Positions 1 through 36,921 of a stretch of DNA of 36,921 nt are shown here, piece after piece. Positions within the stretch are counted from its first letter, which is position 1; each line of letters starts with the position of its first letter. Source of the DNA: Candidatus Eiseniibacteriota bacterium. Lineage in GTDB: Bacteria; Eisenbacteria; RBG-16-71-46; SZUA-252. A program made the position numbers and the translations under genes. The stretch covers positions 1-36,921 of the forward strand of contig JANMQV010000223.1 in assembly GCA_031370645.1 (NCBI GenBank). Direction: 5' to 3'. A model generated the notes under the pieces. It had not been told where the DNA came from and searched no databases. It saw only the letters and a list, made by a program, of their open reading frames with translations.

Positions 1-1461
<1,461 letters not shown>

Positions 1462-1465
1462 CGAG

Positions 1466-2317
1466 GTGGCGACACTCCGCGACATTCGGCGCCGCATCCG
1501 CTCCGTCAAGAGCACGGCTCAGATCACGAAGACCATGGAGATGGTCTCGGCCTCGAAACTGCGCCGTTCGCAGACCGCGGTGGAGTCGGCTCGCCCGTAT
1601 GGTGAGCAGCTCCGCGACGTGCTCGCGAATCTGGCGTCGGCCTCGGGCGACATCGAACACCCGGCGTTCGCCCGGCGCGAGGTAAAGCGCCGCGCGATTG
1701 TCCTCGTCACGTCCGACCGCGGTCTCTGCGGTGCCTTCAACGTGAATCTCACGAAGACGGTCGAGGGGCTCATGCGGGAATCGGCGGTGCCGACCTCGCT
1801 CGTCCTTCTCGGCAAGAAAGGGGTTGCCTACTTCCGCCGGCGGAACGCCTCGATTCTCGAGTCGAACGCCGAACTCGGAGGGGCCGCCTCCTGGAAGTTA
1901 GCCGAGGAGATGAGCCGGAATCTCGTGGCCCGCTTCCTGGCGGGTGAGATCGACGAGGTCGACCTCGTCACCACGCACTTCAAGAGCGCGCTCCACCGCA
2001 CCATCATCGTGGAGCCGTTCCTTCCGCTCGGCCGCGTCGCGACCGGCGGCGGGACGCAGCGCGATTACCTGTACGAGCCGTCGCCCGAGGGGATTCTCGA
2101 GCGGATCGTGCCGTACTTCCTGGCGATGCGCCTCTACATGGCGATGGCCGAGTCTTCGGCGTCGGAGCATGGCGCCCGCATGGTGGCGATGGGCTCCGCC
2201 ACGAAGAACGCGAATGAGATGATTCAGAATTTGACCCTGCACATGAACCGGACCCGCCAGGCCACGATCACGCGTGAACTGGTCGAGATCGTGGCGGGCG
2301 CCGAGGCGCTCAAGTAA
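1466..2317 (+). CDS. atpG: F0F1 ATP synthase subunit gamma
   Basis: N-terminal ATLRDIRRRIRSVK...QITKTMEMVSASKL, SDRGLCG and C-terminal RQATITRELVEIVAGAEAL; GTG start. Confidence 0.98.
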   Translation: MATLRDIRRRIRSVKSTAQITKTMEMVSASKLRRSQTAVESARPYGEQLRDVLANLASASGDIEHPAFARREVKRRAIVLVTSDRGLCGAFNVNLTKTVEGLMRESAVPTSLVLLGKKGVAYFRRRNASILESNAELGGAASWKLAEEMSRNLVARFLAGEIDEVDLVTTHFKSALHRTIIVEPFLPLGRVATGGGTQRDYLYEPSPEGILERIVPYFLAMRLYMAMAESSASEHGARMVAMGSATKNANEMIQNLTLHMNRTRQATITRELVEIVAGAEALK

Positions 2318-3766
<1,449 letters not shown>

Positions 3767-3792
3767 GGCCGCGGACCGCCCTTCAGGAGATC

Positions 3793-4215
3793 ATGGCCGA
3801 AGCGACTTTCACCCTCCGCCTCGTGACGCCGCAGCGCCTCGTTCTCGAGGAACTGATTGTCGCGTTGCAGGCGCCGGGCTCCGAGGGGTATCTCGGAGTC
3901 CTGGCGCACCACGCTCCGCTCATCACGACGCTCCGCCCGGGAAGGCTCGAGGTTCGCGACGAGACGGGGAAGCGGTCGGTCTATGCGGTCGGCGGCGGGT
4001 TCCTTGAAGTGTCGAACAATCGGGCGACGGTGCTTGCCGACTCCGCGGAGTTGGTTACCGAGATCGATGCGGCTCGCGCGAAGGCTTCGCTTTCGCGGGC
4101 TGAAGCGCGGATCAAGGCTGACGCTGCGGCAGCTGCAGTTGATCGCGAGCGGGCGGCTCGGGCTCTTGAGCGCGCCAAGAATCGGCTGGCGCTCGCGATT
4201 TCTGAGCGGGAGTAA
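3793..4215 (+). CDS. atpC: F0F1 ATP synthase subunit epsilon
   Basis: LVTP...PGSEGYLGVLAHHAPLIT...GGFLEV motifs, C-terminal helical hairpin, AGGAG SD, position after atpD. Confidence 0.97.
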   Translation: MAEATFTLRLVTPQRLVLEELIVALQAPGSEGYLGVLAHHAPLITTLRPGRLEVRDETGKRSVYAVGGGFLEVSNNRATVLADSAELVTEIDAARAKASLSRAEARIKADAAAAAVDRERAARALERAKNRLALAISERE

Positions 4216-4235
4216 CTTCCGCTCTCTTCCCCACC

Positions 4236-4244
4236 TGGTATCAT
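4236..4244 (+). promoter_or_regulatory. Putative extended -10 promoter for leaderless tsaD mRNA
   Basis: TGgTATCAT ends 6 nt before the tsaD ATG; no SD upstream. Confidence 0.5.
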
Positions 4245-4250
4245 CTTCTG

Positions 4251-5255
4251 ATGCTTGTCCTCGGTCTCGAAACCTCCTGCGATGACACTGGTGCTGGGCT
4301 CGTTTTGGACGGCAAGTTGCTTGCCCATGTCGTCGCATCTCAGGAAGTGCATCTCGAATACGGTGGCGTCGTGCCTGAGCTTGCTTCGCGGGCACACATC
4401 ACCTTGCTTCCTCGCATGGTCGCCGAGGTGCTGGCCAAGGCGGGGCGGCGGCTCGAGGACGTTGAGGCGGTGGCCGCGACCATTGGGCCCGGGCTTGTGG
4501 GATCGCTCCTCGTGGGGATTGAGTTCGCCAAGGGGTTCGCGCTGGCTCGCGGGATTCCGTTTGTCGGCGTGAATCATGTGGAGGCGCACCTGCTTTCGGC
4601 GGGGATCGAGCATGAACTGCCGTTTCCGTTTCTCGGCATGGTTGCTTCGGGCGGGCATACCGAGATCTATCACGTGCTCGAGCCCGGTGTGGTGGCGCGA
4701 CTCGGTTCCACTCGCGACGACGCCGCCGGCGAAGCGTTCGACAAGGTGGGGAAGCTGCTTGGCCTTCCGTATCCGGGCGGACCGCACGTCGATCGCTTGG
4801 CGCGTGAGGGGAATGCGGGGGCCTATCCGTTTCCCGTGGCGCGCCTTGGAAACGACAACTTCGACGTCTCCTTTAGCGGGTTGAAGACCGCGGTGAAATT
4901 GGCGGTGGAGCGGATGCCGCAGCCGCTCTCCGATACCACGATCCGCGACGTCGCCGCTTCCACCGAGAAGGCGGTCGTCACGGCGCTCATCGATCGAATC
5001 GGGCTCGCGCTCGACAAGCATCCCTCGAAAGCCATTGCGATCGCAGGCGGTTGCGCCTGCAACACGCTCCTTCGCCGCGAGGCTGAGCGACTCGGCAAGG
5101 AACGTGGCATCCCCGCCCTCTTTCCCTCGCCGATCCTCTGCCGCGACAACGGCGCCATGATCGCCTACGCCGGCTGGCAAACGATCTCGCGGGGTCTCCG
5201 GACCCCCCTCACGGTCAGCGCCATCCCGAATCTGGACGCGTTTCACGCCTCCTAG
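4251..5255 (+). CDS. tsaD: tRNA N6-adenosine threonylcarbamoyltransferase TsaD
   Basis: LGLETSCDDT, YGGVVPELASRAH, HVEAH metal motif, SGGHT, DDAAGEAFDK, FSGLKT and DNGAMIA. Confidence 0.98.
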   Translation: MLVLGLETSCDDTGAGLVLDGKLLAHVVASQEVHLEYGGVVPELASRAHITLLPRMVAEVLAKAGRRLEDVEAVAATIGPGLVGSLLVGIEFAKGFALARGIPFVGVNHVEAHLLSAGIEHELPFPFLGMVASGGHTEIYHVLEPGVVARLGSTRDDAAGEAFDKVGKLLGLPYPGGPHVDRLAREGNAGAYPFPVARLGNDNFDVSFSGLKTAVKLAVERMPQPLSDTTIRDVAASTEKAVVTALIDRIGLALDKHPSKAIAIAGGCACNTLLRREAERLGKERGIPALFPSPILCRDNGAMIAYAGWQTISRGLRTPLTVSAIPNLDAFHAS

Positions 5256-5378
5256 TCCGGCGGGGACCCCCCAGAGACTCTCCGCTCCGCTGTAACCGCA
5301 AGCCTCCCAACCAGCTGCGCCGACCGAGAATTACCTCCGGGGCCACCGCCACCCGTCGGCACCAACGCCCGCTTCCGC

Positions 5379-5406
5379 TCAAGATCACAGCCGCTCGCGA
5401 CGATTA
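5379..5406 (+). promoter_or_regulatory. Possible sigma28 (FliA/WhiG)-type promoter
   Basis: TCAAG-N15-GACGATTA upstream of the REC-GGDEF gene; imperfect -10 and spacing. Confidence 0.35.
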
Positions 5407-5430
5407 ATCCCAAGAACGAACACCAGTTCC

Positions 5431-6462
5431 ATGCTCGAACCAGGGGGCGGCGTGAAGGAAGTGCCTGTCGAAAGCGGGCGGATCCTCGTCATCGAGGACG
5501 AACCGCATCTGAGGCTCATTCTCGAGAAGCAGCTTCGCGATGCTCCCGACGTGAAGTACGACGTGCGGAGCGTCGAGGACGGCATCAAGGGATTGGAAGA
5601 AGTCCGCCGCGATCCGCCCGAGCTGATCCTGCTCGACGTGATGATGCCCGCCATGGACGGCTACGAAGTCTGCCGGCAACTGAAGGCGAGCCCGCTCACG
5701 AGCCGGATTCCGATCATCTTCCTCACGGCCAAGACGACGCTCGACGATCGGCTCCAGGGCTTGAACGTCTACGCCGACGACTACGTGACGAAGCCGTGGG
5801 ACCGGGCCGAGTTGCTCTTCCGCGTGCGCAATCAGCTCCGGACGCGCCGCGCGCAGTTGGCGTCGAATGCGCTCACCGGGCTTCCCGGGAACGTCATCAT
5901 CGCGAACGAACTGACGCGACGGATCTCGAACGCAGAGAGGTTCTCCTTTCTCCATCTCGATCTCGACTACTTCAAGGCCTACAACGACTACTACGGCTAC
6001 GCCCGCGGCGACAGCCTGATCCGCTTCATGGCCGCGCTCTTGGTGGACGCCGTGCGCGAACATGGCGGCGAAGGCGACTTCGTGGGGCATATTGGTGGTG
6101 ACGACTTCGTCGTGATCACGGCGCCGGAACGGGCGGATGCGATCGCGGTCGAAGTGCTGGAGTCGTTCGACGCGCGCGTGGCGAGCCAGTACGACCCTGT
6201 CGATCGTGACCGCGGCAATATCACGGTACTCTCGAGCCGCCAGGGCGGCGTGAAGACCTTCGATGTCCTCTCCGTCACGATCCTCCTCGTGAGCAACGTC
6301 GGACGCGACATCCAGCACAGCGCTCAGGTGAGCGATATCGCCAAGGATTTGAAGAAAAAGGGCAAGGCGATCAAGGGGAGCTGCATCGTGCCCGATCGCC
6401 GCTCCGACGGCTCGTTGGTCACTCCCACGCGGGAGGCGAGCGACCCGGAGTTTCGCCCGTGA
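5431..6462 (+). CDS. Response regulator with diguanylate cyclase output (REC-GGDEF)
   Basis: REC motifs IED, LLDVMMP, FLTA, KP; GGDEF-domain motifs LTGLPGN, DLDYFKAYND.YG...GD, HIGGDDF. The start could be a GTG slightly downstream. Confidence 0.93.
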   Translation: MLEPGGGVKEVPVESGRILVIEDEPHLRLILEKQLRDAPDVKYDVRSVEDGIKGLEEVRRDPPELILLDVMMPAMDGYEVCRQLKASPLTSRIPIIFLTAKTTLDDRLQGLNVYADDYVTKPWDRAELLFRVRNQLRTRRAQLASNALTGLPGNVIIANELTRRISNAERFSFLHLDLDYFKAYNDYYGYARGDSLIRFMAALLVDAVREHGGEGDFVGHIGGDDFVVITAPERADAIAVEVLESFDARVASQYDPVDRDRGNITVLSSRQGGVKTFDVLSVTILLVSNVGRDIQHSAQVSDIAKDLKKKGKAIKGSCIVPDRRSDGSLVTPTREASDPEFRP

Positions 6463-8846
6463 ACCGGGCTCAGGCGCCGCGCCCCTCGGCGTCTCCGGTG
6501 CGCGCGCTAGCCAGCCTCGGCAGCCTCTCGTTCGCGGTTCAGGCCGCGCTCGATCCGGACGCCCTCGTTCAAGCCCTCTCCGAGCACGTCCTCGATCTCG
6601 CCGGCGCCGACCAGTTCATCCTCCTGCTCCTCGACGACGAGACCGGCGACCTCGAAGGGCACTCCTTCGAACGTGACCTGGTAGGCGCACGGCGCGTCCG
6701 GCTCGCGCCCGATCCGAACGGATTCCTGGGCCAGGTCCTCCGCCGCGAAACGCTGGTGGTGGACGATCCCGCGCAGACGAGCCCAGTCGGTCGCGACGAA
6801 CTCGGCTGGAGCGGCGCCGCCCCCGGCACCATCGTCGGACTTCCGGTACTCGTCGGCACGTCGCTTCTCGGCGTCACCGCCCTCGGCTATCGCCGCCCGC
6901 GCCCGCTGACCGACCGCCGCCGCCGCACGCTTCTCTTCCTGGCCGATCAGGTCGGGCTCGCGGTCGATCGGATCCGCACGCGCGCCGAACTCGAATCCTC
7001 CACGCGCCGGCTCGAAGAGGCGCGCGCGGCGCTCCAGCGAAGCGACCAGTCGAAGTCGGAACTGATTTCGATCGTTTCGCACGAGATGCGGACCCCGCTC
7101 ACGGCCATCAAGGCGTACACCGAGTCGCTGCTCGACAACATCGATCAGCCGTCGTTCGTCATGCAGCAGAAGTTCCTCACGGTCATCAACGAGGAGTGCG
7201 ACCGCCTGGCGCGCATGGTGAACGACGTGCTCGACCTGAGCCGCCTCGACTCGGGACACCGTCGGCTTCGCGCCGAACCGCTGACGATTCGCGCGGTCGT
7301 GGCCGACGTTCTTCCGACCATCGAGCCGGTGCTTCAGGAAAAGATGCTCGGGTTCAAACTCGATCTTCCGGCCGACTTGCCGAGCGTGGAGGCCGACCTC
7401 GACCTCCTGAAGCAGATCTTCGTGAACCTGATTCACAACGCCGCGAAGTTCTCTCCGGCTGAGAAGGAGATCGTCGTCCGCGCCGAGGCTGTGGGGGATC
7501 GCCTTCGAATCGCGGTCGAGGACCATGGCCGCGGCATCCCGCCGGATCATCTCCCGCGCGTCTTCGAGCGATTCTACCGTGTGGAAGGCGGTGGCGAGCG
7601 AGTAGGCGGGACGGGGCTCGGGCTCGCCATCGTGAAGAGCGCCGTGGAACTCCATGGCGGCACGATTCGCGCCGAGAGCGAAGTGGGAGCGGGAACTCGA
7701 TTCGTGTTTGAACTCCCCCTCGCCCAGGGTGGAATCAAAAAACTCCTCCAGTCGCTCGAGCCGCTCTTCATCCAGCCGGAACTTCGCGCCGTGCTCCAGC
7801 AGTGCGTCGTCATGGTGGCGGAGGTGATGGAGGCGAAGATCGTCTCGTTCATGTTCCTGGACGAGGAGGGGCAAGAGCTCCGAATCCAGGCCTCCCACGG
7901 ACTCGACGCCGACATGGCGGCGCGGACGTGCGTTCGGATCGGCGACTCGATCGCCGGCTGGGTGGCGCAGACGTCGGAGCCGCTCCTGGTCCGCGACGTG
8001 GAAGAGGACCGGCGCTTCAGGAAGATGAATCATCCTCAGTATGAAACGCGGTCGCTCCTCTGCGTGCCGCTTCAGCTCTCCGGCGTGACGATCGGCGTCG
8101 TGAACGCGAATAACAAAGTGGGCGGAACGCCCTTCGACGAGGACGATCTTCGCCTGCTGACCGCCATCGTCTCGCGCGTCGCCGCGGCACTCGACCGGTT
8201 GAACACCGCGCCCGACGAATCCGACGTGGCCGCGACCCTCGCCAGTCTCCGCGCGGTCGTTCGTGCCCGCCGCCTCCGCACACTTCCGAGCACGCAGCGG
8301 GCGTTCAAGCTCGCCACCGAACTGGGTCGCCGGCTCTCGCTCCCCGAGGACGAGATCAACGTGCTCGGATACGTCGCGCGCGTCCATGACGTCGGGATGC
8401 TCGCGGTGGGCGAAGAGCGCTGGACGAGCCCTCGCGCCTGGGGCGAGCAGGAACATCGGGAAGTGGAGTCGCACCCCCAATCGGCGGTGCGAATCCTCCG
8501 CCCCCTGGAGTTCGCGGCCAAGGTGAACGAGATCATTCTGGCCCATCACGAACATGTCGACGGCCACGGCTACCCGCGCGGCCTACGGGGCGATCAGATC
8601 CCGCTCGCCGCGAGAATCGTTGCCGCGGTGGATGCGTTCGAGTCGCTGACGGTGGGGCGTCCCTATCGAGACCCCGTCTCCGACCAGGAAGCACTGGCGG
8701 AATTGAGGCGCGCGGCGGGGACGCAGTTCGATCCGGCCGTGGTCGCCTGCTTGGCCGAAATCGTCTCCGGGCGCGAAAGCGCCGAAGCGCCGTCGGCATT
8801 CCACGCACCGGCTGCCCGTCCGGCCAAGGCCGGAGGTGGCGCGTGA
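6459..8846 (+). CDS. GAF-HisKA-HATPase-GAF-HD-GYP hybrid sensor kinase (copy 1)
   Basis: H-box SHEMRTPL, N-box NLIHNAAKF, G1 DHGRGI, G2 GTGLGL; second GAF; HDVG, HHEHVDGHGYP, RPYR, GTQFDP. GTGA overlap with the upstream stop. Confidence 0.92.
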   Translation: MNRAQAPRPSASPVRALASLGSLSFAVQAALDPDALVQALSEHVLDLAGADQFILLLLDDETGDLEGHSFERDLVGARRVRLAPDPNGFLGQVLRRETLVVDDPAQTSPVGRDELGWSGAAPGTIVGLPVLVGTSLLGVTALGYRRPRPLTDRRRRTLLFLADQVGLAVDRIRTRAELESSTRRLEEARAALQRSDQSKSELISIVSHEMRTPLTAIKAYTESLLDNIDQPSFVMQQKFLTVINEECDRLARMVNDVLDLSRLDSGHRRLRAEPLTIRAVVADVLPTIEPVLQEKMLGFKLDLPADLPSVEADLDLLKQIFVNLIHNAAKFSPAEKEIVVRAEAVGDRLRIAVEDHGRGIPPDHLPRVFERFYRVEGGGERVGGTGLGLAIVKSAVELHGGTIRAESEVGAGTRFVFELPLAQGGIKKLLQSLEPLFIQPELRAVLQQCVVMVAEVMEAKIVSFMFLDEEGQELRIQASHGLDADMAARTCVRIGDSIAGWVAQTSEPLLVRDVEEDRRFRKMNHPQYETRSLLCVPLQLSGVTIGVVNANNKVGGTPFDEDDLRLLTAIVSRVAAALDRLNTAPDESDVAATLASLRAVVRARRLRTLPSTQRAFKLATELGRRLSLPEDEINVLGYVARVHDVGMLAVGEERWTSPRAWGEQEHREVESHPQSAVRILRPLEFAAKVNEIILAHHEHVDGHGYPRGLRGDQIPLAARIVAAVDAFESLTVGRPYRDPVSDQEALAELRRAAGTQFDPAVVACLAEIVSGRESAEAPSAFHAPAARPAKAGGGA

Positions 8847-11422
8847 CGACGTCCGTCGAACTCACCTGGGCTCTGGCCGCGTCCGCCATCCTCCTCTTCG
8901 AGGAAGGGCGTCGCCGCCGCACGCTTAGCCGCGACCTCCGCGGGCTTCGCTCGTCGCTCGAGGCGGCCGTGCAGCGGAACGACCAGCTCTCGACCGCGGC
9001 CGAAGAGATGGGCCGACTCTACCGCGACCAGCTCCTCACCAGCCGGCAGCGCGCCGGCCGGCTCCGGAAAGTGCTCGAAATCGCGACCTCCATCAATTCG
9101 AACCTCTCCCTCGACAAGGTGCTCCACGAGATCGTGCACGCGGTGCGCGACGCCGTCGGGTATCGGATCGTCCTTCTCCGCGTGTTGAACGCGCGAAGCG
9201 GCGCCTACGAAGCGCGCTCCTTCGCCGGTCTCGACCGCGACGCGATCACGAAGCTCGAGGAGTACGACGTGAAGAAGGAGGAGTTCGAATCGTGGCTGCG
9301 CGACGAATTCAAGATCGGCCGCGCCTACTTCATCCCGCACGACCGGAAATTCTGGGGCGAAGTCGATCCGAACAGCTACACCCCCGACTTGGGCGAGCGT
9401 GCCGCGGGAGAGTGGCACCAGGAGGACGTGCTCTTCGTCCCGCTACGCGGCAAGGAGGGGGGGCAGATCGGATACCTCTCGGTGGACGATCCGTCCGACC
9501 GGAAGCGCCCCACGCGGGAAATCGTCGAGATGCTGGAGATCCTTGCGAGCCACGCCGTCGTGGCGCTCCAGAACGCGGCGCTCATGGAGCGGCTCCAGGA
9601 GAGCATGGGCCGCTTGGAAGAGGCGACGGAACGCGCCGAGGAGCTGAACGAGCTGAAGTCGAACTTCGTCTCCACGATCTCGCACGAGTTGCGAACGCCG
9701 CTCACGAGCATCCACGCCTACGTGGAGGCGCTCCAGCAGAACGTGGGGAGTACGAACCTCGGCATGCAGCGCGACTTCCTCCGTGTCATCGACGAGCAGA
9801 GCGAGAAGTTGAAGCGCCTGATCGACGCGATTCTCGACCTCACGCAGTTGGAGTCGGGGCGGTTCCGAATGGCCCGTGAGCCGTTCAACGTCGTGGAGGT
9901 CGTGGACGAGGTGGTTGGCATCCTGAAACCACTGGCCGAGCCGAAGCGCATCGCGTTGACCGCCGTGCGCGAAAACAGCGAAGTCGTCCTCGAGGCGGAC
10001 CGCACGCTCGTCCGCCGCGTCCTTCACAACCTCGGCATCAACGCGGTGACGTTTACGCCTGATGGAGGTGCGGTGACGTTCCGCGTCCGAAGCGAGGGTC
10101 GAAACGTTCAGATCATCGTGGAGGACACGGGGATCGGCATCGCACCGGGCGACATTCAACGGGTGTTCGACAATTTCTACCAGATCGACAGCGGTCCGTC
10201 GCGCGAGTACCCGGGCGTGGGGCTCGGGCTTTCGATCGCGAAGAGCATCGTGGAGTGGCACGGCGGCGACATCACCGCCGACAGCGAGCCGGGGCATGGC
10301 GCCCGTTTCACGGTGACGCTACCGGCCACGCCGAGCGACGCGAGCGTCATTACCCACGCCACGTGGTCTCCGGCCCGCTCGGTCTCCGATCACCTCACGC
10401 GCCTCACGGTGGAGATGGTGGCTGAGGTCATGAACGCCGGCATCACCTCCCTCATGCTGGTGGACGGCGAGAAGGAAGAGCTCTACATCAAGGCGGCGCG
10501 CGGCCTCCGGGAAGAGGTCGTCTGCGGAACGCGGATCAAGATGGGCGACTCGATCGCCGGATGGGTGGCGAAGCACGGCCAGCCGCTCCTCGTCACGAAC
10601 ATCGAGGACGATCCGCGCTTCGGCCGCCGGAATCACCACCAGTACGAGACGAAGTCGCTTCTCTCGGTCCCGATGAAGGTCGGCGACCGTGTCATCGGCG
10701 TCATCAACATCAACAACAAGATCTCCTGCACGCCCTTCACCGAGGACGACCAGTCGCTCCTGACCTCGCTGGCGGAGCGCGTGGCGCGCGCTTGGGAGCA
10801 CGCCGAGGCGCACGAGGCGACCGCCGACCAGGCCGAGCAGGCGACGAAGGCCATGTCGGCGATCATCGACCACTCGCGTCGGAGCCGCCTCCGCCTCACG
10901 GCGGGGACGATGGCCGCCCGGGCGACCGCCGTGGGCCGCCGCCTCGGCCTGAACGAGGAAGAGACGCGGATCCTGGCTTACGCCGCGACGATCCACGACG
11001 TCGGCATGGCGCACGTTTCGCCCGGAATCCTCCACGAGCCGGGTCAACTCGACCCCGAAACGTGGGCTCAGGTCGCCCAACATCCAATTCGTGGCGTGGA
11101 ATTGATGAAACCGATCGAGTTCCAGTCGCAAGTGTCCGAAATCATTCTGGCACACCACGAGCGGATGGACGGCCGGGGCTACCCGCGAGGCCTCTCCGGA
11201 GACGAGATTCCGGTCGCGTCCCGGATCATCGCGGTGGTGGATGCCTACGAATCGATGACGCTCGGGCGCCCCTATCGGCTCCCGATGACGCACGACGAAG
11301 CGATTGCGGAACTGAACCGCTGCGCGGGAACGCAATTCGATCGACAGGTGGTCGAAGTGTTCGTGCAAATAGTTGCGACAGTTGAGGATACAAGGCTCAT
11401 TCGGGCTCCAGAAGCGGCGTGA
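8843..11422 (+). CDS. GAF-HisKA-HATPase-GAF-HD-GYP hybrid sensor kinase (copy 2), short N-terminal hydrophobic segment
   Basis: SHELRTPL, NLGINA, DTGIGI, GVGLGL; HDVG, HHERMDGRGYP, RPYR, GTQFD. GTGA overlap and GGAGG SD. Confidence 0.92.
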   Translation: MTTSVELTWALAASAILLFEEGRRRRTLSRDLRGLRSSLEAAVQRNDQLSTAAEEMGRLYRDQLLTSRQRAGRLRKVLEIATSINSNLSLDKVLHEIVHAVRDAVGYRIVLLRVLNARSGAYEARSFAGLDRDAITKLEEYDVKKEEFESWLRDEFKIGRAYFIPHDRKFWGEVDPNSYTPDLGERAAGEWHQEDVLFVPLRGKEGGQIGYLSVDDPSDRKRPTREIVEMLEILASHAVVALQNAALMERLQESMGRLEEATERAEELNELKSNFVSTISHELRTPLTSIHAYVEALQQNVGSTNLGMQRDFLRVIDEQSEKLKRLIDAILDLTQLESGRFRMAREPFNVVEVVDEVVGILKPLAEPKRIALTAVRENSEVVLEADRTLVRRVLHNLGINAVTFTPDGGAVTFRVRSEGRNVQIIVEDTGIGIAPGDIQRVFDNFYQIDSGPSREYPGVGLGLSIAKSIVEWHGGDITADSEPGHGARFTVTLPATPSDASVITHATWSPARSVSDHLTRLTVEMVAEVMNAGITSLMLVDGEKEELYIKAARGLREEVVCGTRIKMGDSIAGWVAKHGQPLLVTNIEDDPRFGRRNHHQYETKSLLSVPMKVGDRVIGVININNKISCTPFTEDDQSLLTSLAERVARAWEHAEAHEATADQAEQATKAMSAIIDHSRRSRLRLTAGTMAARATAVGRRLGLNEEETRILAYAATIHDVGMAHVSPGILHEPGQLDPETWAQVAQHPIRGVELMKPIEFQSQVSEIILAHHERMDGRGYPRGLSGDEIPVASRIIAVVDAYESMTLGRPYRLPMTHDEAIAELNRCAGTQFDRQVVEVFVQIVATVEDTRLIRAPEAA

Positions 11423-11433
11423 TGCGCCGATAC
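11407..11433 (+). promoter_or_regulatory. Putative sigma28 (FliA/WhiG)-type promoter
   Basis: TCCAG-N14-GCCGATAC, 35 nt upstream of the single-domain response regulator start. Confidence 0.5.
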
Positions 11434-11468
11434 ATTTCATTATGACTGCCGTTGGGGGAGGTGATCGG

Positions 11469-11873
11469 ATGTCGAAGGGACGGATCCTCGTCGTGGATGA
11501 CGAGATCTACATCGTCCACATTCTCGACTTCAGCCTTGGCATGGAAGGCTACGAGGTCCTGACCGCGTTGGATGGCGAGCAGGCTCTCGAGCGGCTGAAG
11601 AGCGACAAACCCGATCTCATCGTCCTCGACATCATGATGCCGAAGGTCGACGGTTACGAAGTCTGTCGGACGATCAAGGCGAATCCGGAGACGCAGCATA
11701 TTCCGGTCATCTTGCTCTCGGCCAAGGGGCGGAACGTCGATCAGAAGATGGGATTCGACGTCGGCGCCGACGACTACATCACCAAGCCGTTTTCGCCTCG
11801 GAAGTTGGTGGAGCGGATTAACGCTCTGCTGGGGCAGACGGTTTCGGAGAAGACGAACACTTCCTCCTCGTAG
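11469..11873 (+). CDS. Single-domain response regulator (REC only)
   Basis: MSKGRILVVDDE...VLDIMMP...LLSAK...ITKPF with no output domain. ATG at 11469 follows GGGGGAGG; the ORF-track start at 11373 is probably too long. Confidence 0.93.
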   Translation: MSKGRILVVDDEIYIVHILDFSLGMEGYEVLTALDGEQALERLKSDKPDLIVLDIMMPKVDGYEVCRTIKANPETQHIPVILLSAKGRNVDQKMGFDVGADDYITKPFSPRKLVERINALLGQTVSEKTNTSSS

Positions 11874-11902
11874 CTGATTAGGTGGGGTCCTGCGTAGTAC
11901 CC

Positions 11903-11974
11903 GGGGCACGGGGGTCGATCCCTTGCTGGCCCCAAACTAACAGGGGCCTGCAAGGGATCGACGCCCCGCGCCCC
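11903..11974. repeat. Long imperfect inverted repeat (terminator or REP-like hairpin)
   Basis: GTCGATCCCTTGC-T-GGCCCC / GGGGCC-T-GCAAGGGATCGAC arms around a 9-nt loop, extendable by GGGGCAC/GCGCCCC. Confidence 0.7.
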
Positions 11975-12102
11975 TCACCCTCCTCGGTACCCGCCCTCTC
12001 TCCAAGTTGCGTTTGTGCCATCCATAACTCACAGCTCCTATCCGGCTTTGCTTCGCTCGCCTCTCTTCGGTGACGCTTCCGCTGGTGTTACTCTCGCTCC
12101 TC

Positions 12103-14133
12103 ATGCGCCTTGTTCGTGTCGCCGTACCTGTCCCCATTCCTGATCAGGAACATCTCGTCTATGGGTTTCCCGACGACGAGGTGATCGTGGCTGGGCTTCG
12201 CGTGCTTGTTCCGATGCGGGCTCGGCAGGTTTGGGGGACGGTGCTCGGGGCGGAGCCGGCTCGGGCGGAGGCGCCTAAGTACAAGGTCCGGGCGATTTCG
12301 GGGATCCCGGAGCCGCGGCTGGTGCTCAGCGCGGAGATCCTCTCGCTCGCGGCCTGGGTTGCCGATTACTACGCGGCTACGCTTGGCGAGGTGCTGCATG
12401 CGGCGGCGCCTTCACCTACCGGACTGAAGCGCCGGGCCGCTCGCGCGGCGCAGCCTACGGAAGAGGGGTGGCATGCGGCGCCTCCTCCGGAGCGCGCGGC
12501 GCTGAATGACGAACAGACGGCGGCGCTGGTAGCGATAGAAACGGGGATCGCCTCGCAGGCCTTCGCGCCGTTCCTCCTTCATGGCGTTACCGGTAGCGGG
12601 AAGACGGCGGTTTATCTGCATGCGGCGCGCGCGGCCATCGCTGCCGGCGGCCAAGCGCTCATCCTTGTTCCGGAGATCGCGCTCTCGCCTCAGGCGCTCG
12701 ACGCGTTTCGTCGCGCCGGATTCGAGCGCCTTGCTGTCTATCACAGCGGGCTTCTTCCTCGAGAACGCGCGGATGTTTGGCGCGGCGTCGCCGACGGCAC
12801 GATCGACCTCGTCGTCGGGACGCGCTCGGCTGTCTTCCTTCCGTTCCCGAATCTTCGCCTCACGGTCGTCGATGAAGAACAAGACGGCGCCTACAAGCAG
12901 GACGAGTCACCTCGGTACCAAGCGCGCGACGTGGCGCTCGTTCGCGCGCAGCGGGCTGGCCGCGCCGTGCTCCTCGCAACGGCGACGCCAAGTCTCGAGA
13001 GTTACTCGCAGGCCGCGCGCGGCGCCTACCAGCTCCTGACGCTTCACAACCGCGTCGACGGCCGGCCGATGGCGACCGTAAGACTCGCCGATCTCCGCGG
13101 TGCATCGAAGCCTGCGGCCATCGATCGCTCCGGCTCTCGCTTCCTCACCCAAGCCCTGAGCGACGCCATCACGCGCACGCTCGAGCGCGGGGAGCAGGGG
13201 ATTCTCTTCCTCAACCGCCGCGGGCACTCGACCTACCTTCAGTGCCGCGGCTGCGGGCATGTGGCGAAGTGCGACCGTTGCGACGTTCCCTACACCGTCC
13301 ACTCCGACGAGAACATCCTCCGCTGCCACTACTGCGGCGTGCGGCGGAAAGTCCCTCAGGCGTGCGGCGAATGTCACGCCGCGGATCTTTGGTTCGGCGG
13401 GCTCGGCATTCAGAAAGTCGAACGCGAGATGGAGCGGCTCTTCCCGAAGGCGCGCCTCGCGCGGCTCGACCTCGACTCGGTGCGGAAGCGCGGTTCCGCC
13501 GCATCCATCCTTCAAGCCTTCCGCAAGCGCGAGACCGATCTTCTCCTCGGCACCCAAATGGTGACGAAGGGATTCGACTTTCCCGGCGTGACGTTGGTCG
13601 GCGTCATCGTGGCCGATCTCTCGCTCTACCTTCCCGATTTCCGGGCGGCGGAGCGGACCTTCCAACTGCTCACACAGGTGGCGGGACGTGCCGGCCGCGG
13701 CGACATGCCCGGTGAGGTGATCATGCAGTCGTACGATCCGGAGCATCCCGCGCTCCAGGCGGCGGCCGCGCAGGACTACGCCGCCTTCTTTGCGAAGGAG
13801 GCGGAAGAGCGGAAGGAACTTCACTACCCTCCCTACGGTCGCCTGGTCGAGATCGAACTTCGCGGAAAGAAGTCGGACCGGGTGCAGGCACTCGGTGATG
13901 CCATCCGACGGATCGTGACCAAAGCCGCCGGCGACCGCACCGTCGAGATCCTCGGCCCGACCCCGAAACCGCTCGCTAGGCTCAAGGGGGAAGAGCGCTG
14001 GCACCTGCTATTAAGGAGCGCCTCCCGGACGGCCCTCCGCCAGACGCTGGCGGCCGCCCTCCCCAGGCTCCGCGACCTGCGCCACCCGGGCACACGCTGG
14101 GCGGTCGACGTGGACCCCTACCAGTTGCTGTAA
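12103..14133 (+). CDS. priA: Primosomal protein N' (replication restart helicase)
   Basis: GVTGSGKT, LVPEIAL, VGTRSA, DEEQD, four CxxC zinc pairs, GTQMVTKGFDF, QVAGRAGR, DVDP C-terminus. ATG at 12103 (MRLVRVAVP) chosen as start. Confidence 0.97.
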   Translation: MRLVRVAVPVPIPDQEHLVYGFPDDEVIVAGLRVLVPMRARQVWGTVLGAEPARAEAPKYKVRAISGIPEPRLVLSAEILSLAAWVADYYAATLGEVLHAAAPSPTGLKRRAARAAQPTEEGWHAAPPPERAALNDEQTAALVAIETGIASQAFAPFLLHGVTGSGKTAVYLHAARAAIAAGGQALILVPEIALSPQALDAFRRAGFERLAVYHSGLLPRERADVWRGVADGTIDLVVGTRSAVFLPFPNLRLTVVDEEQDGAYKQDESPRYQARDVALVRAQRAGRAVLLATATPSLESYSQAARGAYQLLTLHNRVDGRPMATVRLADLRGASKPAAIDRSGSRFLTQALSDAITRTLERGEQGILFLNRRGHSTYLQCRGCGHVAKCDRCDVPYTVHSDENILRCHYCGVRRKVPQACGECHAADLWFGGLGIQKVEREMERLFPKARLARLDLDSVRKRGSAASILQAFRKRETDLLLGTQMVTKGFDFPGVTLVGVIVADLSLYLPDFRAAERTFQLLTQVAGRAGRGDMPGEVIMQSYDPEHPALQAAAAQDYAAFFAKEAEERKELHYPPYGRLVEIELRGKKSDRVQALGDAIRRIVTKAAGDRTVEILGPTPKPLARLKGEERWHLLLRSASRTALRQTLAAALPRLRDLRHPGTRWAVDVDPYQLL

Positions 14134-14193
14134 ACCACACAAAAATAGCCACTTACGCCAGAGCAAGGCCCCAAGCACCCACCCCGAATGCCC

Positions 14194-14222
14194 TTGACAG
14201 GGGGACCCCCGGGGGATTGAAT
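14194..14222 (+). promoter_or_regulatory. Putative sigma70 promoter for TPR protein gene
   Basis: TTGACA-N17-TTGAAT. Confidence 0.55.
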
Positions 14223-14280
14223 CGCACAGAATTGGAACGGGGCGCCCCAACCCCGTGTTTCTCTTTGCATGGAGGATCGA

Positions 14281-15924
14281 ATGCTAAGGATTCGTCAGCG
14301 CGTCGCGCGAGTCGGCACGGCCGTCGCGGCTGTTGTGGTGGTGGTCAGCATGCTCGCCCCGACGGCGATGGCAGGCCTTTGCTTCACGAGCGGTAAGGTT
14401 TACGTGCAGCAGAAGGTCTACGACAAGGCCACGCGCTTCCTCGAATGCGCCCGCCGCGAAGAGCCGGACAATCTCCAGCTCTACGCGCTCCTCGCGTATT
14501 CCCGCAACCAACTGCGCCAGTATCGCGCCGCGGGAGCCGTCTTCGAGATCGGCATTCAGAAGTCGACCGCGAAAAATGACGACAAGCGGGTCAAGGAACT
14601 GAAGCAGAGCCGCGATGCCGCACTCGTTGGCCTCTACAACAAGGGCATCGCCGCGATGGGTCGCGCCGGGCAGGTCGTTTCCGCGACCGAGCGGACCATC
14701 GACGATAGAACGCCGCAGGCGAAGCTGGAGAAGGAAAAGGGTTCGCCCGGAGACTTCGCCCGCTGGACCGAGGGCGGCTCCGCGCACGAAGTTTGGTATT
14801 ACCCCAAGGAAGGCATGTCGTACTACTTCTCGCCCACGGGCGAAGAGCCGATGGCCATGCCGATCAAGCCGTTCGCGCTCGGCGGCGACCTGCAGGCCGC
14901 GGCGCTCGACTCGACGGTGTACGGCGAGTACGAGGGCGGCTCGAAGATGCTCGACGCCCTCTACAATTTCGAACTCTCGGCACTCATCGATCCGACCTCG
15001 GTCGACGTCTTCAAGAATCTCTCTTATCTCTACGAGCTCGTCGGACGCGTGGACGACGCTATCGCCGCCGCGCGCATCGGCCTGAATCTCAAGCCGGGCG
15101 ACGAGATGCTCATTCGGAACATGAAGGTCGCGGCCGGCGGCCGCGGCAACCGCCTCTACAATGCGGGCAAATTCAAGGAAGCGCCCGCCGCCTATTGGGC
15201 GGCCATTCAGGTCGACCCGGCGAACCATTTCATCTACCTATCGCGCATCGCGGAATCGTGGCTTCAGTATGCCGACCCGCTCCCGAAGGGAGCCGATCGG
15301 TCGGCCGCGTTCGACAGCGCGGCGGCGGATTTCCAGGTCCTCTTCGCCTCGGCCCCGCCCGACTCTCAGACGATGCGCGAAAACGCCATCTTCAACGTGG
15401 CCGTCATCGCGACGAAGGTCGAGAACATGAAGGCGGCTCAGGCCGCGCTTGACGAAGGGCTCAAGACCTTCCCGTCGAACCTCGACATCCTCGGCCTGGC
15501 CGGCCAGGTGCGCTACCAGGCGGCGGACTACAACGGTTCGGTCGCCGCGCTCCGGAAGGCGGTGGAACTGAATGCCCGCGAGGCGTCCTACCACCAGTTC
15601 CTCTTCCTCTCGTACCTGAAGCTTCAGAAAAAGGACGAGTCGGCGGCCGAGTACGCCATGTACAAGGCGCTCGGGGAGGGGAAACAGCGGAAGGGATCTC
15701 AGGTAAAGATCTGGGTCGATACGGCCGATAAACGTCTGGGGCCCGGAAATCAGGCCACCCCGGTCTTCAAGGCCGAGGCCTATCCCGACGAGATCTTTAC
15801 GTACAGCGAAGACGGCAAGACCTTCGAGAGCTGGTTCTACTGGAAGAAGGGGAAGTCCTTCACGTTCATGGAAGGGCAGACCTTCTCGAAGGGAATCTTC
15901 CCGGCTCAGGCAGCCGCCGACTAA
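14281..15924 (+). CDS. Exported tetratricopeptide-repeat protein
   Basis: GGAGGA SD before ATG 14281; Sec-type signal (basic N-region, AVAAVVVVVSML, AMA cleavage site); multiple TPR-like helical repeats. Confidence 0.85.
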   Translation: MLRIRQRVARVGTAVAAVVVVVSMLAPTAMAGLCFTSGKVYVQQKVYDKATRFLECARREEPDNLQLYALLAYSRNQLRQYRAAGAVFEIGIQKSTAKNDDKRVKELKQSRDAALVGLYNKGIAAMGRAGQVVSATERTIDDRTPQAKLEKEKGSPGDFARWTEGGSAHEVWYYPKEGMSYYFSPTGEEPMAMPIKPFALGGDLQAAALDSTVYGEYEGGSKMLDALYNFELSALIDPTSVDVFKNLSYLYELVGRVDDAIAAARIGLNLKPGDEMLIRNMKVAAGGRGNRLYNAGKFKEAPAAYWAAIQVDPANHFIYLSRIAESWLQYADPLPKGADRSAAFDSAAADFQVLFASAPPDSQTMRENAIFNVAVIATKVENMKAAQAALDEGLKTFPSNLDILGLAGQVRYQAADYNGSVAALRKAVELNAREASYHQFLFLSYLKLQKKDESAAEYAMYKALGEGKQRKGSQVKIWVDTADKRLGPGNQATPVFKAEAYPDEIFTYSEDGKTFESWFYWKKGKSFTFMEGQTFSKGIFPAQAAAD

Positions 15925-15931
15925 GAACAAG

Positions 15932-15966
15932 CCCCTGGACCGCGGTTTCGGGCCGCGGTCCAGGGG
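15932..15966. terminator. GC-rich hairpin, probable terminator (possibly bidirectional)
   Basis: Perfect 14-bp stem CCCCTGGACCGCGG / CCGCGGTCCAGGGG just after the TPR gene stop; U-tracts are weak. Confidence 0.7.
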
Positions 15967-15968
15967 GC

Positions 15969-15997
15969 TTGACAGCCCGACCCAGGTCGGATACATT
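15969..15997 (+). promoter_or_regulatory. sigma70 promoter of rho operon
   Basis: TTGACA-N17-TACATT. Confidence 0.75.
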
Positions 15998-16164
15998 GGC
16001 AGCGTTGAACCAGCCCTAAAGCTCGCCGGTAAGGGACCCCAACGGTAGCCCATCGCGAACGCCCCCCAACCGGGCCGCGAACCCCGAGCCAGAACTCACC
16101 GGAACCATCGAACCCTTCGAAACGACTTCATCCCCCTTAGAGGACCGCCGTTCGGCCCAATACC

Positions 16165-17562
<1,398 letters not shown>

Positions 17563-17591
17563 CGCTTCACCAACCCGATCCGGAGTCAGCG

Positions 17592-17816
<225 letters not shown>

Positions 17817-17852
17817 GCCGCCCGGCGGAATTCTTCCTCGCTCCCACAACCG

Positions 17853-18731
17853 ATGCCCGACCGCTACTCGCCCGTTGGGGGGCAGGCCGTCATCGAAGGC
17901 GTGATGATGCGCTCGCCCCACAAGGTGGCCACGGCTGTCCGCTTGGCGGACGGCACCATTCAGGTCGAGACGCGCGACTACATGTCGCTCTCGCGCCGCT
18001 ATCCGATTCTGGGCCTCCCGATCCTCCGCGGCGCCATCGTCCTCGTCGAGTCGCTTCGGATCGGCGTGGGCGCCCTCTCCTATTCGGCCGACGCGGCCGT
18101 CCGCTCCGAGGGGGAGAAGCCGGAGAAGGAACGCCGCTACGGCACGCTGGGGCTCGGCATGGGCGTCACCGTCCTCTTCTCCTTCATCGTCGGCTTCGGC
18201 GTCTTCTTCTGGCTCCCGCTCAAACTGACCGACATGACCGGCGTGAAGGATCCGTTTCTCTATAACCTGATCGACGGTCTCATCCGCCTCGGCTTCTTCC
18301 TCATCTACATCTTCGGCATCGGCCTCTGGGGCGAGATGCGGCGCGTCTTCCAGTACCACGGCGCCGAGCACAAGACGATCCACAATCTGGAATCGGGCCT
18401 CGATCTCACGCCCGAGAACGCCGGCGTGCAGAGCCGCTACCATCCGCGCTGCGGGACGTCGTTCCTGTTCCTCGTCGTGATCGTCAGTTTCATCGTCTTT
18501 GCGTTCTTCGGGCGCCCCGACACGCTGATCGACCGCCTCATTCGGTTCGCGCTCATCCCCGTCATCGCCGGCCTCTCCTTCGAGATCATCCGCTTCGCCG
18601 GCGCCCACTACGATAAGCCGTGGGTCCGCTGGATGAGCGAGCCGGGCCTCCAGCTGCAGCGCCTCACGACGCGCGAACCGTCCCGCGACATGTTGGAAGT
18701 CGCGATCGCGGCCCTTCGCGCGGTCCTCTAA
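17853..18731 (+). CDS. DUF1385-family membrane protein
   Basis: [38 protein letters not shown] motifs; customary position between rpmE and prfA/prmC. Confidence 0.92.
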
Positions 18732-18743
18732 CTCCCGCCTCCC

Positions 18744-19832
18744 GTGCGCGACGCGCTCGAGAAGGCGAAGACCCGCTTCGCCGACCTGACCCGCCAGTTG
18801 GAGGATCCGAACCTCCATTCGAATCCGGCCGAGATGCGCCGCATTTCGAAGGAGCGGAGCGACCTCGTCGACCTCGTTACGGCCACTCGTCGCTATGACG
18901 ACGTGCTTCGAGGAATCGAGGACGACCACGCCCTCCTGAAGTCCGAGAAGGATCCGGAGCTCCTCGCGATGGCGAAGACGGAGTTGGAGGAGTTGGAGGC
19001 CGAGCGCGCGAAACTGGAGATCGAGCTCCCGCGCCTTCTCCTGCCGCCCGATCCGCTCGACCAGCGAAACGTCATTCTCGAAATTCGCGCGGGGGTAGGC
19101 GGCGACGAGGCGGGGCTATTCACGGGCGAAATCCAGCGGATGTACACGAAGTACGCCGAGCGCCACCGCTGGCGCGTCGAATTGATGGAAATCAGCGCGA
19201 CGGGCGGCATGGGGGGCGTGAAGGAAGCGATCCTCATGATCCACGGTGAAGGCGCCTACAGCCGCTTCAAGTACGAGAGCGGCGTTCATCGCGTGCAGCG
19301 CGTCCCCGACACCGAGGCGAGCGGGCGCATTCACACCTCCGCCGTGACCGTGGCGGTGCTTCCCGAAGCGGAGGAAGTCGACGTGGAGATCAAGCAGAGC
19401 GATCTTCTGATCGATGTCTTTCGCGCCGGCGGCCCGGGAGGGCAGAGCGTCAATACGGCGGACTCCGCTGTGCGAATCCGCCATTTGCCGACCGGCGTCG
19501 TCGTCCAATGCCAGGACGAGCGCTCGCAGTTGAAGAACAAGAACAAGGCGATGAAGGTGCTCCGCGCCAGGCTCCTCGATCTTCAGCGCCAGGAGCAGGA
19601 GCGGAAACTCGCCGCCTTCCGGAAATCGCAGGTTTCGACCGGCGACCGGAGCGCCAAGATCCGCACTTACAATTTTCCGCAGGGCCGCGTCACCGATCAC
19701 CGGATCGGGCTCACCCTCTACCGGCTTCAAGAAGTGATGGAAGGCGATCTCGACGAGGTCGTGGACGCCCTCTTCAACGCGGAGCAGGCCGAGCGGCTTG
19801 CCGCGAGCGGGGTCGCGGGAGCCACCGCATGA
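18744..19832 (+). CDS. prfA: Peptide chain release factor 1
   Basis: GGQ motif, RVPDTE (PxT RF1 anticodon-mimic), [23 protein letters not shown]. Confidence 0.98.
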
Positions 19833-20758
19833 CCGCGCTCGTGGACGGAACGCGAGCGGCGGTCTTGGCCGCGCTTCGCGACCGTCTGGAGCGCGCCGGC
19901 ATCGAAAGCGCCGCCTCCGAAGCCGAGACGCTGCTTCTCCACGCGCTCGGAATTTCCAGAACTGAGTTTTGGTGCGAACCCGCCGCGGCACTCACCGCGG
20001 CCAAACTGGCGACGCTCGAATCGCTCGCCGCGCGGCGCGAAAGGCGCGAGCCGCTCCAGCAGTTGATCGGCACGGTCGGATTTCACGACGTCACCCTGGA
20101 AATGGCTCCGGGGGTATTCATCCCTCGGCCGGAGACGGAGACGCTCGTCGCATCCGTCCTCGAGGCGCTCGGTCCCGCCGCCACAGCAGGGGGACGCCTC
20201 CTCGACCTCGGCTCGGGCAGCGGTGCGGTCTCGGTGGCGCTCCTTGCTGCCCTGCCGCGCTGGACCGGCGTCGCGATCGACCGCTCGCCGGCCGCGCTCG
20301 CCCTTACGGCGAGAAACGCCGTCCGAAACGGACTTGGATCCCGATTCCAGGCGCTGGCAGGCGATTTTCTGGCTCCGGCCACCGGGGGTTCCGCCGCCGC
20401 GACGCCCACCCCGGCCCCTGCCTGGATCTCCACTTCCCCCTCGTACAATCTCGTCGTCTCGAATCCACCCTACATTCCCACCGGGGCCCTGGCCGGGCTG
20501 ATGCCCGAGGTCCGGGACCACGACCCCCGGGCGGCCCTCGACGGGGGGCCGGACGGCCTCGATGCCTACCGCGCCATCGCGCGGCTCCTCCCCACTCTTC
20601 TTCGCCCGGAAGGCCTTCTGGCGCTGGAGATAGGGGATGATCAGGCCGATGCTATCTTGGGTATCATGGGGCCGGGCCTCGAGGCGCCGCGTGTGCGGCA
20701 CGATCTCGCGGGTCGGCCACGAGTTGTTCTTGGAACGTGGAGAGGCGGGGTGGCATGA
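19829..20758 (+). CDS. prmC: Release factor glutamine methyltransferase PrmC/HemK
   Basis: [32 protein letters not shown] overlap with the prfA stop. Confidence 0.96.
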
Positions 20759-22065
20759 AGCCGAACACCGAAACGGAACGCCACGCGAAAGCCGGGACCA
20801 TCACCATGGACGAGATCTGGATTCAGGGAGGACGCCGCCTCAAGGGCCGCGTCGCCTGCGGCGGCTCCAAGAACGCGACGCTTCCCGTGCTGGCCGCCGC
20901 GATGCTCGCGCCCGGCCGCTATCGCTTCACGAACGTCCCCGATCTCATGGACGTCGCGACGATGGTGAAGATGCTCGGCCGTTTCGGCATCAAGAGTGAG
21001 CGCGCTGAGACGAACACGCTCCTCATCGACACGACGAATCAGCAGAACGCCGAGGCGCCGTACGAACTCGTGAAGACGATGCGCGCCTCGATCTACGTGC
21101 TCGGCCCGCTCCTCGCCCGATACGGCGAAGCGCGCGTTTCGCTCCCGGGCGGATGTGCCTGGGGCCCGCGTCCCGTCGATCTCCACATCAAGGGAATGGA
21201 AGCGCTCGGCGCCGAGATCGAAATCGATCACGGCTATATCGTCGCGCGGGCGCCGCGCGGACTTCGTGGCGGCACGATCTCCTTCGACATCTCCAGCGTC
21301 GGCGCGACGGGGAACATCCTCATGGCGGCCGCGACCGCTTCGGGCCGAACCACGATCGAGAACGCCGCCTGCGAACCCGAGATCGAAGCGCTCGCGAACT
21401 TCCTCGTCACGATGGGCGCCGAGATCGAAGGAATCGGAACCCCGCGGCTGGTCGTGAACGGCGTCCCCGAACTTCGCCCGGCCGACGCGCCGATGATTCC
21501 CGATCGCATCGAAGCAGGCACGCTCCTCGTCGCCGCTGCCATCACGGGTGGCGACGTCGAAGTGACCGGCGTCGATCCCGCGCATCTCGGTGCGGTGATC
21601 AATAAACTGGAAGCGGCCGGCTCCTCGCTCGAGACCTCCGACACCGCGGTGCGACTCCGCGCCCCCGAGCGCCCCGAGGCGATCAGCGTCACGACGAAGC
21701 CGTATCCCGGATTCCCGACCGACATGCAGGCGCAGTTCATGGCGCTCCTCTCCGTCGCGAAGGGTGCCAGCACGATCGCCGACACGGTCTACAATGACCG
21801 CTTCACGCACGTCGCGGAACTCGAGCGCCTCGGCGCCGACATTCGCGTGGAAGGGAATACCGCGTTCGTGCAGGGCGTCGACGGCTTGAGCGGCGCGCCG
21901 GTCATGGCGACCGATCTCCGCGCGTCGGCCGCGCTCATTCTGGCGGGCCTCGTGGCGAGCGGCGAGACGCACGTCTCGCGCGTCTATCACCTCGACCGCG
22001 GCTACGAACGCCTCGAGGCGAAACTCGCCTCGCTTGGCGCTACCGTGCGCCGCGTCCGCCCCTAA
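20755..22065 (+). CDS. murA: UDP-N-acetylglucosamine 1-carboxyvinyltransferase
   Basis: GSKNATLP, MRAS, LPGGCAWGPRPVDLH (catalytic Cys), PGFPTDMQAQ, DLRASAA, HLDRGYE. Alternative start ATG 20806. Confidence 0.98.
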   Translation: MKPNTETERHAKAGTITMDEIWIQGGRRLKGRVACGGSKNATLPVLAAAMLAPGRYRFTNVPDLMDVATMVKMLGRFGIKSERAETNTLLIDTTNQQNAEAPYELVKTMRASIYVLGPLLARYGEARVSLPGGCAWGPRPVDLHIKGMEALGAEIEIDHGYIVARAPRGLRGGTISFDISSVGATGNILMAAATASGRTTIENAACEPEIEALANFLVTMGAEIEGIGTPRLVVNGVPELRPADAPMIPDRIEAGTLLVAAAITGGDVEVTGVDPAHLGAVINKLEAAGSSLETSDTAVRLRAPERPEAISVTTKPYPGFPTDMQAQFMALLSVAKGASTIADTVYNDRFTHVAELERLGADIRVEGNTAFVQGVDGLSGAPVMATDLRASAALILAGLVASGETHVSRVYHLDRGYERLEAKLASLGATVRRVRP

Positions 22066-22083
22066 GGAGAACCTACCGCCGCG

Positions 22084-23988
22084 ATGCGCCCCGTCGTCAT
22101 CGGAACCGCGGGGCACATCGATCACGGCAAGACCGCACTTGTTCGCCGCCTCACCGGCATCGACACCGACCGGCTGAAGGAGGAGCGCGAGCGCGGCATC
22201 TCCATCGACCTCGGTTTCGCGCACCTGGCGCTCCCCTCGGGGCGCCGGGTGGCGATCGTCGACGTGCCGGGTCACGAACGCTTCGTGAAGAACATGCTCG
22301 CGGGCGCCACCGGCATCGACATCGTGCTCCTCGTCGTCGCCGCCGACGAGGGTGTCATGCCGCAGACGCGCGAGCACCTCGCCATCGTCGAACTGCTCGA
22401 CGTTCGTCGCGGCGTCGTCGCCCTCACCAAGTCGGATCTCGTGGCGCCCGAACTGCTCGACGCGGCTCGCGACGAAGTAGCGTCGCTCCTCGCGCCGGGT
22501 CCTCTCGGCGGCGCGCCGATCGTCCCCGTATCGTCCGTCACGGGCGACGGCATCCCCGCACTACTGGCCGCGCTCGAATCGGCCGTGGCGGCACTCCCCG
22601 AACGCGGCGCCGACGGTCCCGCGCGCCTTCCGGTCGATCGCGTCTTCTCCATCGAAGGAATCGGCACCGTCGTGACCGGCACGCTCTGGAGCGGCGCGAT
22701 CCATCCGGGCGACACGCTCGAACTGCTTCCGAATCGCAGGGAGGTACGCGTTCGTCAAGTGGAGGTGCACGACCAGCCGGTGCCGCAGGTGATCGCGGGG
22801 CAGCGAAGTGCCGTGGCCATTCATGGCGTGAATCGCCAGGACGTCTCGCGCGGCGAGTGGCTCGTGACGCCGGGGCGTTTTCTTGCGACTACAGTCGTGG
22901 ACGTGCGGCTTCGCCTTCTCGGCACGGCCGGACGCACCTTCGAGGACCGAACGCGGGTGCGCGTCCACCTGGGCGCGAGCGAGACCCTGGCGCGCGTCGT
23001 GCTGGTGGAAGGGGCGCCGCTCGAGCCGGGGGAGATCGCGCTCGCGCAACTTCGCCTGGAGGAGCCGGTGGTGGCGATCCCCGGCGACCGCCTCGTCCTT
23101 CGCGCCTATTCGCCGGCGGTGACGATCGCGGGAGCGGTGGTGCTCGACGCGCACGCGGAGAAGCGCGCACGCCTGAGCGACGCCGCGCGGCGGCGACTCG
23201 AGACGTTCGAGAAGGGGACGCTCGCCGAGCGGATCATGGTCCTCGCCGCGGAGGCGGAGGGAGCCGGCGTGAAGGCGGCGGATGCGGCGCTTCGCTTCGC
23301 CGTCTCGCCCGAAGCCGCGACGGAAGCGGCGCGCGCCGCGAAAGGGCTTCGCGCACTCCGCGACGGCCGCTACCTGACCGAAGCCGCGTGGAAGGGAACC
23401 GTGGAGCGGATCTCGGCGGCGGTGGCCCGATACGCGGAGACGCACAAACTAAGAGAGGGAATCGGGAAGGGAGAGTTGAAGAGTCTCCTGGCGCGCGACA
23501 TCGATGGGAGCATCTTCGACGAAGCGCTCGATTCGCTGACCGCCGCGAAATCCCTAGCGGTCCGAGGCGACCGGGTCGCCCTGCCCGACGCCGGACCGGT
23601 CTTGACCCCCGACCAGGCGCGCGCCGTCGCCGAGATGGAGCGACGACTCGGGGCGGGGGGCTACTCGGTCCCCGAGGTGCCCGAACTTCTGAAGGGGGTC
23701 GCCCCGGCCCTCAAGCCGCAGGAGCTGCTGCGGTACCTCCTCGAGTCGGGGAGGGTGGTGAAGATCACGGCCGACTTGATCTACCCGACGGAACGCTGGT
23801 CGGAGCTGGAAGCCAAGGTGCGGCAATACTTTTCAGGAAATCCAGATCTCTCCATGGCGGCCTTCAAGGAACTCTTCCAGGTCTCCCGGAAGTACTCGAT
23901 TCCGATCCTCGAACACCTCGACCGGACGGGCCTGACCCGTCGGCAGGGGGACGTCCGCGTGGCCGGGCCGCGCCTCCGGCAGCCGTAG
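22084..23988 (+). CDS. selB: Selenocysteine-specific translation elongation factor SelB
   Basis: [35 protein letters not shown]-terminal winged-helix [21 protein letters not shown]. Confidence 0.96.
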
Positions 23989-24010
23989 TCCTCCGGTCGC
24001 GCGCCAGTCG

Positions 24011-24039
24011 TTGAAGCCCAGACCCCAATGTGCTATCCT
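24011..24039 (+). promoter_or_regulatory. sigma70 promoter for the propeptide/TPR-bEBP unit
   Basis: TTGAAG-N17-TATCCT with extended -10 TG (24031-24032). Confidence 0.65.
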
Positions 24040-24140
24040 AACCAACGCACGAAGGGCAGCCGCCCCTCGCGCCCAAACCGCCCGAGGTCGCGTCGTGGTC
24101 GCGATCTCCCTCTGGACCTCCATCAGAAGGTGACGCGGAC

Positions 24141-24470
24141 ATGGGCCCTCGAATTCGTTCCCTCCGACTTGCGCTTTCGGCCGCCATGCTCATCGTGCTG
24201 ACCGCGCTTCCCGGCGTTTGGCTTTCCCAGACCCCTGGAAACGCGTTCGGTCCCGCCACGGCATGGGCAGGCGGAACGCCCGATGAGACGCTGAGCCCTC
24301 CGCCGATTCCGCCGAAGAAGGCGAGTGCCCTCGGCAGGCGGTTGGACTTCGGTACCACGACGCCTGGCAGGGCGATCGGCGATCGGATCGAGCGGAAGAC
24401 GCCGATCTCGACGATCGATCGATTCCGGGCGCTCTGGACGATCGTGCGCGCGACCACCCTCAGGATGTAG
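24141..24470 (+). CDS. Small exported protein, candidate signalling propeptide (109 aa)
   Basis: AGAAGG SD-like; basic N-terminus plus hydrophobic core (LALSAAMLIVLTALPGVWL); AWA signal-peptidase-like site before GGTPDETL; Pro-rich linker; amphipathic C-terminal helix. Lies between a promoter and the bEBP gene. Confidence 0.7.
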   Translation: MGPRIRSLRLALSAAMLIVLTALPGVWLSQTPGNAFGPATAWAGGTPDETLSPPPIPPKKASALGRRLDFGTTTPGRAIGDRIERKTPISTIDRFRALWTIVRATTLRM

Positions 24471-24543
24471 AGCCGAAAACCGAGACCACGGGGACGGGAC
24501 GCCGGCGCGAGCCAATGGGACCGCCGGCCTCCAAGGACGAACG

Positions 24544-27015
24544 GTGGACAAGACAACGGCAGCGTTGATCCGGGAACGCGAGGAGGCGGTCACGACCGCC
24601 CGCCTGGCACAGGATGGCGCTCGGCAACTTCAATCGCTCGAAGATCTCGCGGAGATATTTCTGCGCGCCGATTCGTACCTTCCGGCGCTCCAGAATCTCG
24701 AAGAGTGCATTCAGTCGGCCGAGCGGCTCGGTCTCGACGGCGCCCGCATCGCGGCGCTCGAGATCAAGGTGGCCCAGGTCCTCATCGAGAAGGGCGACGC
24801 CGCCGCGGCGCTCCGCCACCTGGCCCGCGCTCGCGCTCGCTCCATCGCCGAACCGAACCCCGAACTCATGGCGCGCGTCTATCTGCAGAACGCCCGCGCG
24901 CTCATCGAACTCTCGCAGTACGAGGAGGCGCTCTCCACCTGCGAGCGCGCTTTCGCCATCTTCAAGGAACGAAATCTCCTCGCCCCGCTCGCCCACACGT
25001 ACAACTGTTTCGGCCGAATCTACTATCGTCTCGGCGAGTTGGACCGCGCGAAGGAGTACTACGAAGCCGCGCTTCATCTCTTCCGCTGGGATCTGAACGA
25101 CGAGGAGGGCGTCATCCGCGCCCACAACAACCTCGGCGTTCTCTATCGTCATCTCTCCGACTGGCGTCAGTCGGTATGGCATCTCCTCCGCTCCATGGAA
25201 TTGAGTCAACGCCTCGGTAACTTCGCTCACCTCGCCGTATCGAACGCCAACCTCGGCAACGTCCACCTGAAAGCCGGCACCTGGGATGAGGCGCGGGAGC
25301 ACTACGATCGCGCGCTGATCGCCTACGTGCAGATCGGCCGCGACGCGGGCGTGGCCCGTATGCGGACCGGCCTCGCGACGATCGCCACCTATCGCCACGA
25401 TTTCGCGGCGGCGGAGGTGCACCTGGCGGCGGCGCACCAGATCACGGCGCGTCTCGGCAACTCGCGCGAAGCGGCGCTCGTTCTCTTCGGGCAGGCTGAA
25501 CTGCAGCACGAGCGCGGCCAGTTGGAAGCGGCGCTTCGCCTCTACGACGAATCGCTGGACGTGGCGCGCGAGATCGCGCCCGAAGGCGACATGGTCGGCG
25601 AACTCCAGCGGAAGCGGGCGGAAGTGCTGGCACTTCGCGGCGATCTTCCGTCGGCCTTGAAGGCCGCGGAGGACGCGCTCCAGCGCGCGAAGCGGCTCGG
25701 CGACCAGTTGGAAGAGGGAGCCGCGCGCCGTGTGCTCGCCGTCCTTCACGCCCAGGACGGGCGGCTGGTGGAGGCCCATACCGAGTCGCGCGAGGCGATC
25801 CGCATTCTCGAGTCGATCCACGAGCGGATGGAGCTGGCTCGCGCCTATCTCGACCTGGCGCGCCGGATGCCCCGCGAGGGAGATCCCGAGCGCCTCCGTG
25901 AAGCGCAGAATCTCGCCTTCAAGGCGATGTACCTCTTCGAGCAACTCGGCATGGAAGACTCCATGCGCGCGGCCGAGACCGCGCTCCGCGAGCTGAACGC
26001 GCCGGCGTGGCTCACGTCGCCGCGCGGCGGACGTCCTTCGCCGCCGCCGATCGCGGCCCAGGCGCAGGAAGTCGCGCGGGCGCACGGTGTCGTGACGGAG
26101 AATCAGCGCACGCTCGACGTGGTGCGTAAGGCGTCCGAACTCCTCGCGACCCCGGCCCGCTGCCTCATCCAGGGCGAGACGGGCGTCGGCAAGAATCTCC
26201 TCGCCTACATGTTCCGTCAGTACGAGATCGAGCGCGGCCACCCGTTCGTGGAAGTGAATTGCACGAGCCTCCCGGGCGACCTGGTCGAGAGCGAACTATT
26301 CGGCTACGTGCGGGGGGCCTTCACGGGAGCCGCCATCTCGAAGCGCGGGATCTTCGAGGAAGCCGACGGCGGGACGATCTTCCTGAACGAAATCGGCGAA
26401 CTGACCGAGCGCACTCAGGTGAAACTGCTCCAAGTATTGGACGACGGTACCTATCGCCGCTTGGGCGAGGTGCGGGCCCGTCGCTTGAACGTCCGCATCA
26501 TCTCCGCCACGAACAAGGATCTCGATACCGCCGTGAAGGCGGGCTGGTTCCGCGCCGACCTCTACTACCGGCTCGGACAGGTCGTGCTCTCGCTTCCGCC
26601 GCTTCGCGAGCGCCGCGAGGACATCCCGCTTCTCATTCGCGGCTTCCTGGATGAACTGGCGGTGCGCGAGGGGCGGACAGTCGTGCTGGCGGAAGACGCG
26701 ATGGAGTACTTGGCGTCGCTGCCGTGGCTCGGCAACATTCGCGAGCTGAAACACAAGATCGAGAGCATCTTCCTCTGCGCGGGGAAGCAGGAGGTGGTCG
26801 ATCGCGCCATGCTCCTGAAGCTTCTCCATCCGGGCGGTTCGGCGCCGGCGTCGGAAGCGCCCTCCACGCGGGGACTCCGCCGGAAGGTCGACATGCTGAA
26901 GCGCGAGGAGGTCCTCGCGGCCCTTTCCCGGAACGGCGGCAACCGCAGCCGCGCCGCACTCGAGTTAGGCATCACCCGCCGGCATCTCATCCGGCTCCTC
27001 AAGCAGATCTACTAG
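24544..27015 (+). CDS. TPR-domain sigma54-dependent transcriptional activator (bEBP; TPR-AAA+-Fis HTH)
   Basis: About 480 aa of TPR repeats (e.g. AHTYNCFGRIY, AHNNLGVLY, NANLGNVH); GETGVGK, ESELFG...GAFTGA, FLNEI, FRADLYYRL, WLGNIREL; HTH NRSRAALELGI. GTG 24544 after AAGGA chosen as start. Confidence 0.93.
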   Translation: MDKTTAALIREREEAVTTARLAQDGARQLQSLEDLAEIFLRADSYLPALQNLEECIQSAERLGLDGARIAALEIKVAQVLIEKGDAAAALRHLARARARSIAEPNPELMARVYLQNARALIELSQYEEALSTCERAFAIFKERNLLAPLAHTYNCFGRIYYRLGELDRAKEYYEAALHLFRWDLNDEEGVIRAHNNLGVLYRHLSDWRQSVWHLLRSMELSQRLGNFAHLAVSNANLGNVHLKAGTWDEAREHYDRALIAYVQIGRDAGVARMRTGLATIATYRHDFAAAEVHLAAAHQITARLGNSREAALVLFGQAELQHERGQLEAALRLYDESLDVAREIAPEGDMVGELQRKRAEVLALRGDLPSALKAAEDALQRAKRLGDQLEEGAARRVLAVLHAQDGRLVEAHTESREAIRILESIHERMELARAYLDLARRMPREGDPERLREAQNLAFKAMYLFEQLGMEDSMRAAETALRELNAPAWLTSPRGGRPSPPPIAAQAQEVARAHGVVTENQRTLDVVRKASELLATPARCLIQGETGVGKNLLAYMFRQYEIERGHPFVEVNCTSLPGDLVESELFGYVRGAFTGAAISKRGIFEEADGGTIFLNEIGELTERTQVKLLQVLDDGTYRRLGEVRARRLNVRIISATNKDLDTAVKAGWFRADLYYRLGQVVLSLPPLRERREDIPLLIRGFLDELAVREGRTVVLAEDAMEYLASLPWLGNIRELKHKIESIFLCAGKQEVVDRAMLLKLLHPGGSAPASEAPSTRGLRRKVDMLKREEVLAALSRNGGNRSRAALELGITRRHLIRLLKQIY

Positions 27016-27068
27016 TCCCGAAGCCCCGCTCCACCGCATCGACTCCCGTGCCCCAAACCGAGCCGTAG

Positions 27069-27186
27069 GTGTGACATGAAGGTCGCGTTTCCCCCTATGG
27101 GGTGGGACATATTGGCAACCCGCTCTGCGCTAATGGCTTGGCGTTATGTGGGGGTGTCGAAGTGTGACATTCGTGTCCAGTGTGAC
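27069..27186 (+). promoter_or_regulatory. Candidate bEBP enhancer (UAS) repeats
   Basis: GTG(T/G)GAC at 27069, 27102, 27162 and 27180; the first three continue AT. Two form partial palindromes (GTGAC-atgaag-GTCGC; GACA-ttcg-TGTC). Confidence 0.55.
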
Positions 27187-27298
27187 CCCGCAAGGCGACG
27201 TCCCAGCCTCTGAACCGACGTCTGCGGCGCCCACGCAACCCTTTCTACTGCATAGTCTTGAATCTCATTTTCACGATCTGGTCGATTCAAGCCATGGG

Positions 27299-27314
27299 CG
27301 GCACGTCGGATGCA
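27299..27314 (+). promoter_or_regulatory. sigma54 (-24/-12) promoter
   Basis: CGGCACGTCGGATGCA: GG-N10-GC spacing with GGCACG and TGCA consensus blocks, directly downstream of a bEBP gene. Confidence 0.72.
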
Positions 27315-27324
27315 ATGGAACAGG

Positions 27325-27473
27325 GTCAACGCAAGGCTTTGAAGGGCCGCGGAGGGTGGGGAGCTCTCAGAAGACGCCAAATGTAGAGCTAACCCTCTTC
27401 CCTTCGTCCTCTGGACTAAAGGCTCCTGTATTGACTCTCACTGGGTGCCTCATCTCCCGCGGCCTTAGTTTTT
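27325..27473 (+). ncRNA. Putative sigma54-dependent structured small RNA (~150 nt)
   Basis: Predicted +1 near 27325; 27343-27361 pairs with 27448-27466 (18 of 19 pairs, 4 G-U); internal hairpins; ends in TTTTT; no credible ORF downstream of the promoter. Confidence 0.6.
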
Positions 27474-27516
27474 ACAACACAGGATGGGTCCCCCCCACCC
27501 GCGTTTCGCACCGCAT

Positions 27517-29034
27517 CTAGCTCGACACCTCGCGATCGTCGGCCGTGCCTGTTTCGCCGCCCTTCAGCAGCATGGGGCGGACTAGAAGCTCGCGTTCGCG
27601 TGTCGCCAGGGCCTGCCCCGGCTTACCGCGTCTCGGCTTCGAAACGAACTTTCGCTCGGTATAGATAACTGGGACCCGCGACAGCTTCCGTGCCTTGCTG
27701 AAGTAGGCGGCCGTGGCGGCCGCCTCCTCAAGCGTCCGAGGTTTGGGGACAGCGGTCCGCGTCGGCCGGCGCAGGATCACGTGGGAACCCGGTACCCCCA
27801 CGACGTGGAACCAATAGTCGTGGGGTTGGCTTAGGCGGTGGGTGATCAGGTCGTTCTCGGTGTTGTTCCGACCGACCCAGAGTGTCCACCCATCGCTCGT
27901 GAAAAGCGTCCTTGGCCTGATTGAACGGTGCGCCCCTGGAGATCGGTGCTCTGGACGTTCCGCGCGGGGCGGCGTGGAGGATTGCCGTGAAGAACGGTTC
28001 CCCTGTCGCTCGCCCCGTGCACTTAAATCGAGAGCTGCTGACTTGAAGAACGCGTCGAGAGACGCGAGCGCTTCCTTCGGCGGCAAGTCATAGACGGCGC
28101 GGCGGACGTCGGCGCAAGCCGCGAGATTCTTCCGAGTATCGGCGAGACGACGCATCACCAGCGAGAGACCCCGCTCGCCCTTCTTAGCCCTCTGGAAGAG
28201 CCGCGCCGCGTTGTCCTGAGGGGAAAGGGCCGGGTCCAGCACGAGACGGACCCGGGCACCCGGCGAGTCCGCGTACGGATCGGGGAGTTCGGCGTGGCTC
28301 GCCCCCCTCTGAATGTCTTTGTAGTACGTCAGCAACAGTTCCCCCCGCCGACGGTCGAGGAGACGATCCTCGGCCGCCTTTTTGTCTCCCTCCTGCGCCT
28401 TCTCGCGCCGCGTGAGGATCCGCTCCGACTCCTTGAGGTGCCGGTCGAGCGTGTGGCGGAAGTCGTCCTGGAACGCCTTCTCGATGCGGCCGCGGAACGA
28501 CTCGAGCGCCGCGTCGTCACCCCGCGCGAGGAGCACGATCGCCGCGGGGCGTGCAAGGCTCGACGTGGAAGGCGGCGCTGTGGTCGCGCCATCCGCCGCG
28601 GCCTCTTCCTTCCGATCCAGCGCCCAGATCACGCGGTTCTCCTCCGCCAGGCGAAGCGAGAATGCGATGCGCGGCCCCTCCGCGGAGAGCGACAGGCGAT
28701 GCGTCTCCACGCCGGCTTCGGCGCCGTCTCCCGGCGCCGCGAGCGAGAAGAGAACCTCTCCCGCCATTCCCTCCGTTGCCTCCGCGCGAAGGAGATGCAA
28801 TCCGCGAAGCGGCCTCTCCAGCCCTCCGTAGGGAGTGCCGCGAGGGTCGGGAGAGATCGGCATCTTGTCGGCGAGCGCCAGCGTCGCGCGCTTCGCCTCG
28901 AGGAAGATCCAGATGAAGGCGCGCGGCGTTCCGTCGAACGCGAGCGCGATGGCGCGCGGCCCGAGCGGCACGACGCCGGTGAGGCGCCGGCCTTCCAGGG
29001 AATCGAAGCCGTGTGCCATCGGGCCGCCGCTCAC
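27517..29034 (-). CDS. NFACT/Rqc2-family (RqcH/FbpA-like) protein with divergent N-terminal domain
   Basis: GELL...LDPALSPQDNAARLFQRAKK middle region; NFACT-R motifs VGRNNTENDLIT, WFHV..VPGSHV, AAYFSKAR, VSKPRRGKPG. Start GTG 29034 (coupled) or ATG 29019. Confidence 0.88.
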   Translation of the reverse strand: MSGGPMAHGFDSLEGRRLTGVVPLGPRAIALAFDGTPRAFIWIFLEAKRATLALADKMPISPDPRGTPYGGLERPLRGLHLLRAEATEGMAGEVLFSLAAPGDGAEAGVETHRLSLSAEGPRIAFSLRLAEENRVIWALDRKEEAAADGATTAPPSTSSLARPAAIVLLARGDDAALESFRGRIEKAFQDDFRHTLDRHLKESERILTRREKAQEGDKKAAEDRLLDRRRGELLLTYYKDIQRGASHAELPDPYADSPGARVRLVLDPALSPQDNAARLFQRAKKGERGLSLVMRRLADTRKNLAACADVRRAVYDLPPKEALASLDAFFKSAALDLSARGERQGNRSSRQSSTPPRAERPEHRSPGAHRSIRPRTLFTSDGWTLWVGRNNTENDLITHRLSQPHDYWFHVVGVPGSHVILRRPTRTAVPKPRTLEEAAATAAYFSKARKLSRVPVIYTERKFVSKPRRGKPGQALATRERELLVRPMLLKGGETGTADDREVSS

Positions 29035-30836
29035 CGCGCAGCGCCGGTCGGGGGAGAGGTCTCAGTCCGGAGCGAATCCATCTCCGAAGGAACCCCGAGC
29101 TGGGCGCTCAAGCGCCGGAGATTGTTGATCGCGTCGGGATATCCGGGAAGCGCGTCGAGAGCGCGGCGGTAGGCGATGAGGGCTTCGTCGGTCCGTCCCA
29201 TCTGCTCGAGCACCGCGCCCAAGTTGTTCTCCGCCTGCGCCAGGCTGGGCATCCGTTGGAGCGCGGCTTGGTAGGCGACGGCCGCGGAATCGGGCCTGCC
29301 GGCGTGCGCGTGAAGATTCCCGAGCGCGTACAAGCCGGGCGCGTAGTCGGGGCGGATCGCGGTCAGTTGCCGGACGTGGACGAAGGCGGAGTCGCGCTGA
29401 CCCATTTCGTCCTCGGCCGCGACGAGGTTCAGGAGAAGTTCGCCCGCATGCTCCGGCGCGAGTTCGATGGCGCGGCGATAGTGAATGGCGGCGCCTTCCA
29501 AGTCGCGCTGCTTGTACTGGAATCCTCCGACGATCGCTTGGACGTGCGGCGATTCGGGGGAGTCGCGGAGCATCGATTGGTAAAGCGTCCCCTCGTCGCG
29601 CCAGATCGCGACGCGCGGCCAGAGGACGGCGCCGAACCCTACCGAAACCCCGAAGATCGCCCCCATGAAGATCCCGCCGAACCGGCTGGCGTTCGTCCGC
29701 GCGGCGGGCTTCGACCGGCGGCCGCCGGAGGCGCCGGCGGGCAGGAGGAGCGCCGCGCACGCGAGCGCGATTCCGAGCGTGAGCGCGGCACTCGGAACGA
29801 AAAGGAATCGCTCCGCGACAAGCGCGCCGGAGAGGAGCTTCACGTAGCAAACGGGGAGGAGTGTCGCCACGAAGAGCGCGAGCGGGACGCTCCAGGGCGA
29901 ACGGCTGCGAAGCGTCATCCAGAGCCCCGTCGCGAGAGCGGCAAGGATCAAGACCCCCGCCACGAAACTCACGTCGGGCGACTGAATGGCCGCGATCTCA
30001 TGTCGCGCGGACAGGTGGATCGGCATGAGCAGGAGCGGCACGTAGCGCGCCACGACCGCGACGCTCGTGAGAATCTGCGCCGTCGCTCCCTCCACGGGCG
30101 AGATGCCCGGGATCGGGTTTGACCCGAGCACCATGAATCGCGTGATCAGGTAAGTGGCGACCACCACCACGACAACGCCCGACGCGCGCGCCAGGTCGCG
30201 GCCGGAAATCTTTCGATCCGAGACCCAGAGCGCCAGCAAGAGAATCGGCGCCCCGAAGAGCGCGACTTCCTTCGAGAAGAGCCCCGGCAGAAGAATCGCC
30301 GCCGCCGGCGCGAGTTTCCACGTCGGATTCTGGATCGTCCGTCCGAATCGCACCGCGGCCCAGAGCGCCGCGAAGAGAAAAAGCGCCGCCTGCACGTCGG
30401 TTCGCCCGGAGATGAACGCGACACTCTCCGCGTGCGCCGGATGAAGCGCGAACACCATCGTGCCGAGCGCGGCCGCCAAGGGCCAGCCGGAGAGCTCCCA
30501 CGCGAAGAGCCAGAGAAAGAGACAGGCGGCTGCGTAGAGCAGCACATTCGTGCGGTGAAATCCGCGCGGATTCTCTCCGGAGGAGGCGCGGTCGAGCGCG
30601 AGGGAGTAGAGGACCGCGGGGCGGAAGTAGTTCCGCGTCATCGCCTCGTCCTTCAGGAATTGATCGAACGGTGTTTTCCAAAGCCGCGCCAGGTCCGAGG
30701 GGCCGTGAACGTCCAACGCGGGGCCGATCAAGTACGCGTCGTCCCAAACGAATTGGTAGTCGAGCGTTCGCGCGTACGGCACGACGGCGGCGGCCAGAAT
30801 GAGAAGGGCGAGAAGGAGAAGGAACCAGCGCTTCAT
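29031..30836 (-). CDS. TMTC-like GT-C membrane glycosyltransferase with C-terminal TPRs
   Basis: FVWDD acidic loop after TM1, YFRP, FALHPAHAESVAFISGR, SKE, AERFLFVPS, WRDE..L; multiple TM helices followed by TPR repeats. Confidence 0.85.
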   Translation of the reverse strand: MKRWFLLLLALLILAAAVVPYARTLDYQFVWDDAYLIGPALDVHGPSDLARLWKTPFDQFLKDEAMTRNYFRPAVLYSLALDRASSGENPRGFHRTNVLLYAAACLFLWLFAWELSGWPLAAALGTMVFALHPAHAESVAFISGRTDVQAALFLFAALWAAVRFGRTIQNPTWKLAPAAAILLPGLFSKEVALFGAPILLLALWVSDRKISGRDLARASGVVVVVVATYLITRFMVLGSNPIPGISPVEGATAQILTSVAVVARYVPLLLMPIHLSARHEIAAIQSPDVSFVAGVLILAALATGLWMTLRSRSPWSVPLALFVATLLPVCYVKLLSGALVAERFLFVPSAALTLGIALACAALLLPAGASGGRRSKPAARTNASRFGGIFMGAIFGVSVGFGAVLWPRVAIWRDEGTLYQSMLRDSPESPHVQAIVGGFQYKQRDLEGAAIHYRRAIELAPEHAGELLLNLVAAEDEMGQRDSAFVHVRQLTAIRPDYAPGLYALGNLHAHAGRPDSAAVAYQAALQRMPSLAQAENNLGAVLEQMGRTDEALIAYRRALDALPGYPDAINNLRRLSAQLGVPSEMDSLRTETSPPTGAAR

Positions 30837-30843
30837 GCGGGCC

Positions 30844-30873
30844 ACGTTAGGGAGCGGGCGCCAATGGGGTCAA
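30844..30873 (-). promoter_or_regulatory. sigma70 promoter for leaderless TMTC-like/rqcH-like transcript
   Basis: On the minus strand TTGACC-N18-TAACGT, 7 nt before ATG 30836. Confidence 0.6.
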
Positions 30874-30927
30874 CGGGAAACTCCCCACGCGCGCCGCGCC
30901 AGCCGCGCGAACACCCCTCCGAGCGCG

Positions 30928-30956
30928 TTGACGGACGCCCGGCTCGGGGCTAGAGT
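30928..30956 (+). promoter_or_regulatory. sigma70 promoter of yicC-gmk operon
   Basis: TTGACG-N17-TAGAGT. Confidence 0.7.
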
Positions 30957-31000
30957 GAAACCTCACTTCAACCTGTTCCCCGAAAAGGCGACCCACGACG

Positions 31001-31891
31001 ATGCTTCGAAGCATGACGGGCTATGGCCGCGGCGAGGCCGTGGCCGAGGGACTCAGACTCACCGCCGAGTTGCGTTCGGTGAATCATCGCTTCTGCGAAC
31101 TCTCCGCGCGCCTGCCGCGCTCGCTCGCCGCCTACGAAGCCGAGGCGCGGAAGATCGTTCAGGAGAAGATGACGCGAGGGAAACTCTCGCTCGTCGTGGC
31201 CTGGGGGAACGACGGCGCCGAAACCGAGGAGCCGGGCGGCACGCTCACGCTCGACCGGAAGACCGCCGACCGCTACCTCGAACTCTTGAATCAAGCGAAG
31301 ACGGCCTACGCGCTGAAGGGCGATCTCGACGTGAACGCCTTCGCCGCGCTTTCAAACGTCTTCGTCTGGCAGGAAACGGCACGCGATCCCGAGTTCTACC
31401 TGCAACTTCTCCGCACCGTCGTGGAACAGGCGACCGCTGACCTCCTTCGCATGAAGGAGCAGGAGGGGGCGCACTTGAAGAAGGATTTCGAGGAGCGCCT
31501 GGAAGGGCTTCGCTCCCGCGTGGCCACCGTGCGCGAGCGGGCGCCGCAGCGCGTGCGCGAGACATTCGAGAAGACGCGCGAGCGGGTGAACACGCTGCTC
31601 GAGGGGCACACGTTCCCCGAGGAGCGGGTGGTGCAGGAGATCGCGCTCCTCTCCGATCGGCTCGACTGCACCGAGGAGTGCGTGCGGCTGGAGGCGCACT
31701 GCGCGCAGTTCCGCCGCTACCTCGACGAGGAGTCCACACCGGGGCGGAAGCTCAACTTCCTCCTCCAGGAGATGAATCGTGAGATCAACACGATCGGCTC
31801 CAAGTCGAACGATGTCGCTATCGTGGAGCAGGTGGTCGAGGTGAAAGAGGAACTTGAGCGAATCCGGGAACAAGTCCAAAACATCGAGTGA
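31001..31891 (+). CDS. yicC: YicC/YloC family endoribonuclease
   Basis: SMTGYGR, ELRSVNHRF, GRKLNFLLQEMNREINTIGSK, ERIREQVQNIE. Confidence 0.96.
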   Translation: MLRSMTGYGRGEAVAEGLRLTAELRSVNHRFCELSARLPRSLAAYEAEARKIVQEKMTRGKLSLVVAWGNDGAETEEPGGTLTLDRKTADRYLELLNQAKTAYALKGDLDVNAFAALSNVFVWQETARDPEFYLQLLRTVVEQATADLLRMKEQEGAHLKKDFEERLEGLRSRVATVRERAPQRVRETFEKTRERVNTLLEGHTFPEERVVQEIALLSDRLDCTEECVRLEAHCAQFRRYLDEESTPGRKLNFLLQEMNREINTIGSKSNDVAIVEQVVEVKEELERIREQVQNIE

Positions 31892-32513
31892 CGCGGAAGC
31901 CGTCCTCTCGGCCGGCTATCGCCACTTCGTGATCGTCATCTCCGGCCCCTCGGGCGCGGGGAAAAGCACGTTCGTCCACGAACTCCTTCGCCAGCACCCC
32001 ACGGAACTCATCTACTCCGTCTCCGCTACGAGCCGCGCGCGCCGCGAACACGAGAAGGAGGGGGAGGATTACTTCTTCCTCGGGCGCGACGGCTTCCGCG
32101 CGCGGATCGAGCGGAGCGAATTCGTGGAGTGGGCCGAAGTGCACGGCGAACTCTACGGAACGCTTCGCGCGCAGATCGACCAGTCGCTTTCGGCGGGGAA
32201 GAACGTGCTGTTGGATATCGATGTACAAGGTGGCCGCGCGGTGAGACGCATCTATCCCGACGGCGTCTTCATCTTCATCCTGCCGCCATCGCTCGCGCGG
32301 CTCGAAGAGCGGCTCCGCGGACGCGGCACGGACAGCGAAGAGAGGATCCGCCTTCGCCTCGACAACGCCCGCCGCGAGATCGGTCTATCGCACGAGTACG
32401 ACTACGCCGTGGTGAACGACGATTGGGACGCGGCGGCTCGAAAAGTGGAAGCGATCGTGATCGCGGAGACGGCCCGGGCGACCCGGCTGATTCGGCTCCG
32501 GACCGAGGGGTAG
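31854..32513 (+). CDS. gmk: Guanylate kinase
   Basis: ISGPSGAGKST, SVSATSR, EGEDYFF, EWAEVHG.LYGT, LDIDVQG, FILPPS. TTG start overlapping the yicC end is uncertain. Confidence 0.97.
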   Translation: MSESGNKSKTSSDAEAVLSAGYRHFVIVISGPSGAGKSTFVHELLRQHPTELIYSVSATSRARREHEKEGEDYFFLGRDGFRARIERSEFVEWAEVHGELYGTLRAQIDQSLSAGKNVLLDIDVQGGRAVRRIYPDGVFIFILPPSLARLEERLRGRGTDSEERIRLRLDNARREIGLSHEYDYAVVNDDWDAAARKVEAIVIAETARATRLIRLRTEG

Positions 32514-32662
32514 GATGGGCGGGCGGGGTCGCCCCGCAACGGGCGCTACAACTGCCTGTGAATAAGTAAGTTAGATTTCCCCGTCGCCCCGCCCCAGTTC
32601 CCCCTGGATGGCACCCCGGAAGCGCCGTATACTCACCGTTTCCCTGCCAAGGAGGTTTCACG

Positions 32663-32911
32663 TTGGACAATCCGAACAGCCCTACGCTTCGCTCGGGCAA
32701 CATCAAGAACAAGTACGAGTTGATCATCGTGGCCGCCAAGGAAGCGCGTCGCTTGAACGAACTGTCGCGCCAGACCGGCCTCGACATCGGCGGCAAAGTG
32801 ACGAACATCGCCCTCGAGGAGACCTACAAGGGTCATGTTCTCTTCCGGTACGGCCCCGACCCCGACGCGCCGGAACCCGTAGCCGAGCCGCTGCCCGAGT
32901 TGCCGGAGTAA
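32663..32911 (+). CDS. rpoZ: RNA polymerase omega subunit
   Basis: NKYELIIVAAKEARRL...KVTNIALEE; strong SD AAGGAGG before TTG; position between gmk and coaBC. Confidence 0.9.
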   Translation: MDNPNSPTLRSGNIKNKYELIIVAAKEARRLNELSRQTGLDIGGKVTNIALEETYKGHVLFRYGPDPDAPEPVAEPLPELPE

Positions 32912-32918
32912 CCAGGCC

Positions 32919-34217
32919 GTGACGGACCGGCCGGCGACCCTTCGCGGCGCGCGCATCCTGCTCGGCATCACCGGCGGGGTCGCGGCCTACAAGGCGCCCG
33001 AGTTGGTCCGCGCCCTCCGGAAAGAGGGCGCCGTCGTTTCGGTCTTGATGACGAAGCACGCCCAGCGATTCGCCACCCCCGACGCGCTTCACGCCGTGAC
33101 GCGCGGGCTCGTTCTCACCGATCTCTTCGACCCCGCGGCCCTGACCGACGGACCGTGGTTCCCCGACGCACCGAAGTCGAAGCTCGCCTACGCCCACATC
33201 GGCATGGCGCGAGAGGCCGACTTGGTTCTCGTCGCCCCCGCGACCGCGAATCTCCTCGCCAAACTCGCCCATGGCCTCGCTGACGACCTCCTCTCGACCG
33301 CCTTGATCGCCACGCGCGCTCCGATTCTGATCGCGCCGGCGATGAACACGGCCATGTGGGAGCACCCGGCGGTGCAGGCGAACGTGGCTTTGTTGAAGGG
33401 GCGGGGCGTGCGGTTCGTGGGCCCGGAGGCTGGGGAATTGGCCGATGGGGAGAGCGGCATGGGGCGGATGGCCATGCTGGAATTGATCGTGAGCGCTTGC
33501 GTCTCGGTCCGCGGCGGCAAGGCGCGGGCGGGCGCGATCACGGGGATCGCCGCACCGCTACACGGCCGCTCGATCGTTGTGACCGCCGGCGGCACCGAGG
33601 AAGCGATCGACCCCGTGCGGGTCATCACCAACCGGAGCAGCGGGAAGATGGGCTTCGCGATCGCCGAGGAGGCGCGCGCGTTGGGCGCTCGCGTCACCTT
33701 GGTGACCGCGCGGACTGCGGTGCCCGCACCCGCGGGCATCAAGACGGTTGAGGGCATGACCGTCGGCGCCATGCGCGACGCGGTGCTGGCGGCGATGGCG
33801 GACGCGGACGCGCTCATCATGGCGGCGGCGGTGAGCGATTTCGCCCCGGCGAAAGCGGCGAAGTCGAAACTTCCGCGCAAGGCCGAGGGGCTCACGCTCG
33901 AACTCAAGGCGACGCCCGACATCCTGAGCGACGTGAGGAAGAAATTCCCCAAGAAGGTTCTTGTAGGGTTCGCGTTAGAGACCCAAGATGCGGCTGAGAA
34001 CGTCGCAAGCGGCCGCGAAAAACTGAAGCGAAAGGGCCTGGACCTAATCGCCGTGAATAACCCGCTTCGCAAAGGCTCCGAGTTCGGCTCCGACCGAAAC
34101 GACGTGACGCTTCTCGGGAAAAAGGGAGCGCCGACGCCACTCGGTCTTCGCCCGAAGCGCGAGATCGCCCGCGAGATCCTGCTTCGAGTAGCCGACGCGC
34201 TCAACGGCAAGAGTTAA
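32919..34217 (+). CDS. coaBC: Bifunctional phosphopantothenoylcysteine decarboxylase/phosphopantothenate-cysteine ligase
   Basis: GITGGVAAYK, APATAN, PAMNTAM, TAGGTEEAIDPVR.ITNRSSGKMG, AAVSDF, VGFALET. Confidence 0.97.
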   Translation: MTDRPATLRGARILLGITGGVAAYKAPELVRALRKEGAVVSVLMTKHAQRFATPDALHAVTRGLVLTDLFDPAALTDGPWFPDAPKSKLAYAHIGMAREADLVLVAPATANLLAKLAHGLADDLLSTALIATRAPILIAPAMNTAMWEHPAVQANVALLKGRGVRFVGPEAGELADGESGMGRMAMLELIVSACVSVRGGKARAGAITGIAAPLHGRSIVVTAGGTEEAIDPVRVITNRSSGKMGFAIAEEARALGARVTLVTARTAVPAPAGIKTVEGMTVGAMRDAVLAAMADADALIMAAAVSDFAPAKAAKSKLPRKAEGLTLELKATPDILSDVRKKFPKKVLVGFALETQDAAENVASGREKLKRKGLDLIAVNNPLRKGSEFGSDRNDVTLLGKKGAPTPLGLRPKREIAREILLRVADALNGKS

Positions 34218-34218
34218 C

Positions 34219-35112
34219 GTGGGCGACCTCCGGGAGGAAGCAAGGGCGGTGGCGCGCGAGGCTCAGGAGATTCTGAAGCGCGACCGCGGGCGGTTGAAGA
34301 TCGGGGAGTTGGTTGGTACGGGATTCGCACCAGCTGCTGATGCTGCGGCTGCTGCAGCCCCGGTGAAGCGCTCGAGCCCGGCCGCCGCGGCCGCGCCCGC
34401 ACCAGCGAGATCCACCGCCGTGATGGAAGCGCCAGCTGTACCCGCTGAAACGCTTTCGCTCCCAGGATTCGAGCCCGCGCCGGTGCGCGTTCAGCCTCCG
34501 CTTCCGCCGCCCGGCGCCCCGATCATCGAAGTGCCGCTCGAGCCGCGCACGGACCTCCCGCGCGATCTCGCGGCGCTCCAGGCGCTCGTCGCCACGTGCG
34601 AGAAGTGCGGCCTCTGCAAGACGCGGACGCAGACGGTCTTCTCGGACGGATATCCGCTCGCGAAACTGATGTTCGTGGGCGAAGCGCCGGGCCGCGATGA
34701 AGATCTTCGCGGCATTCCCTTCGTCGGCCGCGCGGGGCAGTTGCTCGACAAGATGATCGCGGCGATCGACATGCAGCGGGAAGAGATCTACATCTGTAAC
34801 GTCCTCAAGTGCCGGCCGCCCGATAACCGGACGCCGGCCCCCGAGGAAGTGGCGCAGTGCCGCCCCTACCTCGAGCAGCAGGTCGCGCTGGTACGCCCGG
34901 TGGTGATCTGCGCGCTTGGGCTCTCGGCGGTGCAGGCGCTCCTCGAAACGAAGGCGACGATGGGCTCGATGCGCGGGAAGACGTATTCGTTCCGAGGCAT
35001 CCCGCTCATTCCGACGTATCATCCGGCGGCGCTTCTCCGGAACCCGGGGCTGAAGCGCGATGCTTGGATCGATCTTCAGCGCGTGCGCGATCTCGTGCGC
35101 TCGGTAGGTTAG
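34219..35112 (+). CDS. Family 4 uracil-DNA glycosylase ([4Fe-4S]) with Pro/Ala-rich N-terminal extension
   Basis: CEKCGL, VGEAPG..ED..G.PFVGRAG, NVLKCRPP.NR, YHPAALLR. Confidence 0.94.
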   Translation: MGDLREEARAVAREAQEILKRDRGRLKIGELVGTGFAPAADAAAAAAPVKRSSPAAAAAPAPARSTAVMEAPAVPAETLSLPGFEPAPVRVQPPLPPPGAPIIEVPLEPRTDLPRDLAALQALVATCEKCGLCKTRTQTVFSDGYPLAKLMFVGEAPGRDEDLRGIPFVGRAGQLLDKMIAAIDMQREEIYICNVLKCRPPDNRTPAPEEVAQCRPYLEQQVALVRPVVICALGLSAVQALLETKATMGSMRGKTYSFRGIPLIPTYHPAALLRNPGLKRDAWIDLQRVRDLVRSVG

Positions 35113-35123
35113 GGGGAGACATC

Positions 35124-36602
35124 GTGGACAGCCCGCGCCGCATTCTGAATCCGAAGTGGCAGTCGCCGCCCGAGCCGAGACTGGGGCAGGAAGTCGGCCG
35201 CGTGCCGCCGCATTCCGAGGACGCCGAGAAGGCGGTGCTCGGTTCCATGCTCGCCTCGCCCGAGTCGGTTGTCGCCGCCATTCAACTCCTGAACGCCGAC
35301 AACTTCTACGATCCGCGCCACGCGAAGATATGGCGCGCCATGACGGAGATGTTCGAAGCGAGCGTGCCGATCGATCTCGTCACGGTGTCGGACGCGCTCA
35401 AGCGGAAGAACGACTTCGAGACGATCGGTGGGTTCAGCTACCTCACCTCGCTCGACCAGTACGTGACGCACGCGGGGAACATCGAGTCGCACGCGAAGAT
35501 CGTGCTCGAGAAGGCGACGCTTCGCCGGATGATCGAAGTGAGCCGCGGGATCGTGGACGCGGCCTACGAGCAGAAGGAAGAGGCGCGCGTCATTCTCGAC
35601 AACGCCGAGCAGCGCGTGTTCGAGATCGCGAACGATCAACTTCGGACCGGCTTCCTTCCCATGAACAAACTGGTGCTCCAGGGCTTCACCGCCATCGAGG
35701 AGTACCGCCAGCGAAAGGTCCACGTCACCGGGACGGCGACGGGCTACTACGACCTCGACGAATTGACCGCCGGCTTCCAGAAGTCGGACTTCATCGTCAT
35801 CGCGGGCCGCCCTTCGATGGGAAAGACTTCGTTCGCGCTCAACATCGCGGAGAACGTCGCCGTCCGCGCGAAACCGAAAGACCGCCGTCCGGTCGGCGTG
35901 TTCAGCCTGGAAATGTCGAAGGAGTCGCTCGTCCAGCGCATGCTCTGCTCGCTGGCTCGCGTCGACATCCACAAGATCCGCCGCGGCTACGCGAGCGCCG
36001 ACGAGTACCGCCGCCTTCAGAACTCCGCGGCGCAACTCCACGACGCGCCGATCTTCATCGACGACTCCGCCGCCATCACGATTCTTGAGATGCGCGCGAA
36101 GGCGCGACGCCTCACCGCCTCCGAGGGGCAACTCGGCATGATCATCGTCGACTATCTCCAGATGGTGCGCGGGCCGGAGAACTCGGAGAACCGGACGCAG
36201 GAAATCTCGCTCATTTCTCGGTCGTTGAAGGCGCTCGCCAAGGAACTGGCGACGCCGGTCGTGGCGCTCTCGCAGTTGTCGCGCGCGGTCGAGACGCGAG
36301 GCGGCACCAAGCGCCCGATGCTCTCCGACCTTCGCGAGTCGGGCGCCATCGAGCAGGACGCCGACGTGGTGCTCTTCGTCTACCGCCCCGAGGTCTACGA
36401 GACCGAGCCGGAGAAGAAGGACGGCAAGGCGGAGATCATCGTGGCGAAGCAGCGTAACGGCCCCATCGGCACCGTCGATCTCGCGTTCCTCGCCGAGTGC
36501 ACGCGCTTCGAGTCGCTCCGCGAATTGCCGCCCAGCGGACCGCCGCCTGGATTCCAGGGTGGCGGCCAGGGCGCTCCACGCCAGGATCCGCCGCAACGGT
36601 GA
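35124..36602 (+). CDS. dnaB: Replicative DNA helicase DnaB
   Basis: PPHSEDAEKAVLG, AGRPSMGKT, FSLEMS, IVDYLQ, LSQLSR, SDLRESGAIEQDAD, AKQRNGP. GTG 35124 after GGGGGAG; no intein apparent. Confidence 0.98.
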   Translation: MDSPRRILNPKWQSPPEPRLGQEVGRVPPHSEDAEKAVLGSMLASPESVVAAIQLLNADNFYDPRHAKIWRAMTEMFEASVPIDLVTVSDALKRKNDFETIGGFSYLTSLDQYVTHAGNIESHAKIVLEKATLRRMIEVSRGIVDAAYEQKEEARVILDNAEQRVFEIANDQLRTGFLPMNKLVLQGFTAIEEYRQRKVHVTGTATGYYDLDELTAGFQKSDFIVIAGRPSMGKTSFALNIAENVAVRAKPKDRRPVGVFSLEMSKESLVQRMLCSLARVDIHKIRRGYASADEYRRLQNSAAQLHDAPIFIDDSAAITILEMRAKARRLTASEGQLGMIIVDYLQMVRGPENSENRTQEISLISRSLKALAKELATPVVALSQLSRAVETRGGTKRPMLSDLRESGAIEQDADVVLFVYRPEVYETEPEKKDGKAEIIVAKQRNGPIGTVDLAFLAECTRFESLRELPPSGPPPGFQGGGQGAPRQDPPQR

Positions 36603-36921
36603 CCGAAGAAGCCATCCGCCCCACGCTCGCGGAGCGCTGGCCGGCTCGCTCGATCCTGAGCGCACTGGCGGACACCGGCGAAGTATTCATCCTGATGGGG
36701 CAGGTCGTTCGCGAACTGCCGTTCGGAATTCGGAAAGTCGGGCTGGTGGTGAACCAGATGGCCGCCATCGGCATCGGCTCCATCCCCCTGACGCTCATCG
36801 TCGCCCTCTTCACCGGTGCTGTCGCCGCCGTGCAGGCCGCCTACCAGATGCGCGACTACGTGCCGATGGTCTATCTCGGCACGGTGATCGGGAAGTCGGT
36901 CGTGATCGAACTCGGCCCCGT
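36599..36921 (+). CDS. mlaE: MlaE/YrbE-family lipid ABC transporter permease (3'-truncated by window edge)
   Basis: Not in the ORF track. GTGA overlap with the dnaB stop; translates ...NQMAAIGIGSIPLTLIVALFTGAVAAVQ...VIELGP, typical MlaE motifs. Confidence 0.9.
   Translation, partial: MTEEAIRPTLAERWPARSILSALADTGEVFILMGQVVRELPFGIRKVGLVVNQMAAIGIGSIPLTLIVALFTGAVAAVQAAYQMRDYVPMVYLGTVIGKSVVIELGP

Follow-up and report, generated by a model that had tools for sequence, protein, structure and literature searches.

The closest described counterparts of the locus reported here are sigma-54 activators that govern a neighbouring small RNA, and exported small proteins that are encoded beside a TPR protein. 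In LuxO-Qrr of Vibrio and CbrB-CrcZ of Pseudomonas the activator and RNA genes are adjacent and the Qrr and CrcZ RNAs depend on Hfq. As far as the available descriptions go, the main direct output of the sigma-54 activator in both systems is a small regulatory RNA, and the Vibrio Qrr RNA carries quorum information; LuxO and CbrB are response regulators whose phosphorylation comes from membrane kinases. In Myxococcus xanthus the small RNA gene pxr lies directly 3' of the sigma-54 activator gene nla19, with an enhancer and a sigma-54 promoter between the two. The available part of PMC5568312 gives 262 nt for this intergenic region, reports a long form of Pxr together with a processed short form, and describes no exported partner gene. 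As a response regulator, Nla19 carries a receiver domain.

In the RRNPP systems (Rap-Phr, PlcR-PapR, NprR-NprX and AimR-AimP) a Sec-exported small protein adjoins a TPR protein that acts in the cytoplasm to control transcription, paralogous pairs occur within one genome, short conserved segments stand out in a fast-evolving propeptide, and the effector is an HTH or a phosphatase. The portion of Bernard et al. 2023 (PMC10075063) available for comparison asks for a Sec signal, directly neighbouring genes, a propeptide of 10-100 aa and a receptor of 250-500 aa with its TPRs C-terminal to the effector domain, an N-terminal position being treated as suspicious.

Organisation and genomic context of the cassette

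The window, a stretch of 36,921 nt from a Candidatus Eiseniibacteriota bacterium (contig JANMQV010000223.1), holds a cassette flanked by selB upstream and by a convergent NFACT/RqcH-like gene (rqcH) downstream; the interval between them contains no long ORF apart from one of 109 aa and an activator gene (Table 1). The original prediction had placed the cassette between these neighbours and given it a sigma-70 promoter of its own, a 109-aa ORF with a signal peptide and a TPR-AAA+(GAFTGA)-HTH activator without a REC domain. All of these were confirmed. Pfam supports both neighbours, Pfam domains and translation agree on the activator, the ORF has orthologues throughout the family, and the TTG and TAT of the promoter are kept at equal spacing in the alignment of all 20 orthologous loci, though TTGAAG-N17-TATCCT scores under the 9-of-12 threshold that sets the stringency of the promoter scan tool. 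By reading of the same alignment, hairpin arms in the 5' leader appear to covary between genera.

Table 1. Coordinates of the cassette features, numbered from the first nucleotide of the window
Feature	Position	Strand	Detail or basis
Sigma-70-type promoter	24011-24039	+	-35 TTGAAG 24011-24016, N17 spacer, -10 TATCCT 24034-24039
Operon 5' leader	24040-24140	+	Alignment of 20 loci; hairpins and ribosome site
Ribosome site GAAGGTGA	24126-24133	+	In 5' leader of operon
Gene of 109-aa exported protein	24141-24470	+	Orthologues in 20/20 loci
Inter-gene spacer, 73 nt	24471-24543	+	Alignment, single-sequence folds; G+C-rich hairpin
Activator ribosome site AAGGA	24533-24537	+	In 73-nt spacer
Sigma-54 activator gene, 823 aa, GTG start	24544-27015	+	Pfam, codon-position G+C, conserved start
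Enhancer-like GTGACA/TGTCAC half-site cluster	27068-27189	.	Conserved blocks, downstream-region alignment
Sigma-54 promoter GGCACG-N4-ATGC	27299-27315	+	GG 27300-27301, GC 27312-27313
Non-coding RNA, ends approximate	27325-27510	+	Short leader, core, then hairpin
RNA core, closed by G+C-rich stem	27343-27465	+	Covariance model match
Invariant hairpin GGG-UCCCC-CCC	27486-27500	+	3' of RNA core

The genome assembly (3.0-Mb, 95%-complete) contains six matches to Omp85-family genes, so the host organism is probably diderm. It encodes rpoN (Sigma54_DBD match of 219.6 bits on contig C106) and one Opp/Dpp-type binding protein, which is merely permissive for peptide import; no Hfq gene was found in the 95%-complete genome. 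The cassette is conserved as a unit across the genomes of a single family within the candidate phylum Eisenbacteria, where it is probably inherited vertically.

Linkage of the small ORF and the activator

A same-strand orthologue of the 109-aa ORF, 100-111 aa in length and with a GAAGGTGA-like ribosome site 7-8 nt ahead of its ATG, lies directly upstream of the activator in all 20 orthologous loci of the family, and on this conservation the ORF is a real gene. When the small protein alone was used for searching, the activator adjoined it in each of the 21 loci found. Of 32 TPR-activator loci that are distant or paralogous, 28 passed a fixed small-ORF classifier; one of the four misses is truncated where the fetched sequence ends, and the other three have a variant motif. 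As a control, the classifier was run on 394 long genes from the genome to which the window belongs, and two passed, one being a second TPR activator on contig C131 and the other assumed to be the activator of the window. Each genome carries two to three paralogous modules of TPR activator and small protein, in which the junction between the two genes is short or overlapping and the small protein is 97-139 aa long, upstream starts included. Judged from these loci, exported proteins are paired with TPR activators more widely than the original prediction knew.

Searches of Pfam and NCBIfam with the 109-aa protein gave no match, and its homologues fall into 213 clusters, with neither an assigned function nor a Pfam domain among the 120 listed. 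The protein has a basic N-terminus, a hydrophobic core, an AWA/GG site of signal-peptidase type, an invariant SPDETL motif ([ST]PDETLxP), a linker and a C-terminal helix. The Sec signal was judged by inspection from the first two features and the AWA[GS]G site, which most of the 120 listed homologues carry directly ahead of the motif. AlphaFold2 predicted helices at residues 4-22 and 91-108 and disorder in the remainder (mean pLDDT 60). Orthologues are 63-68% identical where their activators are 94-97% identical, the constraint being concentrated in the motif and tail while the linker evolves nearly neutrally; conservation of the N-terminal region equals that of the tail and far exceeds that of the linker. 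The length of the linker from motif to C-terminus is nonetheless kept at 52-68 aa across the 120 listed homologues, its sequence being unconstrained, which suggests that the whole mature protein matters, beyond a short peptide. The C-terminal 17-20 residues are W/R-rich, conserved and fixed in register relative to the stop codon. The chain ends in Arg, a hydrophobic residue and the stop; 119 of the 120 listed homologues have this Arg at position -2, and the C-terminal pentapeptides of those listed form discrete variants, all with the invariant Arg.

The activator comprises a TPR array (approximately aa 30-500), an AAA+ domain with GAFTGA (approximately aa 517-681), a lid and a Fis-type HTH (approximately aa 787-820), recognised in Pfam as TPR_12 (E = 1.7e-39), Sigma54_activat (E = 1.3e-56), AAA_lid_14 and HTH_8 (E = 2.4e-07), with no Response_reg domain. 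It has the AAA+/GAFTGA module and C-terminal HTH of a bacterial enhancer-binding protein, and the genome encodes sigma-54. Codon-position G+C is 0.73/0.43/0.84 from 24544 onward, the start is conserved in 20 loci, and orthologues within the family are 74-97% identical. Assignment to a named subfamily (NifA, NtrC, NorR, PspF, LuxO and others) was rejected: all 25 NCBIfam matches listed lay far below cut-off, the best among them being NifA, with 261 bits against 528.85, and to the AAA+ part alone. The TPR region weakly resembles RapF (E = 3e-11) amid many generic TPR matches.

Candidate inputs to the activator

The co-encoded exported protein is taken as the putative cognate input of the TPR domain. 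Every such TPR activator, paralogues included, carries its own copy. Ranked first, tentatively and by analogy with RRNPP logic, is a route in which a processed fragment would reach the cytoplasmic TPR domain. This route barely outranks membrane tethering combined with regulated proteolysis; tethering of that kind, sensing before export and a translation-arrest leader would match the data about equally well. Set against the RRNPP description (PMC10075063, available part), the small protein has a Sec signal on inspection and lies 30-75 nt from the activator gene in 20/20 loci, adjacency extending to 28/32 distant loci; however, at 109 aa it narrowly exceeds the propeptide range, while the activator is too long at 823 aa and its TPRs are N-terminal. 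The cassette also differs in having an AAA+ sigma-54 activator as effector and in belonging to an organism outside the Firmicutes.

Quorum sensing proper would require that the protein be exported and cut, and that an extracellular short peptide be re-imported through an Opp-type transporter and bind the TPR domain, the candidate peptide being either GG[ST]PDETL..., at the N-terminus created by cleavage, or the last residues of the chain, which end R-hydrophobic. The Sec-type signal peptide, whose AWA[GS]G site immediately precedes the motif in most listed homologues, the adjacency to a TPR receptor, the discrete pentapeptide variants with their invariant Arg, the rapid evolution outside two short conserved segments, the single Opp/Dpp-type binding protein and the weak likeness to RapF among generic TPR matches would all fit such a system. 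It is rather unlikely all the same: export and re-import of a peptide are harder because the organism is probably diderm, receptor length, TPR position and propeptide length depart from RRNPP, linker length is constrained, and the cassette has neither a processing protease nor a dedicated importer.

To a similar degree doubtful is a role for the small protein as an anti-activator or sensor of export status, keeping the activator switched off (or on) while at the membrane or still awaiting export, by way of an uncleaved N-terminal anchor tail, a signal-peptide remnant or the tail helix. The activator would then be freed by envelope stress or regulated proteolysis, with no cell-to-cell signal involved, as in the analogues RseA/sigma-E with its small RNAs, FlgM and ExsE. 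The one-to-one operon with short or overlapping paralogue junctions, the paralogue-specific pairs, which recall sigma/anti-sigma families, and an N-terminal region conserved like the tail and far above the linker are consistent with this. So is the R-hydrophobic free C-terminus of 119/120 listed homologues, which is the sort of end read by PDZ or tail-specific proteases, and so is an S41 tail-specific peptidase gene between activator and RNA, in one genome only. The cytoplasmic tail is, however, a mere 8-20 residues or so, the AWA/GG site appears cleavable, and most loci have no linked site-1 or site-2 protease.

That the small protein is simply a co-transcribed envelope protein, the TPR domain answering an unrelated cytoplasmic ligand or protein, is distinctly unlikely. 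The partners of TPR arrays are diverse, as the generic matches reflect, and the linker is nearly neutral, but the pairing survives deep divergence and duplication, and a functional tie is hard to avoid because it is kept at 28/32 loci against 2/394 controls.

In SecM, MifM and VemP, likewise, a small ORF just upstream of a regulated gene encodes a signal or anchor, then a spacer, then a C-terminal segment that is W/R-rich and conserved. A leader of this kind would stall the ribosome at its C-terminal segment unless export pulls the chain, the stall setting translation of the activator while the TPR domain senses something else. The signal peptide, the length-conserved spacer of free sequence, the W/R-rich C-terminal 17-20 residues in stop-codon register, which are compatible with a stall and not specific to it, and the hairpin in the spacer of 30-75 nt (20 loci) ahead of the activator ribosome site agree with it. 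It is less probable again, and the cassette departs from the arrest-peptide class: in single-sequence folds the hairpin adjoins the ribosome site and does not clearly hide it, the downstream gene encodes an activator and not a Sec or YidC component, two to three paralogous modules per genome are unexpected in an export monitor and unlike SecM, MifM and VemP, and the invariant motif beside the cleavage site is left unexplained.

Enhancer-like repeats, sigma-54 promoter and non-coding RNA

Downstream of the activator the original prediction had proposed UAS-like repeats, IHF-like sites, a -24/-12 promoter and a structured RNA, and it was to fall if homologous activators lacked the small ORF or the promoter. 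That refutation failed: the ORF counts stand at 20/20 and 28/32, and promoter and RNA core are both present at all 25 non-redundant loci with sequence there, the promoter (27300-27313) being invariant at GGCAC and ATGC. GTGACA/TGTCAC-type repeats are conserved across genera, with TGTGACAT at 27070 and 27163 and a palindrome-like GTGACA-N4-TGTCCA at 27165-27180; TGTGACAT has 10 copies in the 3.0-Mb genome, two of them inside the cluster. The IHF-like sites were not recovered, the consensus WATCAANNNNTTR having zero matches in the region with one mismatch allowed. As to the structured RNA, a conserved non-coding element was confirmed, and its structure received no statistical support: the fold is kept across loci (98.2% of cells paired), but covariation amounts to one double change, not above shuffles, and the folding energy z-score is -1.27.

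Of the 40 other family genomes searched with the covariance model, 38 contain the core, each as a single copy, and 110 genomes from 17 other families contain none. Stops occur in all three frames of the element at 22/25 loci, and the C-rich hairpin sequence GGGTCCCCCCC is unique in the genome. Rfam 15 gave no match at gathering scores anywhere in the window, and nothing up to E = 5 on the + strand of 27300-27510. The RNA is also present in 9 of 120 metagenome stretches; six of these came from the first search, and the five with upstream sequence all carry the sigma-54 promoter, 77-87 nt before the core. The RNA region was present in RNA libraries: metatranscriptome contigs from four runs under four study codes span 27344 to at least 27495 and up to 27631, those of two runs starting at 27344 with no loose end, and none covers 27040-27343. 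Among the 32 distant or paralogous activators, just 4 are followed within 900 nt by a sigma-54-like promoter, and the module as a whole therefore does not share the RNA output. At locus L042, from another family, a sigma-54-like promoter downstream of the TPR activator precedes a small transcript of a different kind, which has a clear terminator.

The element adjoins the rqcH stop codon (27517) at every locus with sequence and stays with rqcH despite insertions of 1.6-2.2 kb after the activator gene. In a single genome, an S41 tail-specific peptidase gene lies between the activator and its RNA. The position beside rqcH, the unstranded RNA-library contigs, some of which bridge from the core into rqcH, and a C-rich hairpin that scores terminator-like on the minus strand would suit a 3' untranslated region or terminator of rqcH at 27343-27510, or a sigma-54-driven antisense RNA controlling rqcH in cis, but this is improbable, since an equally conserved sigma-54 promoter and enhancer aim into the element, an invariant 11-nt sequence across genera is rare in terminators, and the + strand is favoured because the G-U pairs in 85 of 772 paired cells (summed from the covariation table) become C-A on the opposite strand.

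Proposed circuit

Comparative genomics supports the three-part architecture and an output logic in which the activator drives a sigma-54 RNA encoded next to it. In the proposed circuit the sigma-70-type promoter would transcribe a two-gene operon encoding a small, largely disordered Sec-exported protein and a cytoplasmic TPR-AAA+-HTH activator. The activator would bind the GTGACA-type repeats, 110-230 nt upstream of GGCACG-N4-ATGC, and open this promoter, transcription presumably depending on sigma-54. Its product would be a non-coding RNA of approximately 180 nt, the dedicated and probably only direct target of the activator. The RNA may act in trans, and its pyrimidine-rich unpaired stretches and invariant C-rich loop could pair with purine-rich ribosome-binding sites; pairing with the leader of its own operon gave no signal. 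Taken whole, as a vertically inherited cassette in which the activator drives a dedicated RNA and the exported protein is the cognate TPR input, the proposal is considered evenly balanced.

The output arm resembles nla19-Pxr and LuxO-Qrr, a predicted non-coding gene lying behind a -24/-12 promoter and enhancer-like repeats next to the activator. The intergenic region is approximately 310 nt against 262 nt in nla19-Pxr (PMC5568312, available part), and Pxr-like processing is hinted at by contigs that begin at the core and not at the predicted start. The cassette differs in its exported partner and in an activator that carries a TPR array in place of the receiver of Nla19, LuxO and CbrB. No Rfam family (Pxr included, if in the release) matches its RNA, which has no sequence or model similarity to Qrr or CrcZ, and its genome has no detected Hfq gene, unlike the Hfq-dependent Qrr and CrcZ systems.

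In this uncultured Eisenbacteria lineage the cassette unites, and conserves together, a small exported protein, a sigma-54 activator of TPR type and a small RNA presumably driven by sigma-54. If the exported protein does serve in quorum sensing, the RNA would report cell density.

Locus organisation and host genome

The cassette fits within 3.5 kb and comprises a promoter, two genes, an enhancer, a sigma-54 promoter and an RNA. Between selB and the convergent rqcH-like gene lie two plus-strand genes followed by a 500-nt gap with a G+C content of 0.57-0.60, that of the window being approximately 68%.

Positions of features in and around the cassette
Feature	Position	Strand	Description
selB	22084-23988		5' of the cassette
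Operon promoter	24011-24039		TTGAAG-N17-TATCCT; weak by consensus; TTG and TAT kept in 20/20 loci
Operon 5' leader	24040-24140		Two hairpins
Small ORF	24141-24470	+	109 aa
Activator gene	24544-27015	+	GTG start; 823 aa
Enhancer	27068-27189		Blocks of GTGACA/TGTCAC half-sites; conserved; 3' of the activator gene
Sigma-54 promoter	27300-27313		GGCACG-N4-ATGC; GGCAC and ATGC invariant in 25/25 non-redundant loci
RNA core	27343-27465		Approximately 125 nt; long runs of invariant bases
T-rich run	27466-27476		Directly after the closing stem of the core
C-rich hairpin	27486-27500		GGG-UCCCC-CCC; sequence invariant
NFACT/RqcH-like gene	27517-29034	-	Convergent with the cassette
Gene beyond rqcH	29031-30845	-	604-aa protein with C-terminal TPR repeats

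The genome to which the window belongs is a 3.0-Mb assembly, 95% complete. It contains rpoN, a CsrA gene and six matches to the Omp85 family, which suggest that the host has two membranes. Neither an Hfq nor a Ro60/TROVE gene was found in this assembly. Approximately 20 matches to sigma-54 activators were present. The N-terminal part of the 604-aa protein encoded beyond rqcH resembles a multi-pass membrane domain when its translation is read by eye. A query of public species genomes with the small protein of the cassette yielded 21 confirmed loci, 15 titled Candidatus Eisenbacteria and the remaining six filed under other phylum labels. To our knowledge the phylum has no cultured members, and no study of regulation in Eisenbacteria was found in the literature, searched mostly at the level of abstracts.

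The small exported protein

At all 20 orthologous loci a small ORF of 100-111 aa was found on the same strand, 30-75 nt 5' of the activator start, its ATG preceded in each by a GAAGGTGA-like site. The aligned proteins exhibit, in order, a basic N-terminus, a hydrophobic core, a signal-peptidase-type AWA|GG site, an invariant [ST]PDETLxP, a variable Ser/Thr/Pro linker and a conserved C-terminal segment. Homologues fell into 213 clusters; among the 120 listed, none had been given a function or a Pfam domain, Arg occupied the second-last position in 119, the last residue was F, I, M or L in 113, and the distance from motif to C-terminus was 52-68 residues. AlphaFold2 placed helices at residues 4-22 and 91-108 and predicted the intervening stretch to be disordered; confidence was low, with a mean pLDDT of 60. 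Within the genus of the window the small protein is 63-68% identical, compared with 94-97% for the activator; substitutions in the linker are spread evenly across codon positions, a clear third-position bias being confined to the motif. An antisense ORF at 24038-24556 showed a slightly better fit of codon-position G+C over part of its length. It was rejected as a gene: neither its ends nor its length are conserved, while start, ribosome site, length and architecture are all retained in the plus-strand ORF. Judged by its conservation, the small ORF is a real gene.

The activator

Activators of sigma-54 are usually switched by phosphorylation or small-molecule domains. In the product of the second gene, Pfam identified the sigma-54 activation domain (Sigma54_activat, E = 1.3e-56), an AAA+ lid and a Fis-type HTH, with an N-terminal half packed with TPR_12 and TPR_MalT repeats and no receiver domain; a GAFTGA loop was read in the translation. 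Codon-position G+C and the alignment of 20 orthologues together placed the start at the GTG and not at 24325, where the first possible start lies. No named NCBIfam subfamily was reached, the best being NifA with 261 bits against a cut-off of 529. Full-length orthologues, 74-97% identical, were present in 24 other sampled genomes of the same family, in two of which the gene was split into pieces at contig ends. Sequence searches of solved structures with the TPR domain returned consensus TPR, Pins/LGN and RapF; these are generic TPR matches and not diagnostic.

Pairing of exported protein and activator in distant loci

One fixed classifier was applied to 32 loci in all, comprising distant activators with TPRs from other families (28-37% identical) and same-genome paralogues. 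To pass, a locus needed an upstream ORF on the same strand whose product has a hydrophobic stretch near its N-terminus and an acidic x-P-[DTE] motif, with another 25-130 residues after these. The classifier was passed by 28 of the 32. One of the four misses was cut at the end of the fetched stretch and the other three were look-alike ORFs with a variant motif. As a control, the classifier was run on 394 long genes from the genome to which the window belongs; two passed, one being a second TPR activator on contig C131 and the other assumed to be the window's own. The small-protein sequences differ between paralogues; the plan common to all runs from a signal peptide through G-[DS]-P-[DT] and a linker to a tail in which Trp, Arg and hydrophobic residues abound. 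Set against the control, the frequency of pairing suggests that the exported protein and the TPR activator are functionally tied, and this is the strongest new result of the analysis.

The second module in the window's genome (locus L053, approximately 9535-12228 of contig C131) has the same plan: a small protein of 106 aa, with a signal peptide, the motif GDPT and a W/R tail, is encoded directly 5' of a TPR sigma-54 activator 31% identical to that of the cassette. The activator is followed by a NuoI-like gene, read from the translation by eye, and no sigma-54-like promoter was found within 900 nt downstream.

Regulatory DNA

In the alignment, read by eye, the arms of the two leader hairpins apparently co-vary between genera, which suggests that the small ORF may be under post-transcriptional control. 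Of the ten genomic occurrences of the word TGTGACAT, two lie in the enhancer. A second promoter candidate, TTGGCAA...TGCG near 27113, was rejected, its -24/-12 spacing being off by one and its sequence kept only within the genus. IHF-like sites had also been proposed; the IHF consensus was matched by no site in the region.

In two genomes the activator gene is separated from the enhancer by an insertion of 1.6-2.2 kb that holds other genes, with the unit of enhancer, promoter and RNA left intact. The inserts lie at 4379-6270 of locus L052 (genome G018) and 8791-10173 of locus L039. One contains genes on the opposite strand for a TetR-family regulator and a tail-specific peptidase of the S41 family. 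The other encodes a protein of 460 aa whose match to the sorting tail of type-IX secretion is weak, its 24.3 bits falling below the cut-off of 27. The peptidase is of interest because the small protein has a conserved free C-terminus, although this is a single case.

The non-coding RNA

The RNA is predicted to start near 27325, with a leader that is short in the window's genus and 60-95 nt and variable elsewhere; no consensus structure was predicted in this leader between promoter and core. The C-rich hairpin, a word unique in the genome, lies 21-34 nt 3' of the core in six metagenome contigs measured, and its outer pairs vary in step when the alignment is read by eye. The T-rich run is present in the window and several other genera and missing in the nearest relatives; where it follows the closing stem, some transcripts may therefore end before the C-rich hairpin. 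Stops occur in all three frames at 22 of 25 loci, by which measure the RNA element is not coding.

A covariance model built from 25 sequences detected one copy per genome in 38 of 40 other genomes of the family and none in 110 genomes from 17 other families of the class. Among 120 metagenome stretches matched by a loose pattern, nine contained the RNA, all near-identical to known ones. The RNA belongs to no Rfam family; the whole window gave no match at gathering scores, with chance-level matches alone at E up to 5, and contains no detected tRNA or tmRNA. No homologue of the core was found beside the distant activators, the best match (E = 0.03) being a bare hairpin. A Y-RNA was rejected for want of a TROVE/Ro60 gene in the assembly. 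As a CsrA sponge the RNA is a remote option: the genome has the CsrA gene, yet only 2-3 GGA sites were counted manually in the RNA. Self-regulation by pairing between the RNA and its own operon leader was rejected: the duplex energies were no better than shuffles at 14 of 15 loci (z from -1.1 to +2.0), the remaining locus standing at z -3.6.

The original prediction had described the RNA as structured. In the RNAalifold prediction a long helix closes the structure around three inner ones and 98.2% of cells are paired, and the data are compatible with this predicted fold. The statistics did not support it: the alignment offers a double change at one pair, all covariation measures were equalled by a large share of shuffles, the folding energy z-score was -1.27, and the family is too uniform for covariation to test the fold. 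G-U pairs account for 85 of 772 paired cells by hand sum and would be mismatches on the minus strand, which together with the direction of the promoter favours the plus strand.

RNA libraries contain the region. Six metatranscriptome runs share a small part of it, and contigs of four runs, with four study codes between them, extend from 27344 to at least 27495 and as far as 27631; no metatranscriptome contig covers 27040-27343. The contigs are strandless and some extend into rqcH. Those of two runs begin at 27344 with no unmatched end, and those of two others pass into unlike sequence at this position, as expected for relatives with another leader. These starts hint, though weakly, that a 5' end lies where the core begins, possibly that of a processed form.

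Proposed mechanism and alternatives

In the proposed output arm, the activator would bind the repeats and drive the sigma-54 promoter, the RNA being its dedicated product; this arm is probable. It resembles nla19-Pxr of Myxococcus xanthus, in which an activator drives an adjacent sigma-54 sRNA (PMC5568312). Model-level similarity between Pxr and the window RNA was not found. The complement of the Pxr Northern probe given there includes six C, an A and four C in a row, which resembles the invariant C-rich hairpin (PMC5568312). The pyrimidine-rich unpaired stretches and C-rich loop of the RNA could pair with purine-rich ribosome sites. A sigma-54-like promoter lies within 900 nt downstream in only 4 of the 32 distant or paralogous loci, and the RNA output is therefore specific to the orthologue group of the window.

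At one distant locus (L042; genome G026, contig C170) the activator is 37% identical, and the arrangement recurs in the region approximately 140-300 nt after its stop. There a promoter-like GGCACG-N5-TGC site precedes a stretch of about 125 nt that closes with a clear terminator, a hairpin rich in G+C followed by a run of T. The stretch resembles a small RNA driven by sigma-54, unrelated to that of the window, behind a TPR activator of another family. Promoter-like sites similar to that of L042 also follow the activators of loci L048, L049 and L050.

That the exported protein is the cognate partner of the TPR domain, stated generally, has about an even chance of being correct. The predicted complex of the TPR domain (aa 1-505) and the mature small protein (aa 44-109) scored 0.00 in a run without controls, which is evidence neither way. 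Several routes fit, and quorum sensing, as originally proposed, is one of them. The best placed, though doubtful, is that a processed fragment re-enters the cell, as in RRNPP signalling in a broad sense; the window's genome has one Opp-type binding protein. Measured against the five criteria and domain-order remark of a published definition (PMC10075063), the locus shares with RRNPP systems a Sec signal, the presence of TPRs and adjacency, and differs in receptor length, in TPR position and, narrowly, in propeptide length. By these differences it is not an RRNPP member, but it may work like one. True quorum sensing is unlikely. So, to the same degree, is the small protein acting as a membrane tether or being sensed before export or through regulated proteolysis. 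An activator and small protein without any link, against which the recurrent pairing stands, are decidedly improbable, and the small ORF is least likely to be a translation-arrest leader.

Significance

The cassette as first described was largely right, and the case for it is stronger than could have been known from the window, since its parts are conserved across the 20 and the 25 loci compared and the pairing is clade-wide. Throughout the clade, the activator's TPR array and a private exported protein always come as a pair, the protein belonging to a family without annotation (120 of 213 clusters listed). The literature, again searched mostly as abstracts, yielded no account of a sigma-54 activator with TPRs that is paired with an exported protein or an sRNA, and the pairing points to an input mechanism for these activators not found described at that level. 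Being compact and self-contained, the cassette could be rebuilt in a laboratory host.

Were the input a peptide signal, the known range of peptide communication would be widened; were it an envelope or export sensor, the system would be a sigma-54 counterpart to the sigma-E/small-RNA envelope response. Either would provide a first handle on small-RNA regulation in this phylum, with no Hfq gene found in the genome at hand. A more specific picture, which we hold to be improbable, is that Eisenbacteria, probably diderm, conduct peptide signalling of the RRNPP kind by another engine, with two to three private channels per genome, in each of which a sigma-54 activator uses its TPR array to read a fragment of an exported and processed protein, the whole output of the present channel being one lineage-specific sRNA. 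If this were true, a peptide-to-TPR-to-sigma-54-to-sRNA circuit would be on record for the first time, as would an RRNPP-like system beyond monoderm bacteria and their mobile elements.

Follow-up and report, generated by a model that had tools for sequence, protein, structure and literature searches.

A small pre-protein gene at positions 24141..24470 of the plus strand (ATG start, 109 codons and a TAG stop) and the gene of a TPR-containing sigma-54 activator directly downstream (24544..27015, plus strand) point to an undescribed two-gene signalling pair in the Eisenbacteria. Positions refer to the window, the whole 36,921-nucleotide stretch of DNA that was analysed. The pair is retained across the phylum in differing neighbourhoods and selection on the small protein is motif-shaped. 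We give a probability of about one half to the proposal that the small pre-protein is a dedicated partner of the adjacent TPR-AAA+-HTH activator. In our best reading it would be a Sec-exported, disordered partner or ligand of a TPR sensor of the peptide-binding type, with its cleavage, its binding and the active fragment all putative. The conserved two-gene module is more interesting than the octapeptide that the initial annotation, made from the sequence alone, had predicted.

The ORF at 24141–24470 is a genuine protein-coding gene. Its 109-residue translation (MGPRIRSLRLALSAAMLIVLTALPGVWLSQTPGNAFGPATAWAGGTPDETLSPPPIPPKK...IDRFRALWTIVRATTLRM) is identical to the sequence quoted in the initial annotation. 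The window has a GC content of 66%, and long chance ORFs are frequent in it; the frame might accordingly be a product of GC-rich DNA, or the true gene might lie antisense (24038..24556 or 24123..24593, minus strand). Codon composition gives no answer here: a 172-residue antisense ORF shares its third-position phase with the 109-residue ORF, so that GC3 cannot tell the strands apart and the question is settled by homology. A word-indexed search with the protein returned 30 homologues at 44–96% identity, of which 23 are 105–112 residues long and the remaining seven (94–97 residues) cover 86–90% of the query; those that carry a name are annotated as 'hypothetical protein' of Candidatus Eisenbacteria. 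A profile search against 1.84 billion representatives gave 51 matches, 50 of them proteins of ∼80–183 residues carrying the motif described below, and the 51st (P0034) a spurious hit to an 886-residue repeat protein. Forty-nine of these proteins were retrieved, and all except P0034 (48/49) contain [ST]PDE[TS]L; the other two, P0017 and P0028, were already within the 31-sequence alignment (A1). Homologues with identities as low as 22% retain the length and the motifs. Of eight loci compared within the genus, all keep the plus frame open, whereas each of the two long antisense frames is broken by stop codons in four, and the purely synonymous variation suits the plus frame. The reading that this is not a gene is already refuted by these observations. 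Conservation of the ORF, which the initial annotation had anticipated, is thus borne out by the 30 homologues and 50 true profile matches, and it is not the uniform conservation of a folded domain. Start-checked loci of the window's family encode proteins of 97–114 residues. No Pfam or NCBIfam family matches the small protein, and the nearest Atlas protein clusters (scores 0.84–0.85) consist of unnamed Eiseniibacteriota proteins; searches of Pfam, NCBIfam and the clusters found no named family or cluster for the window's family or for the sister families described below.

Residues 1–43 (24141..24269, plus strand) comprise a basic n-region (MGPRIRSLR, charge +3), a hydrophobic core at residues 10–28 (top 19-residue Kyte–Doolittle window 2.13) and a long uncharged stretch that ends in A41-W42-A43 and is followed by GGTPDETLSPPPIPPKK. 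By hydropathy and the −3/−1 rule this segment is predicted to be a Sec signal peptide, which may be cleaved, or alternatively a signal anchor. Residues 44–58 (24270..24314), GGTPDETLSPPPIPP, form an invariant acidic/proline motif, residues 59–90 (24315..24410) a variable, disordered spacer, and residues 91–109 (24411..24467) a C-terminal aromatic/Arg-rich helix ending L-R-M-COOH. In the 31 sequences of A1, the residues L23, P24, W27, Q30, G33, W42, A43, G44, G45, T46, P47, D48, E49, T50, L51, P53, P54 and P57 are invariant, as are W99, R103, L107 and R108 in the tail; the spacer has no conserved column. A second alignment (A2, 46 rows) combines the window protein with eight of the 30 word-search homologues and 37 of the 49 retrieved profile matches; P0034 was excluded from it, as were 11 proteins whose N-termini had been called too long or too short and which all carry the motif. 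In A2, A43, P47, D48, E49 and L51 are still invariant, and no Cys or Ser is. The shape of selection is seen in pooled pN/pS values, which are uncorrected proportions over related sequences and have meaning only relative to one another: 0.12 for codons 44–58, 0.50 for codons 24–43, 0.58 for codons 1–9 and 0.59 for the tail (codons 96–109), against 1.23 for the hydrophobic core and 1.21 for the spacer (here residues 59–95). All DNA differences within WAGGTPDETL among the eight same-genus loci are synonymous changes at third positions. Total protein length is confined to a narrow band.

The layout given in the initial annotation, with an N-region, a hydrophobic core, A-x-A, an acidic motif, a variable spacer and a C-terminal helix, is found as described, and its expected conservation peak right after AxA followed by a variable spacer appears in the alignments and in the pN/pS values (0.12 versus 1.21). 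An AlphaFold2 model, computed from A1, has helices at residues 3–22 and 91–108 with the rest disordered or of low confidence (mean pLDDT 57.9; below 50 at spacer residues 59–82 and 84–88), which agrees with the earlier statement that there is no enzyme fold; the protein is a conserved small pre-protein. The helix at the C-terminus had also been called amphipathic, which overstates it: over 65 sequences, its final 16 residues have a hydrophobic moment no higher than that of shuffled versions (median z of 0.33). Among the 65 distinct family sequences, 62 have R in the penultimate position and 58 end in F, I, M, Y, L or V; an aromatic/Arg-rich helix with an R-hydrophobic-COOH end is the more fitting description of the tail. 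Resemblances to the TonB box, to PEP-CTERM, to a glycosylation sequon and to the C-terminal Y-x-F signal of outer-membrane proteins, which presumably fail on spacing or context, were dropped or left as leads.

The export signal was judged by rules in a set of 65 different family sequences, which remained once duplicates were removed from the A2 rows (46) and 23 proteins read directly from loci. Substrates of signal peptidase I have a positive n-region, a hydrophobic h-region, small residues at −3 and −1 and no Pro at +1, and their c-region is normally short, with about 3–10 residues between the core and the cut. The family sequences follow the rules for n-region charge, h-region, −3/−1 and +1. 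Ahead of the core the net charge ranges from +1 to +5, and the median of the best ten-residue hydropathy is 2.98. Position −1, directly in front of the G/S run, holds Ala in 65/65, and position −3 is A in 48, V in seven, S in four and C in two; the other four, with W or H, are ambiguous, and shifting the cut back by one residue within WAA or HAA makes them regular. The +1 residue is G, S, N or T and never Pro. That the AxA rules are kept as the surrounding residues drift argues for cleavage. The c-region departs from the rule: in the window's family AxA lies a median of 22 residues past the hydrophobic core (range 7–26), unusually far for signal peptidase I, and the protein may stay anchored. 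A natural variant, P0073, has no long c-region and reads LIAWA/AGSPDETL after a normal core (a slash marks the predicted cut), in the manner of a canonical 26-residue signal peptide, and the sister-family proteins have a canonical short c-region before x-F-A/D.

The downstream gene encodes a sigma-54 enhancer-binding protein of 823 residues with a GTG start that was placed by an alignment of eight loci. A TPR region occupies about residues 1–500 (24544–26043, plus strand; TPR_12 2.2e-40, TPR_MalT 5e-18 and other Pfam TPR families over residues ∼50–480) and is followed by Sigma54_activat (residues 517–681, 1.1e-56), an AAA lid (688–763) and HTH_8 (787–820). Among NCBIfam models the activator scores only below the cut-offs of named regulators, and its HTH is of the Fis type. 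It has no transmembrane-like segment (maximum 19-residue hydropathy 1.09 versus 2.13 in the small protein) and is, by hydropathy, probably cytoplasmic; rpoN is present in the window's genome. A profile of the TPR region compared with solved structures matches Pins/LGN (∼1e-32 to 1e-25), kinesin light chain (∼1e-19), SPINDLY/OGT and RapF (3e-10). Designed consensus repeats excepted, these are TPR superhelices that grip extended peptides in their groove. A TPR region of the peptide-binding type accords with a disordered protein supplying a linear motif as ligand, which is offered as a lead and not as a test. A complex prediction for TPR residues 1–500 (alignment A3) with the full small protein (A2) scored 0.00; run without controls, it carries no weight either way on binding.

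Upstream of the small gene lie rho, prfA, prmC, murA and selB (selB at 22084–23988). Profile A2 finds the small gene as a single copy in 32/32 genomes of its family, which span four genera and include the window's own, and in 0/89 genomes from 17 other families of the class. Homologues of the activator TPR region occur in 121/121 genomes of the class, with identities of 68% or higher within the family and no higher than 37% elsewhere; one genome flagged as unpublished (G069) is counted in the 121 for both tallies. The order selB, small gene, activator is found in 21/21 family loci examined, and a convergent NFACT-type gene lies 3′ of the activator in 8/13 cross-genus loci. Adjacency inside the family says little alone because the whole selB-to-NFACT neighbourhood is syntenic. 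The 14 loci examined around ∼820-residue activator homologues of other families are more informative. None of these has a SelB match, the upstream neighbour being a cysS-like or PfkB-like gene as judged by eye from ORF translations, and 13/14 have a same-strand ORF of 105–124 residues that ends 11–82 nt before the activator. In a second sample, of 79 loci from species-representative genomes (it overlaps the first, and three loci have too little upstream DNA), the small ORF is present in 34/34 testable window-type loci and in 41/42 testable loci of the other type; at the single miss (L087) the N- and C-terminal halves lie in two frames, indicating a frameshifted or mis-assembled copy. Related genomes are not independent and these locus counts overstate the number of separate retentions. 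The flanking genes of the other families differ and selB is missing from them, so the pairing outlives the wider synteny. The link to a TPR protein proposed in the initial annotation is strongly supported by this adjacency across different genomic contexts.

The sister-family ORFs share a layout of a signal peptide ending x-F-A/D, an acidic Gly/Pro-rich stretch, an invariant G-D-P-D-x-P, a spacer and a helix that mostly ends L-R-F. An alignment of 49 distinct sister-family proteins (97–124 residues) shows a conserved n-region M-x-R-F-x-x-N-R-x-W-x-x-I-L-A-L, the GDPD-x-P motif, a G-D motif and an R-F end; G-D-P-D-x-P lies 15–30 residues past the predicted cleavage site. Comparison of the window family with the sister families by hhalign aligns the last 19 columns end to end (88.8%, E 2.5e-6), and their mid-chain motifs have P-D alone in common. 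From this comparison, the small proteins of the two groups are probably homologous and members of one architectural family.

A sigma-70-like promoter candidate lies at 24011..24039 on the plus strand (TTGAAG at 24011–24016, a 17-nt spacer and TG-n-TATCCT at 24031–24039). Its TTG and T-A-T columns persist across genera in leader alignments; a strict sigma-70 consensus scan of 23850–24700 returned no promoter, the candidate having 8/12 matches and falling below the threshold. A putatively structured 5′ leader follows (24047..24140, plus strand), with a hairpin at 24047–24072 and a second whose arms are at 24084–24092 and 24100–24108; the second shows G-U/G-C exchanges within the genus. A Shine–Dalgarno sequence, GAAGGTG (24126–24132), is located 8 nt before the ATG and is nearly invariant across 23 loci. 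Over positions −72 to −1 the mean pairwise identity of the eight same-genus loci is 95.4%, versus 63% at ORF third positions. The leader folds with z = −1.73, the per-sequence folds in most loci being not significantly more stable than shuffles; RNAalifold derived no consensus structure from a cross-genus MAFFT alignment of the leader, and Rfam gave no matches in 23800–24700. The gap between the ORF and the activator is 73 nt in the window, contains no terminator-like site and folds more weakly than shuffles (z = +1.49), and the two genes are likely to be co-transcribed. The sigma-54 −24/−12 pattern, with at most two mismatches, matches the window nine times (8.5 expected), none near the small gene, and no sign was found of the activator controlling the small gene or the reverse.

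How the pair may work can be outlined as follows. The small gene would be expressed from its own sigma-70-like promoter through the conserved structured leader, on a transcript probably common to the activator gene 73 nt downstream. The basic N-tail and hydrophobic core would direct the product to the Sec translocon, and signal peptidase I would cut after A-W-A, two steps suggested by the conserved rules. The result would be a disordered protein of ∼66 residues outside the cytoplasmic membrane, constrained only in GG-[ST]PDETL-x-PP at its new N-terminus and in the C-terminal helix ending R-hydrophobic-COOH. The TPR superhelix of the activator might then read one of these motifs, or alternatively the conserved cytoplasmic N-tail or a signal-peptide remnant, and the module would couple the export of the small protein, or its fate in the envelope or outside the cell, to sigma-54-dependent transcription. 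Export, cleavage, physical binding, the signal fragment and the regulon are what we infer. A periplasmic product could reach a cytoplasmic TPR region only through re-import or a membrane relay, both hypothetical here, which counts against the partner reading; three ways round this topology are re-import of a fragment, recognition of the N-tail (as anchor or remnant) and sensing of the unexported precursor, and the data do not choose among them. That a linear motif of the exported disordered protein, or a cytoplasmic signal-peptide remnant, is the direct TPR ligand in a phylum-wide core circuit is a tentative proposal that we consider possible but rather doubtful.

The initial annotation proposed that signal peptidase and a second cut could free an acidic peptide of 5–10 residues (GGTPDETL...). 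Spelled out as a full model, a second protease would make this cut, and the peptide, a diffusible and re-imported pheromone, would bind the TPR region in the manner of an RRNPP- or Agr-like quorum signal. We regard such a short pheromone as improbable. Conservation does peak exactly past AxA, RapF is among the TPR matches, and the genome encodes one Opp/Dpp-type binding protein (PF00496), which is not diagnostic; four of the five elements of the RRNPP signature (PMC10075063) are present, namely TPRs and adjacent genes, or nearly so, namely size and, as judged by rules, Sec export. The second cut, which had been placed at KK, is however poorly served by the family, where KK occurs in 18/65 sequences and any dibasic pair within 14 residues after the motif in 29/65. 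Pro is found at +2 after the motif in 63/65 and PPP in 32/65; with these counts for KK, dibasic pairs and PPP, the PPPIPP/KK boundary is a trait of close relatives only. Quorum systems are usually patchy and diversified, but here the motif is invariant family-wide and the gene is a single-copy core gene (32/32). A mature N-terminus that coincides with the motif is likewise no general property, the sister-family motif lying 15–30 residues inside the mature chain, and the N-tail and C-terminal helix are conserved as well, which would be needless in a mere pro-region. The window's genome has no AgrB match, and the receptor has 823 residues, not 250–500. Several features disfavour a classical pheromone: the motif does not vary, the gene belongs to the core set, three separate segments are conserved, and GDPD lies internally in the sister families. 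An uncleaved signal anchor offers another reading: the protein would be bitopic, its N-tail tethering or inhibiting the TPR activator at the membrane and its outside motifs sensing an envelope cue, much as PspB/C and PspA act on PspF. This would solve the topology problem and would suit a 19-residue window (2.13) that might be hydrophobic enough to span the membrane, an AxA far from the core and an unusually conserved n-region (M-x-R-F-x-x-N-R-x-W in the sister families; M-G-x-R-x-R-S-L-R in the window family, pN/pS 0.58). An anchor would not need Ala at −1 in 65/65 sequences and a small residue at −3, however, the sister proteins have canonical short c-regions before x-F-A/D, and the N-tail is merely about nine residues long. 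A pure anchor is disfavoured because AxA is invariant, and we judge this reading unlikely.

Two further explanations were weighed. In a secretion-monitoring nascent chain of the SecM/VemP/MifM type, the C-terminal segment would stall the ribosome until the translocon pulls, tuning translation of the activator. The signal peptide, a spacer conserved in length and free in sequence, the W/R-rich extreme C-terminus and the position just upstream of the gene to be regulated give the small protein what we take to be a likeness to known arrest peptides. The gap, however, is no more structured than shuffles (z = +1.49). Its length is anywhere between 11 and 82 nt, and with the shortest gap a stalled ribosome would itself sit over the ribosome-binding site of the activator; the model also leaves the invariant PDETL motif unexplained, and stop codons are mixed (TAG 19, TGA 16 and TAA 5 in the window's family; TAG 31, TGA 12 and TAA 5 in the sister families; TAG 37% in the genome background). 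Control by arrest is thus very unlikely in our estimate. Stop-codon identity as a control signal at the termination stage was rejected on the same mixed usage. The small protein might instead serve an independent function in the periplasm or envelope that has nothing to do with activator input, adjacency then reflecting only co-transcription or control by the activator. Synteny of the whole neighbourhood inside the family is compatible with this, and binding of the small protein to the activator is itself presumed; yet the pairing holds in 41/42 testable other-family loci despite differing flanks, the gaps are short (down to 11 nt), and there is no sigma-54 promoter match upstream of the small gene. 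We hold an independent function to have little probability, and prefer the reading of the small protein as the dedicated partner of the activator.

Known systems resemble this partnership in part. As in the RRNPP(A) pairs (Rap-Phr, NprR-NprX, PlcR-PapR and AimR-AimP), the gene of a small, putatively Sec-type pre-protein here adjoins that of a cytoplasmic TPR regulator, and the propeptide combines short conserved motifs with an unconstrained spacer; RapF, moreover, matches the TPR region. Unlike them, the receptor here is an 823-residue sigma-54 AAA+ activator rather than an HTH or phosphatase protein of 250–500 residues, the host lies outside the Firmicutes, to which RRNPP systems belong together with their phages, and the small gene belongs to the core genome in a single copy, with three conserved segments and an unvarying motif, where theirs is patchy with a diversified pherotype and one segment. 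The RRNPP signature, in the portion of the source consulted, consists of a Sec-secreted propeptide of 10–100 residues, a receptor of 250–500 residues with TPRs and adjacent genes (PMC10075063). The small protein, at 109 residues (family 97–114, sisters 97–124), is at or just above the upper length limit, and its Sec signal is judged by rules only (−1 Ala in 65/65, small −3, median c-region 22 residues); the receptor has TPRs and is encoded by the direct neighbour (73-nt gap; 34/34 and 41/42 loci), and its length of 823 residues is outside the range. By this analogy the pair may at most work like an RRNPP pair, and it is not filed as a member.

AgrD, to which the initial annotation had likened the protein, is a short precursor with an N-terminal amphipathic helix and no Sec signal peptide, and needs AgrB and a Cys or Ser for its thiolactone. 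The two share a short precursor, a helix proposed to bind the membrane and a conserved core between dispensable parts. The likeness fails in that the helix here is C-terminal and the N-terminus carries a basic-plus-hydrophobic export signal, no Cys is conserved, and AgrB (PF04647) has no match in the window's genome, whose completeness is 95%. In the Psp system, PspF is held by PspA and signalled by the small membrane proteins PspB/C, with helix-mediated membrane association; there too it is a small envelope-associated partner, and neither phosphorylation nor a small molecule, that sets the activity of a sigma-54 enhancer-binding protein. The activator here has its own 500-residue TPR sensor, whereas PspF lacks a sensor domain, and no PspA-like protein is encoded here, the small protein matching no Pfam family. 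In SecM-secA, VemP-secDF2 and MifM-yidC2, too, the ORF just upstream of the gene to be regulated is small, carries an export signal and is conserved at its extreme C-terminus; they differ in that the spacer here contains no structured switch, the gap is 11–82 nt, there is an extra invariant mid-chain motif and the downstream gene encodes a transcription factor, not a part of the translocon.

Sigma-54 activators are known to respond to phosphorylation, small molecules or partner proteins, and a TPR sensor with a dedicated exported mini-protein would add a new type of input. If the proposal is true, the activator would be the first of the sigma-54 class to be gated by a peptide or protein, and the circuit would report export or envelope state, or cell density, outside the Firmicutes. 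At the level of titles and abstracts, the literature yielded no account of a secreted partner for a TPR-sigma-54 activator, and none of sigma-54 in the Eisenbacteria. Adjacent pairs of a secreted propeptide and a cytoplasmic TPR receptor are described for Firmicutes and mobile elements, as far as the available parts of the sources go (including PMC10075063). A similar pair in a different phylum, where the sensor is fused to a sigma-54 engine and the pair belongs to the core genes of an entire uncultured phylum, would extend that principle. The analysis also names two unannotated families and supplies three short, synthesizable motifs for binding tests.

The DNA immediately 5′ of the small gene (window 24047–24140) is nearly identical in eight loci of the same genus, with a mean pairwise identity across leader positions −72 to −1 of 95.4%, compared with 63% at third codon positions of the open reading frame. 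In predicted folds, the Shine–Dalgarno sequence and the AUG codon are paired with C-rich stretches located further upstream, and a hairpin with arms at 24084–24092 and 24100–24108 displays G–U/G–C exchanges. The leader matched no family in Rfam, and a consensus structure across genera was not found with RNAalifold. We propose the leader as a candidate translational control element. Upstream of it, a promoter-like site (24011–24039) comprises TTGAAG, a 17-nucleotide spacer and TG-n-TATCCT. The site scores under the threshold of a consensus promoter scan. Its TTG and TAT columns are kept in four genera, which suggests that the small gene is read from a sigma-70-type promoter at this position.

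In other families of the phylum, a sister family of pre-proteins of 97–124 residues (49 distinct sequences from loci L034–L047 and L084–L126), every one of them unannotated, is encoded by small open reading frames that sit about 100–450 nucleotides upstream of each activator homologue in these loci. Their N-terminus follows the pattern M-x-R-F-x-x-N-R-x-W-x-x-I-L-A-L, a conservation unusually high for a signal peptide; G-D-P-D-x-P is invariant, a G-D motif lies ahead of the tail and the sequences end in L-R-F. Of the 42 testable loci of the sister families, L087 alone lacks an undamaged small gene: there the gene (1885–2389) is divided between two frames, the N-terminal part extending to 2139 and the C-terminal part to 2389; this split may be an indel error of the assembly. 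Where the sister families have D-P-D, the family of the window has [S/T]-P-D-E (24276–24287). Serine or threonine in place of the aspartate before proline is the pattern expected if a modifiable residue had replaced a constitutive acidic one, and it is pure speculation that such a takeover occurred in the family of the window.

A caution for any reuse of the small-protein family profile is provided by the matched protein P0034, which reached an E value of 7e-17 through a W-A-A-W-E-G stretch. This protein of 886 residues consists of about 13 tandem 68-residue repeats and was rejected as a false positive.

Two genes on the reverse strand are convergent to the activator gene, encoding an NFACT-type (RqcH-like) protein (27517–29034) and a TPR protein (29031–30845). 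The NFACT gene was matched past the activator in eight of 13 cross-genus loci of the family; the remaining five either gave no NFACT match or did not extend far enough past the activator. An open frame of about 1030–1120 residues (for example, G000, C74, 6930–8261) is also present in many genomes listed for the class, and its TPR region is 27–31% identical to that of the activator; these frames look like a second, longer family of TPR proteins. Activator copies 69–82% identical to that of the window were found in loci L053, L064, L065, L070, L073, L074, L077 and L079, whose records bear the names Acidobacteriota, Binatia, Latescibacterota, Hyphomicrobiales, Limnocylindrales, Dormiibacterota, Bacteroidota or Omnitrophota in their titles. 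These labels appear to reflect mis-assigned bins rather than gene transfer.

Follow-up and report, generated by a model that had tools for sequence, protein, structure and literature searches.

Between a gene for a TPR-sensor sigma-54 activator (bEBP) and a convergent NFACT/RqcH-like gene, a contig of Candidatus Eisenbacteria carries a stretch of about 150 nt whose letters suggest a folded RNA. The question raised by this stretch is whether it is a gene in its own right and, if so, what switches it on and what its RNA may do. We analysed 36,921 nt of this contig, called the window below, and consider that 27325 to about 27470-27500 on the + strand is an independent, lineage-specific gene for a small non-coding RNA driven by sigma-54 and the bEBP, to which we give a probability of roughly 0.6. 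The computed support consists of a conserved core, a promoter, an enhancer array, synteny with the bEBP gene, the presence of rpoN and the occurrence of the core in RNA libraries. From these observations we infer where transcription starts, that the bEBP is needed, where the RNA ends and whatever it may do. The positions of the features are collected in Table 1.

Table 1. Features of the RNA locus and of the sibling module; positions refer to the window unless prefixed with L152.
Feature	Position	Strand	Basis or detail
TPR-sensor sigma-54 activator (bEBP) gene	24325-27015	+	Pfam; start codon uncertain
Enhancer-like array, candidate bEBP binding sites	27069-27186	+	Repeat families D1, D6; conservation
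Predicted sigma-54 -24/-12 promoter GGCACGTCGGATGC	27300-27313	+	GG 27300-27301, GC 27312-27313
Short leader, not conserved	27325-27340	+	Between predicted start and core
Conserved RNA core	27341-27466	+	~125 nt; RNAfold, covariance model, alignments
P1, closing helix: AGGGCCGCGGAGGGTGGGG with CCTCATCTCCCGCGGCCTT	27343-27361 with 27448-27466	+	Read directly
P2: AGCTCT with AGAGCT	27362-27367 with 27385-27390	+	
Pyrimidine-rich linker AACCCTCTTCCCTTC	27391-27405	+	
P3: GTCC with GGAC	27406-27409 with 27413-27416	+	
P4	about 27421-27428 with 27442-27449	+	
CTCCT motif	27423-27427	+	
TTTTT after P1	27469-27473	+	Possible terminator in the window's genome
Invariant mini-hairpin T-GGG-TCCCC-CCC-A	27485-27497	either	GGGTCCCCCCC at 27486-27496
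NFACT/RqcH-like gene, convergent neighbour	27517-29034	-	Pfam: NFACT_N 1.3e-15, NFACT-R_1 3.7e-13
Sibling bEBP gene (contig C74)	L152:179-3469		
Sibling promoter (contig C74)	L152:3682		
Sibling RNA (contig C74)	L152:3711-3850		

Activator gene, enhancer-like array and sigma-54 promoter

The activator encoded upstream of the RNA is 896 aa long and comprises TPR/MalT-like repeats, a Sigma54_activat AAA+ domain, an AAA lid and HTH_8 (Pfam E values of 1.3e-56 for Sigma54_activat, 1.7e-39 for TPR_12 and 2.4e-07 for HTH_8). In 26 of 30 loci, 300-500 nt separate the 3' end of its gene from the RNA downstream, and in three more an orthologue on the same strand is found 1.7-2.3 kb upstream; the remaining locus is cut by a contig end, giving 29/30 loci with a bEBP gene upstream on the same strand. 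Within the family to which the window belongs, the bEBP is 75-98% identical, as against 51-97% for NFACT. The wider surroundings hold rho, prfA, prmC and selB on one side and genes for a TPR protein, yicC and coaBC on the other. The genome encodes rpoN (contig C106) and contains 23 Sigma54_activat matches over the cut-off, with 19 full-length bEBP domains.

The region between the activator gene and the core contains an array of repeats resembling an enhancer: GTGTGACAT at 27069, GTGGGACAT at 27102 and GTGTGACAT again at 27162, followed by GTGTCCA and AGTGTGAC. Relative to the promoter, three GTGACAT-type sites fall at about -229, -196 and -136, and every one of them resembles the imperfect palindrome GTGAC-N6-GTCNC. 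Of 62 distinct loci, 35 have all three sites at these set places, 25 have two of them, one has a single site and one has no site, which means that at least two of the three are kept in 60/62. The strict GTGACAT pair occurs once in the window's genome. The pattern GTGACA-N85-88-GTGACA has 31 matches in 41 genomes of the family, versus 1 for the reversed control; by comparison of coordinates, 27 of the 31 lie directly upstream of the RNA and 2 elsewhere, and another 2 are on contigs without the RNA, where a contig end is a possible cause. As judged from these patterns, the enhancer array is nearly unique to the RNA locus in each genome and appears dedicated to one promoter.

The first-pass annotation of this DNA, which was made from the letters, included neither the array nor the conserved sigma-54 promoter that follows it. 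The promoter has GG-N10-GC spacing and a -24 element near the consensus. Given its position and the usual spacing of such promoters, we infer a transcription start at ~27325 (predicted to within +/- 2), which is also the left boundary chosen in the first-pass annotation. The pattern GGCA[CT][GA]-N5-TGC is found upstream of the core in 30/30 loci, and the promoter is present in all 65 distinct loci that have at least 130 nt of upstream sequence (85 loci were tried; 6 were dropped where the anchor regular expression missed the start of the core, and 68 of the rest were distinct). The leader, counted from the last letter of TGC up to the core, is not alignable; genomes of the window's clade have 29-30 nt of it, and those elsewhere in the family have 56-99 nt. 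A loose form of the promoter pattern has 39 matches genome-wide, compared with 51-68 in five shuffles; because the pattern by itself is not enriched, the case for the promoter rests on conservation and context. Promoter and enhancer array together tie the RNA to the upstream bEBP.

In the mechanism that we propose, the TPR-sensor bEBP, once activated by a signal, would bind the three GTGACAT sites (27069-27186) and remodel sigma-54 RNA polymerase at GGCACG-N5-TGC (27300-27313), with transcription starting near 27325. The variable leader would be dispensable and perhaps trimmed, so that the mature part would be the ~125-nt core closed by P1. The RNA would then act in trans as a regulator.

Conservation, predicted fold and possible partners of the core

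A blastn search with a 191-nt query, in which nucleotides 52-175 are the core (27341-27464), located the core in 34/36 genomes of the window's family (E <= 5e-7, 71-88% identity). The covariance model R1, built from an alignment of 30 loci (A1), matched the window's own genome and 38/40 other genomes of the family, the latter at E <= 3e-24, with one forward-strand match per genome; in genome G020, an additional weak match on the reverse strand lies at the same place as the forward one. The two family genomes without a match to R1 are 91% and 78% complete. An exact-pattern scan of a genome collection returned 29 loci, of which 22 are titled Candidatus Eisenbacteria and 7 bear other submitter labels, and a scan of metagenomes added 53 more. 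R1 matched 100/100 loci searched, with scores of 102-152 bits. Single-base insertions and deletions occur within conserved blocks of the aligned core, which argues that the core is not coding.

The helices read from the letters in the first-pass annotation were confirmed at the positions given for them. P1 pairs at 18 of 19 positions, with a single A.C mismatch at 27353/27456 and four G-U pairs (27344/27465, 27354/27455, 27356/27453 and 27359/27450), and RNAfold recovers both this closing helix and the two hairpins within it. The folding energy of the 149-nt stretch is -54.6 kcal/mol (z -1.65; 10/200 shuffles fold equally well); the z value is -2.5 for a 128-nt core (4/200 shuffles) and -1.4 to -4.6 for six homologues. 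By itself, folding energy is weak evidence for a structured RNA, and it is by its conservation that the stretch rises above chance. P1 is part of the minimum-energy fold of 7/7 sequences folded, and the inner helices vary among the predictions.

Covariation, which the first-pass annotation had named as a check, is not significant: 2 of the 29 consensus pairs change on both sides, and 107/500 shuffles reach that value. Paired cells account for 97.7% of the total, a figure reached by 70/500 shuffles, versus 32-52% in a control with slid partners, which favours any structure derived from the same sequences. When we scanned all column pairs of the alignment for further helices, only clade-wise correlated columns emerged. 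Covariation falls short of significance because the core sequence hardly varies. Every segment of the core other than the linker (0.71) has a mean column identity of 0.85-0.98; loops and junctions are near-invariant across four genera, GGGGA(G) reaching a mean of 0.97 and AUAAA one of 0.98, and the GUCC/GGAC helix is invariant in its very sequence, with no covarying pairs. We regard the predicted core structure as plausible and as unproven by covariation. The earlier suggestion of a switch, in which the linker would pair with the 5' segment instead, is without comparative support.

The linker had also been read as an exposed CU-rich segment able to occlude ribosome-binding sites. It is indeed pyrimidine-rich (median fraction 0.63, range 0.42-0.88), with CCUC, CUCC or UCCU in 45/70 distinct sequences and CCUCC in 12/70, but it is the least conserved segment of the core. 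The seed of a base-pairing sRNA is usually its best conserved part, and the low conservation of the linker weakens the case for it as an anti-Shine-Dalgarno seed; such a mechanism is, on the sequences compared, unproven. Exact 11-mer complements of the RNA number 525 in the genome and are mostly GC-rich chance matches, and RNAduplex, run against 2771 crude start regions, yielded sprawling multi-loop duplexes and no meaningful target. Our tentative choice for the effector step, which we hold at clearly less than even odds, is that the RNA pairs or kisses with G-rich partners by means of its C/U-rich parts and of the C-loop mini-hairpin that follows the core.

That the RNA sequesters a protein is nearly as likely, because the loops and junctions are so invariant, although taken on its own we rate it as rather unlikely. 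The sigma-54-driven RNA would then titrate a protein, as GlmY, CrcZ and RsmZ do, or scaffold a small RNP, without pairing to mRNA. The invariance of the GUCC/GGAC helix speaks for such a role in the same way as that of the loops. The genome encodes CsrA, and the cores carry 2-6 GGA triplets each (four in 44/70 cores). These triplets, however, lie mostly in predicted stems, and the copy in a loop (CAGGAGA) is missing in the window and in several relatives, which have CAGAAGA, unlike the arrangement in CsrB/RsmZ sponges; the RNA does not look like a CsrA sponge of that type. Hfq was not found in the window's genome, which is 95% complete, and this counts against base pairing and protein sequestration alike.

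Strand, RNA-library contigs and the convergent NFACT gene

The direction of the predicted promoter, an excess of G-U pairs and a better consensus fold all favour the + strand. In an alignment of 70 distinct sequences (A2), the 29 consensus pairs contain 179 G-U cells versus 14 A-C cells, a count that is biased by the prediction of the consensus on the + strand. Alifold gives -32.8 kcal/mol on the + strand versus -26.0 on the - strand for A1, and -23.1 versus -19.1 for A2. The first-pass description of a structured-looking non-coding element on the + strand is borne out, and the element is conserved.

The convergent neighbour suggests a different account, in which the conserved block is mainly the 3' UTR or terminator of the NFACT/RqcH-like mRNA on the - strand, or in which the sigma-54 transcript acts only in cis, antisense to or colliding with that mRNA, and lowers NFACT expression. 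The gene order would suit this account, as NFACT is convergent with the RNA in 29/30 loci, the one exception being cut by a contig end. Read on the - strand, however, the 179 G-U cells turn into mismatches and the consensus fold worsens; the conserved sigma-54 promoter and enhancer array aim into the core, and an antisense role by itself needs no near-invariant core of 125 nt. In addition, five genomes from other families have NFACT homologues, and none of these has a promoter or mini-hairpin motif within 900 nt (5/5 genomes without these elements).

RNA libraries bear on both accounts. Twenty-two RNA-labelled runs from 18 studies contained shares of 0.07-0.18 of the sampled words of 26800-27800. 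Two contigs come from close relatives (90-99% alike), one of 251 nt in run X1 that covers 27344-27593 and one of 461 nt in run X6 that extends from 27350 to beyond 27800. A third, of 388 nt and also from run X6, belongs to a more distant relative; it begins 40 nt ahead of the core, and its other end is within the NFACT gene. In line with an NFACT transcript, contigs of this kind run unbroken through the core, the mini-hairpin motif and the 3' end of NFACT at similar depths (7.2 and 7.6), and they show neither strand nor true transcript ends. Run X10 has contigs on the NFACT gene only, and run X5 on the NFACT gene and the 3' end of the bEBP gene (26803-26837). The NFACT contig of run X5 stops at the stop codon, which counts against a 3' UTR that includes the core. 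None of these four runs (X1, X5, X6 and X10) has a contig over 26838-27343, where missing cover is uninformative. The contigs of X1 and X6 place the core in RNA libraries of two studies, with the strand not readable. The contig ends at 27342-27350 in these two studies are a weak hint at most as to the 5' end, and the 40 extra nucleotides in the contig of the distant relative hint at the longer leader of its clade. The small RNA gene is apparently expressed.

The 3' side of the RNA is less well defined. The terminator-like TTTTT after P1 is not conserved: a T run of at least four within 14 nt after P1 occurs in 13/71 distinct loci, the window included. It may be a terminator in the window's genome and is not a feature of the family; by the same count, a rho-independent terminator (a 3' hairpin with a U run) is not a family trait. 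Because no terminator is conserved, the 3' end given for the RNA is approximate. The invariant mini-hairpin lies farther downstream, 17-59 nt past P1 across loci; with respect to NFACT, it is 20 nt past the stop codon. Its 11-mer, GGGTCCCCCCC, occurs once in the genome, and the motif is present in 66/67 loci, or in 71/71 if one variant is counted. The flanking pair N/N' is canonical in 41/65 loci (T-A in 10, C-G in 24 and A-T in 7), a value reached by 0/2000 partner shuffles among relatives that are not independent. On the minus strand, eight C.A flanks become U.G, which raises the canonical pairs to 49/65; the mini-hairpin could therefore function on either strand, and this slight preference is a point in favour of the NFACT account. 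Weighing both sides, we consider it improbable that the locus is mainly a 3' UTR or terminator of NFACT or acts in cis only, and we retain an independent small RNA gene as the preferred reading.

The same genome contains a second module of this kind. Searching the genome for the promoter, we found the identical 14-mer GGCACGTCGGATGC behind another bEBP gene, on contig C74. This sibling bEBP has 1096 aa and the same TPR-AAA+-HTH_8 layout, and its identity to the first is 37% in the AAA+/HTH region and 26% in the TPR region. The sibling RNA is ~140 nt long and non-coding, is unlike the core RNA in sequence, is present in 37/40 genomes of the family and has no match in Rfam. It starts with the hairpin GGAGGGGGGGACCTCC, invariant in 30/30 sequences, and has a clear conserved terminator made up of GGGGCUCA and a U run. 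In five genomes of other families, the best homologues of the window's bEBP are full-length and 31-37% identical; one of the five is followed by a sigma-54 promoter and by an RNA with G runs that resembles the sibling RNA, which makes the sibling RNA more widespread than the core RNA.

The two RNAs have a complementary motif. The segment GGGGGGGACC of the sibling RNA is the exact complement of GGTCCCCCCC, which adjoins the core RNA and has five occurrences in the genome, both strands combined. In 23/23 genome pairs (24 attempted), the longest exact complementarity between the two RNAs is this motif match, of 9-13 nt; the RNAs were extracted by regular expressions that ended at the motif, which favours it. 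The length of the complementarity was reached by 0-28 of 200 mononucleotide shuffles per genome. One could imagine a two-RNA circuit in which the C-loop mini-hairpin GGG-UCCCC-CCC would kiss or pair with the sibling G-loop hairpin GGAGG-GGGGGA-CCUCC, one RNA sponging the other, each under its own paralogous TPR-sensor activator and the two signals being integrated. We see this as a long shot.

Relation to catalogued RNAs and known circuits

The first-pass annotation had recognised no known RNA family here, and our searches agree. Rfam 15 had no match at gathering score in the window, nothing relevant over 26950-27600 even at E <= 10, and no match at E <= 0.5 in five homologous loci from other genera. 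A MEG8_1 match at 27033-27118 on the - strand scored 19.2 bits against a gathering score of 70 and was set aside as chance. ARAGORN reported no tRNA and no tmRNA at the locus, and the SRP RNA (65.8 bits) and 6S RNA (88.8 bits) of the genome are on other contigs. R1 had no match in 110 genomes from 17 other families of the same class. It is very improbable that the locus is a divergent copy of a catalogued RNA (SRP, 6S, tmRNA, tRNA-like, riboswitch or ribozyme) missed by the models: its very high conservation, its single copy per genome and its surroundings of translation genes (rho, prfA, prmC, selB, NFACT and yicC) would fit such a copy, but Rfam and ARAGORN are silent, SRP and 6S RNA are encoded elsewhere, the distribution is confined to one family and, as regards a riboswitch, no gene lies downstream on the same strand. 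Judged by these searches, the predicted small RNA is previously uncatalogued, lineage-specific and particular to the window's family.

To our knowledge, gene regulation has yet to be described for Candidatus Eisenbacteria, a phylum of uncultured soil and sediment bacteria, and in the literature searched we found no publication that combines 'Eisenbacteria' and 'sigma-54'. The locus would amount to a complete circuit of sensor-activator, enhancer, promoter and RNA, the parts of which are small enough for rebuilding in a laboratory host, and such modules of activator and RNA occur as paralogous pairs within one genome. A 125-nt core that is near-invariant across four genera points to a protein or RNA partner worth finding. 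The locus has the promoter spacing, the upstream sites (with binding predicted), the rpoN and the adjacent activator that mark bEBP-linked sigma-54 sRNAs. By analogy with Pxr/PxrR, CrcZ/CbrB and Qrr/LuxO, we regard the RNA family as new and the circuit as one of a kind already known.

The closest parallel is Pxr of Myxococcus xanthus, with PxrR (Nla19) and PxrK. As described in the part of the published account used here, pxr lies directly downstream of an NtrC-type activator gene on the same strand, and the pxrR-pxr intergenic region of ~260 bp holds an enhancer-binding region and a predicted sigma-54 promoter (PMC5684412). The Pxr RNA has several stem-loops and is conserved in a single lineage; it occurs in long and short forms, which suggest processing (PMC5684412). 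On that partial account, the order of activator gene, enhancer with sigma-54 promoter and RNA is the same as at the Eisenbacteria locus. The two RNAs differ in that they have no similarity in sequence or model, in a comparison for which Rfam may have no Pxr model, and in that the Eisenbacteria core, with its ~125 nt and four helices, is longer and varies far less. The Eisenbacteria activator carries a TPR/MalT-like sensor in place of the receiver domain, and we saw no partner kinase for it.

In Pseudomonas, the crcZ gene follows cbrB, and the CrcZ RNA titrates Hfq/Crc by repeated A-rich motifs. CbrB uses three subsites, each at a set distance from the promoter, to activate the sigma-54-dependent crcZ and crcY, and ChIP-seq gave it 61 targets, according to the portion of the study drawn on here (PMC6296734). 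As far as that portion goes, both systems pair a bEBP-linked sigma-54 RNA with three sites at fixed promoter distances, and they differ in that CbrB has many targets whereas the Eisenbacteria enhancer array is essentially unique to its locus. Unlike CrcZ, the Eisenbacteria core has no A-rich repeats, and its genome search returned no Hfq.

Two further systems can be likened by description. In enterobacteria, GlrR is a sigma-54 activator that switches on the adjacent small RNA GlmY, which works by protein mimicry. In Vibrio, the sigma-54 activator LuxO is reported largely or solely to switch on adjacent small RNAs, the Qrr RNAs (PMC11407668, PMC4878744). Set beside the Eisenbacteria RNA, likewise by description, Qrr is Hfq-dependent with a conserved seed. 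LuxO and GlrR are two-component response regulators, unlike the TPR-sensor activator. With the Eisenbacteria locus, the known regulators devoted to small RNAs would come to include one that has a TPR sensor and lies outside the two-component systems.

A paralogous activator–RNA module on a second contig

The genome carries a sibling of the module in the window, on contig C74. Its activator (1096 aa, TPR-AAA+-HTH_8) is followed in order by a terminator, the sigma-54 promoter TGGCACGTCGGATGC and a conserved non-coding RNA of ~140 nt, which starts at its 5' end with the invariant hairpin GGAGGGGGGGACCTCC and finishes at its 3' end with GGGGCTCA and a T run. This sibling RNA has no match in Rfam and is found in 37 of 40 genomes of the family. 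Directly after it lies a second, near-consensus predicted sigma-54 promoter, TGGCACGCGCGTTGCG, and a protein gene starts just downstream, near C74:10637. Because this promoter falls between the sibling RNA and the protein gene, a single activator may serve both an RNA and an operon.

Coordinates of the features discussed in this part
Feature	Location	Strand	Remark
Sibling module	L152:179-3850 = C74:6678-10349		paralogous to that of the window
Stretch with predicted promoter TGGCACGCGCGTTGCG	L152:4060-4140 = C74:~10566-10640		near-consensus sigma-54
csrA	C131:99439-99594		
rho	window 16165-17562		
prfA	window 18744-19832		
prmC	window 19508-20758		
selB	window 22084-23988		
Inverted repeat CTTGAATC ... 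GATTCAAG	window 27257-27291		arms 8 nt, spacing 19 nt
NFACT/RqcH-like gene	window 27517-29034	-	
yicC-like endoribonuclease	window 31001-31891		
RNA-like locus, G038	L183:~4035-4190		another family

Surroundings of the RNA and RNA-binding proteins of the genome

Between enhancer array and promoter of the window one would expect a DNA-bending (IHF-like) site. An inverted repeat in the window occupies an A+T-richer patch with the enhancer sites on one side and the promoter on the other; its conservation is not apparent in the alignment of related loci. By position alone, many translation and RNA-turnover genes surround the RNA of the window (16165-23988 and 27517-31891). As for RNA-binding proteins, the genome (95% complete) contains csrA, and Hfq was not found in it, which bears on RNA chaperone usage in this lineage.

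The locus in related genomes

In three genomes of genus g3 (G018, G027 and G030), the orthologue of the window's activator ends 1.7–2.3 kb upstream of the RNA, compared with the usual ~0.4 kb. The longer gap points to an insertion between the two, and the enhancer and promoter still adjoin the RNA. Beyond the family, the best homologue of this activator in G038 is 37% identical. The element GGCACGGCCTATGCT lies 180 nt past the end of that match and precedes an RNA-like stretch of ~135 nt that includes GGGGGGACC...AGCCCGC and a terminator with a run of T. This stretch resembles the sibling RNA of C74 rather than the RNA of the window.
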